Virus record (IMG/VR): IMGVR_UViG_3300042731_005302
DNA length: 64,000 bases
Reading direction: 5' to 3' (one strand)
Source of the DNA: a virus
Shown here piece by piece: positions 1 to 64,000 of the stretch (positions within the stretch are counted from its first letter, which is position 1; each line of letters starts with the position of its first letter). The translations under genes were made by a program, and so were the position numbers. A model generated the notes under the pieces. The model ran no database searches, was not told where the DNA came from, and worked only from the letters and a program-made list of their open reading frames with translations.

Positions 1-203
1 CGCCCCCGGCGGCTGTCTCCGAGGCTGCGGCTCCTCCTCCGCCCCCGGCGGCTGTCTCCGAGGCTGCGGCTCCTCCTCAGCCCCCGGCGGCTGTCTCCGA
101 GGCTGCGGCCCCTCCTCCGCCCCCGGCGGCTGTCTCCGAGGCTGCGGCCCCTCCTCCGCCCCCGGCGGCTGTCTCCGAGGCTGCGGCTCCTCCTCCGCCC
201 CCG
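1..203 (+). repeat. 39-bp tandem repeat, ~5.2 copies, in-frame (13-aa unit PPAAVSEAAAPPP)
   Basis: Unit cgcccccggcggctgtctccgaggctgcggctcctcctc starts at 1, 40, 79, 118 and 157 with only a few point differences. Frame 3 stays open into ORF 204..815. Confidence 0.9.
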
Positions 204-815
204 GTGGAACAGCCCGGAACTGACATGGCAGTGGCAGCCCCCAATCAGGGCGCAGTGACTACCACGTCAGGCGGCGGGTCCATGGAACAGCAGGCTGCAG
301 ATGACGGGTTCGACGGCCTGGATATGACCGGCTATGGAACGTTCCCTATCGTCAAGCTGGACCAGGGTGAGTTTGTCGGAGACGGGATCACCGGAGGCCT
401 TGGGACCGAGTTCTATTGCAAGATCCAGGGCAGTAGGGAGAAGATCCTGCTCAGCAACGGCCTAAAGAACAACCAGCCTGGTTATGATTTCCGTTACACC
501 TATGACCGGATCACCACCCACAAGGGTGAGAACGTCGATCAGGTGTTGGCCGAGTGGAGGGCGGCGGGGCTCACTCCAGCAGAGAAGAAGTATCTGGAAG
601 TGCCCGCCCAAATCGTATACGGCCAGCATGACGGCACTTTGGTGCTGTTGTCGGTTCCTCCCACCTCTGTGCGCCGATTCTCTGCCTATTACATGAAGCT
701 TCGTGTGGCCGGGAAGAATGTTCGGGAGTGCATTACGAAGTGCTCCAAGGGAGAGCGGGTTACCAACGTGGACCACCCGTTCTTTCCCTGGGCATTCGAC
801 GAGTACACCGGCTGA
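1..815 (+). CDS. 5'-truncated protein: Pro/Ala-rich tandem repeats followed by a ~190-aa C-terminal domain of unknown function
   Basis: Frame 3 is open from the window edge. The repeats translate in frame. A hairpin terminator follows at 839..863. Confidence 0.6.
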   Translation, partial: PPAAVSEAAAPPPPPAAVSEAAAPPQPPAAVSEAAAPPPPPAAVSEAAAPPPPPAAVSEAAAPPPPPVEQPGTDMAVAAPNQGAVTTTSGGGSMEQQAADDGFDGLDMTGYGTFPIVKLDQGEFVGDGITGGLGTEFYCKIQGSREKILLSNGLKNNQPGYDFRYTYDRITTHKGENVDQVLAEWRAAGLTPAEKKYLEVPAQIVYGQHDGTLVLLSVPPTSVRRFSAYYMKLRVAGKNVRECITKCSKGERVTNVDHPFFPWAFDEYTG

Positions 816-838
816 CCCGTCAAGGGCAAGACCAAGTA

Positions 839-863
839 GGGCCGCCTTTGCGGCCCTGCTTTT
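839..863 (+). terminator. rho-independent terminator
   Basis: gggccgc-cttt-gcggccc stem-loop followed by tgctttt. Confidence 0.6.
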
Positions 864-879
864 GAATGAAGGAGATAAC

Positions 880-1041
880 GTGAACAAACAAGTTTACTGC
901 AGCCGCAAAGGGGCCGCCACCATAGGCAAAAAGACTTTCCCTCTGCCTACCGTATCTGAGTTTCTATCGGATCAGATCGAGCGCCAAGCAAAGAAAATGG
1001 AAGCCCGACGGCAGCGCCGTATTGCCAAGGCATTGGCATGA
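880..1041 (+). CDS. hypothetical small basic protein
   Basis: GTG start 5 nt after GGAG (871..874). ATGA overlap with the next ORF. Confidence 0.4.
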   Translation: MNKQVYCSRKGAATIGKKTFPLPTVSEFLSDQIERQAKKMEARRQRRIAKALA

Positions 1042-1247
1042 CCGCCCCAACAACAGAGGGAGAGGAGGTTGATACGGCCCTACTTGTAATGGCTCTGATC
1101 GATATGGCCTGTGAGGCTGAAAAGGTGGGAAATCTAGCTGAGCAAGCTAAACGGACAGACTTGGTGAAGTGGGCCAAAGAGTCCGCAGCTCACTGTGACG
1201 AACAGGCAAAGTTGCTGCAGAGGGTGCTGGAGAACTCTGCGCTGTAA
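1038..1247 (+). CDS. hypothetical protein
   Basis: 69-aa ORF translationally coupled to its upstream neighbour. Helical, acidic composition. Confidence 0.5.
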   Translation: MTAPTTEGEEVDTALLVMALIDMACEAEKVGNLAEQAKRTDLVKWAKESAAHCDEQAKLLQRVLENSAL

Positions 1248-1273
1248 CGTACTGAAGTCAGTGGACGCACCCT

Positions 1274-1468
1274 ATGACGAACTGGGTAAGCAAAATCGAC
1301 CACCACCACGCATGGGAAACCATGATGTGGTTTGCTTTCGGAAAAAGACCGTTCCGTACATCGACGCTTCGAGGGGCCTGCAATACCGAAGCAGAATTCA
1401 GAGCGTATGGATTTCTCGAAAAACTGAATGAACACAACCGGCAGGATGGGCCGATACCGTCCTGCTAA
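1274..1468 (+). CDS. hypothetical protein
   Basis: 64-aa ORF in operon context. Confidence 0.4.
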   Translation: MTNWVSKIDHHHAWETMMWFAFGKRPFRTSTLRGACNTEAEFRAYGFLEKLNEHNRQDGPIPSC

Positions 1469-1503
1469 CGACTTACATAAGCCGTCACACCTTGGGGCAT
1501 ATA

Positions 1504-1728
1504 ATGAAACACAGAATTATTTTGATCGGATTCATGGTGTTGTTAGTTGCTGGGTGCCAAATGGAAACCGGTTTCCAGTCCACAGAGGCCAACCAAGCTA
1601 AGACGACCGAATACGAGTGGATTGTGACTAAAGAAGGAGTGGAATGTGTAGCGCTTGGGTTTCTAGGTTTGTCAGGGCGCGGATTGTCCTGCAACTGGGA
1701 AAAGTACAATTCTGAGCGTGGCAACTAA
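1504..1728 (+). CDS. putative lipoprotein
   Basis: MKHRIILIGFMVLLVAGC has a basic n-region, a hydrophobic core and an LVAGC lipobox. Start chosen at ATG 1504. Confidence 0.55.
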   Translation: MKHRIILIGFMVLLVAGCQMETGFQSTEANQAKTTEYEWIVTKEGVECVALGFLGLSGRGLSCNWEKYNSERGN

Positions 1729-1870
1729 CAGCAGATGAAACCCATAACTGGGGATAACAATGAAAGACCAAGCATCTGAAAAGCTAATGCGTGAGATGTT
1801 GGTGCAATACAAAAAAAGGGCTGCTGCAGAGCGTACTTGAGAATTCTGTACCCATGGTTGAGGAGTAAAA

Positions 1871-2068
1871 ATGAAACTGTTTAAGAATGGTGCAGAACTG
1901 CGGTTAACTCAGGGTGACTTAGAGGCTCTACTTGAAGAGGTGATGAATAGTAAGTTTTTCATCCTCAGTTCTGGCATGCAGAAGATAGTCAGTTTAAGTC
2001 TGCACCCAGGCAATAAGTACGTTGTCAGGGTGACGTTTGAAGCAAAAAATCCTACTGATAGGACCTAG
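1871..2068 (+). CDS. hypothetical protein
   Basis: GAGGAG SD 7 nt upstream of the ATG. 65 aa. Confidence 0.5.
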   Translation: MKLFKNGAELRLTQGDLEALLEEVMNSKFFILSSGMQKIVSLSLHPGNKYVVRVTFEAKNPTDRT

Positions 2069-2097
2069 AAACTAAAAACAACCGTAGGGGAAACATA

Positions 2098-2358
2098 ATG
2101 CGCTGCCCAAGCTGCGGGTATTCCAACACTTCTGTTAGAGACTCACGCCCGACTTCGCAAGGTTTGATTGTCCATCGCCGCAGAGACTGTAACAATTGTG
2201 GCCATAGGTTTTCCACCTATGAAATCTCAAAAGACGCCTACGAGTCGATGCTTCGTCTAGAGGGCTATGCAGATGAAATCATAGCGGCATCAGCCCCCCT
2301 GCAGAACGCCCTTCGCAAGGTCAAGCAAGCTTACACCATTTCATCCAAAGGCCACTGA
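2098..2358 (+). CDS. NrdR-like zinc-ribbon protein lacking the ATP-cone
   Basis: MRCPSCGYSNTSVRDSRPTSQGLIVHRRRDCNNCGHRFSTYE fits the NrdR N-terminal signature CPxC..T.V.DSR...G..V.RRR.C..C..RF.T.E. The protein is only 86 aa. Confidence 0.65.
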   Translation: MRCPSCGYSNTSVRDSRPTSQGLIVHRRRDCNNCGHRFSTYEISKDAYESMLRLEGYADEIIAASAPLQNALRKVKQAYTISSKGH

Positions 2359-2359
2359 A

Positions 2360-5300
2360 ATGCCCCAGAACAACGTACACAACGAATCCCTCATCCTGCT
2401 TGATGCCCGTGGCCTGGTGACCCGCCGTTACAGTGTGGCCAGTACCACAGACGGAATCAGAGGTACCGATGGGAAGGTCTATGCCCAGTGGTATCGCGGA
2501 GTGCTGGACTTTTTGACAAAGGACCTGCAGCCTCTGCTGGATATGGTGCCCCCTCGTCGGATCATTTGTTGTTGGGACGGAGGGAATAACTATCGGTCGT
2601 CTCTGTATCCGGGGTACAAGAAAACCCGCAAGGAACGTGATTCCAAGGTCGATCCAATCCTGAAAGAGCAGCACAAAGAGCTGTATGACTATGTCAAGAA
2701 TCTGACGGCCTACCTCGGCATCAAGCATGTTCATGTTCCTGGGCAAGAGGCTGACGACCTGATTGCGTTGTTCTGCAAGCAGATGCCTGAGCGCAGGCTC
2801 TTGGTGAAGACAGTGGATGCAGATCTCCTGCAGCTTGCAGGAGACTACTCTCACGTGACGGTAGAGTTGTGCAACAAGTCTGGAGAGTACGGAGCCTACA
2901 GCCTGGATGAAGATGGATCAGGCATGGACAAAACATCCTATAAGGACTGCCCTCTAGGGATGATTCGCCTGCAGAAATCCATCCTTGGCGATACCTCAGA
3001 CTCCTACAACGGAGTCCAGGGCATGGGGCCGGCTGCCTGGGCTAAGCTCGTTGATTCCTATGGATGGGACGGCATGGCCCAGCTTGATGAGGCGGTAAGG
3101 ACCAAGGACTTTGCTCCCATAGATGCCGCCCTGACGGCCACGAACGACACTCTTCTGGGTAAACTTTTGTCCCACAAGCAGGATTGGATACGAGCCTATA
3201 TCTTGGCATCTTTGAACCCTGACGTGTGCTATCAGGTGTGGGGAAAGAAGATTGTCCTTCCGAAGTGGTACGTCAGGCTGCCGATCAAAGATGAGTTTGC
3301 GAGCCGGCTGAAAGCTATAGGGGCCGAGGACCTGTTGCCACACTTCGAAAAATGGCTTGTCAAGGAACGGCTGCTGGATGCCAACCACCATGACATCTTG
3401 CGCGAGCTGCAGAGTGAAATCCTCAAGTCTCCGGTTGCCGCTTATGACTTCGAGTCTGAAGATACACTACAGCATGAGCCTTTCCAGGAAGCGTACAACG
3501 GCAAGGGCAGTTTTGTGGACGTACTGTCACAAAAGGTAACAGGCGTCTCGTTCTGTATTGGAGAGAACTTGAACCAGGGATTCTATGTGCCGACGTGGCA
3601 TAAGGACACGTTCAACCTGTCCAGGGAGTGGATAAAGTATGTGATCGAGACCTGCTCTGTCAACAAAGCTCCTGTAGCCCATAATGCTTCGTTTGAGCTG
3701 ACCGTGGCCAGGGCCGACATGGGCTTAGAGTCGCCGGCCCCGTTCGACACGACCATTACTGCGTCCTACGTGGATGAAAATGAATCTGCAGGTTTGAAGG
3801 GCCTGGCCCTCAGCACCTTCAACTACCATCAAACCAGTTACGCAGAAGTGACCCAAGGCCGGGGCATGTCTGAACTGACGGGAGAGGAAGTACTCAGTTA
3901 TGGCTGCGATGACTCTATCGTCTCAGCACATTTGTTTGACCTACACCGCCTCATCATGCAGTTGGAAGGGTCCTGGAGCTTCTACCTGGAGCAGGAAGTT
4001 CTGCCGGCAGCCGACGATGCCGACACCTTCATTGCCGGAACGCGGATAGACTTTCCCTACTTGGAGCAGTTGCAGAGAGAAGACGCAGCCGCGAAAGCCG
4101 ATGCTGAAAAGACCGTTCGCTCTCATCTCGAACAGCACTGCATGAACAAAGATGTAGCTGCGCAGACAGCGCATGCTACCACCCTGTACAACGAAGGGTG
4201 GGAAGTCATGAAGCTGAAGGCTGCAAACCGTAAGCATCCGCCCACAGCAGAAGAGCTGGAGGAGAAACGCAAGGAGTTCTGGGCCAAATGCTGGTATGAC
4301 GCCACGTATAGGCCGTACATTGAAGAGACTCAACCCATTGAATTCTCTCCTACTCCTAAGCAGTTGACAGCGGTGGTCAAGCTCCTAGGGGCAGAGGCTC
4401 CTATCGAGAAGAACAACGCTACCTATATAAGCGATTGGCTGTATCAGAACGAGGAGTCACTTCAAGAGTCAGACCTGTCAGCAGAGTTTTTGAAGACGCT
4501 GGGACCGGCCTCTACCAGGCTGTCTGTCACGAAGAAGCGCACAGGTGAAGACTATCAAAAGTTCTACGATGTGTGTATTCGTATCTTGACCGAGCTTGGA
4601 GAACACCGGCAAAAAGTCACTACCTCGGGCGATGAGTTGAACTTTGACAGCCCAGTGCAGATGACATCCCTGCTGTATGGCAAGCTGGGCCTGCCGGTGC
4701 GCCGCCGCAGCAAGATTACCAAAGGGTCCTTCAGAGACATCCATGGGCTTTCAGGGTCGCCTGCCACAGGCAACAAGGCCATTGCCTCTGCCTTGGTATT
4801 CGATGAGGCGGAAACGCCGGATTCATGGCGTTCTGACGTGCTGAATAGCTATAAGACCATCACCTCTTGTTTGCAGAACAACAAGCTGTACTACACCCCT
4901 TATCCTTTGTGGCAGCACCCGCGTGACGGGCTTATTCATCCACAGATCAAAAACTGCGGGACCGTGACACGGAGGCCTTCTGGAACGTCTCCGAACAAGC
5001 TGCAAGTGTCGAAAAAGAACGACGCTAAGATCCGTAAAGCCTTCCCACCGTACAACGACGAGCACTGTTATGTGTGCCATGACTTCAACGGCCAAGAGCT
5101 ACGGTTGACGGCCTCTGAGTCTAAAGACCCGGTGATGATCGACGCCTACATCGGGGAGAAGAGAAAAGACCTACACTCACTAACAAGCGCTAGCATTGCA
5201 CAATATATTCTGCCAAGAAGAGGCCTGCCGGAGTACGCTGGAAAAGTTCTACCATATGAGGAATTCATAGCTGGCAGAAAAGATCCCAAACTGAGCGATC

Positions 5301-5920
5301 ACTTCAACCACGTCAGGGATATTTACGCAAAGCCTACGAATTTTCTTATTATCTTTCTTGGAAAACCTAGGACATTGGCAGAAAATCTGTTGATACCTCT
5401 GGATCTGTCAGAGAACGTTATCAACGGAACATATGGTCTTTATGCTAGGCTCAGCCCCTGGCAGCAGGAAGTCATAGAGTTCGGCAGAACTCATGGGTAT
5501 GTTCAGACTGCTTATGGTATTCGCCGTCATCTGTCTGCCGACATTACATCCGAAGATGGTTGGCTCAGGTCTCGCATGGAAAGGCAGGCAGTAAATTACA
5601 TCATCCAAGGATGCGCAGCCGGCATCCTGAAAATCGTCAAAACAGAAATGGCCAAGAGGAAAATGGCCCAGCGCTACCACCTCAAGTCGCAGACTCCAAT
5701 CTACGATGAGATGGCCGTCTCCTGTCCGATAGCTGCAGCTCCTGAATACTCTGAGGAAATGGCAGAGATCATGGCTATAACTCCTCCAGGGCACCAAGTT
5801 CCAATGGAGGCTGAAGTAGCTATAGGTCTGAAGTCTTGGGGCCACAAGGAGGAGCTTGACAGCACTTCAGCCGAGGCTGTTTCAGAGTTCTTGAGGAAGG
5901 CCAAAGACAGTGAGGCCTAA
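2360..5920 (+). CDS. polA: family A DNA polymerase with fused 5'-3' exonuclease (FEN) and 3'-5' exonuclease domains
   Basis: FEN motifs LILLDARG, YPGYKKTRKE, GQEADDLIA and TVDADLLQL. ExoI AAYDFESED. PolA motif A DFNGQELRL, motif B RDIYAKPTNF, motif C PIYDEMAV. Confidence 0.9.
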   Translation: MPQNNVHNESLILLDARGLVTRRYSVASTTDGIRGTDGKVYAQWYRGVLDFLTKDLQPLLDMVPPRRIICCWDGGNNYRSSLYPGYKKTRKERDSKVDPILKEQHKELYDYVKNLTAYLGIKHVHVPGQEADDLIALFCKQMPERRLLVKTVDADLLQLAGDYSHVTVELCNKSGEYGAYSLDEDGSGMDKTSYKDCPLGMIRLQKSILGDTSDSYNGVQGMGPAAWAKLVDSYGWDGMAQLDEAVRTKDFAPIDAALTATNDTLLGKLLSHKQDWIRAYILASLNPDVCYQVWGKKIVLPKWYVRLPIKDEFASRLKAIGAEDLLPHFEKWLVKERLLDANHHDILRELQSEILKSPVAAYDFESEDTLQHEPFQEAYNGKGSFVDVLSQKVTGVSFCIGENLNQGFYVPTWHKDTFNLSREWIKYVIETCSVNKAPVAHNASFELTVARADMGLESPAPFDTTITASYVDENESAGLKGLALSTFNYHQTSYAEVTQGRGMSELTGEEVLSYGCDDSIVSAHLFDLHRLIMQLEGSWSFYLEQEVLPAADDADTFIAGTRIDFPYLEQLQREDAAAKADAEKTVRSHLEQHCMNKDVAAQTAHATTLYNEGWEVMKLKAANRKHPPTAEELEEKRKEFWAKCWYDATYRPYIEETQPIEFSPTPKQLTAVVKLLGAEAPIEKNNATYISDWLYQNEESLQESDLSAEFLKTLGPASTRLSVTKKRTGEDYQKFYDVCIRILTELGEHRQKVTTSGDELNFDSPVQMTSLLYGKLGLPVRRRSKITKGSFRDIHGLSGSPATGNKAIASALVFDEAETPDSWRSDVLNSYKTITSCLQNNKLYYTPYPLWQHPRDGLIHPQIKNCGTVTRRPSGTSPNKLQVSKKNDAKIRKAFPPYNDEHCYVCHDFNGQELRLTASESKDPVMIDAYIGEKRKDLHSLTSASIAQYILPRRGLPEYAGKVLPYEEFIAGRKDPKLSDHFNHVRDIYAKPTNFLIIFLGKPRTLAENLLIPLDLSENVINGTYGLYARLSPWQQEVIEFGRTHGYVQTAYGIRRHLSADITSEDGWLRSRMERQAVNYIIQGCAAGILKIVKTEMAKRKMAQRYHLKSQTPIYDEMAVSCPIAAAPEYSEEMAEIMAITPPGHQVPMEAEVAIGLKSWGHKEELDSTSAEAVSEFLRKAKDSEA

Positions 5921-6284
5921 GTCAGAACACGATCTCCTGCGGGCCAGACTCTACGCCAAAGCAGGCCTAGCCGGCCCCGGCAGGCGGCTGACAGACACTC
6001 TGGCTAGCCTGCGAGAGACCGAATGGTCCCCTGAGTTCGAGCAGCATATGCGGCTCAGGCTTATCATGGGGGCCTTCAGGTACGGCAAGTTGCATGGGCA
6101 GGGCAAGCCGGCCTATGACAGAGTCGGCTCAGCCAAGGCCCGCCTGGATCTCTATCTGCGCACCCACAACCAAGAACATTTGGTAGATGCTGCAAATCTG
6201 TTGTTGCTTGAGTTCGAGGAACCAAGTTATCCTGACGCCTACTTTGAATCAGCAGATGACGGCATTCACACAGACATAGCTTGA
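5910..6284 (+). CDS. hypothetical protein, possibly an all-alpha dNTP diphosphohydrolase-related protein
   Basis: GTG start overlaps the polA stop by 11 nt. MGAFRYGK...EHLVDAANLLLLEF loosely resembles phage dATP/dGTP diphosphohydrolase-type proteins. This call is tentative. Confidence 0.4.
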   Translation: MRPKSEHDLLRARLYAKAGLAGPGRRLTDTLASLRETEWSPEFEQHMRLRLIMGAFRYGKLHGQGKPAYDRVGSAKARLDLYLRTHNQEHLVDAANLLLLEFEEPSYPDAYFESADDGIHTDIA

Positions 6285-6293
6285 GGAATAGGA

Positions 6294-6668
6294 ATGAAAG
6301 AAGGCCAAGTAAGCATCCGCGTTATGGCAAACCTGGTTCACGAGCTGGCCAGAGAAAAAGGCTGGTACGCTCACAACCCTGATGATGATCTATTCATCAA
6401 CACCGCATGTAATAACCTGCATGACGAAGTCAGTGAGCTACACGAAGCTTGGCGTAATAACGCCCTGCTGAAGCCTTGCGACAAGGCAGACGCTATGGCT
6501 GCTGCCGGAATCGTCCCTTTGAACTGCCTGGAAGAGGAGTTGGCGGACATCGTCATTCGAGTATTTGATGATGCTACCTACCTGGGGGTGGATATCGAAT
6601 CCGCCATTATCAGGAAACACGCTTTCAACAAGACCAGACCGCATCGTCACGGCGGAAAGAAGGGGTAA
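6294..6668 (+). CDS. MazG-like nucleoside triphosphate pyrophosphohydrolase
   Basis: Paired acidic helices EVSELHEA and EEELADIVIRVFD, then KHAFNKTRPHRHGGK. This pattern is typical of all-alpha NTP-PPases. Confidence 0.65.
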   Translation: MKEGQVSIRVMANLVHELAREKGWYAHNPDDDLFINTACNNLHDEVSELHEAWRNNALLKPCDKADAMAAAGIVPLNCLEEELADIVIRVFDDATYLGVDIESAIIRKHAFNKTRPHRHGGKKG

Positions 6669-6672
6669 CTCA

Positions 6673-6939
6673 ATGTCTGACAAACTTCAGGCCATAGTCA
6701 ATAAGGCCATATTCAAGAAGTTCGGGGTGCTCCCTGACCATATTTATGGGCCTGGAGACATAGGTGTTGGCACTAAATTTTCAGATCTGCGGGATGACTC
6801 TATCGATATGTTGGAATTAATCATGGAACTTGAGGAACTTATCCCTTCAGTCATGATAGATGATGATGCCATAGACGACTTTCAAACCGTGGGTGACATC
6901 TATCGATATTACGAGAGCAAGGGAGTATCCCTAAAATGA
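6673..6939 (+). CDS. acyl carrier protein-like protein
   Basis: FSDLRDDSIDMLELIMELEELI...FQTVGDIYRYY aligns with E. coli AcpP [23 protein letters not shown]...TTVQAAIDYI, including the DS(L/I)D phosphopantetheine-site Ser. 88 aa and acidic. Confidence 0.7.
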   Translation: MSDKLQAIVNKAIFKKFGVLPDHIYGPGDIGVGTKFSDLRDDSIDMLELIMELEELIPSVMIDDDAIDDFQTVGDIYRYYESKGVSLK

Positions 6940-7670
6940 GTGGACCCTATGGAGAGATCTTCTTCTACGACTTTGAGACCACTGGAAAAGACGCTAAAAA
7001 GGATCGTCCAGTACAGATAGGGCTTCTGCGTGGTTTGGAAAAGCGCAAAGTCCTTTTGAACTTGATTGTGGACCCAAAAATGGCCATTCATCCTGAAGCT
7101 ACAAAGGTCCATGGAATTTATCAAGAAGATGTCATTGGAGCACCCTCCTATGAAACAGGCCTGTACAGATTACATAATTTTCTGTACGACGCGATACTTT
7201 CCTGCGAAGGCCCTGAGTACGTCCTGCCCATAGTCTCAGGGTTCAACATTACCCAGTACGACACCCCAATGGCAGACGCCTGCTTCCCTGAAAAGAAGTT
7301 GAGCCTGTTTCCCCAACTGGACGTATTGGATGTGCTGTACAGGTACGCTCCCTTCCTGCCCAAGAGAACCCTGTCGGCTGCCTACAAACACTTTACAGGG
7401 GAAGAACTGACCGGAGCACATGGGGCGATTGAGGACTGCGAAGGCACGGCCATTGTGCTTGAACATATGTGCGGCCTACAGGCAAAGAGCCCTGACTCAT
7501 TCGTGGATGAGTTGAAAGTACCCTGTGTCTACGATATTATGCCCATAGGTAAACACTCAGGAAAACACATCGAGGATGTTCCGAAAGGCTGGGCCTATTG
7601 GATGAAGAAAAACGCCAAAGACATGCGCCCGGATTTGAAGGCCACTATTAACTGCATAATGTCGTTATGA
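6936..7670 (+). CDS. DnaQ-like DEDDh 3'-5' exonuclease with DUF3820-like C-terminus
   Basis: ExoI FYDFETTG, ExoII GFNITQYD, ExoIII HGAIEDCEG. C-terminal PIGKHSGKHIEDVPKGWAYWM. Confidence 0.8.
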   Translation: MSGPYGEIFFYDFETTGKDAKKDRPVQIGLLRGLEKRKVLLNLIVDPKMAIHPEATKVHGIYQEDVIGAPSYETGLYRLHNFLYDAILSCEGPEYVLPIVSGFNITQYDTPMADACFPEKKLSLFPQLDVLDVLYRYAPFLPKRTLSAAYKHFTGEELTGAHGAIEDCEGTAIVLEHMCGLQAKSPDSFVDELKVPCVYDIMPIGKHSGKHIEDVPKGWAYWMKKNAKDMRPDLKATINCIMSL

Positions 7671-7885
7671 CTTCCAAAGTAGATCAACTATCGGTAGGGG
7701 TGGCAGCGGCCTTTCTTCGGGTATCTGTCAGGACCTTACAGAGGTGGGACAAGGACGGTGCCCTGATAGCCAAAAGAACAGACAAGAATCGGCGCTACTA
7801 CACTAGAGAGCAATTGACTGAATTCGTGGAAAACCACGAAAAGGAATGGAAGCCAGACCGCACTTCTTACTACTCAAAGTCTTAG
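7667..7885 (+). CDS. MerR/excisionase-type helix-turn-helix DNA-binding protein
   Basis: LSVGVAAAFLRVSVRTLQRWDKDGAL is an HTH signature. 72 aa. Confidence 0.6.
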   Translation: MTSKVDQLSVGVAAAFLRVSVRTLQRWDKDGALIAKRTDKNRRYYTREQLTEFVENHEKEWKPDRTSYYSKS

Positions 7886-7894
7886 GAGACAGCA

Positions 7895-8086
7895 ATGGCA
7901 GAAAGCTGGGCCGGAGAATATCTTCAAATGGTGGAAGACTGCGAGAAACGCGAGTCTCGCATCAACGAATGGGAGCAAGGATTCATAGATTCTGTGCGGA
8001 GAAGTCTAGAGAACGAGTTCCCTCTGTCAAAGAAGCAGGTAGAGGCTCTGGAAAACATCTGGGAAAAGGCCACGGCTAAGGGATAG
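7895..8086 (+). CDS. hypothetical protein
   Basis: TAGGAGA SD upstream. 63 aa. Confidence 0.5.
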   Translation: MAESWAGEYLQMVEDCEKRESRINEWEQGFIDSVRRSLENEFPLSKKQVEALENIWEKATAKG

Positions 8087-8091
8087 TCATA

Positions 8092-8367
8092 ATGCCTGTA
8101 GATCAACTAATGTGGACCCAGCATGCCGCACAACGGGCGAAAGAAAGGTTTCCGACGGTTGATCTAGAAGCTGAGTTCTTTGATAGACGAACCCGCAGGC
8201 CAGGGAGAAACACTAGAAAGAAGATCTTTGCTAAATGTCTAAATAGCTCAAAAAAGTACGGTAACAGGATGTTTAATGGGAGATACGTGCTGCTATCCCC
8301 TGCTGGAGTAGTTTTTATAGTGGCCCAAAAGAACACAATAATCACAGTATTTCAATATGACAGTTAA
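8092..8367 (+). CDS. hypothetical protein
   Basis: 91-aa basic ORF in operon context. Confidence 0.5.
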   Translation: MPVDQLMWTQHAAQRAKERFPTVDLEAEFFDRRTRRPGRNTRKKIFAKCLNSSKKYGNRMFNGRYVLLSPAGVVFIVAQKNTIITVFQYDS

Positions 8368-8377
8368 GGCTACAATC

Positions 8378-8854
8378 ATGATTCCTTGGCGCAAATTCGA
8401 GCAGGACATCCAAAACTACCTCCAGAAGCGTGAGGCAGAAGAGCCTATGACCTACCATAGGTTCTACGACACGGCTTCTGCAGGGGACTTCCTGCCGGCC
8501 CAGCCGGGGGATTTCCTAATCCTATCAAGAGGGCATGCGATCCTGCTGGAGGCTAAACACTCTACTGTACATGCCTCACTGAAGTCGTGCTTTGCCTCTC
8601 ACGTCAAAGACAACCAGATCGGGTTTCACAGGATCTGGCAGAGGGCCGGCGCTACTACCTTTTTCATCTTCAAATCAGAGATCTCTGGGCATAACCCGGT
8701 TATAGAACTATGGGATGGTAAAGCTTTGGTTACAGCCAGGCACCAGGGCCGCAGGCTCGGCATGTCCTGGAGAGTGAAGATGGGAGACAATCTTGAAGAC
8801 GTGCTGACCGACATCTACCTGAATTTGCCGTCTGAGAGGACTCTGTTGCTGTAG
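8378..8854 (+). CDS. PD-(D/E)XK nuclease, Holliday-junction-resolvase-like
   Basis: PGDFLILSRGHAILLEAKHS carries D...E-x-K catalytic spacing as in RecU/Hjc-type resolvases. ATG 8378 is preferred over 8357 because an AAGG SD precedes it. Confidence 0.5.
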   Translation: MIPWRKFEQDIQNYLQKREAEEPMTYHRFYDTASAGDFLPAQPGDFLILSRGHAILLEAKHSTVHASLKSCFASHVKDNQIGFHRIWQRAGATTFFIFKSEISGHNPVIELWDGKALVTARHQGRRLGMSWRVKMGDNLEDVLTDIYLNLPSERTLLL

Positions 8855-8879
8855 TTAAACAACTTGTAGGGGAATAACT

Positions 8880-9128
8880 GTGGGAGTACTCAAAGTTCTA
8901 GATCGTCGAATAGTCACTAAAGCAAGCGATGACGGAACCTTCCAAGAGGGAGACCATATTCTTCTGTATGACGACGGCACCATAGGGTGTGTAGAAGCTG
9001 AAGGGTGGGTAGAAAAGGATGACGCAGAAGAAGCCGTTAAAGGGATGAAATCGGTCCAGGATACAGAATGGAAAGAACGCCGCAAGAAGGCATTACAGGC
9101 CGCACTAGACAAACTCAACTCAGAATAA
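8880..9128 (+). CDS. hypothetical protein
   Basis: GTG start 6 nt after TAGGGGA. The stop overlaps the sbcD start (TAATG). Confidence 0.45.
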   Translation: MGVLKVLDRRIVTKASDDGTFQEGDHILLYDDGTIGCVEAEGWVEKDDAEEAVKGMKSVQDTEWKERRKKALQAALDKLNSE

Positions 9129-10168
9129 TGAAAATACTTTTCTACTCCGACCCACACTTGTGGCTGTCCAGGGCCTCACACACCACATCAAGTTCAGCCT
9201 CCAGGCTGAGAGACGCCTTGTTCAACCAAGTTACCACCTTGTCGGGTATAGAGTCAGACCTACAAGTATGCCTAGGAGACCTATTCGACTCCTACAGCAA
9301 CTCGGAAGCCGGCATCCAGCAGGGAGCCCGGGCCATAGGGCAAACCCGGTTTGTTCTGGCCGGGAACCATGATGTGCGTAACAGCCGGGACTCTGTCAGC
9401 AGCCTACGGCTCCTGTCCGACATCATGCCTGGCCGGGTGATCCTCAATGACTGGGGAGACCGCGAACCCACCTTCGTAGATCTGGGAGGCTCCAGGCTGG
9501 TCTTCGTCCCACACATCAGGTCTCAAGAAGAGTTCGAGCAAGCCCTGGAAGACGCTACTGCGGCTGCTAGGGAGAGCAAGAAATGGAATGTGTTGTGCCT
9601 GCACTGCAATGTGGAAATGGAAGCCAGAGATTTATCAGACACTACACTCAACTTGTCCAAGGAGAAGGCCAAGCAGATGCTGACGGTGTTTCACTCTGTC
9701 TTCATCGGGCACGAACACAACCCACGGGACCTCTATGCGCAACGTCTGAGAGTGGTGGGAAACCTACACCCTACAGGCTTTGCCGACATCTCGGACAAGC
9801 GGGTACTACGGTACGACACTGAGACCGGCAAATCAGAATCCATCAGCGTCTGGAAGCAGGAGGGAACCTCTTGGCAGGGCATGGCCTCAGAGCTGCCTGA
9901 AAGCGCCTCTCTGAGGTTCCTGGATTTAGAGGATGACCTGCCCCCTGGTGAGTCCTTCAAGCGCGTGTCTGCAGAATTCAAGCGTCAGGATGGGCCTTAC
10001 TGCATTCGTCTTACCTCGAACACAAAAATCGAGCGCAGCGATCAGAAAGCCACGCTGGAAGAAGTGGAAAAGCTGCCGGATCTGATTACAAGCAGCATAG
10101 AAAAGAACCATAAAGACCTGTTACCTCTGTGGGAGGAGTTGAAGAATGCTGCGCTCGCTACGGCTTGA
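9128..10168 (+). CDS. sbcD: SbcD/Mre11-type metallophosphoesterase nuclease
   Basis: Calcineurin-like motifs FYSDPHL, CLGDLFD, LAGNHD and IGHEHN. Confidence 0.8.
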   Translation: MKILFYSDPHLWLSRASHTTSSSASRLRDALFNQVTTLSGIESDLQVCLGDLFDSYSNSEAGIQQGARAIGQTRFVLAGNHDVRNSRDSVSSLRLLSDIMPGRVILNDWGDREPTFVDLGGSRLVFVPHIRSQEEFEQALEDATAAARESKKWNVLCLHCNVEMEARDLSDTTLNLSKEKAKQMLTVFHSVFIGHEHNPRDLYAQRLRVVGNLHPTGFADISDKRVLRYDTETGKSESISVWKQEGTSWQGMASELPESASLRFLDLEDDLPPGESFKRVSAEFKRQDGPYCIRLTSNTKIERSDQKATLEEVEKLPDLITSSIEKNHKDLLPLWEELKNAALATA

Positions 10169-12299
10169 GAACTTTCAGAAGCACGCCTCCCTTGAGGTAG
10201 AGTTCGACTCCCGCACTACCATCATTACCGGGGCCAACTGGTCAGGCAAATCCACCATCATTCGTGGCATTGTCTACGCTTTATTCGGCCCGTCTGCCGT
10301 GCCCGGGGGAAACAAAATCCTTCAGCGCCGAGGAACCAAAAAGAAGCCCTTCGCAGAGCTGAAGTTCTCCCTGAATGGAAAAGACTATACGGCAGTACGG
10401 CGCGGAGCCTCTGCTACCTTGTTTCAGGGAGAGAGCAAGATAGCTACAGGAGCCTCGGTCGTTACAGAAGAGGTAGAACATCTGCTCGGATATCCAAGCA
10501 GATTGTTTGTTGCCTTGCGCACGGCTCCGCAGGAAGAGGCTGCCTCGATCCTTACCTTGGGATCTACCAAGCTGAGTGAAATCCTGAACAGCATTACTGA
10601 AGTAGATGTCATCGACAGGGTCAGAGATGAGATCGGTAGCCGGCTGTCAGAGTTGAAGTTTGCAGTGGGACGCCACCAAGACGTGGACCTGCCGGCCCTT
10701 AGGCAGGCCAGGGACGGGGCCATTACGGAACTGCATCAGCTCAACACTGGCATTGAAAAGAAAAGCCAGGCCGTAGCCTCCCTACTGTCAGAACTCACTG
10801 AACTGCAGGAGCAGGTAACAAACCTAGCAGAACAGAACAAGGAAGCAGAGAGCAGCAAGATCAGAATAGCTGTACTGATGAGAGACCTTGAGGCAGAAGA
10901 AAAAAGCCTATCAGAACTACGTGAAGACCTGCAAAATGCAGGAACGATGTCAGAAGAGCAAGTAGCGGCTCTCTGGGAAGCATACGAGAAAGAGAGAGAT
11001 CACTTACAGGAGATGGAAACCAAGGAGCAGAAAAGGACTTCCAGGCTGGCTGTGTTGAAGCATGAGGCAGCAACTGCAGAGCAGAGACTTGAACAAGCCC
11101 TAAGTGTGTTATCCAGTCTTCCTAAAAACTCTGAGCTGATGCCCGGAGTGGAACTTGAGCGGTTACGGACCAGTGCAAATAAGGCCACGTCTGCCGCATC
11201 AGAAGCCGCTGTCTTGCACCGCCAAGCAGCAACAGCCCTTGAGCAGTCTGTCTGCCCAGCATGCAAGCGCCCATATGAAGAGCACGATATGGAAAAGCTC
11301 CAGGCTGAGGTTGAAGCAGCTAAGGAAAAAGCAGAGGCTCTAGAAGTAGAGGTGGCACAAGCTAAGAAAGCCTTGTCAGATGCTGAGCAATATCAGGATG
11401 CCGCCCTACAACAGCAGCGCCAAAGAGCACAGGCTGAAGAAGACAGGCAGTCAGCGGCTGCATCTAAGAAAAATGCCGAGGAAGAGATAGCCGGCATGGG
11501 AGATGCTGCCGCCCCGGATCTACTGCAGTTAAAAGAATCAGTACTGAAGAAGCATGAGAAGCACACAGAGGCTCTGCAGAAGCTGTCGCGCATTGCATTG
11601 CTAAAGGATTCAATAACCTATTCAGAGAATACCGTTGCTGCAAAAACTGAAGAGCTGGACAACATCCCAGCATACCCTGCAGACCTCAAGGAGCAGTGGG
11701 AAATTGCGGACGCCCACTACAGAGCAAAGAAACAGGCTCACTATGAGCTGAATGCAGACCTAACCAGTCTGCGGCATCAGTATGCAGCCAGCTACCGTGA
11801 ATATGAGACCTACGATGCCAACGTAAAACAAGCCGAGGCCCTGTTACAGTCTCAGCAGAAAGAGCTGAAACAGCAGGATCAACTCAAGAGATTGGGTAAA
11901 TATCTCACCACCAATCGAGACTCCTTCACAGAGAAAGTCTGGCAGTCCCTGCTGACCTATGCCTCTCAGTTCATAGAACAAGCCACAGGAGGAGCCGTAA
12001 CGGCTGTCTCCAGGGATGCCGGAGGAAACTTCACCTATCAGGAGGCCGGAGAAGAGATGCCCATACAGGCCGCCTCAGGCCTCCAAAAGGCTATCATCGG
12101 GACTGCTGTTCGGTTAGCATTGGCAGAAGCAGTCCGGGCAAGCAGTAACTTCTTCCTCTTGGACGAGGTAACCGCCGGGGCCTCGGATGAGGCATCCATG
12201 GCTGTTACCAACGCTCTCAACCAGACCGGGCTGCAAATAGTGGCTGTCACGCACCGGCCCGCAGACGCAGCTGTTGCTGACAGAGTGGTTTCCCTCTAA
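10146..12299 (+). CDS. sbcC: SbcC/Rad50-type SMC-like ATPase
   Basis: Walker A GANWSGKST, a long coiled coil with a central CPAC zinc hook, and Walker B FFLLDEVTAGASDE. Confidence 0.85.
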   Translation: MLRSLRLENFQKHASLEVEFDSRTTIITGANWSGKSTIIRGIVYALFGPSAVPGGNKILQRRGTKKKPFAELKFSLNGKDYTAVRRGASATLFQGESKIATGASVVTEEVEHLLGYPSRLFVALRTAPQEEAASILTLGSTKLSEILNSITEVDVIDRVRDEIGSRLSELKFAVGRHQDVDLPALRQARDGAITELHQLNTGIEKKSQAVASLLSELTELQEQVTNLAEQNKEAESSKIRIAVLMRDLEAEEKSLSELREDLQNAGTMSEEQVAALWEAYEKERDHLQEMETKEQKRTSRLAVLKHEAATAEQRLEQALSVLSSLPKNSELMPGVELERLRTSANKATSAASEAAVLHRQAATALEQSVCPACKRPYEEHDMEKLQAEVEAAKEKAEALEVEVAQAKKALSDAEQYQDAALQQQRQRAQAEEDRQSAAASKKNAEEEIAGMGDAAAPDLLQLKESVLKKHEKHTEALQKLSRIALLKDSITYSENTVAAKTEELDNIPAYPADLKEQWEIADAHYRAKKQAHYELNADLTSLRHQYAASYREYETYDANVKQAEALLQSQQKELKQQDQLKRLGKYLTTNRDSFTEKVWQSLLTYASQFIEQATGGAVTAVSRDAGGNFTYQEAGEEMPIQAASGLQKAIIGTAVRLALAEAVRASSNFFLLDEVTAGASDEASMAVTNALNQTGLQIVAVTHRPADAAVADRVVSL

Positions 12300-12313
12300 G
12301 ACAGGACAAGGCT

Positions 12314-12733
12314 GTGAGCACATACGCTTGCTACAAGAAAGGCTACAAATACCAACTGGCAGAGAGCTACTCTGCCAATGTCGGAATCACCCCAGAACGG
12401 GACATTACGACTGCCTACATTCGCTTAACAAAGAAGGGCATTCTTCATATTCGGGACGGATATGCTTGGGATGGCCCGTCAGGTCCAACCATTGACACCT
12501 CAGACTTCATGCGCGGGTCCCTTGAGCATGATGCGTTATATCAGCTCATGCGAGAAGGGGAGCTGGACCCCAATATCTATCGGGTTCAGGCTGACGACAG
12601 ACTTAAGCAGGTTTGCCTGGAGGACGGTATGTGGCCCATCAGGGCCTGGTGGGTTCACAGAGCAGTGCGCCGGTTGGCTTTCTTTGCGGCGGACCCTAAA
12701 AACAAGAAGAAGATTTACATAGCACCCACCTAA
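12314..12733 (+). CDS. DUF1353-like protein
   Basis: DGYAWDGPSGP...GSLEHDALYQL matches the DUF1353 pattern (G..DG.S.P ... HD.LY). Confidence 0.5.
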   Translation: MSTYACYKKGYKYQLAESYSANVGITPERDITTAYIRLTKKGILHIRDGYAWDGPSGPTIDTSDFMRGSLEHDALYQLMREGELDPNIYRVQADDRLKQVCLEDGMWPIRAWWVHRAVRRLAFFAADPKNKKKIYIAPT

Positions 12734-12760
12734 AGTTTACATGACACGTAGGAGAGAAAA

Positions 12761-13039
12761 ATGAGAATACACGTTGAAGCTTTTGCTGCTGCTATGGAAG
12801 CAAAGCTCAAATCAAAAGATGTCGAGAAAGGAACAGAAGGGTGGCTAGGGACAGACTGCTCTGTACGATATCTTCTAGGAAGGCTGATCGAAGAGCAAAG
12901 GGAACTGCAGGCAGCCTTCGACGATTGCGACCCTAAAAACTTGGCTGAAGAGTGCGTTGATGTGGCCAACTTCGCCATGATGATTCGTAGCCGGCTGACG
13001 GCAGAACAAAGAAAATGCTCTGGCATGAGGGTTGGATAA
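12761..13039 (+). CDS. small MazG-like NTP pyrophosphohydrolase (tentative)
   Basis: GTAGGAGAG SD upstream. EEQRELQAA...AEECVDVANFAMMI acidic helix pair. Confidence 0.5.
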   Translation: MRIHVEAFAAAMEAKLKSKDVEKGTEGWLGTDCSVRYLLGRLIEEQRELQAAFDDCDPKNLAEECVDVANFAMMIRSRLTAEQRKCSGMRVG

Positions 13040-13515
13040 TGGGCAATCCACAGACCCGCCTAAGCAAGTGGGACCTCCGCTTTCTGGGCTTGGCCAAGCA
13101 CATTGGGTCCTGGTCCAAAGACCCTTCAACCAAGGTCGGATGCGTCATAGCGGACAGCCGAAACCGGTTGGTTGGGACAGGGTTCAACGGCTTCCCTCAC
13201 GGGGTAAAGGATCTGCCGGAGCGCCTTGAGGACAGGGACCTGAAGTATAAATTGGTGCAGCATGCAGAGCGGAACGCAGTTGCATTCTCTACCAACGATA
13301 TTTCAGGCTGCACGGCGTATGTGTGGCCTCAACCTCCCTGCGCTCAGTGCGCTGGAGCACTGATCCAGGCCGGCATAAAGCGCATCGTAGCACCAGACAT
13401 CCCCAGAGACCATGAGCGCTGGGGAAGAGATCACGAGCTGGCCTTTGAGATGTATGCTGAGGCTGGAGTCGTGGTTGACTTTGAGAGGCTTGAGGATATA
13501 GAGAATATGCTATAG
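13039..13515 (+). CDS. dCMP (deoxycytidylate) deaminase
   Basis: HAERNAV and PCAQCAGALIQAGIKRIV zinc-binding motifs of CMP/dCMP deaminases. TAATG coupling to the upstream gene. Confidence 0.85.
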   Translation: MGNPQTRLSKWDLRFLGLAKHIGSWSKDPSTKVGCVIADSRNRLVGTGFNGFPHGVKDLPERLEDRDLKYKLVQHAERNAVAFSTNDISGCTAYVWPQPPCAQCAGALIQAGIKRIVAPDIPRDHERWGRDHELAFEMYAEAGVVVDFERLEDIENML

Positions 13516-13516
13516 C

Positions 13517-13544
13517 AAAAAGCCCGCCAATTGGCGGGCTTTTT
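13517..13544. terminator. bidirectional rho-independent terminator between convergent operons
   Basis: aaaaagcccgcc-aatt-ggcgggcttttt. The 12-bp stem is flanked by A-run and T-run sequences. Confidence 0.8.
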
Positions 13545-13566
13545 GTGGTTGGCATTCCGCCTAGAA

Positions 13567-14592
13567 TTAAGCGTCGGTACGAGTGATAGTCACCGTACCC
13601 TTGGTAGCGTCCTCAAAGGCCCTGAAGGTCGGACTGATCAGCAGGTCCTGATCCGGGCCTCCAGCCAGAGGAGTCACACCACCCTGCGGCTTCAGTTTGT
13701 CGAAGTCGAAGTTGAACGTATTGCCGGAAGAGTCTGCCAGATCGAAGGCCAGCTTACACAGGTCGTCGTTGATCAACTGAGTGTACAGGGTGCCGTTCTG
13801 GAAGTAGATGGTGGAGGAGATCTCCGCCATGAAACGACCGGAAGAGATGCCGGCAGGATAAATGCCAGCAGAGTTGACCGCAGACTGAGCCCGCATCTGA
13901 TTGGAGAAGGTGAGGTTCAGACTCTGGAAAGTGGCCGTAATGGACGCATCGGTATGGTCGGTCAGCGAGAAGTTGGAAATGGAGTCCACAGCAGACATCA
14001 ACTGGGAACCGCCGTAGACCGCCGTATCGTAGGTCCAGGTATTGCCAGTAGGACCTGTTGCTGCCGTACCGCTATCAACAGCACCTCCAATACCCAGAAG
14101 GGTTACAGAACCAGTGACCAGGCTGCCAACTTCCATATTCAGGCTGAGGCTGTCGATCTGGCAGCCGCGATAGGTGTAGTACCAGTAGGTGGTGCCGACC
14201 AGCACGCGCTTCATGAACATCAAGCACTGCTTGGAGCTGCCGTTGGCCATCGTATCCGTGGTCGCCCACAGATTACCCGGAGCCGGGCTTATGCCCAGGT
14301 CCATATCATAAGCGCCCTGGAGAGCAGGGATCAGCAAGTCTCCAAGCTGCTTGTAGCTTGCCTCGAAGGTGAAACCTCCCACGATCTGGCCTTCCGACAG
14401 CTTGGAATCGGCAAACGACCGATTGGTGGTGATCTCATCGGAAATCGTGGAGGTGAGGTTCTGGTCCAACGTCTCACCTGTCATGCGGACAGCCGCCCAT
14501 TCCTGGGTAGTGGAAATTGCCGCAGAAGGATCGGCATCGAGTGCCATAAACAGAGCAACTTCAGAGGTGGAACTAAAAGCAGGACAAGTCAT
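13567..14592 (-). CDS. putative major tail tube protein
   Basis: 341 aa with a CAGGAG SD and a 150-bp upstream gap, followed by a strong terminator. It lies just downstream of a terminator-like gene. No other tube candidate sits near the chaperones. Sequence-level assignment is tentative. Confidence 0.45.
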   Translation of the reverse strand: MTCPAFSSTSEVALFMALDADPSAAISTTQEWAAVRMTGETLDQNLTSTISDEITTNRSFADSKLSEGQIVGGFTFEASYKQLGDLLIPALQGAYDMDLGISPAPGNLWATTDTMANGSSKQCLMFMKRVLVGTTYWYYTYRGCQIDSLSLNMEVGSLVTGSVTLLGIGGAVDSGTAATGPTGNTWTYDTAVYGGSQLMSAVDSISNFSLTDHTDASITATFQSLNLTFSNQMRAQSAVNSAGIYPAGISSGRFMAEISSTIYFQNGTLYTQLINDDLCKLAFDLADSSGNTFNFDFDKLKPQGGVTPLAGGPDQDLLISPTFRAFEDATKGTVTITRTDA

Positions 14593-14746
14593 TGTAGGCT
14601 CCTGAACTGTCGGTCTTAGTGGGTTAAAAGCAGGACTTGCAACCTGCCAATGTGGTTAGGATAGTACAAAGTTTAGTTCGTTTTCAATGGTTTACGTGCG
14701 TGCTACTGGGCTCTGCTTGTGCCTATACTTATATAGACACAAATAG

Positions 14747-14983
14747 TTACATAACACCGTAAACTTCGTCTGTACTGCCGACGATGACGACCAAGCCGTC
14801 CTCAAGCCCAGTGGAATCTCCGGGGTGAAGCTCACCAGCTCGTCTAGCAGTACGATAGGCCACAGAGGGATGAACCCGTTTAGGGTAGTATCCTCCCAGA
14901 AATGCTAACTCTTCGTAAAAGATTTTGTCCCCTAAACGGGCGGCCTGCAGGGAGTGCGTTCGGCCATTGATTGTTATGTTCAC
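14747..14983 (-). CDS. hypothetical small protein (possible beta-grasp fold)
   Basis: 78-aa ORF coupled to its upstream gene. MNITINGR...GDSTGLEDGLVVIVG resembles a ThiS/ubiquitin-like pattern. Confidence 0.45.
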   Translation of the reverse strand: MNITINGRTHSLQAARLGDKIFYEELAFLGGYYPKRVHPSVAYRTARRAGELHPGDSTGLEDGLVVIVGSTDEVYGVM

Positions 14984-15411
14984 AATTCAAACTCCGCTTC
15001 TATAGGCCACACAGCAGCATAGGTTGCCCAGCCTTGCCGCAGTTGGTACTCGTTACCGATTCTGTTGAAGTCCTGGATACGAATGTTGTTCGACAAGGTC
15101 GTGTCTTCCAAGAGGTCGTTCAGAGATCCAAGCAGGGATTTGGCAACGCGGGAACCCTTTCCTTCCGGAACATGCACGTCGATCATCACTTGCCCATAAT
15201 ACCGCTTACAGACATTTGGCATCTCGATCTGTCTGGAAGTATCGACAGAGACGGACACGAAGATATAGGGGTCTGTACTGTCATACAGGAAGGGAGCTGC
15301 CGGGTCGGTAAAGTCTCTCGGCTCTACGTTTTCCCAGGCAATTTTAGTGCTGGACCAGTTGGCGCTGATGTACTCTTCTACGACTTTAGGGATTAATTCA
15401 TTAGGGTCCAT
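14980..15411 (-). CDS. putative tail terminator (DUF4128/gpU-like)
   Basis: ATG 15411 lies 6 nt after GGAG. ISANW..IAWENV.F....PYIFVSV......G.V.IDVHVPEGKG resembles the tail-terminator family pattern. Confidence 0.45.
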   Translation of the reverse strand: MDPNELIPKVVEEYISANWSSTKIAWENVEPRDFTDPAAPFLYDSTDPYIFVSVSVDTSRQIEMPNVCKRYYGQVMIDVHVPEGKGSRVAKSLLGSLNDLLEDTTLSNNIRIQDFNRIGNEYQLRQGWATYAAVWPIEAEFEL

Positions 15412-15967
15412 GCCAGGCTCCTGATGCGATTCTCTTGCGAGCAATGACGACAGCAGAATCTACAGCTTTACGTATAGCCTCTACAGTGTGATGTCCTGGA
15501 TGGCCCTCAGTAGCGTACCACCAATAAGGTTGTGGGGTGCCGTGGGCGTTTGTGCTGCCCTGAGCGAACAAGGGATTGAAGATGGCGATCTCGGGAGACC
15601 TACCTTTCCTCGCCGTGATCTCAGCAAACAACTGAGTGCGCTCAGCACTGCCATAAGCTCCAGCCTTCTGCCAGGTGCTGGTGACTACAGGCCTGGCCAT
15701 GCCCCGCTCAGAGAACTGGGCATGCGACTCCCCGACAGGGGGCCTACCTCGATTGAAATCAGGCGGCTGGTTCTTCCAGTGCCCGGCACCTATAGAGATG
15801 CGCCAATTGGAAGCGAACTGACCGCTGCTCTGCCAAGTGTGCTTTACCGCAGCCTGGAACGCCATCACAGCCATTAGGGCCTGAGTGCGCCTGACCTGGG
15901 TGCGCAACTGAGAGACGATATGGCGCACGTACAGCTGATTGTTCCTTTTGGCTTGATTACGATCCAT
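15401..15967 (-). CDS. hypothetical structural protein (possible neck/tail-completion protein)
   Basis: 188 aa. Sits immediately upstream of the terminator-like gene and overlaps both neighbours. Confidence 0.4.
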   Translation of the reverse strand: MDRNQAKRNNQLYVRHIVSQLRTQVRRTQALMAVMAFQAAVKHTWQSSGQFASNWRISIGAGHWKNQPPDFNRGRPPVGESHAQFSERGMARPVVTSTWQKAGAYGSAERTQLFAEITARKGRSPEIAIFNPLFAQGSTNAHGTPQPYWWYATEGHPGHHTVEAIRKAVDSAVVIARKRIASGAWHGP

Positions 15968-16907
15968 CGTTCGGGGTCCGCAAGGCCTTGATGATCCACT
16001 GCTCTCCGTCGGCCCCTATCTTCGTGGAGTAGATCTTATACCTGAAGCCGTTGCGTCTGATTATCCCATCGATAAGAAAATCAAATCCGACATGCTCAAG
16101 GTACACATAAATGGTTATGTCTTTGCCAGCCAATGTCTGTCCGTCGCTGTCTGTTTCAGTATTGGTGACGGTGCCGGAGAAGGCGCGATCAGAGACAGTT
16201 TGAGGAATGACGGAGCCGGTCGTCGCGCTGTAGCCTCCGGCTGCAGTGATCAGCTCGTAAACCATATCTTCCACGTCTTTCTCCCTGGACTCTACCCGTG
16301 CCAGTTGAAACCCTGCCTCCGTGTAAGCTTCCCGGACCCTGAACTCTTTACCGGAGTAGAACCCGTCCTCAAACGAAAAGTAGTCTCCATCTTGAAGTAT
16401 GAGAGCTGAGTCATAAGGACAAGTCAGAAAGTAATCTCCGTACTGTTCTCTGTGGGCATCCGGCAAGCGCACCTCAGTGCGTAGCTCCAGGTCCCCATAG
16501 AGTACGCCCTCATCAGAGCGCACCAAAGCCCCAAGGTTGTCTCCGGTGCCTTGGGTAGCCTCACGGTACACCCGGCCCTGGGTGACACGGTGAAGGGCTC
16601 TGGCAGTATCGTAGACAGTGTCACTGGACGAATCCCACCGAGGAACCTCAGAGACAGCGAACACCTCGTTCATAGCCCTGTGCAGAACCAGGTGAGAGGT
16701 GTTTATTGCCTGAGTACTTGGGATGGAAAGCGTCTCCCGGCGGGTAGGCCGCTGGTAGATCGTCTTGAATCGATCCGCAGGGTAGACCCTTCCCTGAAAC
16801 TCGTTGGATACAGGGAATGAATCTGAGGCTCTATCCCAAAAGCAAAGCGTATCCAGCCGGGTTACGCTGGCCGGAACTTTGAGCTTTGCCAGGCTACCGG
16901 AGATCAT
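15957..16907 (-). CDS. hypothetical tail-associated protein
   Basis: 316-aa ORF coupled within the tail operon. Confidence 0.5.
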   Translation of the reverse strand: MISGSLAKLKVPASVTRLDTLCFWDRASDSFPVSNEFQGRVYPADRFKTIYQRPTRRETLSIPSTQAINTSHLVLHRAMNEVFAVSEVPRWDSSSDTVYDTARALHRVTQGRVYREATQGTGDNLGALVRSDEGVLYGDLELRTEVRLPDAHREQYGDYFLTCPYDSALILQDGDYFSFEDGFYSGKEFRVREAYTEAGFQLARVESREKDVEDMVYELITAAGGYSATTGSVIPQTVSDRAFSGTVTNTETDSDGQTLAGKDITIYVYLEHVGFDFLIDGIIRRNGFRYKIYSTKIGADGEQWIIKALRTPNDGS

Positions 16908-19027
16908 TGAGCGTACCTTTCTGCAAGGATACCTACGGTGCCGGCCCCAGGGGCAGAGTCGAATTTGATGCCTCTGCGGAATCCGTCATTGATGTAGGTG
17001 TAGTCGTCTTTTGCTACCAACGAGAGGTTGCCTGAGGCGCTCCAGTAGACAGCCACGGGCCGCCAGCCTGGGTCGAGCCACACGTCTGTGTCGCTGGCAC
17101 CTACAGTAGAGTCGAACTGTTCAGTGTCCCCAGGTGCGTGCGTCTTCTCACTGCGCCGCTGAAGATCGTCGCGCAAATCCTTGGCCGGGACAGATGCGCT
17201 GGCCCCAGTGGAGCCGGCCTGAACGAGAACACCATCGCTGGCAGCCAGGGCAACCGGGGTGCCGACCGCCGTGGCTTCGGTCTCCACCTGGGTCAGTCCC
17301 TGGAAGGTGGTCCGGCCATAGGAGGTGAATACATGCAACCGGTCTGTAACGGGATCTTTAGCCAGATGATTGATGGAATTGCTGGTCCCGGCCAACAAGT
17401 GTTGTGCACCTGCCGCAAACAGAGGCCGGTCAGCTGCCTCGATGGCATCAAGCTGATTATCGCTCGGAGTGGTGTTGGTGTACACCAGCCGGGTGAAAAC
17501 TGTCCCGTTGGCGATGGTTAGCGTTCCGGTCGCTTCGGATACGCCAGTCCAGTCGGCGATGGCGCGGCGGAAGTACCACACGCCTGACACCTGCTCCCAA
17601 CCGTAGCACTCGCCGCCGGTGGTGACGGTGGCCGTCAAGTCACTGGTGGCCGTGGTGGCTTGTAGACTGGCACCAGTGGCAACTACTGCGTGAGTCGCGG
17701 TGCCTGAGACGGAAGTGCTTGACCAGCTACGATCAGTTAGCGAGTCACCCGCCAGGCAAAGCTCCGTATCGCCCACCATGTAGGAAGTGGCATAATCTTT
17801 GGTGATGTAAGCCAAAGCGCTGTCAGAATTACTGCCCGATATCCCGTTTAACGAAAATAGAGCCTGCACTAGACCGGATGTAAAACCGTATGCGCCACAT
17901 CCACTGACCGTGTTCAGCACGGGACCAAATACTCTAGGATACCCAGCACCATAATGAAAATACTTATTCCACAGCCCGGTCAAATAACTGCCAGATCCTG
18001 AAAGTGCAGAGTCTGTGGATTTAAAGCAAGGGTATGTTCCTGCATCTTCTACGCATACCACGCCGTTTTCTATTCCTATAGCACCTACCGTCCGAGTCGT
18101 AGATGTAGAAGACACCGTACCATCCGCAGCAATACGGGATACTCCTCCATCGGTTGTTACGTAGATAGTGGGTTTAGGCAACCCAGTAGCCGGATCAATT
18201 GGGGCATCATCGAGTACCGTGATAGCTACGTCGTTACACTGCCCGCTCACCAGATCATATCCTGTTGGATCTAGCGAGTTACCTATCCCTGTCTCTCGTT
18301 CAGATATGAGCAGAGGCATCGGCCCTGTATGATCCTGCCCATAACGCACAAAACCATCCAAAATAAAATTTATGTCCGACGCGCCTCGCGTAGTATTACT
18401 GACAGCAGTGTTAGTAACTACGATTTGTCCGTTTTTCGCCGCCACCGCTGTCATACTTAGCGTGCCAGTGCCATACCACCCATAGGATTGTCCTGCTGCC
18501 GGCAAAACCATCCACATTGGAAAATCAACTTCAGTAAGGTCGTAGATAACGATTTGATCTTCTTCCACCACGATGGCGGCCACTGCCGGAAACTCCCGTT
18601 TGCTCCCCCTGGTGGACGTACTCAAAGTTTCGTTGTACCAGCTCGTATGCTGGCACCGTTGCCGCCAGGCTCCACCATCAGAGTCAAGCCGGGTGTCGTA
18701 GATACACACATCCACGATGTCGGTGGCAGTGGATAGCGCCGCCGAGAGGGCATTGAGGCCTAGGGCATCCAGGTCAACCGGGTTGTCCTGGTCGAATGAA
18801 CTGGCTCCCTCCAGGTAGGTCTGCATGGCTCCTATAGACGCCTGTAGCAGGTTAATCTGAGCCAAGAGAGAGGCCGCGCCATCCCTAGCCGCAATGACTT
18901 CAGATTCGGCATCATCAGCCTGCTGCCCGACAGACGCAGCCCCGGTAACCAAATCATTCAGCTTCTGGACATAGTCTGTCTGCTGAGCATAAAACTGAAT
19001 AGGATCAAAGCTGTAGGCCACGATCAA
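16904..19027 (-). CDS. putative tail fibre / receptor-binding protein
   Basis: 707 aa. The N-terminal helical segment (AESEVIAARDGAASLLAQINLLQ) is typical of fibre N-termini and is followed by a Gly/Thr/Ser-rich beta region. Position is downstream of the tape measure. Confidence 0.5.
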   Translation of the reverse strand: MIVAYSFDPIQFYAQQTDYVQKLNDLVTGAASVGQQADDAESEVIAARDGAASLLAQINLLQASIGAMQTYLEGASSFDQDNPVDLDALGLNALSAALSTATDIVDVCIYDTRLDSDGGAWRQRCQHTSWYNETLSTSTRGSKREFPAVAAIVVEEDQIVIYDLTEVDFPMWMVLPAAGQSYGWYGTGTLSMTAVAAKNGQIVVTNTAVSNTTRGASDINFILDGFVRYGQDHTGPMPLLISERETGIGNSLDPTGYDLVSGQCNDVAITVLDDAPIDPATGLPKPTIYVTTDGGVSRIAADGTVSSTSTTRTVGAIGIENGVVCVEDAGTYPCFKSTDSALSGSGSYLTGLWNKYFHYGAGYPRVFGPVLNTVSGCGAYGFTSGLVQALFSLNGISGSNSDSALAYITKDYATSYMVGDTELCLAGDSLTDRSWSSTSVSGTATHAVVATGASLQATTATSDLTATVTTGGECYGWEQVSGVWYFRRAIADWTGVSEATGTLTIANGTVFTRLVYTNTTPSDNQLDAIEAADRPLFAAGAQHLLAGTSNSINHLAKDPVTDRLHVFTSYGRTTFQGLTQVETEATAVGTPVALAASDGVLVQAGSTGASASVPAKDLRDDLQRRSEKTHAPGDTEQFDSTVGASDTDVWLDPGWRPVAVYWSASGNLSLVAKDDYTYINDGFRRGIKFDSAPGAGTVGILAERYAQ

Positions 19028-19860
19028 GTCTCCTGCATCTGAAAGGACTGAGAATAATGGGCATAGAAAGTATGAGTCTGCGGCGCATATTGAATCATCT
19101 TAGCCAGCATACTGTGATCCCGCTCTATTTCTCCGCCCAGCTCAGGATAGATTGATATAAAGAAATCTTTGGTCATCCCTACCACTCTGGTAAATTCTAA
19201 AAACTTTGGCCGGTCTACTTCAGACAGCATTTCTAAAGTAAATTGAAGCTGACGATAGGCAGCAGCAGGGTCGGAATAAAGAGTACCCCCAGCGGTTCTT
19301 TCTTGCTTTACCTTTTCATCCCATCCCAGTTGCATGCCGTAGGACGGGTTAAAAGATGCTCCTATGTAGGCCCCAAGATAGGCTCTGGAAACCTGCATAT
19401 AACCATCAGGGTTAGCTGAATCTTTTATCGTAAGTTTGAATGATGCGGCGGCTACTGCATCAAACCAGATTTCTGACCAGTACACCCCCCAAGAATCAAA
19501 TACGGAGGCTTCAAGCGGGTCGATACCCCACAACAGATCACCCAACGTCTTAGCGTCATAAGGAGATATCTCCCCAGAGTCATAAACCTTCGTTCCTGCC
19601 TGGTTCGCTAAAGGGTAAAGCTCAAGCTGAATAGTAGCGTTAGAAGTAAAGTTATGTCTCCAGAGAACTAGACTGGAGACCAACTTAGCTACAGATAGAT
19701 TCCCTAAGATAGTTTGAGTGGACAGCCCCGTGGTTCTAGCCACTTTAGAGCGGCTGATGTTCTGCAGGTTCTCTTCAGGCAGTGTAGTAACGAGCGCCGG
19801 AGACGCAGACAGGGTGGCCGTGTCTATGGCGTTGTCGTACACAATCCGCATTCTGCTCAT
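19024..19860 (-). CDS. minor tail protein
   Basis: 278 aa, second gene after the tape measure, coupled overlaps. Confidence 0.5.
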   Translation of the reverse strand: MSRMRIVYDNAIDTATLSASPALVTTLPEENLQNISRSKVARTTGLSTQTILGNLSVAKLVSSLVLWRHNFTSNATIQLELYPLANQAGTKVYDSGEISPYDAKTLGDLLWGIDPLEASVFDSWGVYWSEIWFDAVAAASFKLTIKDSANPDGYMQVSRAYLGAYIGASFNPSYGMQLGWDEKVKQERTAGGTLYSDPAAAYRQLQFTLEMLSEVDRPKFLEFTRVVGMTKDFFISIYPELGGEIERDHSMLAKMIQYAPQTHTFYAHYSQSFQMQET

Positions 19861-21263
19861 CGCCAGAGATCCAACGTAATTCGGTTACGGGTAGGCTGCT
19901 GGGAGATGCCAACAACCACGGCGGTCTGACCGGAAGAGAATCCGAACCTGGAATGAGTCAAAGTAATGGTTTGTCCTATCTGCACTTGGAACGGCGCTCC
20001 AAATCCTTCAAGCCTGTACTGAGTCCGCTTAGACCCGCGCAAGGTCTTACGGCGGTCAGCTTCTGTCTGAGCATTTGTAGATGATACTATTAAAGTCTCT
20101 ACGGTGTCAGGTGTCAGTGCCAATGGGTGGTTGGTCGTGATGCTGGAGTTATCAGAGGAGACGGTACTATAAGGGCTGCTGTACAGATCCCGGTTGGCAG
20201 CGGATACAACGCCTGCTATAGAGCCAGCATCCTGCACCCCCCAGTTCTTCTTGTAACCCAATGTCACTCGTTTGTAAGGTTCCTCCTGCTCCGAGACGGA
20301 TAGCCCCCTTTCTATCACATCGTCTTCTACCAGAGACAGGACAGATGTACCTGGAGCCTCCAGGCGTACAATCTGCAGTAATCCCAGCCTGGAGAATCGT
20401 GCCACGCCCCCGACAGAGGACATCACATCGTCTATACACTCGGCGATGGTCCGTTGATCCCTGATGTAGAGACCCAGTCCGTAGGTAGCAGGGAAAGCCG
20501 CCAGATTCGTACTGTCGATGTCAGAAGAAGAAATCTCAGGGGACCTCAAGGCCAGCCATTCAACCATCTCCTCTGCTGTGCCGTCAGTGTCTCCAGTAAT
20601 GTCACAGGTCAAAAATCCAGAAGGGCTTGCCGCTAGGGTAAAAGTTCCGTCACTATTGTCGGTATAAGCTACAGTATTGCCATTGACTCGAACATCAGTT
20701 ACTGACGCATTTCCGTCCTCATGGAATTGATAAATAAGATTAGCAGCATCGTTTACCCTAGGAACCGCGTTAAAAATAGTCCCCAAGCTGATAGGTACTA
20801 CCTCCTCGCTATCCAGCAACGTGGTCTGCACCACCTCCTGCAGCAACTCTCGCTTGTCCCTAATCTCAAATTCTAGTTTTGCGGGAGAAGATGACGAGAT
20901 GCCGGCATTCGTGCCTGAGACAATCAAGCGGAAATCATCCCTGTCCCAGTCTGGAGCCCCGAGGTAGTATTTTAGTGGCCAGCCAACCCAGTTCCTGGTC
21001 AACCAAGAATCCCTGACTCCGTCTGAATTGTCTATGTAAGCTTTGCCGAAGGTTACTTCCCCATCTATTGAAGAGTTTACTTCTGGGACATCCAACAGAA
21101 TATCGTCGTAGGCCGTATTTGCCGGGGTGTCAGATGGGGACGAAACAAAGGCGCTAGAACCAATGTATTCAGTGCCGGAGCTGTGAGTGGCTTCAATCAG
21201 AACACAGCGTTCCTTGCCTGTATCAGCCAGCCAATCTGCGTAAGCAGCATCTGAGATCGCCAT
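19857..21263 (-). CDS. minor tail protein (distal tail candidate)
   Basis: 468 aa. Starts 1 nt after the tape-measure stop. Confidence 0.5.
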   Translation of the reverse strand: MAISDAAYADWLADTGKERCVLIEATHSSGTEYIGSSAFVSSPSDTPANTAYDDILLDVPEVNSSIDGEVTFGKAYIDNSDGVRDSWLTRNWVGWPLKYYLGAPDWDRDDFRLIVSGTNAGISSSSPAKLEFEIRDKRELLQEVVQTTLLDSEEVVPISLGTIFNAVPRVNDAANLIYQFHEDGNASVTDVRVNGNTVAYTDNSDGTFTLAASPSGFLTCDITGDTDGTAEEMVEWLALRSPEISSSDIDSTNLAAFPATYGLGLYIRDQRTIAECIDDVMSSVGGVARFSRLGLLQIVRLEAPGTSVLSLVEDDVIERGLSVSEQEEPYKRVTLGYKKNWGVQDAGSIAGVVSAANRDLYSSPYSTVSSDNSSITTNHPLALTPDTVETLIVSSTNAQTEADRRKTLRGSKRTQYRLEGFGAPFQVQIGQTITLTHSRFGFSSGQTAVVVGISQQPTRNRITLDLWR

Positions 21264-24200
21264 TTACGCCACCTTCTTGGTCTTCACAGACCGTGTTGCC
21301 TGACGCCGCGTGGCCTCTTCAGTGGCGTCCACTTCACGATCACTGAGGGTCTGACGCTGCTGCACGGACTTATTGTGCTGATCAGCCAGCTCTTTTCGCA
21401 ACTGCACAACCTCAGCCTTCAAACTGCGGATCTCATCCGCTGTCTCAGACTCACCACGACTGTAGGAGTAATCCCGATATTCTGGGTCATTGCTGGCCTG
21501 GACCTTGATACCGTAACGCTCCAAGATATCAGAACTTACTGGGTCGATAATCTTCTCACCTCGGTGGACCATGGCCAACTGATCCTCAGGCACAGACTTC
21601 GTTCCTATATCGTAGGAGGGGAAACCCAGGCCAATGTTTAAGCTGCGAGCATTGTCCCATATCTTGCCCGTATTGAGGGCAATATTCCAAAGCTGTCCAA
21701 TGTAGGCAGAAATATTCTCTGCCGTAGCTCTCTGCCAGTTGTCTTGTCCGTCAACTGCCACAGTGGTGCCTGTCGTTGTGGCGATGATATTTTGCAGGTA
21801 CGGAGATAGCTTTAGCCGTTCGTTCTCAGGCAGCTGATTAAGGATCGTTCCAACAGCCTGTATAGCACTGTTCGCATCTGCTGCTGTCACAGCATCCCGC
21901 AAAGACATCAAAGCGGAGTCCATGCCTTCCAGCCCGGAAAGCCCCGTAAGGCTGGCTTCTATGGTTTGAGCCATAATGTCGCCAAGGAGCCCAATATTAA
22001 CGCCCATGCGGGTAGCTAAATCGAAGATATCGACATGAAGGCTCTCGGCAAACGCTGCCAAGTTCTTGGCAAACCCGGCATCAATCTTGTTGAGGTTGAA
22101 GCCTAGGTCCTTTGCCAGCTCATGGATGCTCACACCTTGCTGATGCATCAGCTCCCACACAGACACGTCCAGAGCCAAGCCCAGGTCTCCCAGGGTACGG
22201 GACAGGTCTACAGCCAGCAGAGCCCGCTCAGCGGCGCTCTCACGCTGCTCCAGGGTATTTCTCTGAGACTCAAGTGAAGATAGAGTAGATGAAGTCGAAT
22301 ACGAAGAAGTCACCGGAGCCGTTGGCTCTGTAGCTTTGCTCAACTGATCTGACAGGCCTTCCAAGTCCTGGTTAACCTTGTTGAAGCCCAGCACATAATC
22401 AGGACTGGAAGCATAATAATCCTGCAAGGCTTTCAGCAGTTCGTCAGCTCGCTTGGTGATGTTGGACAGATCGGCTTCATCGCCTGCCTTGGCTCCTGCC
22501 AGGGTCTCATTGTAAGCAGCTTGAGCAGCGTCCAACTTTTCTTTCGGGGTGAGCGGGCTCAGCGTACCCTGGGCTAGGGAATCAAGGTAATCGGCAATAC
22601 GCTCAGCAGCCGCTATGCTGGCCTGATAGCGGCGCATCTCAGTGTTGTAAAGGTCCTGAGCCGCGTCTTGACGCTTCTGCAGAAGCTCCATCTCTGCCTG
22701 CATCTGCCGGTCTATGCTTTCGATAGCTTTCTGATTGGGGGTTCCATACAACTGCCCAACCAGATCCTCTATCATCCTCTGTGCATTCCAGATAGCCCAC
22801 TCAACCTTTTCTGTGGCAACCTTTTGTATCTGAGCCAATTGAGCCTGAGAAGCCCCATACTGCCGGGCGGTTCTAATGGCATCCTCAGTCCATATAGCGA
22901 TACTACGCATCTCCTGACCGAACTCAGACAACATCAGGCCAGCCAACTGGTCGTCCACTTCTTCCATGAGGTCGGTTAACGGTTGCATCGCTTCATAGAA
23001 CTGATCCAAAGCGGGGACCATGGCTATTAACTGACCGTACAACCTCCTACCGGCTTCAGTGGATAGGTCAATTCCCCTGACCAAGTCAGAGAAAGCGTCT
23101 CTGGAATCCGGCAAAACCAGGTTAAGCTCTTGGAACTGCTGCTCAAGATCCTCTTTAGCAGCAACCACTTGAGCTGTCAGGCCCCCAAAATTCTGCTGAT
23201 ACACAGCGAAGCCTGCCAGGAACTCCTCAAACCCGCCGGCTGCTTCCTCAATCTGAGAGATAGCAGTCTCATCCAACTGATCTCCGAATTGAGCTGCCAG
23301 CTCCTGCATGATCTTCCAGCGGTAGATCAACTCGTTACCAGCTTGGATCAGCTCCTCATTATTCCAGCCTTCACTTCCAGCCTGTTGAATCAACTCCTGC
23401 AGCTCATCAGATAGGACTCTATCGATGTCGTAGAAGGCGTCGCGATACCTATCTACCACCAACTGGCCAGCCCACATAGGCCAAGTAAAGTCTACGTGGC
23501 CAGACCCCCTATCTTCTAGAGTAGTGTTTGCGGCCTCGATCTGAGCTTCAGTAAGAATGGTCATTAACTGCTGGTCGGCAGCATCGATAAATCTCTGTAT
23601 GTGGTCCTGGGCCTGCTGCTCAAGATCATCCGTATATCCAAAAGCGGCCCCTCCCAGCGGGCCTTGCATCTGGAACCCATACTCAGGATCGTCCTCAAAC
23701 AGGCTGCCTAGTGCTCCGCCTATTACGGCCCCTGCGACGGCCCCAACAGGGCCTGCGGCCCAGCCTAAACTTCCCAGTGCGGTTCCTATAGCGCCAGACC
23801 CGGTAGCTAGGCCGTACCCTAAAGTTGAGCCCACACTGCCCAGCATACCGCCTGATTGCCCACCTATGGCATTCCCCAGAAACCCGCCGGCCAGTCCTGA
23901 CAGTCCGTAACCAAAATTAGCCCCACCAAACAGGTTGTTTCCCAGGCCTAGGAAATCGGCAGCATTGTTCAGGCCTGTGGCCGTGCTGTTACCCCCAAAC
24001 CCAGACAGCAGAGAAGACCCACCGCCGGCAGAAGCCTGCCCGCTGAACATGCCGCTGATAGTGTTCTGAACCGGAGCTACGATGGCCTGAATAATAGGCC
24101 TCAGGACCAAAGTCTTGAATAGATTCTCCAGCGTGTCCTTGAAGGTTTCAGCAAAGTCCCCGCCAGACTCGAACGACCGCATGAGAGCATCAGTGAGACT

Positions 24201-27200
24201 CTTCTCTATGGTGTCAGCTACTTTCTTGAACTGAGCCTCTATCTCGTTGCTTTCAGCCTCTTGGGCTTTTATTTTCTCTCTACGCTTTTCCTCATCAGCC
24301 AACTTCTGCCGCACAGAAACAAGACGCTCCAATACTTCTACTTCCGCTACGGTAGCCGTGGCGAAGTCAATGGAAGCCAGCTTCTGCTTCGCAATGACAA
24401 GGGCTGCCTGCTCTCTTACTTTATTGGTCTCGCCATGAAGTTTAAGACTGATCTCTAGGAGGTCATTCTCTTCCTTCATTTTTTCGGCTTTTTCTTCCAG
24501 CTTCCTTACGTCTCCGTAGAGTTCCTTCTCTGTTTTGACTATAGCATCTGCCAGATCGTTACGCTCCTTAAAGAGACTCTGAACTTCGGCCCAAGCCTGC
24601 TTAACACGGCTAACATCAGTTTGTTCTTTCGTAAGTTTCTGCCACTTGGCTATAGCATCAGACAGGCTGCCATTTAATTCTTTCAGCCTCTTTTGGGCTG
24701 ATTTTATATCCTTATCTGGCAGAAGGCCGTCGTTCATATTCTTCTGCATGCTGGCAAATTCCATTCGTTGCTTGTGGATTACGCTAGTTAAGCTCTCCGT
24801 AGATTTTGTCGTATGAGATTGCTGCTTGGCCAAATCCTTTAAAGACAGCCCGAGCTGCTTGGCTTGGATATATGCACCCTGCTCAGCAGCAGACAAACGT
24901 TCAAATATCTCTTTCCCTCTGTATCCTTTATCGAATAACTCAGTAATATGCAGGGACAAAGATTCTATATTGTTGCGTAACTCCGTAGCTTGTTCTTTAG
25001 ACAACCCGGCTATAAACTCCCCCTTCTGCAGCTTCTGCATGTCTTGTAACCAAGCAAGAGCTAGAGTGTGAATCTCATCGAAAACACTTTTCTGCCCTTC
25101 TACAATAGCCGTAGCCGCTGCCACCCCAGCCTGCCCAACCTTATGCAAGGTAGCTTCAACTGCATGTAATGCAGAGTCTACTGCCTCAAGTTCAGCGCGA
25201 GCTTGTTCTAGCGCCGGATCAAGCTGGGTTATGGCTTCCGGGGCTGCCCCCATATCCCTATAGGTAGCCTGTAACTGTTCTAGGCGATCTATGGTATCTT
25301 CAAGCCCGGCCTTCTTACTCAACAGCTCGTCCAAAGACCTGCCAAGCTCTATCTTATTGGCAGCTTCAGACAACCGAATCGCTTCTTGGGTCAGTTCCGC
25401 ATGACGGCCTGTAGCAACCTCCAGCTTATGGGTTAAGCTATTTACTTTTTTCTGAGCCTCTTCAACCTCTTTAGCGTAAGCTCCAGTAGCTCCATTCATA
25501 CGAGCATACGTGCCCAGCAATTGCGAAGCTAAATTCAACTGCTGCTGTAAATCTTCGACCTTATCGCCAGAAGTCTCAGCGGATCTCCAAGCTTCATTAG
25601 AGCGTTCCATAGCCTGTGTTAACGCCTCGTACTCGGCCTTAACTTGTTGCATGGAAAGAACCTGTTGATCTGTAGCCTCCCTTAAAGCCTTAGTGGCTTC
25701 CTCAGAATTCCACAGCTCTTCTGTCCATTGCTCAAACTCGGGAGACAGAGCTTTAGCCAGTTCATACAGGGCAGTACCGGCAATCAAAGCCAAGCCGATT
25801 CCTCCGCCTCCCTTCATAACCTTGCCTAGCGAACCAAACTTAGAACCGAGCTTACCCGCCTCAGCTGTCGCCTTGGACATCCCAGCAGCAGCCCCTTCGG
25901 CTGCTGCTTTAGTTCCTTGCAAGCCTTTAACCCCATCAACAAGCCCTTTTCCTAGGCTGAGCAGGCCGCCGGCAGCTAAGCGAGCTGTCAGAAGTCCAAT
26001 AAGGATGGCCAATGACTTACCCAGCAACTCAATAGCGCTTGCTAGGGATCTGACCCTGTCCTCATTCTCCGTCAATTCAACAATGTATTGAGTAAAGTAT
26101 TGAATATTGCTGCGAATGTCGTCCCCAAACACCTCCAGAATTTGGATGCCCAATTCCGTTAAAGCAGAAATAAGCTTCTTCCAGTCCGCCCCTATCGTGT
26201 CCTCGATAGTCTCCTGCATTTTCTTAGCGGAGCCGGCTGCATCTAGGTTGGCCTCATACAGCTCTCGGAGATCGCTTACCGCTAACCCAGTGGTTGCAGA
26301 TAACTCCTTTATGGTCCCATCAACTTCCTCTATCGATTGAGCCCCGGTCTTAGCAGAATCCACCAAGGCAACAAACGCCGTAGATGCCCTAACCCCTACG
26401 ATGTCAGCCAGTTCTCTAATACCCCCACGCCCTGCATCTATGGCTTTAGCCATATCCTCTAGGATGTCGATAAGGGGCCTGGTCTTACCAGCGCTGTCCA
26501 GAGCCGACACTCCCAAGCGTTCAAACGCTTTGGCACCCGCTGCCGTGGGATTGTACAGTCGCATGAGCGTCCTGCGTAGGCCCGTGCCGGCGCGTGAGGC
26601 CTTGATACCGGAGTTATGCAGGACCTCCGCAGAAGCCGCTATGGCCTCAAGAGAGACGCCGTAAGCCTGTGCCACTGGGGCAGCATAAGAAAGAGTGTTG
26701 CCGATCTGCTCAAGGGTGGCATTGGACGAGGTGATGGCTTGAGCCATGACATCAACGATACGCTGAGTGTCGCTGGCCTGCAGGCCGAATCCGTGCATGA
26801 TGTTGGTAACAATATCGGCAGCCCGGCCAAAGTCCGTCATGCCGATGGATGCTACTTGCAGGGTGGGCTCCAGGGCTTGGATGGCTTGGTCTGAAGACAA
26901 TCCGGCCATGCCTAACTGGACCAGGGCTTCGCCGGTTTCAGTAGCAGTAAAAATCGTCCTCTTCGCCACGTCCCTGGCATACTTGCCCATCTTTTCCGTC
27001 TCTTTGTTGGTGGCAGACATTACTGCCTGAGCGCGAGCGAGCTTATCGGAGAATTCGGTGTAAGCAGTGATGGCTGCCCTGGTAGCAGCGGTAAGGGCAA
27101 AGATGGCAGCCGAGGCCCCTAACAGGCCCTGGGAATAGACAGAGATGTGCCTGCCCATTCCATCGAAGACGTTACGGGCAAGGCCTGTGACAGCGTTGAG

Positions 27201-27857
27201 GCTCTTTGTGGCGGCAGTGGTCCTGACTTGAGCTGCGCCAAGCCCCTTCATCTGAGCCGTAAGCCGCTTAAGCTGCGCCAGCTCAGCAGCTCCGCCTACT
27301 CCCGTCTTGAGGGCATTCTGTAGCTTGCGGGCCTTGACCACCGTAGCGGACATTTCCTTACCCAGGCCCTTGGCATGCTTTTCCAGGTCAAGGAAAACTT
27401 TGTTCTGCTCGTTGAGCCTAGCAGCATCGGCCCGAAGCTTTATGACCTTGGCCGAGGACTCGGCCAGAGCCTTGTTGTATTCTTTCTGAGCTTTTAACTG
27501 AGCGTCTAAAGCAGCATCACGCCTAGCTGAAGGCTTACGCATTGCCTCAAGCTTCGCCGTTTTTGCCAGAATGTCATATATTTGTTTAGACTGCTGAAGG
27601 ATAACTGCATTCTTGCGAGAAAATTCTGTAACCTGAGCAGTTAATTTTGCTTGCTTATTTGTTTGGTCGATAACTCCCTTAGCGAAGTTATTTATCGGGG
27701 CTTCAGAGTATGCTTTTGCTATAGAGGCCCGCAGTCCGTCTGCTGCGTCAGATCCCTTCTCCAAACCTAAGATAAAATTCTTTAGAGACGTATCCAGCTT
27801 AGCGAATACCTTCTCAGGTTGCGCGTCCCCTAAAGTAAGCTCAAACATATTAGCCAT
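21264..27857 (-). CDS. tail tape measure protein (2197 aa)
   Basis: TP901-type core (TETGEALVQLGMAGLSSDQAIQAL...SNATLEQIGNTLSYAAPVAQAYG), extended coiled coils and a Gly-rich hydrophobic block. The chaperone pair lies immediately upstream. Confidence 0.85.
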   Translation of the reverse strand: MANMFELTLGDAQPEKVFAKLDTSLKNFILGLEKGSDAADGLRASIAKAYSEAPINNFAKGVIDQTNKQAKLTAQVTEFSRKNAVILQQSKQIYDILAKTAKLEAMRKPSARRDAALDAQLKAQKEYNKALAESSAKVIKLRADAARLNEQNKVFLDLEKHAKGLGKEMSATVVKARKLQNALKTGVGGAAELAQLKRLTAQMKGLGAAQVRTTAATKSLNAVTGLARNVFDGMGRHISVYSQGLLGASAAIFALTAATRAAITAYTEFSDKLARAQAVMSATNKETEKMGKYARDVAKRTIFTATETGEALVQLGMAGLSSDQAIQALEPTLQVASIGMTDFGRAADIVTNIMHGFGLQASDTQRIVDVMAQAITSSNATLEQIGNTLSYAAPVAQAYGVSLEAIAASAEVLHNSGIKASRAGTGLRRTLMRLYNPTAAGAKAFERLGVSALDSAGKTRPLIDILEDMAKAIDAGRGGIRELADIVGVRASTAFVALVDSAKTGAQSIEEVDGTIKELSATTGLAVSDLRELYEANLDAAGSAKKMQETIEDTIGADWKKLISALTELGIQILEVFGDDIRSNIQYFTQYIVELTENEDRVRSLASAIELLGKSLAILIGLLTARLAAGGLLSLGKGLVDGVKGLQGTKAAAEGAAAGMSKATAEAGKLGSKFGSLGKVMKGGGGIGLALIAGTALYELAKALSPEFEQWTEELWNSEEATKALREATDQQVLSMQQVKAEYEALTQAMERSNEAWRSAETSGDKVEDLQQQLNLASQLLGTYARMNGATGAYAKEVEEAQKKVNSLTHKLEVATGRHAELTQEAIRLSEAANKIELGRSLDELLSKKAGLEDTIDRLEQLQATYRDMGAAPEAITQLDPALEQARAELEAVDSALHAVEATLHKVGQAGVAAATAIVEGQKSVFDEIHTLALAWLQDMQKLQKGEFIAGLSKEQATELRNNIESLSLHITELFDKGYRGKEIFERLSAAEQGAYIQAKQLGLSLKDLAKQQSHTTKSTESLTSVIHKQRMEFASMQKNMNDGLLPDKDIKSAQKRLKELNGSLSDAIAKWQKLTKEQTDVSRVKQAWAEVQSLFKERNDLADAIVKTEKELYGDVRKLEEKAEKMKEENDLLEISLKLHGETNKVREQAALVIAKQKLASIDFATATVAEVEVLERLVSVRQKLADEEKRREKIKAQEAESNEIEAQFKKVADTIEKSLTDALMRSFESGGDFAETFKDTLENLFKTLVLRPIIQAIVAPVQNTISGMFSGQASAGGGSSLLSGFGGNSTATGLNNAADFLGLGNNLFGGANFGYGLSGLAGGFLGNAIGGQSGGMLGSVGSTLGYGLATGSGAIGTALGSLGWAAGPVGAVAGAVIGGALGSLFEDDPEYGFQMQGPLGGAAFGYTDDLEQQAQDHIQRFIDAADQQLMTILTEAQIEAANTTLEDRGSGHVDFTWPMWAGQLVVDRYRDAFYDIDRVLSDELQELIQQAGSEGWNNEELIQAGNELIYRWKIMQELAAQFGDQLDETAISQIEEAAGGFEEFLAGFAVYQQNFGGLTAQVVAAKEDLEQQFQELNLVLPDSRDAFSDLVRGIDLSTEAGRRLYGQLIAMVPALDQFYEAMQPLTDLMEEVDDQLAGLMLSEFGQEMRSIAIWTEDAIRTARQYGASQAQLAQIQKVATEKVEWAIWNAQRMIEDLVGQLYGTPNQKAIESIDRQMQAEMELLQKRQDAAQDLYNTEMRRYQASIAAAERIADYLDSLAQGTLSPLTPKEKLDAAQAAYNETLAGAKAGDEADLSNITKRADELLKALQDYYASSPDYVLGFNKVNQDLEGLSDQLSKATEPTAPVTSSYSTSSTLSSLESQRNTLEQRESAAERALLAVDLSRTLGDLGLALDVSVWELMHQQGVSIHELAKDLGFNLNKIDAGFAKNLAAFAESLHVDIFDLATRMGVNIGLLGDIMAQTIEASLTGLSGLEGMDSALMSLRDAVTAADANSAIQAVGTILNQLPENERLKLSPYLQNIIATTTGTTVAVDGQDNWQRATAENISAYIGQLWNIALNTGKIWDNARSLNIGLGFPSYDIGTKSVPEDQLAMVHRGEKIIDPVSSDILERYGIKVQASNDPEYRDYSYSRGESETADEIRSLKAEVVQLRKELADQHNKSVQQRQTLSDREVDATEEATRRQATRSVKTKKVA

Positions 27858-27895
27858 CGTAGGCCACCTTGTCTACAGATATGCAGTCAAAACAG

Positions 27896-28225
27896 TCACT
27901 TACGCTTCTGTTTTTGCCTTTGCTTTATTCTATCCGACTCTAGCTCTAAGTACACTCCATCAATAGCCTGAATTGCCTTAATGAAGGCATATTCCTCGTC
28001 TGGGGAGGTATAGCCAAACATCCCAGCTACAGAGGAGATGTGTGTCACTACAAGGGGATTGGGTCCGTTGAACCCAGGCATGCGGGAAGCTTGCAGAAAG
28101 AAGAAAGCTTCTACAAGGAGGGAAGAAACTAATCCGGTATCAGGCCTGTTCCGTAAAGCCGGCGGCATCGTCCCTGTCTGTCGGTAAGACCTCATGAGGG
28201 TCTTCATGGAAGACCCCCATTGCAT
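27896..28225 (-). CDS. tail assembly chaperone, frameshift-extension (T-like) ORF
   Basis: Lies in the -1 frame relative to 28234..28665, with no stop codon between the slippery site and its ATG. Confidence 0.65.
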   Translation of the reverse strand: MQWGSSMKTLMRSYRQTGTMPPALRNRPDTGLVSSLLVEAFFFLQASRMPGFNGPNPLVVTHISSVAGMFGYTSPDEEYAFIKAIQAIDGVYLELESDRIKQRQKQKRK

Positions 28226-28233
28226 GCCCCAGC

Positions 28234-28665
28234 TTACTGCTTTTTTGCCTCTTCTATCTCAGACTGGCTGAAATGAGAGATGTCTCCGGCCTTGGCGGTG
28301 ACAAACTCGTACAGCTTAGGAGATTCCTTCAAAGCTACTGCTCCCAGCTCCTGGGAATACGGCGTCTCTTTATTCCCGACAGAGATGTTCTTCCAGTCCA
28401 ACAGGACGAACCGTGCCAAGGCCTGGCAGGTGATAGAAGTGATGGTGTCGTACTGATCTGGGTTGGCGTCGTCCAGTTCAACTCGATGCTCACGGGCCAG
28501 TTTGGCTAGAGCACCCTTGTACGCCGGGTTGTCCGAAGATGCCAGTTTAAGCTTAGCGTCTCCGAAAAAATTGAACCATTTGCCGTTCGACCCAGAATTG
28601 GGGTCCAAGGAAATAGAGGAAAGATCAAGCATGATAGTATCCTTTGTGATTGACGTAGGTTGCAA
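28234..28665 (-). CDS. tail assembly chaperone (G-like)
   Basis: 143 aa directly upstream of the tape measure. Ends ...GAA GAG GCA AAA AAG CAG TAA, which contains a dnaX-type slippery heptamer. Confidence 0.7.
   Translation of the reverse strand: MQPTSITKDTIMLDLSSISLDPNSGSNGKWFNFFGDAKLKLASSDNPAYKGALAKLAREHRVELDDANPDQYDTITSITCQALARFVLLDWKNISVGNKETPYSQELGAVALKESPKLYEFVTAKAGDISHFSQSEIEEAKKQ
28240..28246 (-). promoter_or_regulatory. programmed -1 ribosomal frameshift site A_AAA_AAG
   Basis: The zero frame reads GCA AAA AAG. A -1 slip reads GCA GTA AGC TGG GGC ATG CAA... straight into ORF 27896..28225. Confidence 0.65.
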
Positions 28666-28704
28666 GTCACAAAGGATTGTAGCTGACGGCTATTTTATAC
28701 GCAA

Positions 28705-29175
28705 CTAAGTTGTTTCATCAGTTACAGGGTCGTATGTGGGAGATGCTGACCCAAAGAAGCTGGTAATGTCCGTATCACTCGCATCGTAGGCTGCCAATAG
28801 CAAGTCCTTATACTTCTCGGCCCTGGACGTAGCCTCAGTGGTAGCTTTCTCCAAAGCTTCCTTGTGCCGCTTGAAGGCATTCTGCCCGTCCGTGAATTCA
28901 GCCGCAGACCCTAGCTGAAGATGCGGATAAATGACGAGAGCGCCATAGTACTGTCCACAAAGCTTCAATAGTTCAAGCTTACTGTCATAGCCCTCTGTAG
29001 CAGCCGCAGCTTTACTGATGACAAGAGCAATGGTCTCTGGTAGCCAGCCCTCAATCTCAATGCGTAGCTCTATATCAAAGAAAGTGGAGGTAAAAATAGA
29101 GTCTTGGAGTTCCTCTTCCTCAACTCCCAGAACACCTCTGATAGAGTCTGAGCATGTAATTCCAAGGAACTCCAT
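28705..29175 (-). CDS. hypothetical protein (possible head-tail connector)
   Basis: 156 aa, acidic and helical, located between the capsid gene and the chaperones. Confidence 0.4.
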   Translation of the reverse strand: MEFLGITCSDSIRGVLGVEEEELQDSIFTSTFFDIELRIEIEGWLPETIALVISKAAAATEGYDSKLELLKLCGQYYGALVIYPHLQLGSAAEFTDGQNAFKRHKEALEKATTEATSRAEKYKDLLLAAYDASDTDITSFFGSASPTYDPVTDETT

Positions 29176-29178
29176 CGT

Positions 29179-29442
29179 TTAATCCTCCAGCTTCAGGACA
29201 CCGGCTTTGAGCTGAGCCCGAACAAAACTGTCCAGTTCCACCTTTGGGGATTCATGAAGCCGCACAGTGATGTTCTGTACTGGGATATGCACCTTATAGG
29301 GCGTGGCCAAAGAAACACGGGCCATCTCAGGAGAGCGTGTAGCCGCCTTTCGTGGGCCTCGGTTCTTCTTTGGGGCCGGCGCAGGTGGAGTAGGGGCCTG
29401 ATTCTCCGCAGCCTCTGGCACGTTTGGGGTTTCGTCAGTCAT
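29179..29442 (-). CDS. hypothetical protein
   Basis: 87 aa with a Pro/Ala-rich basic N-terminus. First ORF after the capsid terminator. Confidence 0.5.
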   Translation of the reverse strand: MTDETPNVPEAAENQAPTPPAPAPKKNRGPRKAATRSPEMARVSLATPYKVHIPVQNITVRLHESPKVELDSFVRAQLKAGVLKLED

Positions 29443-29528
29443 ATGTGGTTCTCCGTGTGTATAAAAATATGCTCGAACGTCTGAATTTAATAGTACCGCA
29501 ATCCACGGGCCTTAGCTATATGCCATGT

Positions 29529-29553
29529 AAAAAGCCGGCCCGAAGGCCGGCTT
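29529..29553 (-). terminator. rho-independent terminator after the capsid gene
   Basis: The minus strand reads aagccggcc-ttcg-ggccggctt followed by ttt. Confidence 0.65.
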
Positions 29554-29579
29554 AACCCTACAACTCCAGCAAGTCCCTA

Positions 29580-30812
29580 TTAGGAGAAGTCAAGCAGCTT
29601 GAACGCTTCATCCATCAGGCGATAGGTCAGTTCGCCGGCATCGAAGCGCATAGCGGTGGACCGCTGCAGAACCAGGTCCTGGATGGCCGAATACTGGGCC
29701 GAAGCGTTCACCACCCGGCGCAGAGCATAGCGGCTATCGAACAGCAGGATCTGATCAGCCGGGATAGTACCGGTCGGAACCACCATGGCATTCGGCACTC
29801 CGACGGCCCAATTCAGGACGTTCGGCTCCACGTTCAGGCCGTAGTTGCCCAGATCGCCAGCGTTTCCGCCAGTGGTCCGAGGATCGAAGATTACGGGCCG
29901 ATCGGTACGCTTCTGAACCGCCAGGAAGGCGTCCAGATCGCACAGCATGGAGTCGTAAGACACCTTGCGGGTCGGATCGTACAGAGCCTTCAGCCACGCC
30001 GTCTGAGTCATGACCCCGCCAGTAGCCGCTGCATCGTAGGTAGACGCATTGACCGCCGTCAGAGCCGCCTGACCGGCGTCGGTGTTACCTGCTACGACAT
30101 CATTGATGTCTTCCCACAGCTTGGCGTAACGCTCGCCCTGAGCCTGCTGCAGGAGAATCGTGGAAACCAGGTTCAGAGCAGTGTTGCGCTGGGCCTGTTC
30201 ACTGATCTGCAGACCGATGCTGGTGGTGATGATGCTCTTCGAGTACTGGCTGGCAGTGATGGATACCAACTGGCGCGGCATGGTGTTCTGAGCGATAGGC
30301 TGAGAACGCTCATCACGCGGAGCAGTCACATCGATCTGAGGCTGGGTGAACATCTCAGTCTGGATGACATCAGTCTCCGAGATCATTCTAGCCCAAACCG
30401 CAGCCTCTACGCCGTAGTCCTCGACCAGAGCCTCATTCATGAGACGCATAACTGTCTCAGGGAAGAACAAGCGAGTGGCAGGGGTGGTGCCCTGAGTGCT
30501 GGGAGCCACCACGGTGGAGCCGGAAGCCAGCTGCAGGCCAGACGGCCGCTGTACGCCGGACATCACATCATAGACGGTGGAGGCCAGGATGCCGCGCTTG
30601 GCGTTTGGCTTGGCATGTACGCCCAAGTTCAAACAGGCTTGGGTGAACACATCACCGTAGTACGGATCAGCGTCCGGGTATTTGTGTGCAAGATAGGACG
30701 ACAGACTCATGCCGGTGTTGGAGGCGTTCTCATAGTCATGGAGAGTGATCTCACCCTCTTTCTTGACATCGCCGCCAGCAGAGCTGACGTAAAAGAATTT
30801 AACTTCGTTCAT
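29580..30812 (-). CDS. major capsid protein
   Basis: 410 aa with a GGAGAA SD. Follows the protease/scaffold and decoration genes and is followed by a terminator. Confidence 0.7.
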   Translation of the reverse strand: MNEVKFFYVSSAGGDVKKEGEITLHDYENASNTGMSLSSYLAHKYPDADPYYGDVFTQACLNLGVHAKPNAKRGILASTVYDVMSGVQRPSGLQLASGSTVVAPSTQGTTPATRLFFPETVMRLMNEALVEDYGVEAAVWARMISETDVIQTEMFTQPQIDVTAPRDERSQPIAQNTMPRQLVSITASQYSKSIITTSIGLQISEQAQRNTALNLVSTILLQQAQGERYAKLWEDINDVVAGNTDAGQAALTAVNASTYDAAATGGVMTQTAWLKALYDPTRKVSYDSMLCDLDAFLAVQKRTDRPVIFDPRTTGGNAGDLGNYGLNVEPNVLNWAVGVPNAMVVPTGTIPADQILLFDSRYALRRVVNASAQYSAIQDLVLQRSTAMRFDAGELTYRLMDEAFKLLDFS

Positions 30813-30845
30813 CGATATTCTCCGATAGGGTCTTGAGTAAGCCGA

Positions 30846-31289
30846 TTAGATCTTGCGAATCAAGACCTTACTACCGGCACCAGTGGCGTAAACGGCCATT
30901 ACCTTCCACCGCTCGACGAGGTTGGGATCAGTGGTAGTGTCATGCACCACGACGTTCTGTAACGCCCCGGAGGCGAAAGCAGTACCAACCGCCGTCGGTG
31001 TGCCGGCCACCACCAGGTCGCCAACAGCCAGGGTGCCGTCTTCGTCAGTCGCGTAGGTCTCCCGGTTGGTATCGCAGGCTACCGCCGCCACCCGATCACC
31101 GTCTTTGGTATACGGCTCAACAGCGGAGATAAACCCGTAGATCTCGTCTTGGTCGGCACACAGGGTGACGTTGTCGCCATCCAGCTTGACGGCCTTACCG
31201 ATATCGTTGGAAGACCAAGTACCGGCAGCAGCCTTCAAGGTCTCCACGCGATCCGGTACGTTAGGATCGATTCGCAGCATACGTTTCAT
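30846..31289 (-). CDS. head decoration protein candidate (DUF2190-like)
   Basis: GKAVKLDGDNVTL...IYGFISAV...GDLVVAGT pattern. Lies between the protease and the capsid gene. Confidence 0.5.
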   Translation of the reverse strand: MKRMLRIDPNVPDRVETLKAAAGTWSSNDIGKAVKLDGDNVTLCADQDEIYGFISAVEPYTKDGDRVAAVACDTNRETYATDEDGTLAVGDLVVAGTPTAVGTAFASGALQNVVVHDTTTDPNLVERWKVMAVYATGAGSKVLIRKI

Positions 31290-31346
31290 GTGTCTAGCCT
31301 CTTAGTTTAGATAGTGCTGCATATTTGGAGCAGCTGCTTTACCGGC

Positions 31347-32831
31347 TTACGCCGACTCTTCTACAGGATGCAGGCCCAGGCTGGCCGCCACCACTTCAGG
31401 AGGAATCTCTTCGGCCCCGCCTTCAGAAATAGACTTCTGGCCGCTGGTGAATCTCTCCTCGAACTGGGCTTTGGTAGCGGTATAAAACTTAACTACTTGG
31501 GCCGGCTCGGAAGCGCTCAGATCACTGGGAGTCTGGCCGATCCGGACCTGCATATCACGAGCCGCGTCTCTGGCCACAGCCAACAGACTCCCGATAGTAC
31601 CTGCCTGAGCCTCAGCCGTAGCAGTTGCTGTAGCCAGGTTGGCCTCAGCAGCGGCCAGATCACGCTGAGCGGTGCGAAGCTCCTCACGGAGAAATGCTAC
31701 CATCTCGGAAGGCTGTTCTGTCTCGGCTGCCGGAGTATTGTCGTTGGCCTGGGTTTCAGGCGTCTCTTCCTCAGAAGCCTCGGTTTCAGGGGTTTCAGAC
31801 TCATGACCAGCCGTACCCTCAGAGTCTGTGTTCTCAGAAGGAGCTTGCCCCAGGGCGGCCAACTGCTCTTCGCTCATCTCGATTTTCTTAGCCATGAGGC
31901 CTCCACGCAGTAGAATTGAGTTTGCAATGTGACTATATTGAACCTGTGATTGATTGCCTAGATTACTCTGATCCAAGCGACCAAGCAAAGATTCCAAATC
32001 TGTGACGCTGTCAGCCAGCCCTAGCTGTACTGCTTCTTCCATGAAGAACGTCTTACCTTGGCCCCACTCAGACTCATCTTCAAGAGAGACGGGCCGGCGG
32101 GCTGCGACATGCTGGGTAAAGAACCCACCAATTGTGGAGACCTTTTCCTGCAGCATGTCTAATGCTTTCTGAGAGATCGGCTCAGACGGATGGCCGAGGG
32201 CCTTATACTCTCCGGAGCGAACGACTCGGCGGTCGATGCCTCGGTCCTTCAACATCCCGGCAATCGAGGTATATTCGATCACTGCGCCGATAGATCCAGC
32301 TTCAGCCATGCGTCCGCCGTAAATCTTCTGGGTTTCAGCAGCCAGCCAGTATCCAGCAGAAGCAGCCTGACGCTTGATAAAAGAGTATGAAGGAGTATCC
32401 TTGCCAATCTCTCGTATGGCAGAGCCTGCCGTCTCAACCCCGGAGGCACTACCACCTGGAGTGGACCAAAGATACAGCAAAGAAGTTACGTCTGGATCTT
32501 CAGAGAGCCGGCGGGCGGCATAGGTTATAGAATCATACGAAACCAAGCCGAACCATGCGTTAAAGTAACTGGAATCATCAACCAGAGGGCCGTCTACTTC
32601 CACCACGCCGACAGACCCAACCTTGAAACTAATGGAATCCGCTAGGAACTCCATCAGCCTGACAACCGGGTCCTCGTCATCATCTTCGTCTCCATCAGAA
32701 GCAAACAATGCCACTGACTGGGGAGAGATATTAGGATGCTCTAGCAGGTAGGCGTTGGCATCAGCCAACTGCAGGTAGGAGCGCTCATCTCCAAGCCAAA
32801 TATCCGGGACTCTGTATAGAAACTTGTGCAT
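31347..32831 (-). CDS. S49 (SppA/ClpP-like) prohead protease fused to an acidic scaffold-like C-terminus
   Basis: LWSTPGGSASG and QAASAGYWLAA (catalytic Ser context). C-terminal Glu/Thr/Ala-rich coiled region. Confidence 0.8.
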   Translation of the reverse strand: MHKFLYRVPDIWLGDERSYLQLADANAYLLEHPNISPQSVALFASDGDEDDDEDPVVRLMEFLADSISFKVGSVGVVEVDGPLVDDSSYFNAWFGLVSYDSITYAARRLSEDPDVTSLLYLWSTPGGSASGVETAGSAIREIGKDTPSYSFIKRQAASAGYWLAAETQKIYGGRMAEAGSIGAVIEYTSIAGMLKDRGIDRRVVRSGEYKALGHPSEPISQKALDMLQEKVSTIGGFFTQHVAARRPVSLEDESEWGQGKTFFMEEAVQLGLADSVTDLESLLGRLDQSNLGNQSQVQYSHIANSILLRGGLMAKKIEMSEEQLAALGQAPSENTDSEGTAGHESETPETEASEEETPETQANDNTPAAETEQPSEMVAFLREELRTAQRDLAAAEANLATATATAEAQAGTIGSLLAVARDAARDMQVRIGQTPSDLSASEPAQVVKFYTATKAQFEERFTSGQKSISEGGAEEIPPEVVAASLGLHPVEESA

Positions 32832-32907
32832 CAGATTAAAGCGCCTTGACGTTGCCCATAAGGTAGCTCATTGTTCTTGTAAAATCAACCAGTTGTATGT
32901 GTAGTTC

Positions 32908-33252
32908 CTACCACCTACAACTATCCCCGGTGAACTGCACATGCCCAATAAGCGTCTGTGCAGGGGAAGCATCAGTTACAACCAAGAACTTGAGGGTGTA
33001 CAAAACACCTGCCTGCATGCCTGAAACGGTAGCCAAAGCAACTTGACCCGTCGGGATCGTGCTGCCCAAAATATCCATGGGCCGATCACTTATCTGCTGG
33101 CCAGTGATAGTCAGATCCGAGGACCCCTCCTCCGTTACCGTAGGAGAGCCAGTAAGCAATTCCCCAGGATACAGATCCTCAGCAAAAGAGGCTCTGATGG
33201 TCCTGGTAGACCCCGGAGGAACTCCGGGGCGTTGTGGAGCTAACGATCCCAT
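32908..33252 (-). CDS. hypothetical protein (beta-rich)
   Basis: 114-aa ORF in the structural operon. Confidence 0.5.
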   Translation of the reverse strand: MGSLAPQRPGVPPGSTRTIRASFAEDLYPGELLTGSPTVTEEGSSDLTITGQQISDRPMDILGSTIPTGQVALATVSGMQAGVLYTLKFLVVTDASPAQTLIGHVQFTGDSCRW

Positions 33253-33261
33253 CTAAGGACA

Positions 33262-33633
33262 TTACACTGGAGCAAAGCCGCGAAGCTGGCGATAGATCTC
33301 ACGGGCATCCTTGGCTCCGGCCACCGCACCCTTGCCTTCAGGGAACCGAGCCCGAGCCCAGAGGGACACTCCACCGTTATCGGCCTTGGTGCCGTCTTTA
33401 ATGTGGATACGTAGAGCCCCTTTTGGGGGCGCTGCTACATCTGTACCGGCCACGCCAATCAGAACCTCAAACTTGGCAATACACTTAGCGACGGTGAGCC
33501 AGTACTGATCGTAGTCCTTCTCATCGACTCCAATCTCACCCAAAATCTCCGGGTAGAACTCGTCAGCCTGAGTTTCAATAAATCCAGGACCACGCACTGT
33601 GGCCCAATCTGGCAGCTGTACTTTACGGGGCAT
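33262..33633 (-). CDS. hypothetical protein
   Basis: 123-aa ORF. Confidence 0.5.
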   Translation of the reverse strand: MPRKVQLPDWATVRGPGFIETQADEFYPEILGEIGVDEKDYDQYWLTVAKCIAKFEVLIGVAGTDVAAPPKGALRIHIKDGTKADNGGVSLWARARFPEGKGAVAGAKDAREIYRQLRGFAPV

Positions 33634-33662
33634 GTCAATAACCTCTGGAATAAGACTAAAAC

Positions 33663-34103
33663 TTAAGAAGCTCGGACAAATCCCTCAGAATTTATCTGAG
33701 CGGTGATGTCGCTTCCGTCCGTAGTCACCGCGAAGTCGTGGTGAGTCAAGGGAATGCGCCCGGTGTCGGCAGCAGACTCTTCATACGCTACTACGAGCTT
33801 GGTCAACGTATTATTTGTCGCCCCGCCGGCAGGAGACCAAGTCTGGTCTCCTAGGTCAACATCAACCCAGTTGTTCGTGTCATCTACTTCGATAACTCCA
33901 GTAAGTCCTGTCTTCCTAGCATACGAGGTAAAGTCAGCCTCGGTATTACCGGCGGGAGTTAGCAGAGCGTCGATAGTGTCGTAGTCTACCAGTGTGGCTT
34001 CAGCCTCGTTTGCCTTCAGCAGAAGGACAAGGACCACTGTGTCACTGTCACGGATCTTCTCCGCGAAAGCACCCTTTGCAATATTGAAAACACCGTCGGC
34101 CAT
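33663..34103 (-). CDS. hypothetical protein
   Basis: 146-aa ORF directly downstream of the repeat protein. Confidence 0.5.
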   Translation of the reverse strand: MADGVFNIAKGAFAEKIRDSDTVVLVLLLKANEAEATLVDYDTIDALLTPAGNTEADFTSYARKTGLTGVIEVDDTNNWVDVDLGDQTWSPAGGATNNTLTKLVVAYEESAADTGRIPLTHHDFAVTTDGSDITAQINSEGFVRAS

Positions 34104-34117
34104 GATCCTTACCTCTA

Positions 34118-36589
34118 CTATGGTTTTGGGATTGAGAACTCTAAACGCTCTTGTGGCGTAATAAACTGTAGTTTATTACCTGGGATAACATACTGCAATC
34201 CCTCAGGAATAATTACTACTGCGCCGTGGATGGAAATGTGCAGGGCACTATCGATCTCTTGAGCTTGGTCCATGCTCACAGAGCGATAATAAGTAACATT
34301 TTGGCCGTAATCTGTTTCTGAGGCCTGACCCGTACCAAATACTCGGATGGCCGAAGCAGGTAAGGCAGAATCAGCTTCTTCAGCATAAACTATAGGTTTG
34401 ACCTTGCTGGACCCTACTGCAAACGCCGTGTCAGTCTCTACCGCTTGACCTACTACGCTGGCCGCACTCCAAGACACGGAAAAAGCTGAATCAGCTTCTT
34501 GAGATTGGCCTAAGTTAACAGCATAGGCCGGTACCACAGGAAGCGCAACATCTGTCTCTAGGGCTAGGCCAATGGCCAACTCTCTGAACCAATCAACTGA
34601 GAAGGCAGAATCGGTTTCTAGGGCCTGGCTTATCGACTTAGCCAAACTCCAAGAGATAGAGAATGCCGAGTCGGTTTCCTGGGCCTGTCCTACCACTGTA
34701 GCTACAGCAGGAGACACATCAAAAGCAGAATCAACTTCAGAAGCCTGGCCTACTGCCAATTCCCTGAACCAATCAACCGAGAAGGCCGAATCAACCTCTT
34801 GTGCCTGATTAACTAGAATTGCGCCACTGGATACGACCTCAAAAGCTGAATCAGTTTCCAGAGCTTGAGACAGGTGGGACGTTTTAAGGCTACCTAACGA
34901 GAACGCCGAGTCCGCCTCAAGCGCCAAGGACAGGGAGATCGATTTAAAGAGGTCTGTAGTAAGCGCAGAATCTGTCTCCAGGGCCTGTCCTAGCTCTAAT
35001 GCCTTAGTCCAAGACAATAAGAAGGCAGAGTCCGCCTCTTGAGCCTGCTGCAAAGCCCAAGCCTTACTAGCGTCAAGACCAAATGCTGCATCCGTCTCTG
35101 TACTCAGTCCCACGGAATATCCACGCAAGATAGTAGGTGCAAGGCCTGAGTCAGTTTCATTGGCCAGCCCAACTACGGTGGAAGACGAGGTGCTGACAGC
35201 AAATGCCGTATCTGACTCCGCAGCTTCCCCTAGTTCATAGGCTCTAAGGATAGCGACAGAGAAGGCAGAGTCAGCTTCTGAGGCTTGGCTAATCGCATAG
35301 CTTCTAACCAAGGCCATTGCAAAAGCAGTGTCTGCTTCCGTAGCTAATCCAGCCGGAATAATCCGCACCGCCGCTATATCGAACGAAGAATCTGCCTCTG
35401 AAGCCAGCCCCAAAGTGTAACTTCTTACAGGCGTGATAGCGAAAGCACTATCCGTCTCAACCGCTTGAGAGACAGAGACGAAGGCTCCAGCATCCTCGTA
35501 CTCTGCATCCCACCAGTTATGAGAAAGTGGATGCCCGCTAAGCCAGCCAGGATATACGTACTCAACTGTAGCCAGCGAGAAACTGGTATCCGTCTCAACT
35601 GCTTGCAGAACCAGCACAGATCTTGAGTACGAAATAGAAAAAGCAGAATCTGCTTCTAAAGCCTGACCTACAGCAGAAACCTTCAGGATTGACGCTGGCT
35701 GAGCGCTGTCAGATTCCTGAGCTTGGCCGGCTGAAAGATTTTTACTGGCTGAGGCTTGGAGAGCAGAGTTCGTCTCACTCGATATCCCTACCGCATAGCT
35801 TCTTTCTATCCCTGTAGAAAATGCGCTATCAGTCTCAGAGCTTTGCCCGACCGCTATAGTGGAACCCAGTTCCAAAGCAAACGCAGAGTCAGCTTCAGCA
35901 GCCTGACCAGCAGCGACTGACTTTACTTCAACAGCTGGTTGCGCACTATCCGCTTCAGAGGCCAACCCAACAGACACGGTCTTGATCGCCGTGACGGAGA
36001 ATGCACTATCTGTGCTGCTGGACTGACCTACACTCTTGGTCTTAGCGCCAGTAACCGGCTGCGCAGAGTCCGTCTCAGATGCCTGGTTTACAGGCTCCGT
36101 GATTGTGGCCGAATACTCCCCTTCTATACGTACATCGTAAATAGACGCAGTAGCACCATCAGGCCCGGCAGCCTTAACCCCATTACAGCGAACTCTAATA
36201 TTGCTGTAGTTGGGAAATCCTGACCCACCCCAATCAGCACTATTCAGAGTGGCAGAAAATTCCTGCTTGGTTACCGCTGCGCTGATACTGGCCTGAAGAG
36301 TATGTTTCGTAACACCGTTCTGGTCGGTAACAAGCAGCTCTACGGTGTCATTAGTACCGGCTGTTTTACTGAACCAAACATATATGACAGCACTGGTCCA
36401 TGTCTGCGCTTTGGTGGCCCAGGCCGCAGTACCCTCACTAGCAGATGAGCCTCCTACGGATATTCCTGGGGTAGCATTTAGATTTAGGCCGTCGGCAGAT
36501 GTAGTTGTGTTACCGTCATAGCTATTACCCGGATTACTGAATGAAGCCGGATTATAAGCATCTGTCGGTCTTAAGGTTTCAGTGGCCAC
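34118..36589 (-). CDS. 823-aa repeat protein: ~170-aa N-terminal domain plus ~30 tandem 20-aa E-[TA]-D-S-A-F repeats
   Basis: The translation shows the recurring ...GQAxExDSAFxxxxxxxxxx unit from about residue 175 to 790. The DNA shows a higher-order 180-bp periodicity (34581..34620 vs 34761..34800). Confidence 0.75.
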   Translation of the reverse strand: MATETLRPTDAYNPASFSNPGNSYDGNTTTSADGLNLNATPGISVGGSSASEGTAAWATKAQTWTSAVIYVWFSKTAGTNDTVELLVTDQNGVTKHTLQASISAAVTKQEFSATLNSADWGGSGFPNYSNIRVRCNGVKAAGPDGATASIYDVRIEGEYSATITEPVNQASETDSAQPVTGAKTKSVGQSSSTDSAFSVTAIKTVSVGLASEADSAQPAVEVKSVAAGQAAEADSAFALELGSTIAVGQSSETDSAFSTGIERSYAVGISSETNSALQASASKNLSAGQAQESDSAQPASILKVSAVGQALEADSAFSISYSRSVLVLQAVETDTSFSLATVEYVYPGWLSGHPLSHNWWDAEYEDAGAFVSVSQAVETDSAFAITPVRSYTLGLASEADSSFDIAAVRIIPAGLATEADTAFAMALVRSYAISQASEADSAFSVAILRAYELGEAAESDTAFAVSTSSSTVVGLANETDSGLAPTILRGYSVGLSTETDAAFGLDASKAWALQQAQEADSAFLLSWTKALELGQALETDSALTTDLFKSISLSLALEADSAFSLGSLKTSHLSQALETDSAFEVVSSGAILVNQAQEVDSAFSVDWFRELAVGQASEVDSAFDVSPAVATVVGQAQETDSAFSISWSLAKSISQALETDSAFSVDWFRELAIGLALETDVALPVVPAYAVNLGQSQEADSAFSVSWSAASVVGQAVETDTAFAVGSSKVKPIVYAEEADSALPASAIRVFGTGQASETDYGQNVTYYRSVSMDQAQEIDSALHISIHGAVVIIPEGLQYVIPGNKLQFITPQERLEFSIPKP

Positions 36590-36779
36590 TTAGTGCTAAC
36601 TCTCGGGCGAAAGCCCAGCCCTGGCCGACGACCGGGACTACCAGCCAATCCGGCAAGTGATGGCGCAGGGGATTGCGCGGCGAGAGCAGGACCAGTGTTG
36701 TGGCGTAATACAGCGAGCCCAGCCAGCGGGGGACGGTTGGCGGTGTGTGTCGCATGTCGAGGAGGTTGATAGGGTGCAT
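36579..36779 (-). CDS. possible small hydrophobic protein
   Basis: 66-aa ORF bridging the two flanking genes and overlapping the downstream start. Sits in a locally GC-rich segment. Coding status is uncertain. Confidence 0.3.
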   Translation of the reverse strand: MHPINLLDMRHTPPTVPRWLGSLYYATTLVLLSPRNPLRHHLPDWLVVPVVGQGWAFARELALSGH

Positions 36780-36784
36780 AAATG

Positions 36785-37576
36785 TCAATCCCCGCTACAG
36801 ACTGATGCTCTTTCGCTTGCGTTGAGCGCCCTGTTGTAGAGCCTAATGTTATCTATTACTCCGTCAAATGCTCTACCAGTGTCAGGTGTTCCCACTCTGA
36901 ACGCGATACCTACATAAACGTCCCTGCTCCCTGTATTGGGAGATCCTGGAACAGATACTGCCGTGCCGGTCTCCACGCAATCGACATATAGTCGTAGGTA
37001 CGATCCATCATGGACGGCAAAGAGATAATAAGAAACTCCTGTAGAAAGTGCTTGTGTCGAGATAACGCTATAAGGCGTGCTACTGACATAAAAAGATGCC
37101 TCTATCTTCCCGCTTGCGTGTTCCCGTATAGAATAATTGTATCCAGTAACGGAGGACGCATCTGATTTAGTAACTATTCCCGCGTAATCGGTACTGGATG
37201 TCTTTTTTATCCGTACCCCTATAGTAAATTCATCCAGATCTAAAGATGTTGAATCCGTGGCGAGTCCGTACTCATTGGTTTGATCAAAATCTAACGCGTA
37301 CCCAGACCCATTTAGCCCGGCGACCCAATCCTCAGGATCCGTGTTGTACAGAGTCAGATTGTTGCTGTTGCCACTGGCATCGGTTGCAGTAGACCCGCTT
37401 CCCTCGTCGAATTTCCACCACCCAACCAATCCATCCGTAATCTCAAACGGCGTAAACGCATCCACCACCATCGACCCATAGACGGTGGATGGCCATTGTG
37501 GGCGCTGATTGATGTCGCCGGCAAAGGCGAAGACTGCCGTCGCCGCGAGAAGAAAGGAGAGGATTTTATTGCGCAT
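36785..37576 (-). CDS. LamG/concanavalin-A-like lectin domain protein with Sec signal peptide
   Basis: N-terminus MRNKILSFLLAATAVFAFA/GD. GLVGWWKFDEGSGSTATDASGNSNN...FDGVIDNIRLYNRAL is the classic Laminin_G_3 signature. Confidence 0.7.
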   Translation of the reverse strand: MRNKILSFLLAATAVFAFAGDINQRPQWPSTVYGSMVVDAFTPFEITDGLVGWWKFDEGSGSTATDASGNSNNLTLYNTDPEDWVAGLNGSGYALDFDQTNEYGLATDSTSLDLDEFTIGVRIKKTSSTDYAGIVTKSDASSVTGYNYSIREHASGKIEASFYVSSTPYSVISTQALSTGVSYYLFAVHDGSYLRLYVDCVETGTAVSVPGSPNTGSRDVYVGIAFRVGTPDTGRAFDGVIDNIRLYNRALNASERASVCSGD

Positions 37577-37587
37577 GGTTTTGGCTC

Positions 37588-38295
37588 TTAGGGCAGGGTC
37601 CAGCCTGTACCAATCTCGCCGTCCTGAATAGTGCCGGCGTTGATGCGATCCAGCAGGTTGAAGTAGCGGATTATGTTGGGATCGGCCGCTGACTGGAACC
37701 TTGTACTGGTATTGTCGTATACGGTTTGCATGTTGATGCCCTGCACATCGGTGGGCAGTGTTTGCCCGTCCACGATGCGGGACAGCAGGGACATCATAAT
37801 GGCCAGGTCACGAGTGAACTCATCCGTGGCGAAATGGGCACTGATCGATTCGGAGGCGACGTTGCGCAGGTTGATCTTGCGCTGATCGTTATTCAGGTCT
37901 ACCACCCGATGAACCTGCTGGAACGTATCCGTAGTTGTACACTCAGGGTCATAGCAGGTACTGACGTTCTGGCCACAAACCAAATAAGGCGACTCCACAC
38001 GGGAGAGATTGGAGTCGTAATCCGGGAAAGCCCCGGCACCTTGAACCTGGAGCATGGCGAAATTCGCCGGATACCCGGGGTCAATACCGCAAGGCTCCGT
38101 GTCACAATCGTAGGTATCTGGGTCCAGCGCTGGCCAAGAACGCAGACCGCCCACGGTGGAGCAGTCTGTGGTGTCGATCAGTTGCCACTGGGCTGTGTGA
38201 TCAACAGGGTAAGTCAAATCGGCACGCACCGAATAAGCAACAGACATCAAACCGACGCCCCAAAACAATGCCGCAACAATCATTTTCACGTTCAT
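37588..38295 (-). CDS. Cys-rich protein with Sec signal peptide
   Basis: MNVKMIVAALFWGVGLMSVAYSVRA/D. The predicted mature part contains 7 Cys. Confidence 0.55.
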   Translation of the reverse strand: MNVKMIVAALFWGVGLMSVAYSVRADLTYPVDHTAQWQLIDTTDCSTVGGLRSWPALDPDTYDCDTEPCGIDPGYPANFAMLQVQGAGAFPDYDSNLSRVESPYLVCGQNVSTCYDPECTTTDTFQQVHRVVDLNNDQRKINLRNVASESISAHFATDEFTRDLAIMMSLLSRIVDGQTLPTDVQGINMQTVYDNTSTRFQSAADPNIIRYFNLLDRINAGTIQDGEIGTGWTLP

Positions 38296-39026
38296 TAGTA
38301 ATGCCCCTGTAGAGTAATGACCAGACCTTTCTCTGTGCCCCCAGTAGAAACTTGATCAACTTGAGCACACAACTTAGAATCATTTGCAATTGAACCAGCG
38401 CTTACACTAGCTGTTCCGTCATCGACATTGGCGTTATACGCAATATCCAGCTTATTGGTCCCCATGATTGTAGTGCCATCATCATGTATATCGACAACCA
38501 GGGTTCCGCTTGTTCCTCCTTGCGTATTAACTGAGGCCGAAACGCTGGTTATAGTGAAGGCACCACTGGTCCAATAGAAACAAGCAAGATCATCAGTACC
38601 TGAAGAAATCTGGCTGACATCGTTGGTAATACGCCAGATGATTTCCTTGCCGATGTATTTCTTCAGTCTTGAAGCCGCCGACTTCCGGTTGGTCCCAGCG
38701 CCACCATCATCAACCAGAATCAGGTCCGCATCCGCCAGGTCTGCGCCGATATCGGTCCCGCCATCTAGGTTAATGTCGGCAATATCTCCGTCCCAACCGC
38801 CTCCAGGAAGGTCGCCGACATCGCACTTTCTCAGTTCGCCGGTAGAGGCCCAACAGACCAAGTAATCTCCTGCTGCAGGAGAAACTATCTCAGTCAAGTC
38901 TGTAACAGCAATCGACTCTGCAGGGCCTGTGCCCGCAGTGAGACGCCCCACAATGTCCCATTGGTCTACTGCAACCGCAGGAGCCGCTATAAGCAGGCTT
39001 AGAAGTACGGCGAATAGCCTCTTCAT
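38295..39026 (-). CDS. fibre-like protein with Sec-type signal peptide
   Basis: MKRLFAVLLSLLIAAPAVA/VD. ADADLILVDDGGAGTNRKSAASRLKKYI resembles motifs seen in phage fibre/structural proteins. Confidence 0.55.
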   Translation of the reverse strand: MKRLFAVLLSLLIAAPAVAVDQWDIVGRLTAGTGPAESIAVTDLTEIVSPAAGDYLVCWASTGELRKCDVGDLPGGGWDGDIADINLDGGTDIGADLADADLILVDDGGAGTNRKSAASRLKKYIGKEIIWRITNDVSQISSGTDDLACFYWTSGAFTITSVSASVNTQGGTSGTLVVDIHDDGTTIMGTNKLDIAYNANVDDGTASVSAGSIANDSKLCAQVDQVSTGGTEKGLVITLQGHY

Positions 39027-39028
39027 CG

Positions 39029-39427
39029 TTACACGTCCACTAGATTGTTGGTTATACTAACCCAATCGCCGTCTTTAAAGGCATAGTAATTGCCATCAGA
39101 TGCCGGAGGACTTATCAGGTCGTCCACTTTAACCGCATAGACGGTCAAGCCACTGGTGCCCAAGGTGCCGTGAGCAGCTTGTATAGAGACCCTGGTTAGT
39201 GTCCCGCCACTGGAAGACCAAGTCGCGTTCCACACCTCGAAATTACCTGAAGCATCAAGAGCAGCAATTACAACAGAATCGGTATCGTCAAAGTCAGTGT
39301 TAGCGTCCGCCGCAGCTTCAGCAAAGGTGCGCCCACGGGTCAGGGCAGTTCCGCTCAGGGTGATGACAGTGCCAGAGCGAGAACACGCTGATTCGCCAGC
39401 TAAATCTGGAGATTTAATGGTAGCCAT
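39029..39427 (-). CDS. small fibre protein with foldon-like C-terminus
   Basis: C-terminal PPASDGNYYAFKDGDWVSI compares with the T4 fibritin foldon [20 protein letters not shown]. Confidence 0.5.
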   Translation of the reverse strand: MATIKSPDLAGESACSRSGTVITLSGTALTRGRTFAEAAADANTDFDDTDSVVIAALDASGNFEVWNATWSSSGGTLTRVSIQAAHGTLGTSGLTVYAVKVDDLISPPASDGNYYAFKDGDWVSITNNLVDV

Positions 39428-39469
39428 GGGCCTATACTACTGTTTGTTGCTATCGATTAGTAGTTATCT

Positions 39470-40021
39470 TTATGGGATAACCAAGCCTGTAGCCGCCCCT
39501 AGCACGACCTTTCCCAGCAGGATGCCGGTGGTGGCCAACGCCTGGTAGGTAGCAGCATCAGGATTATCCACGTAGCTCTGAGAGGCCTTACCAAGTACTT
39601 TGAGGCGGGCATCAAGAATGGCCCAGGCCGTGCGGGATTGAATAGACAGGTCAGGCAGACGGCCTTGAATCAATGTGGCAGCCTCCTGGTAGACTTCTTT
39701 CCCGGTCAAGTCCCATTCTTGTACGTCGTCTATCTCAGGCATCACCCCCAAAGACAAAGCCACCTCGACCTGCGCAGCCAAAGACATGGCCTGTTCCTGC
39801 AACTGCTGAGCCATTTCCCATTCTCTGGTTGTGAACGCTGCCCGGTCCTCTTGCAGGGCCTCCCACAGCGTCATGCGGGCCTCATTGGCCCGTTCTACCT
39901 TGGCTTGGGCGGATGTAAGGGTCTCGACCGGGGGCATGGTCTTACAGCCCTGCAAAGATGCGACCACTAGGATCGTCAGGGAAGCGAGTATGGAGACTAA
40001 AATGTGTTTGTAATGAATCAT
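39470..40021 (-). CDS. lipoprotein with hydrophobic C-terminal tail (u-spanin-like architecture)
   Basis: MIHYKHILVSILASLTILVVASLQGC lipobox, a helical middle section, and C-terminal ALATTGILLGKVVLGAATGLVIP. Confidence 0.55.
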   Translation of the reverse strand: MIHYKHILVSILASLTILVVASLQGCKTMPPVETLTSAQAKVERANEARMTLWEALQEDRAAFTTREWEMAQQLQEQAMSLAAQVEVALSLGVMPEIDDVQEWDLTGKEVYQEAATLIQGRLPDLSIQSRTAWAILDARLKVLGKASQSYVDNPDAATYQALATTGILLGKVVLGAATGLVIP

Positions 40022-40176
40022 GATGGTTTCTCTTTATCCGTGTAAGTGTTTAATATCCGCTACGACGGCATCAAACTTATGCAATGCCGACGTGACTAAG
40101 AATTCTGAGCGCTTTCTCTGCTTGTCGGCCTTATTTGTACGCCTCTTAAAGGCCAACCAACATGACTTGAAGCAGC

Positions 40177-40383
40177 TTATTCTTTCCCGGTCCTCCCCAT
40201 CCGGTCCTTTATGATAAGCAAAACATCGGATACAGCGGAAAACCGCTCTAAAAAAGAGTTGAGCAGTGTTTCGTGGTGCTTTTTGTCGGCCAGCCGCTCC
40301 TGCCTGCAGAGAAGGAACATGCCGAGGCACACTGCCGCAAGAAGGTATCCTTTCGATACCAGGTACTCCAGTAATGCTTCCAT
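40177..40383 (-). CDS. possible small single-pass membrane protein
   Basis: 68 aa with YLLAAVCLGMFLLC and then a charged tail. The SD is weak. Confidence 0.35.
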   Translation of the reverse strand: MEALLEYLVSKGYLLAAVCLGMFLLCRQERLADKKHHETLLNSFLERFSAVSDVLLIIKDRMGRTGKE

Positions 40384-40470
40384 CGTGAGTAGATCTCATA
40401 CCAAGCCTCTGAAAATTTTACCTTAAGATTTCAAAGTTTTACATAAAAGAAGTTTGACTGATACAAATTG

Positions 40471-41934
40471 TCACACCCTCTTGCTTTGATCTCTTCCTCC
40501 AGAGGAAGTAGGCGTCTGACTAGACACCTGCCTCCCGTTCGGGTCGCCATTCGGACTCGGCAATTCGCTCATCCCTTTGCCCTGATAGAACATTGTGCCT
40601 GACAGTGGCGGAGCCCCTGCGGGCCTAGCTCCTGTTCCAAGTATAGAAGCGGCCTCATCATCGGTATAGAACCCAAGGCTCAGTAGCTCAAGCACTCGGT
40701 TCTGCTTGATGCTTTTATGGGCCTCAAGCTCGTTCTCCGGGCGCAAATCGATAGGATTGAACTTGAACTTTACATAGACATCAATTCCCAGCAGACGCAC
40801 CGCCAACGTCAGGGCTCGGCTGAGGACTTTCTCTACCGGCCCATGCAAGGCCGCTGCCACTTTGGAAAACAGCATGGATTCCGTAGACGCTACGTTTTGA
40901 GATCCGCCAAGCCGCAGCCCCAAAATAGAAGGATTTGCCTTCAAGGCGGAAGCTGTCAGACCAGACATGGCATCCAGCAGGTTCTTGTAGTCCGCCTTCT
41001 CTCCAACGGTCTCGATGGAATCCACTTGAGCCAGGTCATAAACCACCAGCGCATCTTCAGGCTGAAGGTTTTTCAGGACAGTCTCGATATCGCTGCGGAC
41101 AGATTCTAAGTATGTGGATAATTGGTCCGGGTTTTTATGAACCTTCGGGGGCGCAGACTGCACCACCTTCTGATAGTCCAGCTTGACGACGATGCGCGGC
41201 CCGCCTGTCTGCCGGACCACTCGGCGCATGTCTTCAATGAACTCGTCGTAGTGGAACAGCCGATGAAACCCGGAGATCAGAAAGGAAAGATTGTAGTTGA
41301 CATTGGCACTGCGCATGACCTCCCCTACCCATACGTTAGGCAGGTCCAGATCTACTTCTGCAGATTGCCCTGGCTCAGGCTTGAGTTTCTTCTGCGAAGG
41401 CCATCGCCGGCCCTTGCCGTCTGTCTTCCAGTTGATGGTGTCATAAGGAAACAACTGCAGCCTGTCAGGCATCTTATACTTATTCAGCACCAGCTCGCTT
41501 GAAACTCCACCTGTAAGGGCAGCCTCAAGCAAAGCCCGTTCTTTCAGTGTGCTGACATCCTCTTTGTCTGAAAACCCTTTGGTGTAGTCATATACCGTGT
41601 CCCACGAGGCCAAAATAGTTTCAGCCGCCCTCTGCCCTGCTACGCTGAACTGCTTAGTCCCAGTGTCGTAAGCCATGATGTAGTGGCCGGACATGGCCGT
41701 CTGCACCAACGACAATATAACAGAGCTGACCAGCCCGTCAGTATGGTACAACGTCCGTAGAGTGGCCGAGGGGTCAGTAATCTGGCGAACATCAGTGACT
41801 TGCCAGTTCGGATCGTATTGGTAGTCTTTCGGAAGCTGCTGATCTTTGATTCCTACTGCAGAAGGAACCTGGGACTGAACCTTATTGACCACTCTGCGCG
41901 GAAGGGTGACTACTGCATTTGCTGGGGCAGCCAT
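40471..41934 (-). CDS. portal protein
   Basis: 487 aa. Overlaps the terL stop. Assigned mainly from its canonical position after the large terminase. Confidence 0.65.
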   Translation of the reverse strand: MAAPANAVVTLPRRVVNKVQSQVPSAVGIKDQQLPKDYQYDPNWQVTDVRQITDPSATLRTLYHTDGLVSSVILSLVQTAMSGHYIMAYDTGTKQFSVAGQRAAETILASWDTVYDYTKGFSDKEDVSTLKERALLEAALTGGVSSELVLNKYKMPDRLQLFPYDTINWKTDGKGRRWPSQKKLKPEPGQSAEVDLDLPNVWVGEVMRSANVNYNLSFLISGFHRLFHYDEFIEDMRRVVRQTGGPRIVVKLDYQKVVQSAPPKVHKNPDQLSTYLESVRSDIETVLKNLQPEDALVVYDLAQVDSIETVGEKADYKNLLDAMSGLTASALKANPSILGLRLGGSQNVASTESMLFSKVAAALHGPVEKVLSRALTLAVRLLGIDVYVKFKFNPIDLRPENELEAHKSIKQNRVLELLSLGFYTDDEAASILGTGARPAGAPPLSGTMFYQGKGMSELPSPNGDPNGRQVSSQTPTSSGGRDQSKRV

Positions 41935-43712
41935 ATTTGACTCTCTTTATTGGGAGCAAACCCAGGCATTTTAGCCTTTGAAACGAAGGTGCCGTGCGGC
42001 AAAGCAGGCATGGCAGCGAACTGTCCTTCCATCATTTTAATCGCTGTGTACGCATATAACAAACTGAAGGCATAGTGGTCTTCTGTGTCAGACGAAACCC
42101 AGGCCTGTGTGGTCTCCCCTGTTGTCTCCGAAACTCTGTTTACACGCCTGAGTTTTTTCAGGTGAGTAATTAGAAGCTCAACCTCAGGATTGTCCTTCGG
42201 GAAAATAAACCTACCGGCATTAATGTCCTTAACCATGTCGGTAATCATCGCCGTCCGTGCAATGGTGATAATTTGCTCTACCTCGTTGAGTGAGTAATTT
42301 TCCAACCCCTTGATAGTTCTAGCAAAGTAAGCCGCCCACATCGTGTGATACCGGCTGCCCTGTATGAGCCTCCCCGGCACCGTCACGTCCGGCCCCCCGT
42401 CCACTATACCTTTATATACGCCGAACTGGTCTATTCGCTCCAGCGTCTCCTCCGACACCTTGTCTGTTCCGTCTCCGTTGATCTGCTGCCGTATCCGCTC
42501 CAGCCAATGGACCACGTACCTACCACCATGCTCGGACAGCACCGTCAAATGGCAGGTCTTGCCAACGTCCAGCCCCAACGCCGTACCAAGCATCCTCGAA
42601 GCGTCCGGCAGAGTCTGCAGACCTGACTTGGCCTTGTCCAGTGCGGCCTGCGCTACCGCCGCATCAGCCGGCAAGTGCGCATGGCCAAGCCCGAAGTTGA
42701 TCCAGTCGTCCGCCCGCTCATAGTTTTGAACCGCAGTGATAATCTTTTCGGTCGTATTGTATTTAGGAACGCAAAGTGGACTCACATAGAAGGTTTGAGT
42801 GGCCTTTTCCGGATATTTGGGCACCCAAGCCCTCAGAACAGGGTTCATCAAGTTCTCTCGCGTGACCTCGTTGCCGCAACAACGACATTTCACATACGAT
42901 TTGTCAGGCCGTACCCTGGGATCGTCCAATTCTGCCTTGGTCAGAGTGATCAGATCTCCGTCAAAACCAGGCAACACGATATCGACAATCGGGTCAACCT
43001 CCACCCACTGCCCACATTTCTCGTGGTAAACCATGTACACATTTTGACTTCCAGACTTATGCACCTTGTCTATCCCGTAATCAGGCAGAGTCGGAGTCGA
43101 AAAGTCCTGCAGAATCTCGGTCCCAGGCTCATTATGCGTCAATCGAGAAAGAAATGAGGTCAAAGCAGTTTGATTACAGAAATCTATTTCGTCCCGTATC
43201 ACCCCCCGACAAGGAACAGAAATCGCCTGCCCCGTCCGCTGCGCCCCGGTCAAGTACAGGAACGAATTCCCTATCCTTTTGAGCTTCGTACTGTCAACTT
43301 CCTTATGTTTCATTCGCTGCAACTGCGGTGAAGCCTCAATAGCCGGGTTGATTCTCGCGGTTGCAAACTGCCCCGCGTAAGTTGTTGTTTGTAAAGAATA
43401 AATCCAATGACTCCCGTCCAATAAAGTCATCAAGCCCAATATCTCCCGTGCCGACAACTCCGACACCCCGACCTGGGATGACTTTTTCACCCCAATATAG
43501 GGTGCCTCACAGATTAAAATTCCTAATTGATATTCGTGATCCTTGAAAGACCAGGGCAAACTCGGATCATGCGGACTCCTTAAATTCGCACACATCCATT
43601 CCGGCAGAGCCGCCCGCCCCGAGGTCCGATTCAAAGCCAGCCTCAGCCGCTCCAACCTCACCCGATAAGCCGGGTCCAGCTTCGGCGTGGTGTGAACCGC
43701 AGGGGCCGTCAT
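41910..43712 (-). CDS. terL: terminase large subunit (GpA-like)
   Basis: Walker A-like GVKKSSQVGVSE, Walker B-like VIRDEIDF, and CRCCGNEV Zn-finger as in lambda GpA-type terminases. 600 aa. Confidence 0.8.
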   Translation of the reverse strand: MTAPAVHTTPKLDPAYRVRLERLRLALNRTSGRAALPEWMCANLRSPHDPSLPWSFKDHEYQLGILICEAPYIGVKKSSQVGVSELSAREILGLMTLLDGSHWIYSLQTTTYAGQFATARINPAIEASPQLQRMKHKEVDSTKLKRIGNSFLYLTGAQRTGQAISVPCRGVIRDEIDFCNQTALTSFLSRLTHNEPGTEILQDFSTPTLPDYGIDKVHKSGSQNVYMVYHEKCGQWVEVDPIVDIVLPGFDGDLITLTKAELDDPRVRPDKSYVKCRCCGNEVTRENLMNPVLRAWVPKYPEKATQTFYVSPLCVPKYNTTEKIITAVQNYERADDWINFGLGHAHLPADAAVAQAALDKAKSGLQTLPDASRMLGTALGLDVGKTCHLTVLSEHGGRYVVHWLERIRQQINGDGTDKVSEETLERIDQFGVYKGIVDGGPDVTVPGRLIQGSRYHTMWAAYFARTIKGLENYSLNEVEQIITIARTAMITDMVKDINAGRFIFPKDNPEVELLITHLKKLRRVNRVSETTGETTQAWVSSDTEDHYAFSLLYAYTAIKMMEGQFAAMPALPHGTFVSKAKMPGFAPNKESQIWLPQQMQ

Positions 43713-43900
43713 GTGGCAGAGCCTGTGGCCACAATGTTGTAAATGCCATTTCGCCCCTGCTCCAGCTTAAACTTGTCCCCTGGCGAGGCCCCGGCCCTAA
43801 AAGCCAGCACCTCAGCCACCGCGTCGTCGGGCCAGCCCTCAGGCACTACAGCAAACCGTAATATCCCGTCTCCCCTGAACGTGTATTGAATGTACCTCAT
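43709..43900 (-). CDS. hypothetical protein
   Basis: 63-aa ORF coupled between flanking genes. Confidence 0.45.
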   Translation of the reverse strand: MRYIQYTFRGDGILRFAVVPEGWPDDAVAEVLAFRAGASPGDKFKLEQGRNGIYNIVATGSAT

Positions 43901-44307
43901 GACTGGTAACTCCGGGCTTGAGCCAGATGCAGCTCCAATGCCTGTAGAAACTGCTGCTGGTACTCTTCCGGCAGAGCCTGTGCCGCAGAGATAACCGCCA
44001 GCTCGAACTGCTTGTCTTCGTGCTCTTTGTGCATGCTGTTTCGAGCCTTGCGGATGGACTCGATAACCTGACGCGCCGCAGAGAGCGCCTTCTCCACCCG
44101 GATGGCGTCAATGCCGTACTTGATCTTGCCGTCCTTGGTGGACACCTCTGAGAGCAGGGCCTGGGCTACCAGTTGAGAGCGCTTGTGAAACTCTCCTTCC
44201 GTGTACAGGGTTCCGGCAGAGCCCGGCTTAGAGCCGCCGGCAGGGCCGTGATGGGCAGAGTAGCTCTCTTCTTCGGCTGCTGCTTGCATAGGGTCGTAGG
44301 GGGTCAT
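43897..44307 (-). CDS. hypothetical protein (small terminase candidate by position)
   Basis: First gene of the leftward operon. 136 aa and helical, located downstream of the 35-bp repeats. Confidence 0.35.
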   Translation of the reverse strand: MTPYDPMQAAAEEESYSAHHGPAGGSKPGSAGTLYTEGEFHKRSQLVAQALLSEVSTKDGKIKYGIDAIRVEKALSAARQVIESIRKARNSMHKEHEDKQFELAVISAAQALPEEYQQQFLQALELHLAQARSYQS

Positions 44308-44339
44308 GGCTGGTTCCTGCAGAGGAAAGGATTCCTTAT

Positions 44340-44368
44340 ATTAGAGATTTTATGGGGTTAGGAGTCAA
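44340..44368 (-). promoter_or_regulatory. candidate sigma70-type promoter for the leftward structural operon
   Basis: Minus strand reads TTGACT-N17-TCTAAT about 30 nt upstream of ATG 44307. Confidence 0.3.
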
Positions 44369-44415
44369 GTGGTGGTTTGTGGGAGTGGGTTTAAGGGCCG
44401 GGGAGTGGGAGGTAC

Positions 44416-44550
44416 TACTTAAGATGTCAGAAAAGGGGTTTGGTCTGTGTTACTTAAGATACTATAAGTGAAATTTGAGCTATACTACTTAAAGTACTAG
44501 AAGTGAAATTGGGGGCGTACTACTTAAAATACTAGAAGTGAAATTTGAGG
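44416..44550. repeat. four direct repeats with exact 35-bp period (tacttaaRatactaKaagtgaaattt)
   Basis: Copies start at 44416 (partial), 44451, 44486 and 44521. Confidence 0.85.
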
Positions 44551-45009
44551 ACGTGTTGAAGGGGGGCCTAGGGCGCACGCATTTATTTTCCCAGGAAAAA
44601 CAGGTGTAGGGGGTTAGCTATTGGGAATCGAGTGCCACCTACCGGCACTCAACTAATTTAATGACTAACCAGTAGTTAAACTAACGAAAATAAATTAGTT
44701 AATTTAATTACTAAATTAAGAGTGTAAAGAAACCTGACACCTGGACGGGAACTAAACGGGTAGTTTTGGCGTAAGTCATTGATAAATAAGGAAAAATTAA
44801 GTGTAAAATTTCCAACTGGATTTTAGGAATAAAGGGTTATATCTGTAAAGAATATTTTACACTTACAAGTTTAATTCATAGCTGAAATAGTAATTAGATT
44901 TGTGTAGTGTGTGTAAGTTATTGATTTTATTAAAGTTTTCAAACTTGGCCCATGGATTGCAACATAGGTTGCTCTTTTCGTTCTTTTACAGTGCCGCCGC
45001 TACTGTTGA

Positions 45010-45025
45010 GTGTGACATGTTACAC
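45010..45025 (+). promoter_or_regulatory. dyad motif M1 (degenerate GTGTGA-CATG-TTACAC)
   Basis: 88 nt upstream of ATG 45113. The change in the left arm is G:T-compatible. Confidence 0.5.
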
Positions 45026-45112
45026 CCAACAGCATACCTGAACAGGTAGGCAAACAACCGGTGGAACATAGCGGCATGTTCCACGTGAAACAAGTTGTAG
45101 GAGATTACTTTC

Positions 45113-45736
45113 ATGACTAAGAAACAGCGCACCTTCGAGCAAGCCATTTCCGATTTGAATAGCGCCATCAATGGCCATCGCAGGGGAGCGAAAATCCCGG
45201 AGCGTATCCGGGAATGCTTTTCCCTGTCTGCCGATAACGCTTCCTTTGTGGAAGCGTTTGGAGCGCTCATTGAGAAACAGTTCCGGGGCACAAAGGGAAC
45301 CGATCCGACGCGGGCCGCCTTACGTATGGCGCTCAAACGTGAGCGGGATGGAAACGGATATCAGCGAGATGGAGACCCGCAGCGCTGGAATATCAGCGTA
45401 GAATTCGATAAGAAAGGTAGTCCCAGCGTAGGGGTTACCATGCACAAAACCGCAGAGCCGGAACCGGAACAGGACGAAAACACGATCGAACCAGCCGCCT
45501 CCAATCCTGCCACTGCTGGAGCGGAAAGGGCCAGCGTGACGGAACTGGAGAAGGGAATCAAAAGCATGTCTGCCCCAGAGCTTTTGCAAGTGAGCCGAGA
45601 TCTGATTCACGCTATCGAGTCCATGGACGATTCAACCGAAGCGTTGAAGCTCATCCATGCCATCCGCAACAGTCTGACAGCTGCCGCTAAGACTGTTCGG
45701 GAACGTGCTTCCATGGTCGAAGCCAAAGCGGCGTAG
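45113..45736 (+). CDS. hypothetical early protein
   Basis: GTAGGAGA SD upstream. 207 aa. First rightward gene after the divergent control region. Confidence 0.6.
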   Translation: MTKKQRTFEQAISDLNSAINGHRRGAKIPERIRECFSLSADNASFVEAFGALIEKQFRGTKGTDPTRAALRMALKRERDGNGYQRDGDPQRWNISVEFDKKGSPSVGVTMHKTAEPEPEQDENTIEPAASNPATAGAERASVTELEKGIKSMSAPELLQVSRDLIHAIESMDDSTEALKLIHAIRNSLTAAAKTVRERASMVEAKAA

Positions 45737-45742
45737 CCCAAT

Positions 45743-45772
45743 GGGGCAGTACATCCTAGGATGTACTGCCCC
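45743..45772 (+). terminator. 30-bp perfect palindrome / strong hairpin after the first early gene
   Basis: ggggcagtacatcc-ta-ggatgtactgcccc. The T-tract is weak (aatctgtttg). Confidence 0.5.
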
Positions 45773-46012
45773 AATCTGTTTGCGATTAATCGTAAGCTGA
45801 TTAATCGTTTTGAGTGTACGCCTATGCGCGCACGCCTTGTGTGCGCTCACGTCAGCGTTTTGCGTACACTCCCTGGGGTTTTCGTAATCCCCAAACTGCT
45901 GGAGTCCGCCAGGGAAAACCGCCCATGGATTCCGATAGATTTAATTTATAGGGACTCTCACAAGTCTCTATAAATTAGATTTATAGCTGACCATTGTTGT
46001 GTCAGCGAGTAC

Positions 46013-46028
46013 GTGTAATAAGTTACAC
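46013..46028 (+). promoter_or_regulatory. dyad motif M2 (GTGTAA-TAAG-TTACAC)
   Basis: Flanked by complementary C...G. No ORF with an SD lies within the next 350 nt. Confidence 0.7.
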
Positions 46029-46384
46029 GTGCAGCTCTTTTACAATTCAGACAGCCAATGTCACGGGGACATGCCGCGCCGGCTGCTACCAAGCAGAATC
46101 CGGTACTGGGCACAGTACCCGTGAAACGCTACAGGAATCGAGTGAGAAGCGCGGCAGCATAGAAGCGTACCGACACTATACGGGACAGAACCCCGTAGAG
46201 ACTGGGCAGACAAGGGGCAATAACAACCTCAATCTGGACTGTTCACCCTGCGGTACGATGGGATCTAAGATCCGCAGCCACTTACCTGGAATGTACTTCC
46301 CTCCTCCCGTCGATGCTTATGGGAGTGCAAAGCTACAGACCAGATCGGCTTGACAGCTGCAACCGTCCACGGTTCCTGGCTCAT

Positions 46385-46400
46385 GTGTAAGAAGTTACAC
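46385..46400 (+). promoter_or_regulatory. dyad motif M3 (GTGTAA-GAAG-TTACAC)
   Basis: Lies inside the ORF-poor stretch. Confidence 0.7.
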
Positions 46401-46521
46401 CTTCTTACCCTGGACGAGCGAACTTGAGCGAATACGTCAAACACCTCAGACGTGCAATGTAGCTATCAGCGCACAGACGAGAGTCTACAACCCCAGATAC
46501 TCCCACGTAGGAGATCAACCA

Positions 46522-46569
46522 AGACCGTCTCGCAAGCTTGCGACGTTATGCTGTGGTCTGATTTGTTTG
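46522..46569 (+). terminator. terminator-like hairpin
   Basis: Outer stem agacc...ggtct encloses the perfect palindrome tcgcaagcttgcga. Followed by gatttgtttg. Confidence 0.45.
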
Positions 46570-46581
46570 ACACAATCTTTC

Positions 46582-46612
46582 TGCTCTTACCTATTCTATA
46601 TAGGTGAGAGCA
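46582..46612 (+). other. 12-bp stem hairpin
   Basis: tgctcttaccta-ttctata-taggtgagagca, with one G:T pair. Confidence 0.45.
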
Positions 46613-46628
46613 CTTTCTTGAGTTAGAG

Positions 46629-46644
46629 GTGTAATTTGTTACAC
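46629..46644 (+). promoter_or_regulatory. dyad motif M4 (GTGTAA-TTTG-TTACAC)
   Basis: 61 nt upstream of ATG 46705. Bracketed by the inverted repeat agcactttct / agaaagtgct. Confidence 0.7.
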
Positions 46645-46704
46645 GTTATGCCGTTAATTCAGAGAAAGTGCTTTCTTAACGTCAAACTAATGGGAGTTAA
46701 TGAT

Positions 46705-46944
46705 ATGTTTTCTTACGCTTATTTCGTTGAAGCCTGCCAGAAACTAGTAGAGAAAACCACAGTACGTAATTTTTGGGCATTGCTGCACGCCTACCGGAAA
46801 CTGCTGGAAGCTGGCCTGCACGCCAGTGAGAGTTTCGACAGAGCCGTCATGGCGGCCTACCACCGAGAGGGATGGGATTCTTACCATACCCGGGTCATGG
46901 CAGAGGAAGCGGAGCGCTGGCTTCGCGTCAACGGCTACAACTAG
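46705..46944 (+). CDS. hypothetical protein
   Basis: GGGAG SD 8 nt upstream. 79 aa. Followed by a terminator. Confidence 0.5.
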   Translation: MFSYAYFVEACQKLVEKTTVRNFWALLHAYRKLLEAGLHASESFDRAVMAAYHREGWDSYHTRVMAEEAERWLRVNGYN

Positions 46945-46967
46945 CCGTTGCCATAATTTCACCTATA

Positions 46968-46997
46968 CAAAGGCCGCGAAAATCGGCCTTTGTTTTT
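46968..46997 (+). terminator. rho-independent terminator
   Basis: caaaggccg-cgaaaat-cggcctttg followed by ttttt. Confidence 0.75.
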
Positions 46998-47111
46998 CTA
47001 AACACCTAGTAGTCAAAGCTCAGCCGGCCCGCGCCGGTACTGAGCCGGATTGAAACCAACTGCCGACGCGCGGGATCGGCTGGAGCGCCTGGTTAGGCGC
47101 GGGAGGAAAGA

Positions 47112-47321
47112 ATGAAGGTTGTACATAAAAGCAAGTCTTGCAGAATAATAGTGAAGAAAAACGGAAGATTTTATCTTCAGTGGAGACCCTTTTGGTGGGT
47201 CTTCTGGTGGGAGACATACTCTGACCCTTGGGGGAAATATGTGTATGAAAAAGAAGAAGACGCGCTTATTGATTATGAGCGCCTCAGGGACGAAGGACCG
47301 GCCGGACTGGCAATGCTGTAG
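47112..47321 (+). CDS. hypothetical Trp-rich protein
   Basis: GGGAGGAAAG SD upstream. 69 aa. Confidence 0.5.
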   Translation: MKVVHKSKSCRIIVKKNGRFYLQWRPFWWVFWWETYSDPWGKYVYEKEEDALIDYERLRDEGPAGLAML

Positions 47322-47397
47322 GAGCGCCTAACGATTGCGCTCAGCCGGCCCGCGCCGGCACCGAGCCAGAGATCAAAACCAAACGCCAATTAGTTAG

Positions 47398-47413
47398 GTG
47401 TAATTTGTTACAC
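47398..47413 (+). promoter_or_regulatory. dyad motif M5 (GTGTAA-TTTG-TTACAC; arms extend to TTAGGTGTAA)
   Basis: 32 nt upstream of ATG 47445. Confidence 0.7.
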
Positions 47414-47444
47414 CTAATTACAACAACCCGTAGGAGATCAAAAG

Positions 47445-47645
47445 ATGAACTTATTAGCCTATGCAAAACAACACAATATTTCAGAAGAAATCCTGGATGA
47501 TTTCGTCCACGATGTAGCCAGCGATATGGCCACTGCCACCAACAACGGTGGCCTGTCTGAGCAGATCCAATTTCTTACCACTACGGTAGGAGAAGAGCAA
47601 ACAAAAAGCATCCTCCAGGCTATTGTCAAGGCCGAAGCATCTTAA
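47445..47645 (+). CDS. hypothetical acidic protein
   Basis: GTAGGAGA SD upstream. 66 aa. Confidence 0.55.
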   Translation: MNLLAYAKQHNISEEILDDFVHDVASDMATATNNGGLSEQIQFLTTTVGEEQTKSILQAIVKAEAS

Positions 47646-47649
47646 TAGG

Positions 47650-47665
47650 GTGTAATTTGTTACAC
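47650..47665 (+). promoter_or_regulatory. dyad motif M6 (GTGTAA-TTTG-TTACAC)
   Basis: Starts 5 nt after stop 47645. 151 nt upstream of ATG 47816. Confidence 0.7.
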
Positions 47666-47815
47666 CTAGCCAAATCGCAGCGTCATGTTGGCGCTCATAG
47701 AGCGCTCCAGCCTCAGGGCCTTAGTCACCGGCAACGAGGCGGTTATAGAGGCTGCAGCGCAGCAGTTGCCAGCCTCTGAGTACAACAAACTCGTAAGACA
47801 CATGAGGAGATTCCA

Positions 47816-48139
47816 ATGATCACGGGCACCGTTATCCACGGCACGATGAGGCCGCAGGATCTGATTCCTGCGTTCCTAGTGGTGCTTCACGAGATGGCAA
47901 AGGAAGATCCCACCGCCTCTGCGGTTGAAGAGCAGTGCGCTGGGTATCCCCTCGGCTTTGTACCCTCCTACGCCATGGAGGACGAGGACTCGGAATGGTG
48001 GTATTCCGAAGAGGCAAACAGCAGACTGGAGGAGTTGTTCTATATTCTCCACAATCTGGCCCCGGAGGGTTACTACTTCGGCTCCCATCCAGGCGACGGG
48101 TCAGACTATGGTTTCTGGGAAATCGAGGAGGAATTATGA
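47816..48139 (+). CDS. hypothetical acidic protein
   Basis: GAGGAGA SD upstream. 107 aa. Confidence 0.6.
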   Translation: MITGTVIHGTMRPQDLIPAFLVVLHEMAKEDPTASAVEEQCAGYPLGFVPSYAMEDEDSEWWYSEEANSRLEELFYILHNLAPEGYYFGSHPGDGSDYGFWEIEEEL

Positions 48140-48357
48140 CCCTGACTCTCTACATGAAGTCCGGCAACAAAATAGTCCTGAAAGGAATAAAGGACTACAA
48201 ATACGGATACAAGGGAAACGAGATTATCAGCCTGACAATCGAGAGGCAAAAGTGGGCGCAAATCGCCAGCAAGTTCTTTGGGACAGAAGTACTTCCCGTA
48301 GGCTCTACGGACTTGTCACAGATTGAGGCCCTAACAGTTAGGAGGATATTCTCATGA
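48136..48357 (+). CDS. hypothetical protein
   Basis: ATGA overlap with the upstream gene. GAGGAGGA SD upstream. 73 aa. Confidence 0.5.
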   Translation: MTLTLYMKSGNKIVLKGIKDYKYGYKGNEIISLTIERQKWAQIASKFFGTEVLPVGSTDLSQIEALTVRRIFS

Positions 48358-48596
48358 AACTCCCTAGCGTGAAAGACCTGGCTCCGCTCACCACAAAGGC
48401 GGGACTCGCAGAGAAGCTTTATCCGAGCGTAATCTATGATACGGCGCTCCCGCAGGGTTGGGTTGATATCTGTATGGCCAATGGCTTCGACCCACGACCC
48501 TGTGTCATTTGGGGCTACCTAGCAGGGAACGTCTTTGGCAAGCCCCTGCCCCTTACAGCAGAGGCAGAAGAGTTCCTACGTATAATGTATCCGTGA
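48354..48596 (+). CDS. hypothetical protein
   Basis: ATGA overlap with the upstream gene. AGGAGGA SD upstream. 80 aa. Confidence 0.5.
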   Translation: MKLPSVKDLAPLTTKAGLAEKLYPSVIYDTALPQGWVDICMANGFDPRPCVIWGYLAGNVFGKPLPLTAEAEEFLRIMYP

Positions 48597-48613
48597 TTAT
48601 ACGTTTGTTTGTT

Positions 48614-48660
48614 AAAAGCTGTTAGTCGAAACAAACCTTTGGCTAACAGCTTTTGTTGTT
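48614..48660 (+). terminator. rho-independent terminator ending the early operon
   Basis: aaaagctgttag...ctaacagctttt forms a 12-bp stem, followed by gttgtttgtt. Confidence 0.65.
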
Positions 48661-49420
48661 TGTTCGTACTCTTCCACAAAGGCCGCAACTTTACCACAGA
48701 AGCCAGCTTCCCGCAGGGTTGGGCAATTTTTACTTGTTTTTATATTTTAGAATAAGTAACTATATTATATCTTGTCTATATATTTGGGTATAGGGCAAGA
48801 CAGGGGTCAAATTTTTTTTCGACAAAATGTTATTAAAAAAAAATGAACTTTTTTTGATTTCTAAGGAAAGCTTAAACTGCGTATCGCAAAGTTAATATTA
48901 AATTACAAAACTATACCGATAATCAAAAAAAATTCTTTATTTTTTAATTTTCAAGTTGACACCTAAACGTTCCTAAAATCCATATCGTTTCCACGCAAAG
49001 CACTTTTTCAGTCATCTCATTCCTTTTTGGCCGAAATTCCTTACGGGTTTCAGTAACTTGGGTAATCAGCAAAAAAACCTGAAGGACGGATTCGTGATAA
49101 ATTATGACGTACCTCGCCGGGATTAACCTTCACAAATCCTGAATAGAGGGGTCTACTCCGAAAAAACTTTGACTACGACTTAAATTACATTAAAGACGAT
49201 CTATGTTATGGATCTTTTTAAACGAATTATGTCTTTTTTTGATTTAAATCCTAAGTTGCAGGAAAACACTTTTTTTCTAAGTCATTATTGCGAAACTAAC
49301 CTCCAGATAAGTTTTCAACTTCTATAATCTTACTTACACTACCGAGCAGCGATTTACTTGCACTTGTACGCCACTTGCATTACTCTGTAATCTCTCATTT
49401 TCTCCTTAGGAGTTCGTAAG

Positions 49421-50653
49421 ATGCCGTATAAGTCAGAGGTCTTCACGCATGTAACTCGCATGGCCGATACTTTGATGGTCGGCAGGTCCACCTTCCATCC
49501 CATTCCTGCTAAGGTTCGCAATCCCGGCGAAGTCTTAACCATGTTGCGCTACGACTCCCACCCCGATGACTCCCGCCTAGGCGACCTGATGGGTTCTGGC
49601 CTGCTGGAACAGCTTCAAAGAAAAAACTTAGGGGACGGTACAGCCAAGGTGGATTTTCTCTGCTGCTGCGGCTCTAGGCATTCCCTGACCCTACAGACAT
49701 TAAGGCGGCGTCTCATCAGTGGCCGTAGTTTCTACCTGCCCCCTCTGTCAAGCCACGAAGGCGGAGACAAGGATAAAATGCCCTACAACGAGGAGGAGGC
49801 CAGGGTAACAGACCTACAGCCCTTTTTCAGCCTGCAGTCAAAGAATGAGTCTTATCCTTTCGTCTGCCCTCACATACAGAACATCTTAAAGGAGGCGTAC
49901 CCTGCCGCCTTCAGTGTCTGGAGCAATCTAAGGGGCAGTGTTGTGAAGGCAGTACAGGCCGCTCAGAACCCTGTAGTTCAGTGGCGTTGGTTTCGCAGGG
50001 ACCTAGGCTTCTTTTTCTTCCTGCAAGATGTCGGACTCCCCGACCACGAACATCAAATACTAAGCAGAAAAGTACAGCGGGGAATCTTCGTAAAAGAGCA
50101 GTTCACTTGGGTGGAGCCCGGACAAGCCCCCCTAAAGCGGGCATATAACCTGCATACAGGTCTCCCTGCCAGGGCACAGGCCAATCTCATGCAACGGTTT
50201 AGATCCCTCCACCATCGAGCCCGGACTAACAACTACGACCTTCATTTCACAGATGTGGAACAATTCATACAGGCCTTGCAGCCTCTGCCGAAAGGCTTCA
50301 ACGACGACCCTAGGAAGTGGAGAATTCACTTCTCAGAGCCCACCCGAAGGGGGTATGGGCCTGACAACTTCGAGTGGAGGCAAAATGAAGCCTATACCCA
50401 AGAGTACGGCACCTCGATAGCCCCGGAGCGGGTAAAGCCGGTCACCAACTGCACCCAACTGCACGACATGTTGAGGCCGGAGTCCCCTGAGGACTTTCTG
50501 AATAAGTTAGCTCTGCTATTCCGGCAACTGGACACCCTGAACTCTAGTGATCTTCTCTGCCCTGAGCCGGCATGGGTGAGCACTGAGGTGGGAATAAGAC
50601 CGGACGTGATGGAGACTATCATAAAGAAGGTGCAGGAGGCGGAACCAGAATAG
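49421..50653 (+). CDS. hypothetical 410-aa protein, first gene after the AT-rich gap
   Basis: TTAGGAG SD upstream. I recognise no motifs by eye. Confidence 0.7.
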   Translation: MPYKSEVFTHVTRMADTLMVGRSTFHPIPAKVRNPGEVLTMLRYDSHPDDSRLGDLMGSGLLEQLQRKNLGDGTAKVDFLCCCGSRHSLTLQTLRRRLISGRSFYLPPLSSHEGGDKDKMPYNEEEARVTDLQPFFSLQSKNESYPFVCPHIQNILKEAYPAAFSVWSNLRGSVVKAVQAAQNPVVQWRWFRRDLGFFFFLQDVGLPDHEHQILSRKVQRGIFVKEQFTWVEPGQAPLKRAYNLHTGLPARAQANLMQRFRSLHHRARTNNYDLHFTDVEQFIQALQPLPKGFNDDPRKWRIHFSEPTRRGYGPDNFEWRQNEAYTQEYGTSIAPERVKPVTNCTQLHDMLRPESPEDFLNKLALLFRQLDTLNSSDLLCPEPAWVSTEVGIRPDVMETIIKKVQEAEPE

Positions 50654-50669
50654 GTGTAACAAGTTACAC
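50654..50669 (+). promoter_or_regulatory. dyad motif M7 (GTGTAA-CAAG-TTACAC; arms extend to TAGGTGTAAC)
   Basis: The upstream stop codon TAG abuts the motif. 41 nt upstream of ATG 50710. Confidence 0.7.
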
Positions 50670-50709
50670 CTACAATCAATCACCCAACCAAGCACAATAG
50701 GAGACCACA

Positions 50710-51348
50710 ATGTCCACCAAACTTACGAAAATCATGCGCAAAGAGGCCCTTAACAACGTCTTAGCGGCCACCATCAACAAGCGGCATAAAGCTCTCTTAC
50801 AGCAGGCGTCTGCCTTTGTAAGGAAGGCCCTACTCAACACAATCTCAAAGGAAGTCCAGGAATGGCTGGACTCGGCCCCGGAAGGCTGCCGCGTGGATAT
50901 GGTAGGGAGTCTGAGCATCTACATGAAGCCGGACCCAAGCCGTAACGAACATAGGTGGGATGACCCAGTAGCCAAGCAGAGGGCAGAGCTGGTTACAGAT
51001 CGGTACTATAGTAGTGTCACGCAGATATCTATCATCCCTGTCAAGATCCCACCGAACTACAGTCACGGCTACAGCGTTACCCTTGAGAGCAAAGAGGAAT
51101 TGCAGGCCTGGGCGGCCCTTGCCAAGAAATTCGACAAATTGGCCGAGGATACAAAGAAGGTCTGGACCACGGTCAAGGCAGCTCTGGAGGCCTGCACCAC
51201 CGTCAAGCAGGTGGAGGAGAGGTATCCCGACCTGGTGCAGTATCTTCCTGAGACGGCCCCACGGACTAAGGCACTGGCCGTCACCAATGTCGCGGTAGTG
51301 AGGGTCCTTGCCTGCGGTAAGACCGGCGACAAGAAGGATTGCAAATAG
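50710..51348 (+). CDS. hypothetical protein (possibly Nmad5-like nucleotide-modification-associated family; from recollection only)
   Basis: ATAGGAGA SD upstream. 212 aa. N-terminal KLTKIMRKEALNNV and C-terminal ALEACTTVKQVEERYPDLVQYLPE recall that family. Unverified. Confidence 0.35.
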   Translation: MSTKLTKIMRKEALNNVLAATINKRHKALLQQASAFVRKALLNTISKEVQEWLDSAPEGCRVDMVGSLSIYMKPDPSRNEHRWDDPVAKQRAELVTDRYYSSVTQISIIPVKIPPNYSHGYSVTLESKEELQAWAALAKKFDKLAEDTKKVWTTVKAALEACTTVKQVEERYPDLVQYLPETAPRTKALAVTNVAVVRVLACGKTGDKKDCK

Positions 51349-51359
51349 GAGCCAATCCA

Positions 51360-51854
51360 ATGGCAACAGAACACTACCTTCCACCAACATACTTGGAACT
51401 GGAATGGTCCAGCCCACGGTTCCAAGTTAATGGCGGAATTATCAGCCTACTCACTACCTGCACAATCCTCAATCAACTGCCGGCCTGGCTGGAAGAGGAC
51501 ATGCGCACCGTCAATAGGACAGCTTGCCTGTCCTGGGACAGAGGGCTGGGGGAGTACAACCACGTCAGCTTGGAAGAATCTCATGAGTTGCTGCAGAAGA
51601 GAAAGGAAGAAGTCGGGAACGACATGATGAAGCTGTTCAAGCTATTCGTAGAGGCTCACAACGGAACAGTCCTACAGAACTTCGGTGACGGCAGCGATCC
51701 TAAGCTCTGCCAAAGGTTGGACGGGGTGTTTCCACTTCAAGCCGAGGACCTGCGGCAACGAATCAAGGTGGCTGAAGACAACCTGCAATGGCTTCTGGAT
51801 AAACAGAAACAACTGAGGCGGGAGGCGGCTGAGAAGCTGGCTGATGGTCAATAG
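51360..51854 (+). CDS. hypothetical protein
   Basis: ATAGGAG SD upstream. 164 aa. Confidence 0.6.
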   Translation: MATEHYLPPTYLELEWSSPRFQVNGGIISLLTTCTILNQLPAWLEEDMRTVNRTACLSWDRGLGEYNHVSLEESHELLQKRKEEVGNDMMKLFKLFVEAHNGTVLQNFGDGSDPKLCQRLDGVFPLQAEDLRQRIKVAEDNLQWLLDKQKQLRREAAEKLADGQ

Positions 51855-51870
51855 GTGTAACAAGTTACAC
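51855..51870 (+). promoter_or_regulatory. dyad motif M8 (GTGTAA-CAAG-TTACAC)
   Basis: Abuts stop 51852..51854. 22 nt upstream of ATG 51892. The 32-nt block aggtgtaacaagttacaccacaacgtaggagc is identical to the one at 57321. Confidence 0.7.
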
Positions 51871-51891
51871 CACAACGTAGGAGCCCCAACA

Positions 51892-52158
51892 ATGAAACCA
51901 AGATTCTACGGCAGACAACAAGGCTGGAATTACGAGAAGGCAGTGAAGTACAACGACAGAGTAGACGGCATCCTCTACCTGTCGGAGCTGGCCGGCCCCA
52001 ACGGTGCCCACTACCACCTGTTCGTAGACCGGAACACAACCATACATTACCTGACGACGGTGCTTCTGCCGAAGTTCCAAGCTCATGGCGACGTGGTGTC
52101 ATGGAGCTACAACTTTATTCCTGAAGTTCCTAAAAAAGATGAAAGGGAGGAGGTATAA
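51892..52158 (+). CDS. hypothetical protein
   Basis: GTAGGAGC SD upstream. 88 aa. Confidence 0.55.
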   Translation: MKPRFYGRQQGWNYEKAVKYNDRVDGILYLSELAGPNGAHYHLFVDRNTTIHYLTTVLLPKFQAHGDVVSWSYNFIPEVPKKDEREEV

Positions 52159-52440
52159 ATGAAACACACGCCAGGACCCTGGAAAGTAAAGCCGTGTCCC
52201 TACTGTCGAAAAGACTGCAAAGGTTTAATGGCACTCCCTATTACAAAAATGCCGGGGGCCGTAGTTAGCAAAGCTGACGCACGCCCGATAGCAGCAGCCC
52301 CTGAGCTACTGGCAGCTGCTGAAATCGCGCAAGATGCTTTGAAATACTATCTGGAGTACGGGGAGTTCCCTTTATTTCCTGACGCATCACTCGTGGTTGA
52401 GGAGCTAACCGCAGCCATTAAGAAAGCCACTGGCAAGTAA
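52159..52440 (+). CDS. hypothetical protein
   Basis: GGGAGGAGG SD upstream. 93 aa. The HTPGPW N-terminus is common in phage orphan proteins. Confidence 0.6.
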   Translation: MKHTPGPWKVKPCPYCRKDCKGLMALPITKMPGAVVSKADARPIAAAPELLAAAEIAQDALKYYLEYGEFPLFPDASLVVEELTAAIKKATGK

Positions 52441-52454
52441 TAGGAGGAAGACGG

Positions 52455-52670
52455 GTGAAACTCTTAGTCGTAAACCTACAGAATCCTGAGCTGACGCACT
52501 ACCACGACCCAAAGACTATAGGTTCATGGCTGCTATGGGGCCGTCGCCTGTCCAACTATCCCATGTTCCTAGTCTACCCTGATGGTTCTACCATACCTTT
52601 TGAATACCCCAGTGCGGAGGTAGGAGAAATACAGAAGGCTGTAGACAGCATATTCAGCTTATTCCCATAA
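52455..52670 (+). CDS. hypothetical protein
   Basis: GTG start after TAGGAGGAAG. 71 aa. Confidence 0.45.
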   Translation: MKLLVVNLQNPELTHYHDPKTIGSWLLWGRRLSNYPMFLVYPDGSTIPFEYPSAEVGEIQKAVDSIFSLFP

Positions 52671-52680
52671 GGCCCCAGCC

Positions 52681-52911
52681 ATGCCCTACATCTGCGACAA
52701 CCCGGCCTGCCCAAACCACATAGAGCTGGCCACTAGAGAAGCCAACGTGCCCTACATCGACACGGTCAGAGACGGGTTCGTATACCGCATAGAGCGCTAC
52801 CTGTATGGGCGGCATGACAGCCCTGACAGAATATACTTCTGCCATGCCTGCCATACTGCGGTCCAACTGACTAGGCGTTCTAATAACGGCAATAACCGGG
52901 CTCACGGCTGA
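52681..52911 (+). CDS. hypothetical Cys/His-rich protein
   Basis: 76 aa with CDNPAC...CHACH. Confidence 0.5.
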   Translation: MPYICDNPACPNHIELATREANVPYIDTVRDGFVYRIERYLYGRHDSPDRIYFCHACHTAVQLTRRSNNGNNRAHG

Positions 52912-52976
52912 GCTAGGAATGAAACAGCGGAGTCTAATCGCTCCGGTTCATTAACTGAGTAAGAACGGCGGATCCT

Positions 52977-53153
52977 ATGACAAAACGGGACCATAAGAAG
53001 CAACTGGTGGGAGCACTCGTAACCATGTTGCGGGCTGGTAAGGTCCTTCAGGGCGACAAAGACCTTGCAGAGGACAACGAAGTAAAGAAACGCATCGACG
53101 TAGAACTGGCGCTTGCCGACGAACTAGAGAGGCGCTATCGCGTGGGCGCTTAA
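52977..53153 (+). CDS. possible small protein (58 aa, below the ORF-track cutoff)
   Basis: ATG 52977 to TAA 53151..53153. It fills an otherwise empty 270-nt gap. The antisense ORF 52975..53178 is less plausible. Confidence 0.4.
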   Translation: MTKRDHKKQLVGALVTMLRAGKVLQGDKDLAEDNEVKKRIDVELALADELERRYRVGA

Positions 53154-53182
53154 ATCCTTCTAAACACATAGGAGCCAAACAA

Positions 53183-53587
53183 ATGAGCTACGACATTTAC
53201 CTGACAAACCCCGTCACACAAGAGCCCCTACACCTGGACGAGCCCCACCACATGCGAGGAGGCACCTACGCACTCGGCGGGACCACAGAGGCCCGCCTGA
53301 ATGTTACCTACAACTACGGTAAACATTTCCGCCGGGTGTTCAGTGACGAGAACGTAGAGCTAACTCAATTCGAGCGACTCTTCGGCGGAGGAGAGACCGG
53401 CATCCGACGCCTGTATGGAACGACAGGCGCAGAGAGCATTCCTGTCCTGGAGGCCGCGATCAAGCAGCTCAAGGACGATGTCAGTGAAAACTACTGGGAG
53501 GCTACGGAAGGCAACGCAAAGCAGGCCTTGTTACAACTGCTGGCGCTGGCGAGAATGAGGCCTGACGGAGTGTGGGCCGGGGACTAG
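53183..53587 (+). CDS. hypothetical protein
   Basis: ATAGGAGC SD upstream. 134 aa. Confidence 0.6.
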   Translation: MSYDIYLTNPVTQEPLHLDEPHHMRGGTYALGGTTEARLNVTYNYGKHFRRVFSDENVELTQFERLFGGGETGIRRLYGTTGAESIPVLEAAIKQLKDDVSENYWEATEGNAKQALLQLLALARMRPDGVWAGD

Positions 53588-53717
53588 CCACTTAATCAAA
53601 CCCCTCAGGCTGTGGCCCCGTGACCTGAGGACTCCATCCACAACCTAATAGAGGAGGTACAGGCCAAGCAGAGAAAACCGGACACTACGGGGCACTAACG
53701 TCAATATTGGAGCTACC

Positions 53718-53900
53718 ATGAAAAATACTTATAACAACCGGACCCATAAAGTAAATAAATACAGATGCCCTGTCTGCGGCTGGCAGGGCACTGCTGAGGA
53801 CATGAAACTATCAGAGCCTCAGGTTATAAAGGACGTGGCCGCAGTACTGTATACAAGGGTCTGCCCACGATGTGGGCATGACGAACTTACTAAGGTGTAA
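53718..53900 (+). CDS. small zinc-ribbon protein
   Basis: CPVCG...CPRCG. 60 aa. The stop TAA lies inside motif M9. Confidence 0.5.
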   Translation: MKNTYNNRTHKVNKYRCPVCGWQGTAEDMKLSEPQVIKDVAAVLYTRVCPRCGHDELTKV

Positions 53901-53910
53901 CAAGTTACAC
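53895..53910 (+). promoter_or_regulatory. dyad motif M9 (GTGTAA-CAAG-TTACAC)
   Basis: 26 nt upstream of ATG 53936. Confidence 0.7.
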
Positions 53911-53935
53911 CTACAAACACATAGGAGCAATAACA

Positions 53936-54229
53936 ATGAGCATGCAAAAATTTGCAGCCAGAGAGCGATATGAGTTCGCAAACGGTGCTGTTGGCTGGGG
54001 ACCCGGAGGCCCCTTCGACTGCTTGGGGCCATTTGCAAAAGTGCAGAACTGTCCTGTCGAGGGGACGGACAAACGATATACCTGCTATGCCACAGGCATA
54101 GCTGACACATTCTTCTCCATTCCGGCCTGCACCAAAATCAAGGGGAAATATATCGTCGGGTATTTTACCCGTGAGGACGATGCTTGCGTATTCCGGCCCC
54201 ATAACGACTACAAGGCCTTCGTCAAGTGA
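53936..54229 (+). CDS. hypothetical protein
   Basis: ATAGGAGC SD upstream. 97 aa. Confidence 0.55.
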   Translation: MSMQKFAARERYEFANGAVGWGPGGPFDCLGPFAKVQNCPVEGTDKRYTCYATGIADTFFSIPACTKIKGKYIVGYFTREDDACVFRPHNDYKAFVK

Positions 54230-54552
54230 GACCCCTATCCCAGCCCTACAGCCCAAAGACCAAGCTTGGCAACCGCACCATCGTCAAGGTCCTTGTCCTG
54301 GCCAAGCCAACGTCCAAGACCAAGTACCTGGTCATGAACCCCTGCGGTCATACCTCTGTGGTGACTCACAAGTCACTTTACGACCCGGCAGTTAGGGCCA
54401 CTGTCAACTGTCCTGAATGTAAGGCCAAGGCCCTGGCAGCCGGCAACAGAGAGAACAAATGGGCTCTGAAAGACAAGAGCCGGCTGATCAAGAAAGGCTC
54501 TCACGACTGGGCTAGAAGGCTAATGGCCGGCAGCTTACAACAGAACACATAG
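54226..54552 (+). CDS. hypothetical protein with CxxC pair
   Basis: GTGA overlap start. NPCGH...CPECK. 108 aa. Confidence 0.45.
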   Translation: MRPLSQPYSPKTKLGNRTIVKVLVLAKPTSKTKYLVMNPCGHTSVVTHKSLYDPAVRATVNCPECKAKALAAGNRENKWALKDKSRLIKKGSHDWARRLMAGSLQQNT

Positions 54553-54564
54553 GAGCAAAACGCA

Positions 54565-54840
54565 ATGAAACTAAACCCCTATACAGTAGTTCTTGCTTTT
54601 CCTGACTACTTGTATTTTCCTCGTAATGCCTGCTATGCCCGGCACGTAGCGTCCTCTGACCCGGACAAGGCACTGAAACTGGTAAGGATGCTTGCACTTG
54701 AAAACACCAAGGAGTTTCTTGCTACTGAAGGCCCGGACAACAGCCACTTTATCGGCGCTCTAGGCAGTCCCGATGAATTCAAACTGATTGCCGTCTTTGA
54801 AGGCTACTGCACAGTAGTCGAAGACAGCTGCCCCTTCTGA
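54565..54840 (+). CDS. hypothetical protein
   Basis: ATAGGAGC SD upstream. 91 aa. Confidence 0.55.
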   Translation: MKLNPYTVVLAFPDYLYFPRNACYARHVASSDPDKALKLVRMLALENTKEFLATEGPDNSHFIGALGSPDEFKLIAVFEGYCTVVEDSCPF

Positions 54841-54886
54841 TTCCACTGGCCTTAGGCCAAACAGCTACAAGTAGGAGAACCAACAA

Positions 54887-55588
54887 ATGTGTAATCCCCG
54901 CCATGAAGAACACGAATACGAAGGCTACACCATCAAGGTCATCCAAGACATCGACCCGCAGAATCCGAGAAAAGACTTCGACAACCTGGGAGTTATGGTC
55001 TGCGAGCACTCGTGCTATGACTTGGGAGACGGCGGCATGTACCTGCTGCGGGATGCCGTCAGAGCACATCCGTTATGGCATGACTGCTGGGAAGATGATC
55101 TGGAGGAAGACGACAACCAGTGGTGGCTTGCCAAGGCCGAACGGTTCGGCTTCATAATCCTGCCACTGTATCTGTACGACCACAGCGGCATCACCATGAA
55201 CACTACTGGATTTTCCTGTCCATGGGACAGCGGCCGAGTAGGCGTGATCTTCGCTTCTCCTGCCAAGATCAGAGAATGCCACCTCTTGAAGCCCAAGCAA
55301 CGCATCTCAAATAAAATCAAAAAGCTTGTCATTAAAGTTCTCAAGGCAGAGGTGGAAGAGTACGACCAATACCTGACCGGCGATGTCTGGGGCTTTATCA
55401 TCGAAGACTCGGACGGCGAAGAGATCCAGGACGGCTCCTGCTGGGGCTTCTTCGGGCAGGACTACTGCCTGCAAGATGCAAAGGGGGTAGTAGATGCGGA
55501 GATCGAGCGCCGCAAAGAGCAGGCCCTGCTGGATGCTGCCAAGGAACAGGCATCTCAGTTTGTAGAGGCAGAAGACTGTTACGCTTAG
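54887..55588 (+). CDS. conserved phage/plasmid-type hypothetical protein
   Basis: GTAGGAGA SD upstream. 233 aa. Motifs LYLYDHSGI, CPWDSGRVG and YLTGDVWGF. Confidence 0.6.
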   Translation: MCNPRHEEHEYEGYTIKVIQDIDPQNPRKDFDNLGVMVCEHSCYDLGDGGMYLLRDAVRAHPLWHDCWEDDLEEDDNQWWLAKAERFGFIILPLYLYDHSGITMNTTGFSCPWDSGRVGVIFASPAKIRECHLLKPKQRISNKIKKLVIKVLKAEVEEYDQYLTGDVWGFIIEDSDGEEIQDGSCWGFFGQDYCLQDAKGVVDAEIERRKEQALLDAAKEQASQFVEAEDCYA

Positions 55589-55590
55589 AC

Positions 55591-55606
55591 GTGTAACTTG
55601 TTACAC
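55591..55606 (+). promoter_or_regulatory. dyad motif M10 (flipped centre: GTGTAA-CTTG-TTACAC)
   Basis: 26 nt upstream of ATG 55632. The centre is the reverse complement of CAAG. Confidence 0.7.
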
Positions 55607-55631
55607 CTGAAAGAAAGTAGGAGCACCAACA

Positions 55632-57311
55632 ATGATCGACAATCAGTTCTATCCCACCCCTGTAGGCTTAGCACAAAGGGCTTACCATAAATTCACAAGT
55701 CGGGACATCACCCGCCTCCTGGAGCCTGAGGCCGGTAGAGGAGACTTTCTGGACGCTATCGGATGCCGTGACACTTATTATCACGGCAGAACCACTCAAG
55801 CCGACTGCATCGAGCTGGACCTGCAAAATCAGGCCATCCTCAGAGATAAGGGTTACCGAGTGATCGACGGGGATTTCCTGCAGTTCAGCGGCAGCGGAGC
55901 TATGTACTCCCACGTCCTCATGAATCCCCCATTCAATCAGGGAGTGGCTCACGTACTCAAGGCCTGGGACATTTTGTTTGACGGGGAGATCGTAGCCATC
56001 ATCAATGCTGCATCTCTACGAAACCCAGACTCGGGGGCAGCTCGTCGCCTGTTCAGGCTCATTGCTGATCACGGCGAAGTAGAATTCTTGCAGCAACAGT
56101 TTCAGACCGAAGACACCCAGCGCAAGACCAACGTCGAGATTGCCCTTGTACACCTCACGAAGAAGGCCTCTGTAGCTTATAGCAACCCCGCTGAAGGGTT
56201 GAAGGAAGATGCTGGACCTGGGATAGCAGACGAGGTCAACAAACAACAGCTGGCCCTGCCGGAGCCTACTATCCACAGTACCGTTAGAGCCTTCGACTTG
56301 GCAGTCGGGAAGATGAAAGTGGCTGTCATGGCGGAGGACGAAGCCTCTTACTACGAGCGGCTGATCTCCTCTGCCCTGGACCCGTCTACCCAGCCTGTTG
56401 AAGTCAAGCTGAAAAAGGTCCAAGAGGAAATCAACGGCAGGTATGACAAGTTGAAGGGCATGGCCTGGAGCCTTATCCTGCAATCCACAGAGTTCACCCA
56501 GAGACTGTCCTCCAAGGTGCAGAAAAAGTTGGAGTCTGACTTTGAACAGGTACAGAAACTGGAGTTTACTTTCTCCAATATCTACGGCCTGTTGTCTGGG
56601 CTTGTGAACCAAAAAGGTCAGATGGACATGGAGATGGTAGCCGAGGTGTTTGACCTGTTCACACGCTACCACTCCGATAATCGGGCCTACTACAGAGGGT
56701 GGAAGAGCAACGACAAGCACAAGACCTGCGCCTACCGCCTGAAGATGACCAGGTTCATCCTGCCTCTTGGGGGCTATGACTCGTTCCTTGACTACACCAA
56801 GAAACAGGAACTATTCGACATCGACAAGGCGTTTGCCATGCTGGACGGCAAGCCAATTCCTGCTAGAACGGACGACCCTGAGGACGCTGGGTATGAAGCA
56901 TACCGTAATACCTTGTTCTACCTGGCTGATCAGCGGTTCGGAGATCTTAAAACCTCAGAGCGATTCCAGACCACCTACTTCGATGTCAGATACTATCCAG
57001 GGACCGGGACCATGCACTTCTTTCCGAAGCGGAAAGACCTCGTCGATAAGATGAACCGGATTGTCGGCAGGATGCGGGCTTGGCTGCCTCCTGAGGATGA
57101 GCGGGTAGACAAGAAGTTCTGGGTGCAGTATGACAAGGCCGAAAAGGTGACGGCTCAGATGAACAAGACGCCCAAGTACAATTCAACGTGGTTTCGGGTG
57201 AATGAAGAGGAGGCCCTGGCTGTGCTGCATGAGGCGGCCTGTGCCAAGCTCAACATCGATTTGTCAGACGGCCTGTTTCATGAGGCGCACAAGGCGCTGG
57301 GTGTAGATTGA
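55632..57311 (+). CDS. N6-adenine DNA methyltransferase with DUF4942-like C-terminal region
   Basis: FYPTP, LEPEAGRGDF (SAM binding) and NPPF catalytic motif. 559 aa with a long C-terminal extension. Confidence 0.75.
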   Translation: MIDNQFYPTPVGLAQRAYHKFTSRDITRLLEPEAGRGDFLDAIGCRDTYYHGRTTQADCIELDLQNQAILRDKGYRVIDGDFLQFSGSGAMYSHVLMNPPFNQGVAHVLKAWDILFDGEIVAIINAASLRNPDSGAARRLFRLIADHGEVEFLQQQFQTEDTQRKTNVEIALVHLTKKASVAYSNPAEGLKEDAGPGIADEVNKQQLALPEPTIHSTVRAFDLAVGKMKVAVMAEDEASYYERLISSALDPSTQPVEVKLKKVQEEINGRYDKLKGMAWSLILQSTEFTQRLSSKVQKKLESDFEQVQKLEFTFSNIYGLLSGLVNQKGQMDMEMVAEVFDLFTRYHSDNRAYYRGWKSNDKHKTCAYRLKMTRFILPLGGYDSFLDYTKKQELFDIDKAFAMLDGKPIPARTDDPEDAGYEAYRNTLFYLADQRFGDLKTSERFQTTYFDVRYYPGTGTMHFFPKRKDLVDKMNRIVGRMRAWLPPEDERVDKKFWVQYDKAEKVTAQMNKTPKYNSTWFRVNEEEALAVLHEAACAKLNIDLSDGLFHEAHKALGVD

Positions 57312-57322
57312 CTTTTAATTAG

Positions 57323-57338
57323 GTGTAACAAGTTACAC
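57323..57338 (+). promoter_or_regulatory. dyad motif M11 (GTGTAA-CAAG-TTACAC)
   Basis: 22 nt upstream of ATG 57360. Confidence 0.7.
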
Positions 57339-57359
57339 CACAACGTAGGAGCAACGACA

Positions 57360-57902
57360 ATGCCAGAATACAGAATCAAATGGGAGATCGACCTCGATGC
57401 TGACACCCCGAGGAAGGCCGCAGAACTTGCCATGAACTACCTACAGACTGGCAAGGAGTGCCATGTCTTCATTGTCAGGGACAACGCAGAGCCAGACCTG
57501 GGGCAGTATTTTCAGGTAGACCTGGATGCCCCTGTTCCTGGCAGCAACGAATACCTGGAAGAGTTCTTTAAGGCCTATGTAGTCTGCGCCCTGCGGAGTT
57601 CTACAGACGAAGAAGGAACTCCTCTTGATGAGGACTACAGCCAGGCGGACATAGATGCCGGCACTCTGAAGGAAATGAAGTTGGACTGCGATGACTTCAT
57701 TATGTTGGCTAAAGATCCGCTGAGTCGCGCAGATTTACCTGCTTCCACTGCTGGTTACAACTTTTGGCTGACTAGGAACCGGCATGGGGCAGGATTCTGG
57801 GACCTGGGCTTAGGCAAGGTCGGGGAAGAGCTGACCACGTTGGCCCACACCTACGGTTCCGTAGACCTGTACGTTGGAGACGACGACAAGCTTTACAGTT
57901 GA
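57360..57902 (+). CDS. hypothetical protein
   Basis: GTAGGAGC SD upstream. 180 aa. C-terminal motif GYNFWLTRNRHGAGFWD. Confidence 0.6.
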   Translation: MPEYRIKWEIDLDADTPRKAAELAMNYLQTGKECHVFIVRDNAEPDLGQYFQVDLDAPVPGSNEYLEEFFKAYVVCALRSSTDEEGTPLDEDYSQADIDAGTLKEMKLDCDDFIMLAKDPLSRADLPASTAGYNFWLTRNRHGAGFWDLGLGKVGEELTTLAHTYGSVDLYVGDDDKLYS

Positions 57903-57914
57903 CAGGCCCCCACC

Positions 57915-58112
57915 ATGCACAACCGACAAACCCTAAGCCTTAAGAAGCCTTCAACCCGGCCCCACAAACCAAGGGACCAGCAGCCAAGGGACCACAAGAT
58001 AGCCCGTCATACCCTTGTTTGCCTTTACGGTCCGCTGGCCCCTGGCCGGCATGACCGCATGCAGCGGGAGATGAACAACCTAGCCAAGAGGAGGCCCAAA
58101 CACCAGAAATAA
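57915..58112 (+). CDS. doubtful ORF (very basic, no SD)
   Basis: 65 aa, Arg/Lys/Pro-rich. Confidence 0.25.
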   Translation: MHNRQTLSLKKPSTRPHKPRDQQPRDHKIARHTLVCLYGPLAPGRHDRMQREMNNLAKRRPKHQK

Positions 58113-58118
58113 AATAAC

Positions 58119-58147
58119 TTGACCCTGAATATAGAGAAGTCTATACT
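58119..58147 (+). promoter_or_regulatory. sigma70-type promoter TTGACC-N17-TATACT
   Basis: -35 at 58119..58124 and -10 at 58142..58147 with a 17-nt spacer. Confidence 0.5.
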
Positions 58148-58153
58148 ACAACT

Positions 58154-58173
58154 TGTCTACAGTTATGTAGACA
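58154..58173 (+). promoter_or_regulatory. dyad TGTCTACA-GTTA-TGTAGACA at the predicted transcription start
   Basis: 8-bp perfect arms beginning about 7 nt after the -10 element. Confidence 0.45.
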
Positions 58174-58196
58174 CAACTACAAGTAGGAGAGTAATT

Positions 58197-58406
58197 ATGC
58201 GAAATTCAAGTTCTAACAGCTCAGGACCGGGAGTGCTCGGCCTTTTGGGAGTGGCCTTCGTAGTGCTTAAATTAACAGGACACATAGATTGGTCCTGGTG
58301 GTGGGTGACAGCGCCGTTTTGGGGCGGGTTAGTACTGGTGCTGGCAGCATTGGTGGGGTTCTTCCTAATAACCTATGGTAAAAAGGCGTTTAAATCTAGA
58401 AAGTAG
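58197..58406 (+). CDS. small two-TMD membrane protein (holin-like architecture)
   Basis: GTAGGAGAG SD upstream. GVLGLLGVAFVVL and GGLVLVLAALVGFFLI segments with a basic C-terminus. Confidence 0.55.
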   Translation: MRNSSSNSSGPGVLGLLGVAFVVLKLTGHIDWSWWWVTAPFWGGLVLVLAALVGFFLITYGKKAFKSRK

Positions 58407-58473
58407 CCTCACAGGCGCTATGTAGGCGGCTGAAGCACTTCGCCTGCTGTAACAATCAATAGGAGATCAAACA

Positions 58474-58881
58474 ATGTGTAAGACCACTATCGAGTCTTCC
58501 CCCGCAATCCTTGCCCTGCAGAAAAAATGGGCGGAAGCCAAAGCCAACGAGGCCGGCTGGAAAGATATCAAATGGGAATGTGAGAAGAAGATCCTCGAAG
58601 CTCTGAAGGCCGGCGGCATAGAACTGCCTGAGACTGGCAGCCTTTGCCTGGAGAAACTGAACATCACCTTCGGCAACACCCGGAGCTGGGACCAGCCCTC
58701 TCTTACTGAGGTGGCTATCGCCAATCCTCATATGATCGGCTCGGTCCTCATCACCGAATACAAGGTAGCTCTGACCAAGCCCAAGGTGGACAAGCTTGTG
58801 GCGGGCGGCACCGAGGCCGGGCAGGCTATTGCCGAGTGCTTTGAAGACAAGCCGAAGAAGCCTTCCTTCTCGGAGAAATAA
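58474..58881 (+). CDS. hypothetical protein
   Basis: ATAGGAGA SD upstream. 135 aa. Confidence 0.6.
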   Translation: MCKTTIESSPAILALQKKWAEAKANEAGWKDIKWECEKKILEALKAGGIELPETGSLCLEKLNITFGNTRSWDQPSLTEVAIANPHMIGSVLITEYKVALTKPKVDKLVAGGTEAGQAIAECFEDKPKKPSFSEK

Positions 58882-58884
58882 CTT

Positions 58885-59148
58885 ATGAACCCACTAATCG
58901 GCGCAACTCTGCCTGCGTTTGGTAGCTACAAACTGGAGCCTATTTACCTAGCTCCTAAGCTGCAATTGAGCCCCAAAGTTCAGGTGAGCGATGCCTTCAG
59001 AGAGCAGTTCAATACCTACTTGCTTGATAGGTTCGGGTACGTGGAGTCCCCGGTAGAACCTGGAGAATTCCTGGTTTCTGAAGCATTTAGAACCATCATG
59101 GGCAGGCCGGAAGATTTGTCTGTTCTGAAGGCAGTTATTGACAGTTAG
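58885..59148 (+). CDS. hypothetical protein
   Basis: 87-aa ORF in operon context. Confidence 0.5.
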   Translation: MNPLIGATLPAFGSYKLEPIYLAPKLQLSPKVQVSDAFREQFNTYLLDRFGYVESPVEPGEFLVSEAFRTIMGRPEDLSVLKAVIDS

Positions 59149-59158
59149 GAGGTAAGTC

Positions 59159-59536
59159 ATGGGCTACGAAACAAAGCTTCTGATTGGCATAAGTTCTCCC
59201 TTCTCAAAGCAAGCAAGCGACCGCAAAGAAACTTATTTCCAAATCTTTGCTACTTTAGACCTGTGTAAGTGCGGATATCCCTCGAAGCTGCACGAACTTC
59301 CCCGTGTCAATACCGATGAAAACCATTGCTGGTTTTGGTACGGCGGAGACGAGGAACAGCGTGAGAACCTATATGGAGAGCAGCTTAAGCCGGTTCCTGT
59401 GAGGGACGTTTTAGAAGCCTTGAAGGCTGACATGGTGCAGGAGCCAAACTACCGTAGGTTTAAATGGGCTAGGGCTTTACTAGAGTCTATGGTTGACGAC
59501 CAGGAGAACTTGGAAGTTCTGCTGTACGGCCACTGA
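59159..59536 (+). CDS. hypothetical protein
   Basis: TTAGGAGG SD upstream. 125 aa. Confidence 0.6.
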   Translation: MGYETKLLIGISSPFSKQASDRKETYFQIFATLDLCKCGYPSKLHELPRVNTDENHCWFWYGGDEEQRENLYGEQLKPVPVRDVLEALKADMVQEPNYRRFKWARALLESMVDDQENLEVLLYGH

Positions 59537-59689
59537 ATAGCAAGCAAAAAGAAGCCGGCCCATGGGGGTAGGCCGGCTAATAATGTTACACGTAGGAGAT
59601 CGAAGTCCAGCCGTCGAAGAAGGGATAGGAAGAACTTCGAGCGGAACTATATCTCCTGTACGGTTAGAAAGCAATAGGAGAAACCACAA

Positions 59690-60679
59690 GTGAACATCAA
59701 CGAAGCACGAGATGTAATCAATCATATCCTGTCTATCAACCCGGAGCAGAGCATCATGCTTTGGGGTCCTCCAGGGGTGGGCAAGTCGGATCTGATCCGG
59801 CAAATCGCGGCAGAGCAAGGCCTGGAGGTATTGGACCTGAGGCTTAGTCAGATGGACCCCCCTGACCTGCGAGGAATGCCGTTCCCGAAGGACGGAGCGA
59901 CTACCTTCTATCCCCCGGCAGAGTTGCCCACTGCTCCGGGCAAGCTCATCTTCCTTGACGAGATGAACGCAGCCCCTCGGGCAGTTATGGCTGCAGCGAT
60001 GCAGTTAACTCTGGACCGGCAACTGGGCCAGTACAGAGTGCCGGACGGTACTCCCATCATAGCAGCCGGTAATCGGGTGCAGGATAAGGCCGTAGCCAAT
60101 CGGATGCCGTCTGCGCTCAACAATCGGTTCATCCACATCCAGGTCGAAGTGGATCTCACCTGCATGGTCAAGTACATGCTGGAGAACGCCTGGCCGATGG
60201 AGGTTATACAGTTTCTGCGGTTCAGGCCAAACCTGCTGCACAGCATGCCTGACAACCTGCGGGACGGCGAAAGCTTCCCGAGTCCGAGAAGCTGGGAATT
60301 CGTCATCAGGTCCAAGGCTTTGGAAGTAGCGAACAAAGATCTTAGGCGACACCTGCTGGTAGGCGCAGTAGGGGAGGCGGCCATGGTCGAGCTGGAGGGC
60401 TTTATCCGCACGGTCAAGAATCTGCCCAACCTGGACCATGTGCTGACTGATCCGCACAATGCGCCTCTGCCACAACAGACAGACGCCAAGTACGCGGTGG
60501 CCGGGGCCTTGGCTGCTAAGGCAAGCGCAGTCAACCTGGCTTCGATCATGGCCTACCTGGAACGGTTCCAGGAGAAAGAATACATGGCGATGGCTATGCA
60601 CAACATCGTAAAGACCAAGGGCGAGCTTCGCAGTGCTTCCCAGGTCGTCAACTGGATGGCCCAGAATCGGGCTGCTTAG
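59690..60679 (+). CDS. MoxR-type AAA+ ATPase (AAA_5)
   Basis: GTG start after ATAGGAGA. Walker A GPPGVGKS, Walker B LIFLDEMNAA, sensor IIAAGNR. Confidence 0.85.
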   Translation: MNINEARDVINHILSINPEQSIMLWGPPGVGKSDLIRQIAAEQGLEVLDLRLSQMDPPDLRGMPFPKDGATTFYPPAELPTAPGKLIFLDEMNAAPRAVMAAAMQLTLDRQLGQYRVPDGTPIIAAGNRVQDKAVANRMPSALNNRFIHIQVEVDLTCMVKYMLENAWPMEVIQFLRFRPNLLHSMPDNLRDGESFPSPRSWEFVIRSKALEVANKDLRRHLLVGAVGEAAMVELEGFIRTVKNLPNLDHVLTDPHNAPLPQQTDAKYAVAGALAAKASAVNLASIMAYLERFQEKEYMAMAMHNIVKTKGELRSASQVVNWMAQNRAA

Positions 60680-60689
60680 GGGGACAGAG

Positions 60690-61133
60690 ATGAGTAAGAG
60701 AGGTTACGCTTGCATTGGGCTCCATAACCCAAAGACTCCTGCTAATGTCGGAAGTGCCATGCGGGCCTGCGGAGTGTATGGAGCAACACAACTGTTGTTT
60801 ACAGGCTCTAGGTACAAAAAATCACAGAAGTTTGTTACCGATCCGCAAAAACATTATCGACATATTCCTCTTATTCACGTAGAGGACTTACATGTTGCCA
60901 TTCCATTTGATTGCGTGCCTGTGGCTGTAGACCTGATAGAGGGAGCCACTCCTCTGCCGGAGTACAATCACCCTGAGCGGGCCTTCTACATCTTTGGGCC
61001 TGAAGACGGCACCCTGGGGGCAAGAATTACTTCTTGGTGCAGAGATATCGTGTACGTACCTACGGATGGCTGCATGAATTTGGCAGCTACCGTCAATGTA
61101 GTGTTATACGACAGGCTGGCTAAAGGCATGTAA
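60690..61133 (+). CDS. SPOUT (SpoU/TrmH/TrmL-like) RNA 2'-O-methyltransferase
   Basis: IGLHNPKTPANVGSAMRACGVYGA, YIFGPEDGTL and CMNLAATVNVVLYDR match SPOUT motifs 1-3. 147 aa. Confidence 0.7.
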   Translation: MSKRGYACIGLHNPKTPANVGSAMRACGVYGATQLLFTGSRYKKSQKFVTDPQKHYRHIPLIHVEDLHVAIPFDCVPVAVDLIEGATPLPEYNHPERAFYIFGPEDGTLGARITSWCRDIVYVPTDGCMNLAATVNVVLYDRLAKGM

Positions 61134-61143
61134 CAAGTTACAT
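61128..61143 (+). promoter_or_regulatory. dyad motif M12 (compensated variant ATGTAA-CAAG-TTACAT)
   Basis: Overlaps stop TAA 61131..61133. 24 nt upstream of ATG 61167. Confidence 0.65.
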
Positions 61144-61166
61144 CCAACTACAAGTAGGAGAGAAAG

Positions 61167-62084
61167 ATGAACAATCCCAACCCTGTGATGAATCCCGAGT
61201 CCTTGACTGAACGCGCCATGCTGGTGTCTATCACCATCAAGGTGCCGAGCAACTCCAAGCAGGATAAAGACTCCACCTCTGAAGTCACTGCCAGCCACCA
61301 TGCGGCGGACGGTGCGGCCCGTGTGAACAAAACCCTGATGCCTAAGGATGTGGTCCAGACCTTCACCAAGCCGGCCTCTGCGGCGCGCCAGGCCGTCTAT
61401 GACGCTACTCTGCCTTGGGGACAGCAAGGCATACGCATTCTTTTGGCCGCCAACTACTTCAAGCTGATGAAGGCCGTTGAAGTTCAAGAGAAGGTGTTCT
61501 GGGCAGCGGTCGAGAAGTTCAAGGAGCGGCTGGACGACCATATCGCCTCTGCTCGGCAACAACTGGGCACCCTGTTCCGTGAGGACGACTACCCGACCCG
61601 TGAAGAGCTGGAATCCGCCTTCTCCTTCGAGCTGAAGTTCATGCCTCTGACGGACGCTTCCGACTGGCGAGTCAAGCTGGGAGCAGACGAGGAAGCCCGC
61701 ATCCAGCAGCGCATCCAGGACCGGATGGAGAGGTCCATCGCGGAAGCCGCCAAGGAGCCCTGGAGGCGTGTCAAGGAAGCGGCAGCTGCCCTTGCCGAGC
61801 GGCTGGAGACCAGGGCCAAGCAGGAGCTTGATCCGAACCACAAGGGCCGGGCCACGCCTCTGAAGTCGTCTCTGCTGGACAATTTGTCCGAGCTGGCCTC
61901 CTCCATAGAGGGCCTAAACATCACCAATGACCCCAACCTGTCGGCCATCGGTAAGGAGATCGAGAAGGCGCTGATGGGGCAGGAGATGTCCAACCTCAAG
62001 GGCTCGCCGGAAGCGCAGAACAAGCTGGCTGGCGACATGCGCTCGCTTGAGGAGCGCGTCAACGAATATGCGGGGTTGATATGA
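61167..62084 (+). CDS. DUF3150-like protein
   Basis: GTAGGAGAG SD upstream. 305 aa. FSFELKFMPLTDASDWRV resembles the DUF3150 signature. Tentative. Confidence 0.5.
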   Translation: MNNPNPVMNPESLTERAMLVSITIKVPSNSKQDKDSTSEVTASHHAADGAARVNKTLMPKDVVQTFTKPASAARQAVYDATLPWGQQGIRILLAANYFKLMKAVEVQEKVFWAAVEKFKERLDDHIASARQQLGTLFREDDYPTREELESAFSFELKFMPLTDASDWRVKLGADEEARIQQRIQDRMERSIAEAAKEPWRRVKEAAAALAERLETRAKQELDPNHKGRATPLKSSLLDNLSELASSIEGLNITNDPNLSAIGKEIEKALMGQEMSNLKGSPEAQNKLAGDMRSLEERVNEYAGLI

Positions 62085-62383
62085 TGAACCTAAGTAGTTT
62101 CACTGTCCTCACTACGGTGCCAAGCGCGTACAGTAATAATGACTATGAAGTTATAGCAACCGTGGATATTACGACAGGCATCTTCCCTTTTAAGAAAAAG
62201 AAAAGACTAATTATTAGGTCAGAGTTTAGGCTTAATTGGTACAGCCTTACTGGGGAAGCACTTCCGCAGCTGCAAATGTACGATCTGTGGCTAAAGTGGG
62301 TAGCAGAAAATGATTTAGAGTATGCCCAGACTGGGCGGCTGAAACTAGGTGATGGAGATAACTATGTACTTAAGAACTGTTGA
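62081..62383 (+). CDS. hypothetical protein
   Basis: ATGA overlap with the upstream gene. 100 aa. Confidence 0.45.
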   Translation: MMNLSSFTVLTTVPSAYSNNDYEVIATVDITTGIFPFKKKKRLIIRSEFRLNWYSLTGEALPQLQMYDLWLKWVAENDLEYAQTGRLKLGDGDNYVLKNC

Positions 62384-62564
62384 CGGTAAGTGGTATGTTT
62401 ACAGGCTGCACGGGGCCGTGTTTGTCTCGTGGGTAACTGCTAAGGATAGGCACCAAGCAACCTTATTTCAGTTGCCAAACGTGAACCAATGGAAAACTCT
62501 GCTAGAAGCGCAAACAGGGCTTTCCTTGGAGGCGATCTCACCGGCTGCTGTATTACGGGAGTAG
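62364..62564 (+). CDS. hypothetical protein
   Basis: ATG 62364 lies 5 nt after GGAGA. 66 aa. Confidence 0.4.
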   Translation: MYLRTVDGKWYVYRLHGAVFVSWVTAKDRHQATLFQLPNVNQWKTLLEAQTGLSLEAISPAAVLRE

Positions 62565-62569
62565 GAACC

Positions 62570-62878
62570 ATGACAGACGATTTCTATAGTAAATATCCGG
62601 CAGTTTACCGGATAGCGGAAGCGGTAGTTCAGGCACGCCAACTTTACGAGGGGGGTATACGGATGGCCACTGACGGAGAGCGGTGGTTCCGGCCAAAACT
62701 TATAGTTTACGTAGGGTACAACGAGCTTTTCGCGCTGCGTTCCTTACCTTTCGGCCATCGATATTCTCTGCAAGGACCCGCGACACGGGATGCTCAGCAT
62801 ATGCAGTTTATGGGCCTACCTGTTATTCGGGTGTGTGCTGACGATTACCTGCATGTGGCGGCAGAGTGGGGGAAATAA
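62570..62878 (+). CDS. hypothetical protein
   Basis: GTAGGAAC SD upstream. 102 aa. Confidence 0.5.
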   Translation: MTDDFYSKYPAVYRIAEAVVQARQLYEGGIRMATDGERWFRPKLIVYVGYNELFALRSLPFGHRYSLQGPATRDAQHMQFMGLPVIRVCADDYLHVAAEWGK

Positions 62879-62880
62879 CC

Positions 62881-63063
62881 ATGAAACTTATCAGCTGCCG
62901 CAGCTGCGGCGTTGTTCTAGACGCATACATCCTCAGGTGGCCGTACATATGGAATGATGACGGCACAATTAACACAGACGTGGCATTGTGGGATGGAGAT
63001 AGATACGTTCCAATCACTCCTTGCCCTGTTTGCGGTAAAGATATCCCACAAGAAGTGGAGTAA
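62881..63063 (+). CDS. small zinc-ribbon protein
   Basis: CRSCG...CPVCG. 60 aa. Confidence 0.5.
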   Translation: MKLISCRSCGVVLDAYILRWPYIWNDDGTINTDVALWDGDRYVPITPCPVCGKDIPQEVE

Positions 63064-63121
63064 TTATGGCAAGCACGAGGCCTAACCTATTCCGCCAACT
63101 GATAGAAGCCGGAGAATAGCC

Positions 63122-63403
63122 ATGAAAAAATACACAAAAATAGAAGTACCAGCGCGTATAACCTCTAAGCATACAAGTACAGTCTGTGACCTGTGCGGGG
63201 ATGAGACTGCGGACAGCTGGAGAAAAGGGGCGTTTGATGCTGGAGAAACCACGGTAGAAGTTGTGGCTGGCACCCGTTATCCAGAGGGAGGATCAGGCAC
63301 CAAGATAGAGTATGACATCTGCCCTAAATGTTTTATGGACAAACTGATTCCCTGGCTAGAAAGCCAAGGCGCGAAAACAGACATCCAAGAGTGGGGCTGG
63401 TGA
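63122..63403 (+). CDS. small zinc-ribbon protein
   Basis: CDLCG...CPKC. 93 aa. Confidence 0.55.
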   Translation: MKKYTKIEVPARITSKHTSTVCDLCGDETADSWRKGAFDAGETTVEVVAGTRYPEGGSGTKIEYDICPKCFMDKLIPWLESQGAKTDIQEWGW

Positions 63404-63404
63404 C

Positions 63405-63713
63405 ATGAGCAAGAAAACCTTCGTCAGAGAGATCATCCCCTATGTAGAACTGCATAGGGACATGCGCACCGGCATCGCATGGATAGAAAACGGCAGGACA
63501 GGAAACGGACATTCCTGCCATGCCAACATCGATGCGACCGGCAGCATCAGGGGTATGAAGAAGAGAGGCTACTGGGGCAGAGACGACCGCTGCGTCAAGA
63601 GCCATGGCTACATCTACAACATAGACACGTTCGTCGTGACGGATGCCTGGGATGAAGTGGCGGCAGCTGAGTGCCGGTGTGCGGCCTGCATCGAGCGGCG
63701 TTCTGGTGTGTAG
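63405..63713 (+). CDS. hypothetical Cys/His-rich protein
   Basis: 102-aa ORF starting 2 nt after the upstream stop. Confidence 0.5.
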   Translation: MSKKTFVREIIPYVELHRDMRTGIAWIENGRTGNGHSCHANIDATGSIRGMKKRGYWGRDDRCVKSHGYIYNIDTFVVTDAWDEVAAAECRCAACIERRSGV

Positions 63714-63722
63714 GAGGTTCCA

Positions 63723-63872
63723 ATGGAAAACCACCTTGATGAAATCTTTTCTCTGCTGCTGTTCATAGCCGGCTTCTTGTTTCTACTGTCCATAGGCGCA
63801 GTCCTGGGAGAAGCTGTCAAAGAATTTTCACGACTAAGAGGATTGAGGAAAAGGAGAAACCGCAATGTTTAA
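63723..63872 (+). CDS. possible 49-aa single-TMD protein
   Basis: GTAGGAGG SD upstream. IFSLLLFIAGFLFLLSIGAVL followed by a basic tail. Confidence 0.35.
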   Translation: MENHLDEIFSLLLFIAGFLFLLSIGAVLGEAVKEFSRLRGLRKRRNRNV

Positions 63873-64000
63873 TCAAGAAAGTCTCACCGCACAAGCTGCC
63901 GCCAAGATGGTGACGGATGCACTAATAAACTTATTGTCACACAAGCCGTTCTATGGAACTCTGGCAATGCGTCTTACCGTGCAGCCCATGCCCAAGTTGC
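63865..64000 (+). CDS. 3'-truncated DUF2201/vWA-type (putative metallopeptidase N-domain) protein, usual partner of MoxR ATPases
   Basis: AAGGAG SD upstream. LLSHKPFYGTLAMRL matches the PF(Y/F)G..L..L start of DUF2201_N proteins. Confidence 0.5.
   Translation, partial: MFNQESLTAQAAAKMVTDALINLLSHKPFYGTLAMRLTVQPMPKL

What the first reader, a model, noticed from the sequence alone, without database searches (positions are those of the whole stretch)
33262..40383. A ~7-kb gene cluster inserted between portal and prohead protease
In HK97-type head modules the portal, protease/scaffold and capsid genes are normally adjacent. Here 10-11 ORFs separate portal (40471..41934) from protease (31347..32831). 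They are a small TMD protein, a lipoprotein with a hydrophobic C-tail, a foldon-ended mini-fibre, three consecutive proteins with Sec-type signal peptides (one a LamG lectin), an 823-aa repeat protein and three unknowns. Most are translationally coupled (TAATG or ATGA overlaps). Fibre-like features combined with export signals inside a head-gene operon is unusual. The products could be head fibres or whiskers, a surface-modification or superinfection-exclusion cassette, or virion accessories that assemble outside the cytoplasm.
Basis: partly seen in the sequence, partly recalled or inferred. Interest (0 to 1): 0.75.

Follow-up and report, generated by a model that had tools for sequence, protein, structure and literature searches.

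The report
Inserted neck-fibre kit with exported proteins
A 7.6-kb block of ten or eleven genes has been inserted between the portal and protease genes of a long-tailed phage. Part of it looks like a "beads-on-a-string" neck fibre of a kind first seen by cryo-EM in 2023-2025, and three of its fibre-tip proteins appear to have been re-targeted for export out of the cytoplasm, for a reason still unknown.

Summary
Ten ORFs plus one doubtful ORF fill 7,639 nt between portal and S49 protease, whereas those two genes are adjacent in all six relatives examined. The block runs to 32908, not 33262.

It has three parts:
- **P7-P10.** P10 is a homolog of the phage GP4 fibre-tail adaptor gp77, the Ig-like neck collar. 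The best solved-structure match of the P8 model is GP4 Fiber-I subunit gp80, but that match is weak. P7 has 30 strict 20-residue repeats and is probably the "rope" that P8 units coat. P8 is 70-79% identical across otherwise unrelated phages. In 33 of 43 viral contigs a 20-residue-repeat protein lies within 5 kb of it, usually just after head genes.
- **P3-P6.** This is a fibre-tip cassette. P4, P5 and P6 carry signal peptides that relatives also keep, and P4 and P5 also have conserved cysteine pairs. A relative lacking both features sits at a tail-fibre position in a podophage-like contig. Export looks real; its purpose is not known.
- **P1-P2.** A one-helix membrane protein and a lipoprotein with a C-terminal membrane helix (u-spanin-like topology). 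No function was established.

Verdict: a new variant of a known kind. The "whisker" reading is partly right, and no step has experimental support.

The parts
40177..40383 (-). P1, 68 aa, a small protein with one transmembrane helix (residues about 11-28). It could be a holin-like or exclusion protein; its function is unassigned.
   Evidence: Hydropathy; gene call. No hit in Pfam, PHROG, PADLOC or NCBIfam.
39470..40021 (-). P2, 183 aa, a predicted lipoprotein (SLQG|C, Lys at +2) with an apparently helical middle (by eye, not computed) and a hydrophobic C-terminal 22 residues. This is the topology of a u-spanin.
   Evidence: Sequence and hydropathy. No homolog in cultured phages and no family hit.
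39029..39427 (-). P3, 132 aa, a mini-fibre with no signal peptide. It is homologous to the last ~130 residues of a longer fibre protein in L012 and ends in a foldon-like DGxxYxxKDGxWV motif.
   Evidence: tblastn to L012, E 6e-7. Its top three PDB hits are all the fibritin foldon, E 0.09-0.5.
38295..39026 (-). P4, 243 aa. It has a Sec-type signal peptide (MKRLFAVLLSLLIAAPAVA|VD), fibre-shaft motifs (DLDGGTDIG...NRK) and a ~115-aa beta-rich tip domain with a Cys pair.
   Evidence: Signal-peptide homologs (P0007, L012) and the N-terminally truncated L013 homolog keep the Cys pair. Signal-less homologs (P0043, P0015) lack it.
37588..38295 (-). P5, 235 aa. It has a Sec-type signal peptide ending VRA|DLTYPVDHT and six invariant Cys. 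The family is rare (12 members, 11 of them from a library of 1.84 billion representatives). It is probably the partner or chaperone of the tip protein.
   Evidence: Ten of 12 members have a 17-25-aa prefix ending in a small residue directly before the conserved motif. Two start at the motif and have no Cys. The AF2 model failed (pLDDT 47).
36785..37576 (-). P6, 263 aa. It has a Sec-type signal peptide (…AFA|GDINQRP) and a LamG/concanavalin-like lectin domain.
   Evidence: Pfam Laminin_G_3 2.7e-19. Homologs in L012 and L013 keep a hydrophobic N-terminus. LamG is fused to the rope protein in Sedimenticola and is a separate signal-less gene upstream of the rope in Xanthobacteraceae.
36579..36788 (-). 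A doubtful 66-69-aa ORF between P6 and P7.
   Evidence: It was called in the Logan assembly. It has no homologs and no hydrophobic segment. Nothing else was tested.
34118..36589 (-). P7, 823 aa: a 165-aa N-terminal domain, 30 copies of a 20-residue repeat (consensus +s..vGqAsEtDSAf.....) interrupted by one 26-aa insert, and a short C-terminal tail. It is the proposed 'rope' of a beads-on-a-string fibre. It starts with GTG.
   Evidence: (lag-20 z = 23.8). Repeat arrays of 9-30 units occur next to P8 homologs in 12 genome loci and in 33 of 43 viral loci.
33663..34103 (-). P8, 146 aa, the proposed 'bead' (a Fiber-I or whisker-type subunit) that coats the rope repeats.
   Evidence: AF2 pLDDT 95. 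The best PDB fold hit is 8jou_a, which is GP4 gp80 (E 0.067, TM 0.38-0.40). BFVD TM 0.5-0.87 to uncharacterised phage proteins and to the N-terminal part of a 7-7-1 structural protein; TM 0.4-0.56 to proteins named tail-collar fibre. There are 1,839 homologs, the top 120 at 70-79% identity.
33262..33633 (-). P9, 123 aa, the conserved partner encoded directly after P8. Its role is unknown; an adaptor or assembly factor is possible.
   Evidence: Homologs at 26-47% identity lie directly after P8 in 10 loci. No family hit.
32908..33252 (-). P10, 114 aa, an Ig/FN3-like homolog of the GP4 fibre-tail adaptor gp77. This is the collar that rings the head-to-tail adaptor.
   Evidence: Pfam Gp77 E 0.022 for P10. 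Its homolog in L025 (36.5% identity, E 9e-17) hits Gp77 at 4.4e-6 and 27.6 bits, above the cut-off of 27. hhalign of the pair against GP4 gp77 gives probability 82.6% and E 1e-5 over 73 columns.
40471..41934 (-). Portal gene, the upstream flank of the insertion.
   Evidence: phrog_3753, E 7e-67.
31347..32831 (-). S49 prohead protease/scaffold gene, the downstream flank of the insertion.
   Evidence: Peptidase_S49 5.5e-24; phrog_53 8e-51.

Best explanation
The block is a mosaic accessory-fibre kit acquired by an SHOU24/Lana-like siphophage and transcribed with the late head operon. It has three parts.

(1) P7-P10 encode a neck fibre of the GP4 Fiber-I / Bas63 collar-whisker type. P10 forms an Ig-like collar around the head-to-tail adaptor. 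P7 is an extended rope with 30 near-identical 20-residue sites. P8 subunits bind those sites like beads on a string. The 165-aa N-terminal domain of P7 would be the variable distal end, because relatives have LamG or propeller-like domains at that position. P9 is a conserved helper.

(2) P3-P6 are a fibre-tip cassette: a tip protein, its partner, and a LamG lectin. In this lineage P4, P5 and P6 are exported by Sec, and P4 and P5 are stabilised by disulfides in the periplasm. They work there as a unit. My most likely reading is that a receptor-binding module has been redeployed to mask receptors or envelope glycans, which would exclude superinfection or protect progeny from debris.

(3) P1 and P2 are envelope proteins linked to the cassette. 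They are either a holin and u-spanin or exclusion proteins.

Shown: the insertion, the domain features, P10-gp77 homology, the P8-rope linkage, the conserved signal peptides and the cysteine pattern. Inferred: rope-bead binding, neck attachment, and every function proposed for the exported trio and for P1/P2.
For: Insertion: the portal and protease genes are adjacent in six of six relatives.

Collar: P10 family against GP4 gp77 by hhalign gives 82.6% probability and E 1e-5. The L025 homolog exceeds the Pfam Gp77 gathering score.

Bead: the P8 model has pLDDT 95. Its top PDB hit is GP4 gp80, which is present as 10 chains in 8JOU.

Literature: whisker or Fiber-1 dimers wrap a rope like beads on a string. 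The GP4 rope is a separate protein that holds five dimers (PMC12609058). GP4 gp77 is a 93-aa Ig-like ring of 15 copies around the adaptor (PMC11445570).

Rope:
- P7 has a 20-residue period (z 23.8).
- The same period is found in rope proteins of Sedimenticola, Hiyaa and L014, and in GP4 gp79, which is encoded next to gp80 (z 6.3).
- Repeat number varies from 9 to 30.

Linkage: 33 of 43 IMG/VR loci have a 20-residue-repeat protein within 5 kb of P8, against 0 of 176 distant ORFs. L025 has the same P7-P8-P9-P10 order.

Position: upstream neighbours are mainly portal, capsid, protease and head-completion genes. Downstream neighbours include tail tube, gp10-like and gpZ genes.

P8 is 70-79% identical across alpha-, beta- and gamma-proteobacterial phages whose head genes are unrelated. 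That fits a subunit constrained by many identical binding sites.

Export:
- The P4-P5-P6 order recurs in L012 and L013 with signal peptides.
- Ten of 12 P5-family members have a variable prefix ending in a small residue exactly before the invariant [DE][IL][ST]YP[VL]D. Two start at that motif.
- Cysteines occur only in prefix-bearing members.
- The Cys pair in the P4 tip domain is present in the four exported-type homologs (three with a visible signal peptide, one N-terminally truncated) and absent in the two signal-less homologs.
- L017 carries the signal-less cassette next to an SU10-type adaptor gene.
Against: - P8 and gp80 share no detectable sequence similarity. The fold match is weak (TM about 0.4, probability 0.57), and P8 does not hit Pfam Gp80.
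- The P7 repeats do not match gp79 in sequence.
- That gp79 is the GP4 rope is my inference; it is not a named chain in the PDB.
- In two contexts (Paraglaciecola L022, Pam4) the P8 module follows distal-tail genes, not head genes.
- A P10 homolog was found in only one other locus.
- No signal-peptide predictor was run.
- Receptor masking has no direct support. Known masking proteins such as T5 Llp and Cor are unrelated and are not derived from fibres.
- P4 keeps fibre-shaft motifs, which a soluble masking protein would not obviously need.
Confidence: 0.5

Rival explanations
1. P7 is an ordinary trimeric fibre (beta-helix or beta-spiral shaft built of 20-residue repeats). P8 is a free-standing trimeric anchor domain that docks it to the virion. 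There is no rope and no beads.
For: In BFVD the P8 fold matches the N-terminal part of several longer proteins, including a 7-7-1 structural protein (TM 0.69), and more weakly proteins named tail-collar or tail fibre (TM 0.4-0.56). Regular repeats are also typical of fibre shafts. The match to GP4 gp80 is weak.
Against: This does not explain why P8 is far more conserved than any other structural protein here. It does not explain why the repeat is kept so strictly at 20 residues with an invariant ExDSAF core, nor why a gp77-type collar gene travels with it. In rope proteins the variable domains sit at the N-terminus, the reverse of ordinary fibres.
Confidence: 0.22
2. The whole block is just the phage's relocated tail-fibre and receptor-binding genes. 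The N-terminal hydrophobic segments of P4-P6 are not used for export.
For: The distal tail genes after the tape measure (468, 278 and 707 aa) include no obvious long fibre. The structural operon is rearranged elsewhere too. Signal-less relatives of P4 and P5 sit at a tail-fibre locus in L017.
Against: The prefixes keep their n-h-c form and small-residue endings while diverging in sequence. They end exactly where the signal-less homologs begin. Conserved Cys pairs occur only in prefix-bearing members. All three adjacent proteins carry a prefix, in three independent loci.
Confidence: 0.1
3. P1-P6 form a lysis or envelope-disruption cassette: holin (P1), u-spanin (P2), and Sec-exported wall- or outer-membrane-active factors (P4-P6).
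For: P2 has the defining u-spanin topology of a lipobox plus a C-terminal membrane helix. Membrane and coiled-coil proteins also flank the cassette in L012 and L017. No Pfam-recognisable endolysin was found in the window.
Against: None of P3-P6 matches a muralytic or lipolytic family. The P4 tip domain and the P5 family occur in fibre contexts. About 19 kb of the genome lies outside the window and may hold the lysis genes. In T7-like phages lysis genes often sit beside fibre genes, as I recall.
Confidence: 0.1
4. P4-P6 fold and form disulfides in the periplasm, then bind to released virions after lysis (for example onto P3 or the P7 fibre). Part of the virion would then be assembled outside the cytoplasm.
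For: Signal-less relatives look like virion fibre components. P4 keeps shaft and attachment-type motifs. In other phages LamG is fused to, or encoded next to, the rope protein. The cysteine-free P3 remains cytoplasmic.
Against: I know of no precedent in tailed phages. Shorter P4 homologs (P0007, L012) have lost shaft motifs, which suggests a free tip domain is sufficient. No interaction data exist.
Confidence: 0.08

Closest known systems
Phage GP4 Fiber-I / fibre-tail-adaptor complex (PDB 8JOU) and the homologous collar-whisker complex of the Felixounavirus phages Bas63 and Sf14
   Same: There is a gp77-type Ig-like collar protein (P10; hhalign 82.6%). A ~140-aa subunit has GP4 gp80 as its best solved-structure match (P8). 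A neighbouring protein has a 20-residue period like GP4 gp79. The genes are clustered beside head and connector genes.
   Different: P8 and the rope show no sequence similarity to gp80 or gp79. The rope has 30 repeats, against five bound dimers in GP4 and two in Bas63 (PMC12609058). The rope carries a large N-terminal domain. An extra conserved partner, P9, is present. The host phage is a siphovirus. No structure or proteomics exists for this phage.
T4 fibritin (wac) whiskers and the foldon
   Same: The last ~20 residues of P3 align with the foldon (DGxxYxxKDGxWV), and fibritin chains are its three best PDB hits. Both are neck-region accessory fibres.
   Different: The E-values are only 0.09-0.5. 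P3 has no coiled coil and is 132 aa long. Its only clear homolog is the C-terminal part of an unrelated longer fibre.
Tail-fibre gene followed by its assembly or adhesin partner (lambda stf-tfa, T4 gp37-gp38 type cassettes)
   Same: A fibre-tip protein is followed directly by a small conserved partner and a lectin-like protein, in a fixed order in four loci.
   Different: There is no sequence relation to Tfa or gp38. Here all three proteins carry signal peptides, P4 and P5 carry disulfide-type Cys pairs, and the genes sit in the head operon.
Receptor-blocking or exclusion proteins encoded beside receptor-binding genes (T5 Llp, phi80/N15 Cor) and exported morons of the lambda late operon (lom, bor)
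   Same: They are exported or lipid-anchored envelope proteins encoded within late structural operons, next to fibre genes.
   Different: No homology was found. The proteins here are derived from fibre-tip modules. No separate promoter or terminator signal was found. The phage shows no sign of lysogeny in the window.
Unimolecular spanin (T1 gp11 type)
   Same: P2 has an N-terminal lipoprotein signal and a C-terminal membrane helix.
   Different: No adjacent endolysin was found. The periplasmic part appears helical rather than beta-rich (by eye, not computed). The C-terminal helix has a central Lys. There is no homolog among cultured phages.

Membership tests
GP4 Fiber-I / collar-whisker neck-fibre system | An Ig-like fibre-tail adaptor (collar) of the Gp77 family | tested here: met
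   P10 against Pfam Gp77 gives E 0.022. Its L025 homolog scores 27.6 bits against a cut-off of 27. The P10 family against GP4 gp77 by hhalign gives probability 82.6% and E 1e-5.
GP4 Fiber-I / collar-whisker neck-fibre system | A Fiber-I or whisker subunit with the gp80 fold (N-terminal helix plus an incomplete sandwich) | tested here: inconclusive
   The P8 model has pLDDT 95. GP4 gp80 (8jou_a) is its best PDB hit, but only at E 0.067 and TM 0.38-0.40. There is no sequence or profile similarity, and no hit to Pfam Gp80.
GP4 Fiber-I / collar-whisker neck-fibre system | A rope polypeptide that threads through successive subunit dimers | tested here: inconclusive
   P7 has 30 repeats of 20 residues. 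GP4 gp79, encoded next to gp80, also has a 20-residue period (z 6.3). There is no sequence match, the identity of the GP4 rope could not be checked, and no complex was modelled.
GP4 Fiber-I / collar-whisker neck-fibre system | Attachment around the head-to-tail adaptor at the neck | not testable with these tools
   Only gene position is available. Neighbours are mostly portal, capsid and head-completion genes upstream, and tail tube and gp10-like genes downstream. There are exceptions after distal tail genes.
Sec (type I) signal-peptide proteins | A positively charged n-region, a hydrophobic h-region, small residues at -3 and -1, and a prefix that relatives can do without | tested here: met
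   Established by inspection and hydropathy for P4, P5 and P6. In the P5 family, 10 of 12 members have such a prefix ending directly before the conserved motif, and two start at that motif. No dedicated predictor was run and there is no experiment.
Bacterial lipoproteins | A lipobox [LVI][ASTVIQ][GAS]C after a hydrophobic N-terminus | tested here: met
   P2 reads ...LVVASLQG|CK. Gln at -2 is unusual but allowed by the PROSITE pattern as I recall it.
Unimolecular spanins | A lipoprotein signal plus a C-terminal transmembrane helix | tested here: met
   P2 has hydrophobic segments at 5-26 and 161-183.
Unimolecular spanins | Encoded in a lysis cassette with a holin and an endolysin | tested here: inconclusive
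   P1 could be a holin. No endolysin family was found in the window. Part of the genome was not seen.
T4 fibritin foldon | A C-terminal ~27-residue beta-hairpin trimerisation motif | tested here: inconclusive
   The three best PDB hits are foldon chains aligned to P3 residues 108-130, at E 0.09-0.5.
LamG / concanavalin-like lectins | A Laminin_G_3 domain above the Pfam threshold | tested here: met
   P6 scores 70.2 bits against a cut-off of 27.6.
Morons (autonomously expressed inserts in late operons) | Own promoter and terminator, and deviant composition | tested here: not met
   Promoter-like and terminator-like sites are at shuffle level. GC and codon usage fall within or near the range of the core genes.

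The most novel reading that the evidence does not exclude
A complete fibre-tip cassette (tip protein, partner and LamG lectin) has been moved from the cytoplasm to the periplasm so that it can fold with disulfide bonds. It is then added to virions only after lysis. Part of a tailed-phage virion would thus be assembled outside the cytoplasm. In addition, the 30-repeat rope coated with P8 would be a ~100-nm flexible neck filament (a rough estimate of mine). That would give a gene-level candidate for long phage filaments whose proteins are still unknown, such as the capsid fibres of phage 7-7-1.
Probability: 0.1. Interest if true: 0.9.

Novelty: new variant of a known kind. Interest (0 to 1): 0.64.

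Why it matters
The collar-whisker or Fiber-I assembly has so far been described structurally in only three phages: GP4, Bas63 and Sf14. If the reading here is right, it is a widespread, mobile and un-annotated module. There are more than 1,800 P8 homologs, and the rope can be tuned from 9 to 30 repeats and tipped with lectin or propeller-like domains. Neither P8 nor P9 matches any Pfam family, and P7 matches only an uncharacterised PHROG. The module would be a plug-in adhesin system that phages with unrelated heads and tails can exchange.

The exported cassette may be more significant. It appears to be a case where a virion-type receptor-binding module acquired signal peptides on all three proteins and cysteine pairs on P4 and P5. 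Either a new kind of receptor masking or an extracytoplasmic step in virion assembly could explain that. Both ideas can be tested directly with reporter fusions and virion proteomics.

Tried and rejected
- Megablast of the region against phage records found nothing.
- P2 and P3 have no tblastn hit in cultured phages.
- Close relatives of P4 and P5 are absent from IMG/VR. A metagenome scan with the P5 profile confirmed none of its 35 candidate stretches.
- The AF2 model of P5 from five sequences failed (pLDDT 47) and was not used for fold search.
- I thought by eye that the P3 N-terminal part resembles the P0043 N-domain or the GP4 gp75/gp76 fibre N-domains. BLAST does not support this, so I dropped the 'P3+P4 Rosetta-stone fusion' claim. 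P0043 only shows that the P4 tip domain also occurs without a signal peptide.
- P8 against gp80 by HMM and hhalign gave no signal. The P8 profile against PDB sequences gave only chance-level hits.
- The P7 repeat HMM does not hit GP4 gp79.
- The defence library PADLOC gave no hits. NCBIfam gave only a LamG-level match to TafC. I also considered a type IV pilin-like (class III) leader for P6. By eye there is no G|FTLIE-type motif.
- The GP4 structure paper is not held, so the identity of the GP4 rope could not be checked.
- A search for a lysis cassette elsewhere in the window found none, but the Logan contigs do not extend past the window.
- A moron or recent-transfer reading from composition and promoters is not supported.

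Full report
**What is there.**
All genes from the large terminase (41910-43712) to the tail tube (13567-14592) lie on the minus strand. The portal (40471-41934, phrog_3753 E 7e-67) and the S49 prohead protease (31347-32831, Pfam 5.5e-24) are separated by 7,639 nt. This space holds ten clear ORFs, which I call P1-P10, and one doubtful 66-69-aa ORF. An independent gene call on the identical sequence in a Logan assembly gives the same set. The nearest relatives are only 33-41% identical in portal sequence: Vibrio phage SHOU24, Pseudomonas phage Lana and four IMG/VR contigs. In all six the protease follows the portal within about 10-250 nt. The block is therefore an insertion relative to everything comparable. 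It ends at 32908, not 33262, because P10 was left out. Junctions are tight, but only P4/P5 overlap (TAATG). Promoter-like and terminator-like sites are at chance level. Composition differs only mildly.

All are present.
- P1 has one membrane helix.
- P2 has a lipobox (SLQG|C) and a hydrophobic C-terminal 22 residues.
- P4, P5 and P6 have n-h-c type N-termini ending AVA, VRA and AFA.
- P6 is a LamG domain protein.
- P7 has 30 copies of a strict 20-residue repeat.
- The end of P3 aligns with the T4 fibritin foldon. Fibritin chains are its three best PDB hits, but at E 0.09-0.5.

**Module C (P7-P10): a collar plus beads-on-a-string fibre.**

*Distribution and linkage.*
- P8 has 1,839 homologs, the best 120 at 70-79% identity. 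The phage backbone, by contrast, has no relative above about 41%.
- P8 homologs occur in prophages or contigs of alpha-, beta- and gamma-proteobacteria, in Streptomyces phage Hiyaa and in cyanophage Pam4.
- A P9 homolog directly follows P8 in ten loci.
- A protein ending in the same 20-residue repeat array lies nearby in 12 genome loci.
- In 33 of 43 IMG/VR loci with enough flank, a 20-residue-repeat protein lies within 5 kb of P8. None of 176 more distant ORFs shows that periodicity.
- Repeat number ranges from 9 to 30. The N-terminal domains vary: LamG in Sedimenticola, propeller-like repeats in an 1,822-aa protein, and other domains elsewhere.
- One gammaproteobacterial contig (L025) has the same order as the window: rope, P8, P9, P10.

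*Link to a known structure.*
- The L025 homolog of P10 exceeds the Pfam threshold for Gp77, the fibre-tail adaptor of podophage GP4.
- The P10 pair aligns to GP4 gp77 with hhalign probability 82.6% and E 1e-5.
- The AF2 model of P8 is confident (pLDDT 95).
- Its best solved-structure match is 8jou_a, which I confirmed is GP4 gp80, the Fiber-I subunit, present as ten chains.
- That match is weak (E 0.067, TM about 0.4) and has no sequence support.

*What the literature says.*
- In GP4, Bas63 and Sf14 an Ig-like collar rings the head-to-tail adaptor.
- Whisker or Fiber-I dimers wrap an extended 'rope' like beads on a string.
- The rope completes each subunit's incomplete sandwich.
- The GP4 rope is a separate protein that carries five dimers (PMC12609058; PMC11445570).

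*Gene order in GP4.* The order is gp80, gp79, gp78, gp77. gp79 has a 20-residue period (z 6.3).

*Reading.* I therefore read P10 as the collar, P8 as the bead and P7 as a long rope. This explains the strict period. It also explains the unusual conservation of P8, which would have to fit up to 30 near-identical sites. A GTG start with a weak ribosome-binding site for P7, against ATG with a strong one for P8, would suit a low rope-to-bead ratio.

*Position.* Neighbours of P8 modules are mainly portal, capsid, protease and head-completion genes upstream, and tail tube, gp10-like and gpZ genes downstream. That fits a neck accessory. In Paraglaciecola and Pam4, however, the module follows distal tail genes.

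**Module B (P3-P6): an exported fibre-tip cassette.**
- Gene order. The order fibre, P4-like, P5-like, LamG recurs in two short metagenomic contigs, L012 and L013. The P5-like and LamG proteins there, and L012's P4-like protein, keep hydrophobic N-termini; L013's P4-like ORF is cut off at its N-terminus.
- P5 family. It is very small: five members by word search and 12 in total, after a profile scan of 1.84 billion representatives and one homolog found in L017.
- Signal prefixes in the P5 family. Ten members have a 17-25-residue prefix of variable sequence. It has a charged start, a hydrophobic core and a small-residue end. It lies directly before the invariant [DE][IL][ST]YP[VL]D. Two members begin at that motif.
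- Cysteines. They occur only in prefix-bearing members, and six are invariant in the closest five.
- P4. It shares a widespread fibre-shaft motif (DLDGGTDIG...NRK) with many fibre-like proteins. Its tip domain has a Cys pair in the four exported-type homologs and none in the two signal-less homologs.
- The signal-less version. Contig L017 carries the signal-less, cysteine-free cassette: fibre P0043, a P5-like protein and a LamG protein. It lies downstream of an SU10-type head-to-tail adaptor gene, which is a normal fibre locus.

The three proteins therefore seem to have changed compartment together. This argues that export is real and that they act as a unit.

Their function in the envelope is not shown. 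I favour redeployment of a receptor-binding module for receptor or glycan masking, because exclusion genes are often linked to fibre genes. I hold this only weakly. Post-lysis arming of virions and a lysis-related role remain open.

LamG also links modules B and C. It is fused to the rope in Sedimenticola and is a separate upstream gene in Xanthobacteraceae.

**Module A (P1, P2).**
Only topology is established. P2 has the u-spanin layout. No endolysin family was found in the window, and about 19 kb of the 82.7-kb source contig was not seen. Membrane and coiled-coil proteins also sit beside the cassette in L012 and L017.

**Verdict.**
The 'whisker' idea is supported for P7-P10, with attachment at the neck rather than on the capsid. 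The export signals are supported comparatively. The purpose of the exported trio is unresolved. Everything rests on sequence comparison, one structure prediction and published structures of other phages.

Noticed in passing
window 13567-16907 (minus strand): The connector-like genes (316 and 188 aa), the tail terminator (PF13554) and the tail tube (Phage_tube_2) lie at the 3' end of the tail operon, after the tape measure and distal tail genes. In SHOU24 and Lana their homologs lie between the capsid and chaperone genes. This is a second rearrangement of the structural operon.
   Followed up: partly
L032 (GP4, MH638294) 8948-9925, gene gp79: GP4 gp79 (325 aa), encoded next to the Fiber-I gene gp80, has a 20-residue periodicity (z 6.3). 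It is not a named chain in the PDB. It is a candidate for the GP4 'rope' protein.
   Followed up: partly
L021 2366-3061 and L022 7092-7787: In Glaciecola and Paraglaciecola contigs a 231-aa protein with a signal-peptide-like N-terminus lies between the P9-like gene and an 890-aa rope gene. There the module follows homologs of the window's distal tail genes (19857-21263 and 19024-19860).
   Followed up: partly
L067 4478-4861: One IMG/VR contig has a true Pfam Gp80-family (GP4 Fiber-I) protein 4.1 kb upstream of its P8 homolog. The two families can therefore co-occur in one phage.
   Followed up: partly
window 21264-27857: The tape measure protein is 2,197 aa, which implies a very long tail.
   Followed up: no
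window 36579-36788: A 66-69-aa ORF overlaps the end of P6 and the start of P7. It has no homologs, and whether it is a gene is unclear.
   Followed up: no
window 41910-41934: The terminase and portal ORFs overlap by 25 nt.
   Followed up: no
window 1-13515 and 44000-64000 (plus strand): The replication and nucleotide-metabolism modules include DNA polymerase A with a 5'-3' exonuclease domain (2360-5920), SbcCD-like genes (9068-12299), dCMP deaminase (13015-13515), an Nmad5 protein (50710-51348), DUF4942 (55632-57311), a MoxR-like AAA ATPase (59690-60679) and a SpoU methylase (60633-61133). No integrase or endolysin family was seen.
   Followed up: partly
window 33663-34103 (P8): The invariant residues of P8 include an acidic cluster (D74, N77, D81, D83, D86) and T120-H121-H122-D123. 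These could be a metal site or the rope-binding groove.
   Followed up: no

What the first reader, a model, noticed from the sequence alone, without database searches (positions are those of the whole stretch)
34118..36589. 823-aa protein built from ~30 tandem 20-residue E-[TA]-D-S-A-F repeats
After a ~170-aa N-terminal beta-rich domain, the protein repeats a 20-aa unit (consensus roughly vGqAxEtDSAFsvxxxxxxx) about 30 times. One interruption occurs (YPGWLSGHPLSHNWWDAEYEDAGAF) and the C-terminus is short and unique. At the DNA level there is also a 180-bp (3-unit) higher-order periodicity: 34581..34620 and 34761..34800 are about 85-90 percent identical. I cannot place this repeat in a family I know. 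The regular period suggests a solenoid or fibre. The near-identical DNA units could drive length variation by recombination.
Basis: seen in the sequence. Interest (0 to 1): 0.65.

Follow-up and report, generated by a model that had tools for sequence, protein, structure and literature searches.

The report
Repeat-stalk fibre in a phage cassette
This 823-residue phage protein really is built from 30 copies of a 20-residue unit, and it is most likely the stalk of an accessory virion fibre encoded by a widespread, uncharacterised gene cassette that many unrelated phages carry among their head and neck genes.

Summary
The ORF (34118-36589, minus strand, 823 aa) and its 30 in-register 20-residue units are confirmed. 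The DNA-level claims are not. Units average 45% DNA identity, there is no general 180-bp period, and the longest exact repeat is 14 nt. The array is therefore old and kept by selection on the protein.

No Pfam, NCBIfam or PDB sequence match exists. The repeat defines a large unnamed family: 2042 cluster representatives, and PHROG 14065 "unknown function". Members have variable N-terminal domains (LamG, CBM, glycosidase-like, TIG), 3-31 units and a short C-tail.

The main new result is linkage. A 146-aa protein encoded next door (1839 homologs, 70-79% identical, unnamed) accompanies repeat proteins in 42 of 53 viral loci, always on the same strand. A 123-aa partner often joins them. In this window the cassette ends with a 114-aa relative of the Gp77 fibre-tail adaptor of podophage GP4.

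Cassettes sit among capsid, portal and connector genes of many unrelated lineages. The best reading is an accessory neck or head fibre with a repeat stalk. AlphaFold2 could not resolve the fold, so virion location, oligomeric state and ligand are inferred.

The parts
34118..36589 (-). Repeat protein, 823 aa (whole gene, stop codon included)
   Evidence: ORF list. Independent gene call of the same length. 278+ homologs with best E = 2.8e-96. PHROG 14065, E = 1.4e-33.
36095..36589 (-). N-terminal non-repeat domain, residues 1-165: beta-rich, family unknown, candidate distal or ligand-binding end
   Evidence: No Pfam hit even at E <= 1. 46% identical to the N-terminal region of P0071. Beta strands predicted at pLDDT 30-46.
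35555..36094 (-). Repeat units 1-9, residues 166-345
   Evidence: Anchors at strict 20-aa spacing.
35477..35554 (-). 26-aa insertion, residues 346-371, containing a degenerate unit core (AEYEDAGAF)
   Evidence: The anchor spacing at this point is 46 instead of 20. The sequence was read directly.
34217..35476 (-). Repeat units 10-30, residues 372-791, uninterrupted
   Evidence: AF2 places strands at unit positions 5-11 and 17-2' with pLDDT 60-75 over residues 370-600.
34118..34216 (-). C-terminal tail, residues 792-823, with three copies of a ~10-aa mini-repeat (IIPEGLQYV / IPGNKLQFI / TPQERLEFS): candidate docking end
   Evidence: Similar tails in P0005, P0101, P0078 and P0107. The motif occurs in 7 of 94 tails versus 0.7 expected by shuffling.
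33663..34103 (-). o146: 146-aa highly conserved cassette partner (phrog_26662), candidate adaptor or 'arm'
   Evidence: 1839 homologs; the top 120 are 70-79% identical and unnamed. It lies next to the repeat gene in every homolog locus examined. Across viral loci the linkage is 42 of 53. hhalign against Bxb1 gp31 'tail wing arm' gives 58% probability.
33262..33633 (-). o123: 123-aa second cassette partner, function unknown
   Evidence: Homologs lie directly after o146 in L005, L006, L008 and L009. Present in 22 of 72 viral loci.
32908..33252 (-). o114: 114-aa Gp77-like (Ig-like) fibre-tail adaptor
   Evidence: Its only Pfam hit is PF23148, E = 0.022. Eight of 12 family members hit PF23148, best E = 2.4e-8. 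The family profile hits the GP4 virion chain 8jou_D at E = 0.006. Three homologs carry a precomputed PF23148 annotation.
36785..37576 (-). 263-aa LamG_3 protein with a signal-peptide-like N-terminus, immediately upstream. Association with the cassette is uncertain; in many homologs a LamG_3 domain is fused to the repeat protein.
   Evidence: PF13385, E = 2.7e-19. LamG_3 fusions in P0010, P0014, P0016, the L009 550-aa protein and others.

Best explanation
The 823-aa protein is the shaft-forming subunit of an accessory virion fibre of an uncultured long-tailed siphophage.

Anatomy:
- A ~165-aa beta-rich N-terminal head domain.
- A long beta-rich stalk made of 30 (31 counting the degenerate one) 20-residue units.
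- A 32-aa C-terminal tail.

Each unit probably forms two short strands. One carries A-x-E-[TA]-D-[ST]-A. The other carries the conserved R/K and hydrophobic residues. The conserved G-[QL] forms the tight turn, and the invariant E and D lie on one face opposite the basic residue.

The gene belongs to a horizontally mobile cassette. Its partners are a very conserved 146-aa protein, a 123-aa protein and, in this phage, a 114-aa Gp77-type Ig-like adaptor.

By analogy with podophage GP4, I propose three things. The Gp77-like protein forms a ring on the head-to-tail junction. The fibre docks there through its C-terminal end, with o146 and o123 acting as adaptor or assembly factors. The variable N-terminal domain is held away from the virion to make weak, reversible contacts with host surface glycans. 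Unit number would set the reach.

Shown here: the repeat, the family and its modular architecture, the gene linkage, the head/neck-module location and the Gp77 homology.

Inferred: virion incorporation, attachment site and polarity, oligomeric state, the glycan ligand and the roles of o146 and o123.
For: Phage structural context:
- All on the minus strand, in one tightly spaced block: TerL, portal, cassette, S49 protease, major capsid protein, tail assembly chaperones, tape measure protein.
- There is no terminator-like site in the gap upstream of the gene. Terminator-like sites in the region are only slightly above chance: 14 found versus 8.3 +/- 3.0 expected.

Family architecture:
- Members have a variable N-terminal region (median 248 aa), a median of 14 units and a C-tail of about 58 aa.
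- N-terminal domains include LamG_3, CBM_4_9, apiosidase-like glycoside hydrolase, TIG and PepX_C. I take these to be domain types typical of phage receptor-binding or depolymerase proteins.

Linkage:
- An o146 homolog lies next to the repeat gene in L001-L006 and L010.
- Of 53 IMG/VR loci with at least 3 kb downstream of o146, 42 have a repeat ORF, always on the same strand. Thirty-four lie within 3 kb downstream. For close o146 copies the figure is 17 of 17.

Location:
- Upstream neighbours are capsid proteins (six Pfam families), portals, terminases and proteases.
- Downstream neighbours include tail tube, head completion, tail terminator and gp10-like genes (individual loci).

Adaptor:
- o114 belongs to the Gp77 family.
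- Homolog P0049 has a Gp77 domain fused to its C-terminus after the repeats.
- L032 has a Gp77-like ORF directly after its repeat ORF.
- In GP4, 15 copies of this Ig-like protein encircle the head-to-tail adaptor and hold the fibres (PMC11445570).

Other support:
- The repeat is maintained by purifying selection on the protein.
- AF2 predicts one hairpin per unit, pLDDT 60-75 over residues 370-600.
- There is a precedent for multi-gene neck fibres with a distal carbohydrate-binding module in Anabaena phage A-1(L) (PMC10966104).
Against: - There is no direct evidence that any cassette protein is in a virion.
- Only three cases link the cassette to a Gp77-like adaptor (the window, L032 and P0049). 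Neck attachment may therefore not be general.
- The cassette position varies. It is upstream of the portal in L006, next to the baseplate and a polysaccharide lyase in Pam4, and at a prophage edge near the endolysin in L003.
- The proposed polarity, with a C-terminal anchor and an N-terminal distal domain, is the reverse of most phage fibres as I understand them.
- o146 is 70-79% identical across phages with unrelated head proteins. That is hard to square with binding lineage-specific virion parts.
- The o114 match to Pfam Gp77 is below the gathering score on its own (15.7 versus 27 bits).
- Two neighbouring genes carry signal peptides, which is unusual for virion proteins.
- The fold is unresolved: mean pLDDT is 47 and 36 for the two models, and fold searches gave no significant specific match.
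Confidence: 0.5

Rival explanations
1. It is a capsid-anchored head fibre. o146 would be a decoration-type protein that binds the HK97-fold capsid surface, at vertices or threefold sites. The repeat protein would project from it, as in phi29 head fibres or the RcGTA head spikes.
For: In many loci o146 lies directly after the major capsid protein gene, which I take to be the usual place for a decoration gene (L009; Galactica; aggregate upstream neighbours). High conservation of o146 across lineages would fit binding to a generic capsid feature.
Against: The cassettes occur with at least six different capsid Pfam families. In this window the cassette is separated from the capsid gene by the protease and a 147-aa gene. 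The cassette here contains a neck-type (Gp77) adaptor. The o146 profile does not match any solved decoration protein; its only weak match is a tail accessory adaptor.
Confidence: 0.2
2. It is a conventional distal tail fibre or side fibre attached at the baseplate or tail tip, acting as the primary receptor-binding protein.
For: Streptomyces phage homologs are annotated 'minor tail protein'. The Pam4 o146 homolog sits after the baseplate gene and before a polysaccharide lyase. L003 places the cassette at the end of the structural module, near the endolysin. The only structural lead for o146 is the Bxb1 tail-tip 'wing arm'.
Against: In this window the gene lies between the portal and the prohead protease. 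That is about 6 kb upstream of the tape measure gene and at least 12 kb from the distal tail genes. Across loci the flanks are head and connector genes, not baseplate genes. The 'minor tail protein' label is an unverified annotation.
Confidence: 0.12
3. It is not a virion component. It could be a moron-type cargo expressed from the late operon, for example a released or cell-surface glycan-binding or depolymerase protein, or an internal ejected protein.
For: The block between portal and protease is an unusual insertion of about 10 ORFs. Two of them, the LamG_3 263-aa protein and the 235-aa protein, have Sec-type signal peptides. P0071 shares the N-terminal domain and has a hydrophobic N-terminus. 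The cassette position is promiscuous.
Against: The repeat protein, o146, o123 and o114 have no signal peptide (sequences). The cassette is always co-oriented with, and embedded in, structural operons. It includes a homolog of a protein seen in a virion structure, 8jou_D. The fused LamG, CBM and glycosidase domains suggest an external rather than an internal location.
Confidence: 0.1

Closest known systems
Ralstonia podophage GP4 fibre-tail adaptor gp77 and its fibres (Pfam PF23148; PDB 8JOU)
   Same: o114 in this cassette is a sequence relative of gp77. One family member has the domain fused after the repeats. In GP4 the adaptor ring on the head-to-tail adaptor anchors the fibres (PMC11445570).
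   Different: The host virion here is a siphophage with a 2197-aa tape measure protein. No sequence similarity between the fibre proteins was found: PDB sequence searches gave no hit. GP4 did not appear among the o146 tblastn hits in the phage collection. Most cassettes lack a detectable Gp77-like gene: only 1 of 80 viral loci has one.
Neck fibres of Anabaena myophage A-1(L) (gp5 15-mer ring; gp82, gp81, gp80)
   Same: It is a multi-gene accessory fibre anchored at the neck on a 15-fold ring. It is long and flexible and has a distal carbohydrate-binding module of unproven role (PMC10966104).
   Different: No sequence similarity was detected. The A-1(L) stalk is a chain of about 14 separate trimeric gp81 'beads'. 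Here the stalk is one polypeptide with 30 internal repeats.
Mycobacteriophage Bxb1 tail wing (gp30 base, gp31 arm, gp33 brush; PDB 9D93)
   Same: It is a non-essential accessory appendage built from a small adaptor plus a low-complexity distal protein (PMC12646305). The C-terminal 46 residues of o146 align with gp31 (hmmsearch E = 0.13; hhalign 58% probability, pairwise E = 1e-4).
   Different: It is attached at the tail tip. The brush, gp33, is glycine-rich and unrelated to the E-T-D-S-A-F repeat. The similarity is below the level that proves homology.
20-residue beta-hairpin repeats of choline-binding and CROP domains (Pfam CW_binding_1; beta-beta-solenoid)
   Same: The period is the same at 20 residues. 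One hairpin per unit is the (low-confidence) prediction here. My description of the solenoid family comes from my own knowledge.
   Different: There is no Pfam match. The aromatic signature of choline-binding repeats is absent. Here the invariant residues are E, D, G and A. The context is viral, not cell-wall anchoring.
PHROG 14065 and PHROG 26662 (both 'unknown function')
   Same: The repeat protein matches phrog_14065 (E = 1.4e-33) and o146 matches phrog_26662 (E = 1.2e-24). Both families are therefore already catalogued.
   Different: Neither entry carries a function. The PHROG annotations returned here do not mention the repeat, the linkage between the two families or the head/neck location.

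Membership tests
PHROG 14065 (uncharacterised phage protein family) | Significant match to the family profile | tested here: met
   E = 1.4e-33, 117 bits, three stretches, residues 581-782 matched to profile positions 649-848 of 1152.
Pfam PF23148 Gp77 fibre-tail adaptor (applies to o114, not to the repeat protein) | The single sequence reaches the Pfam gathering score | tested here: not met
   o114 scores 15.7 bits (E = 0.022) against a cut-off of 27. It is nonetheless the only Pfam hit and covers profile positions 3-73 of 84.
Pfam PF23148 Gp77 fibre-tail adaptor (applies to o114) | Family-level homology, through homologs and a profile, to Gp77 and the solved GP4 chain | tested here: met
   Eight of 12 members of the o114 alignment hit PF23148, best E = 2.4e-8. 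Three homologs carry a precomputed PF23148 annotation. Profile A5 hits 8jou_D at E = 0.0062.
Pfam PF23148 Gp77 fibre-tail adaptor (applies to o114) | Forms a 15-copy ring around the dodecameric head-to-tail adaptor and holds fibres | not testable with these tools
   This needs cryo-EM of the particle or multimer modelling.
Trimeric phage fibres (triple beta-helix or triple beta-spiral shafts) | Homotrimeric, intertwined shaft | not testable with these tools
   Only monomer AF2 was available. Its low confidence is compatible with an obligate oligomer but does not show one.
Trimeric phage fibres | Sequence or fold match to a solved fibre shaft | tested here: not met
   There is no PDB sequence hit at E <= 1. 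Best Foldseek PDB hit has E = 0.28. BFVD hits are generic fibre-like proteins with TM-scores of 0.05-0.3.
CW_binding_1 / CROP-type 20-residue beta-hairpin solenoids | Pfam match and the conserved aromatic/glycine signature | tested here: not met
   No Pfam family at E <= 0.01. The unit profile is dominated by G3, A5, E7, D9 and A11, with no conserved aromatic pair.
CW_binding_1 / CROP-type 20-residue beta-hairpin solenoids | One beta-hairpin per 20-residue unit, stacked into a superhelix | tested here: inconclusive
   AF2 gives strand-turn-strand per unit at pLDDT 60-75 for residues 370-600 only. The 10-unit model failed. Covariation could not separate stacking from concerted evolution.
o146-linked repeat-fibre cassette (operational family defined here) | The repeat-bearing ORF is co-oriented with, and within a few kb of, an o146 homolog | tested here: met
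   In the window, o146 starts 14 nt after the repeat gene's stop codon. The same linkage holds in L001-L006 and L010 and in 42 of 53 viral loci. The window's order, repeat gene first, is the rare one: 2 of 42.
o146-linked repeat-fibre cassette | An o123-like gene adjacent to o146 | tested here: met
   The window has o123 29 nt after o146. Homologs are present in L005, L006, L008 and L009 and in 22 of 72 viral loci.
Neck or head accessory fibres (A-1(L) neck fibre, lactococcal neck passage structure, T4 whiskers as functional class) | Gene located in the head/neck part of the structural module | tested here: met
   In the window it lies between the portal and the prohead protease. Aggregate flanks across loci are capsid, portal, protease, connector and tail-tube genes.
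Neck or head accessory fibres | Physically attached at the neck or head of the particle | not testable with these tools
   This requires virion proteomics and EM.

The most novel reading that the evidence does not exclude
The cassette (o146, o123 and a repeat-stalk protein) could be a self-contained, horizontally mobile 'plug-in' appendage. Its near-invariant 146-aa adaptor would let it dock on virions of many unrelated head and tail lineages. The E-T-D-S-A-F 20-mer could be a new fibrous beta fold that current structure prediction cannot model. If so, phages would exchange reach-tunable glycan-binding fibres as a unit, independently of their tail receptor-binding machinery.
Probability: 0.3. 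Interest if true: 0.75.

Novelty: new variant of a known kind. Interest (0 to 1): 0.55.

Why it matters
Accessory neck and head fibres are increasingly seen in cryo-EM of phages, but their genes are rarely recognisable from sequence.

This finding contributes four things:
- A sequence signature: the 20-residue repeat.
- A highly conserved marker gene, o146, with 1839 homologs.
- A gene-order rule that together flag such an appendage in hundreds of uncultured phages (414 IMG/VR contigs; about 2000 repeat-protein clusters).
- A link between part of the family and the only structurally characterised fibre-to-neck adaptor, GP4 gp77.

If the model holds, it identifies a common mobile host-adhesion module. 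The N-terminal domains (LamG, CBM, glycosidase) could then help predict phage-glycan interactions. The stalk would also be a modular spacer of tunable length that might be useful for engineering. In addition, AlphaFold2 did not model the repeat or the N-terminal domain confidently, which makes them worthwhile targets for experimental structure work.

Tried and rejected
- AlphaFold2, full length, with a 48-sequence alignment: mean pLDDT 47. Only residues 370-600 reach 60-75.
- AlphaFold2 on a 10-unit block with an in-register alignment: pLDDT 36 with spurious helices. Discarded.
- Foldseek against PDB: best E = 0.28 (RsaA, curli and other beta-rich proteins). Not significant.
- Foldseek against BFVD: three hits at E <= 0.001, but TM-scores of 0.05-0.3 and rmsd of 17-54 Å. 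This says only 'generic viral fibre-like'.
- PDB sequence search with the repeat protein: nothing.
- PDB search with o146: only weak hits, to FN3 and to Bxb1 gp31.
- PDB search with the o123 profile: only chance-level ribosomal hits.
- Pfam on the N-terminal domain and its relatives at E <= 1: nothing usable.
- BLASTP of o114 against the fused Gp77-like domain of P0049: no pairwise similarity. The relationship shows only at profile level.
- Hypothesis that the fused Gp77 domain replaces o146: rejected, because L010 still encodes a 146-aa o146.
- Covariation analysis on 1069 three-unit windows: the top couplings were i to i+20. Same-position coupling is just as strong at d = 40, 60 and 80, so the signal is concerted evolution, not contact. 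It could not decide solenoid versus meander.
- Tandem Repeats Finder on the DNA: no arrays.
- Megablast of the structural block against the phage collection: no match.
- Test for copy-number variants: the exact protein is not indexed in the cluster table, and the only other assembly is 100% identical over 8441 nt. No information.
- GP4 structure paper (JMB 2023): not held in the library.
- Literature searches for the repeat or the cassette found no prior description.
Full report
OBSERVATION

The ORF at 34118..36589 (minus strand, GTG start, 823 aa) is real. The GTG directly follows an in-frame TAA, so it is the first possible start. An independent gene caller on a second assembly gives the same product.

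Thirty anchors of the type E-[TA]-D-S-A-F lie at exactly 20-residue spacing. Units 1-9 occupy residues 166-345 and units 10-30 occupy residues 372-791. A 26-residue insertion separates the two runs, and it contains a degenerate core (AEYEDAGAF).

Protein self-identity is 36% at lag 20, against 8% at lags that are not multiples of 20. The unit profile is [SA]-[VLI]-G-[QL]-A-x-E-[TA]-D-[ST]-A-[FLQ]-x-[VLI]-x-x-x-[RK]-x-hydrophobic. E7 and D9 are each present in 29 of 30 units.

The DNA-level statements do not hold:
- Tandem Repeats Finder finds nothing.
- Units average 45% DNA identity, with a maximum of 72%.
- Lags 60, 120, 180 and 240 score about the same.
- The two cited 40-nt segments are 80% identical. 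They belong to one old three-unit duplication: units 21-23 versus 24-26 share 61% DNA identity, z = 3.5.
- Third codon positions are only 31% identical between units.
- Invariant residues use all synonymous codons: E is GAG 15 / GAA 14, and Ser uses both TCN and AGY codons.
- The longest exact direct repeat is 14 nt.

The array is therefore ancient and held by selection on the protein. It offers little substrate for homologous recombination.

CONTEXT

The window is a phage. All on the minus strand are:
- the large terminase subunit (41910-43712);
- the portal (40471-41934);
- about ten unannotated ORFs, which include the repeat gene;
- an S49 prohead protease (31347-32831);
- the major capsid protein (29580-30812);
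- the tail assembly chaperones;
- a 2197-aa tape measure protein (21264-27857);
- the distal tail genes and a tail terminator.

The nearest cultured relatives share only about 31% terminase identity, and no annotated phage matches at the DNA level. Genes in the block are tightly spaced. There is no terminator-like site in the gap upstream of the repeat gene, and such sites in the region are only slightly above chance, 14 versus 8.3 +/- 3.0.

THE FAMILY

The repeat protein has no match in Pfam, NCBIfam or PDB sequences. It does match PHROG 14065, annotated 'unknown function'.

A word-indexed search found at least 278 homologs, essentially all unnamed. An exhaustive phmmer scan with units 10-30 against 1.84 billion cluster representatives found 2042 proteins at E <= 1e-3, 1280 at <= 1e-10 and 191 at <= 1e-30. 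Lengths reach 2420 aa.

The architecture is conserved:
- a variable N-terminal region (median 248 aa);
- a repeat array (median 14 units; this protein, at 30, is near the top; the period is mostly 20, with 18 and 21-23 variants);
- a short C-terminal tail (median about 58 aa).

N-terminal domains in other members include LamG_3, CBM_4_9, an apiosidase-like glycoside hydrolase with a collagen-binding-type domain, TIG and PepX_C. The N-terminal domain of the window protein has no family assignment.

Its C-tail carries three copies of a ~10-residue mini-repeat (hydrophobic-P-x3-L-x-hydrophobic). A minority of members share it: 7 of 94 tails, against 0.7 expected by shuffling.

THE CASSETTE

The most informative result came from the neighbours.

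The 146-aa protein encoded 14 nt downstream (o146, 33663-34103, phrog_26662) has a homolog beside the repeat gene in every homolog locus I opened:
- Streptomyces phage Galactica;
- a Nitrosomonas prophage;
- a Sedimenticola prophage;
- several metagenomic phages.

o146 has 1839 homologs. The best 120 are 70-79% identical, and none carries a name or a Pfam domain.

IMG/VR holds 414 contigs with an o146 relative. Among 53 fetched loci with at least 3 kb downstream of o146, 42 contain an ORF with three or more repeat units. All 42 are on the same strand, and 34 lie within 3 kb downstream. For the more similar o146 copies the figure is 17 of 17. The window's order, with the repeat gene upstream of o146, is the rare one (2 of 42).

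A second partner, o123 (33262-33633), follows o146 in L005, L006, L008 and L009, and in 22 of 72 viral loci.

The last gene of the block, o114 (32908-33252), is a relative of Pfam PF23148, the 'podophage GP4 fiber-tail adaptor gp77':
- On its own it scores below threshold (E = 0.022), though PF23148 is its only hit.
- Eight of 12 family members match, best E = 2.4e-8.
- Three homologs carry the annotation precomputed.
- The family profile hits the GP4 virion chain 8jou_D at E = 0.006.

Homolog P0049 has the architecture LamG - repeats - Gp77 domain in one polypeptide. L032 has a Gp77-like ORF directly after its repeat ORF. In GP4, fifteen copies of this Ig-like protein encircle the dodecameric head-to-tail adaptor and hold the fibres (PMC11445570).

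WHERE THE CASSETTE SITS

I ran aggregated Pfam scans of the two nearest large ORFs on each side of the cassette across the viral loci.

Upstream neighbours are capsid proteins of six different Pfam families (about 17 of 108 ORFs), portals (about 12), terminases, prohead proteases, SU10 adaptor and MuF. Downstream neighbours include tail tube, head completion, tail terminator and gp10-like proteins, but also portals, terminases and proteases.

The cassette therefore rides in the head/neck part of structural operons of many unrelated lineages. There are exceptions. In cyanophage Pam4, o146 follows the baseplate gene and precedes a polysaccharide lyase. In L003 the cassette lies at a prophage edge near the endolysin.

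STRUCTURE

The full-length AlphaFold2 model has a mean pLDDT of 47. Only residues 370-600 reach 60-75. There, each unit forms strand (positions 5-11) - loop (12-16) - strand (17 to 2 of the next unit), with G3-Q4 at the tight turn.

On that reading E7 and D9 share one face of a strand, and the conserved R/K18 lies on the partner strand. That arrangement would allow a ladder of ion pairs. This last point is my inference.

The second model, a 10-unit block, failed. Foldseek gave nothing significant against PDB and only generic fibre-like viral proteins against BFVD.

A covariation analysis on 1069 three-unit windows gave top couplings at i to i+20. Same-position coupling is equally strong at 40, 60 and 80 residues. 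The signal therefore reflects protein-specific repeat flavour (concerted evolution), not contacts. Fold class, oligomeric state and length remain open.

As an inference only, a flat meander would give a stalk of about 29 nm, and one unit per solenoid turn would give about 14 nm.

For o146, the only structural lead is its C-terminal 46 residues. They align with Bxb1 gp31, the 'tail wing arm' adaptor of a non-essential appendage (hmmsearch E = 0.13; hhalign 58% probability; PMC12646305). This is suggestive, not proof.

INTERPRETATION

The best-supported reading is an accessory virion fibre. The repeat array is the stalk. The variable N-terminal domain is the distal, probably glycan-binding end. 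The C-terminal end docks on the particle. In this phage the docking site is most likely a Gp77-type ring at the head-tail junction, with o146 and o123 as adaptor or assembly factors.

The neck fibres of Anabaena phage A-1(L) are a functional precedent but not homologs. Five trimeric fibres sit on a 15-mer ring and carry a distal carbohydrate-binding module (PMC10966104).

The rivals are a capsid-anchored head fibre, a distal tail fibre and a non-virion cargo protein. The evidence for and against each is listed in the rival-explanations section.

What is shown: the repeat, the family, the linkage, the genomic location and the Gp77 homology.

What is inferred: virion incorporation, attachment site, polarity, oligomeric state and ligand.

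NOVELTY

Accessory neck and head fibres are a known kind of structure, and both protein families are already catalogued in PHROGs as 'unknown function'. The following features appear in none of the libraries and papers I could search:
- the 20-residue repeat;
- its tight linkage to a near-invariant 146-aa partner;
- the cassette's spread across unrelated phage lineages;
- its connection to the Gp77 adaptor.

I rate the finding a new variant of a known kind. It is of moderate to good interest, mainly as a well-defined target for structural and functional work.

Noticed in passing
window 36785-37576 (-) and 37588-38295 (-): Two consecutive genes inside the structural operon encode proteins with Sec-type signal peptides: MRNKILSFLLAATAVFAFA|GD for the 263-aa LamG_3 protein, and MNVKMIVAALFWGVGLMSVAYSVRA|D for the 235-aa protein of unknown family. 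Secreted proteins between the portal and the capsid genes are unusual. The LamG protein also weakly resembles the fimbrial protein TafC (NCBIfam E = 1.6e-14, far below cut-off).
   Followed up: partly
window 32908-40399 (-): The portal gene and the prohead protease / capsid genes are separated by about 7.6 kb holding 10-11 ORFs. Six of them (121, 183, 132, 243, 235 and 69 aa) have no functional match in Pfam, PHROGs or NCBIfam. In the lambda- and HK97-type phages I know, the portal and protease genes are adjacent.
   Followed up: partly
window 14980-15444 (-) relative to 15401-21263 (-): The tail terminator gene (PF13554, phrog_179) lies downstream of the distal tail genes, not between the head and tail-tube genes. 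Between the capsid gene and the tail chaperones there are only an 87-aa and a 156-aa ORF. The head-tail connector genes are therefore displaced or unrecognised.
   Followed up: no
window 21264-27857 (-): The tape measure protein is 2197 aa. At roughly 1.5 Å per residue (a rule of thumb from my own knowledge) this implies a tail of about 300 nm or more.
   Followed up: no
window 33663-34103 (-); proteins P0121-P0240: o146 is strikingly conserved: 70-79% identity across more than 100 cluster representatives from phages with unrelated head genes, and 40-50% in Streptomyces and cyanobacterial phages. It has no name or Pfam family. It would make a good marker gene for the cassette.
   Followed up: yes
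P0008 (1224 aa, from a 7.7-Mb genome) and the family as a whole: Some members show clear higher-order periodicity; P0008 repeats a 4-unit, 80-aa block. Across the family, positions 16-20 of the unit correlate better at two and four units apart than between neighbours. That hints at a 2- or 4-unit super-repeat, which the window protein itself does not show.
   Followed up: partly
P0071 (472 aa): The N-terminal domain of the window protein is 46% identical to a domain in P0071. P0071 has a hydrophobic (signal or transmembrane) N-terminus and no E-T-D-S-A-F anchors. The head domain therefore also occurs outside the repeat-fibre architecture.
   Followed up: partly
window 36579-36788 (-): A 69-aa ORF (TTG start; called as 66 aa by an independent gene caller) bridges the LamG gene and the repeat gene. 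It overlaps the stop codon of the former and the start of the latter by a few bases. It has no homologs in PHROGs. It may be a real, translationally coupled small gene or it may be spurious.
   Followed up: no
L007 (Pseudanabaena phage Pam4) 12001-17424: In Pam4 the o146 homolog (Pam4_34) precedes a 'polysaccharide lyase' and a 1290-aa protein that lack recognisable E-T-D-S-A-F units. o146 can therefore partner with non-repeat enzymatic fibre or spike proteins in a tail-module context.
   Followed up: partly
window 1-64000: No tRNA or tmRNA genes were detected in the whole window (ARAGORN).
   Followed up: yes
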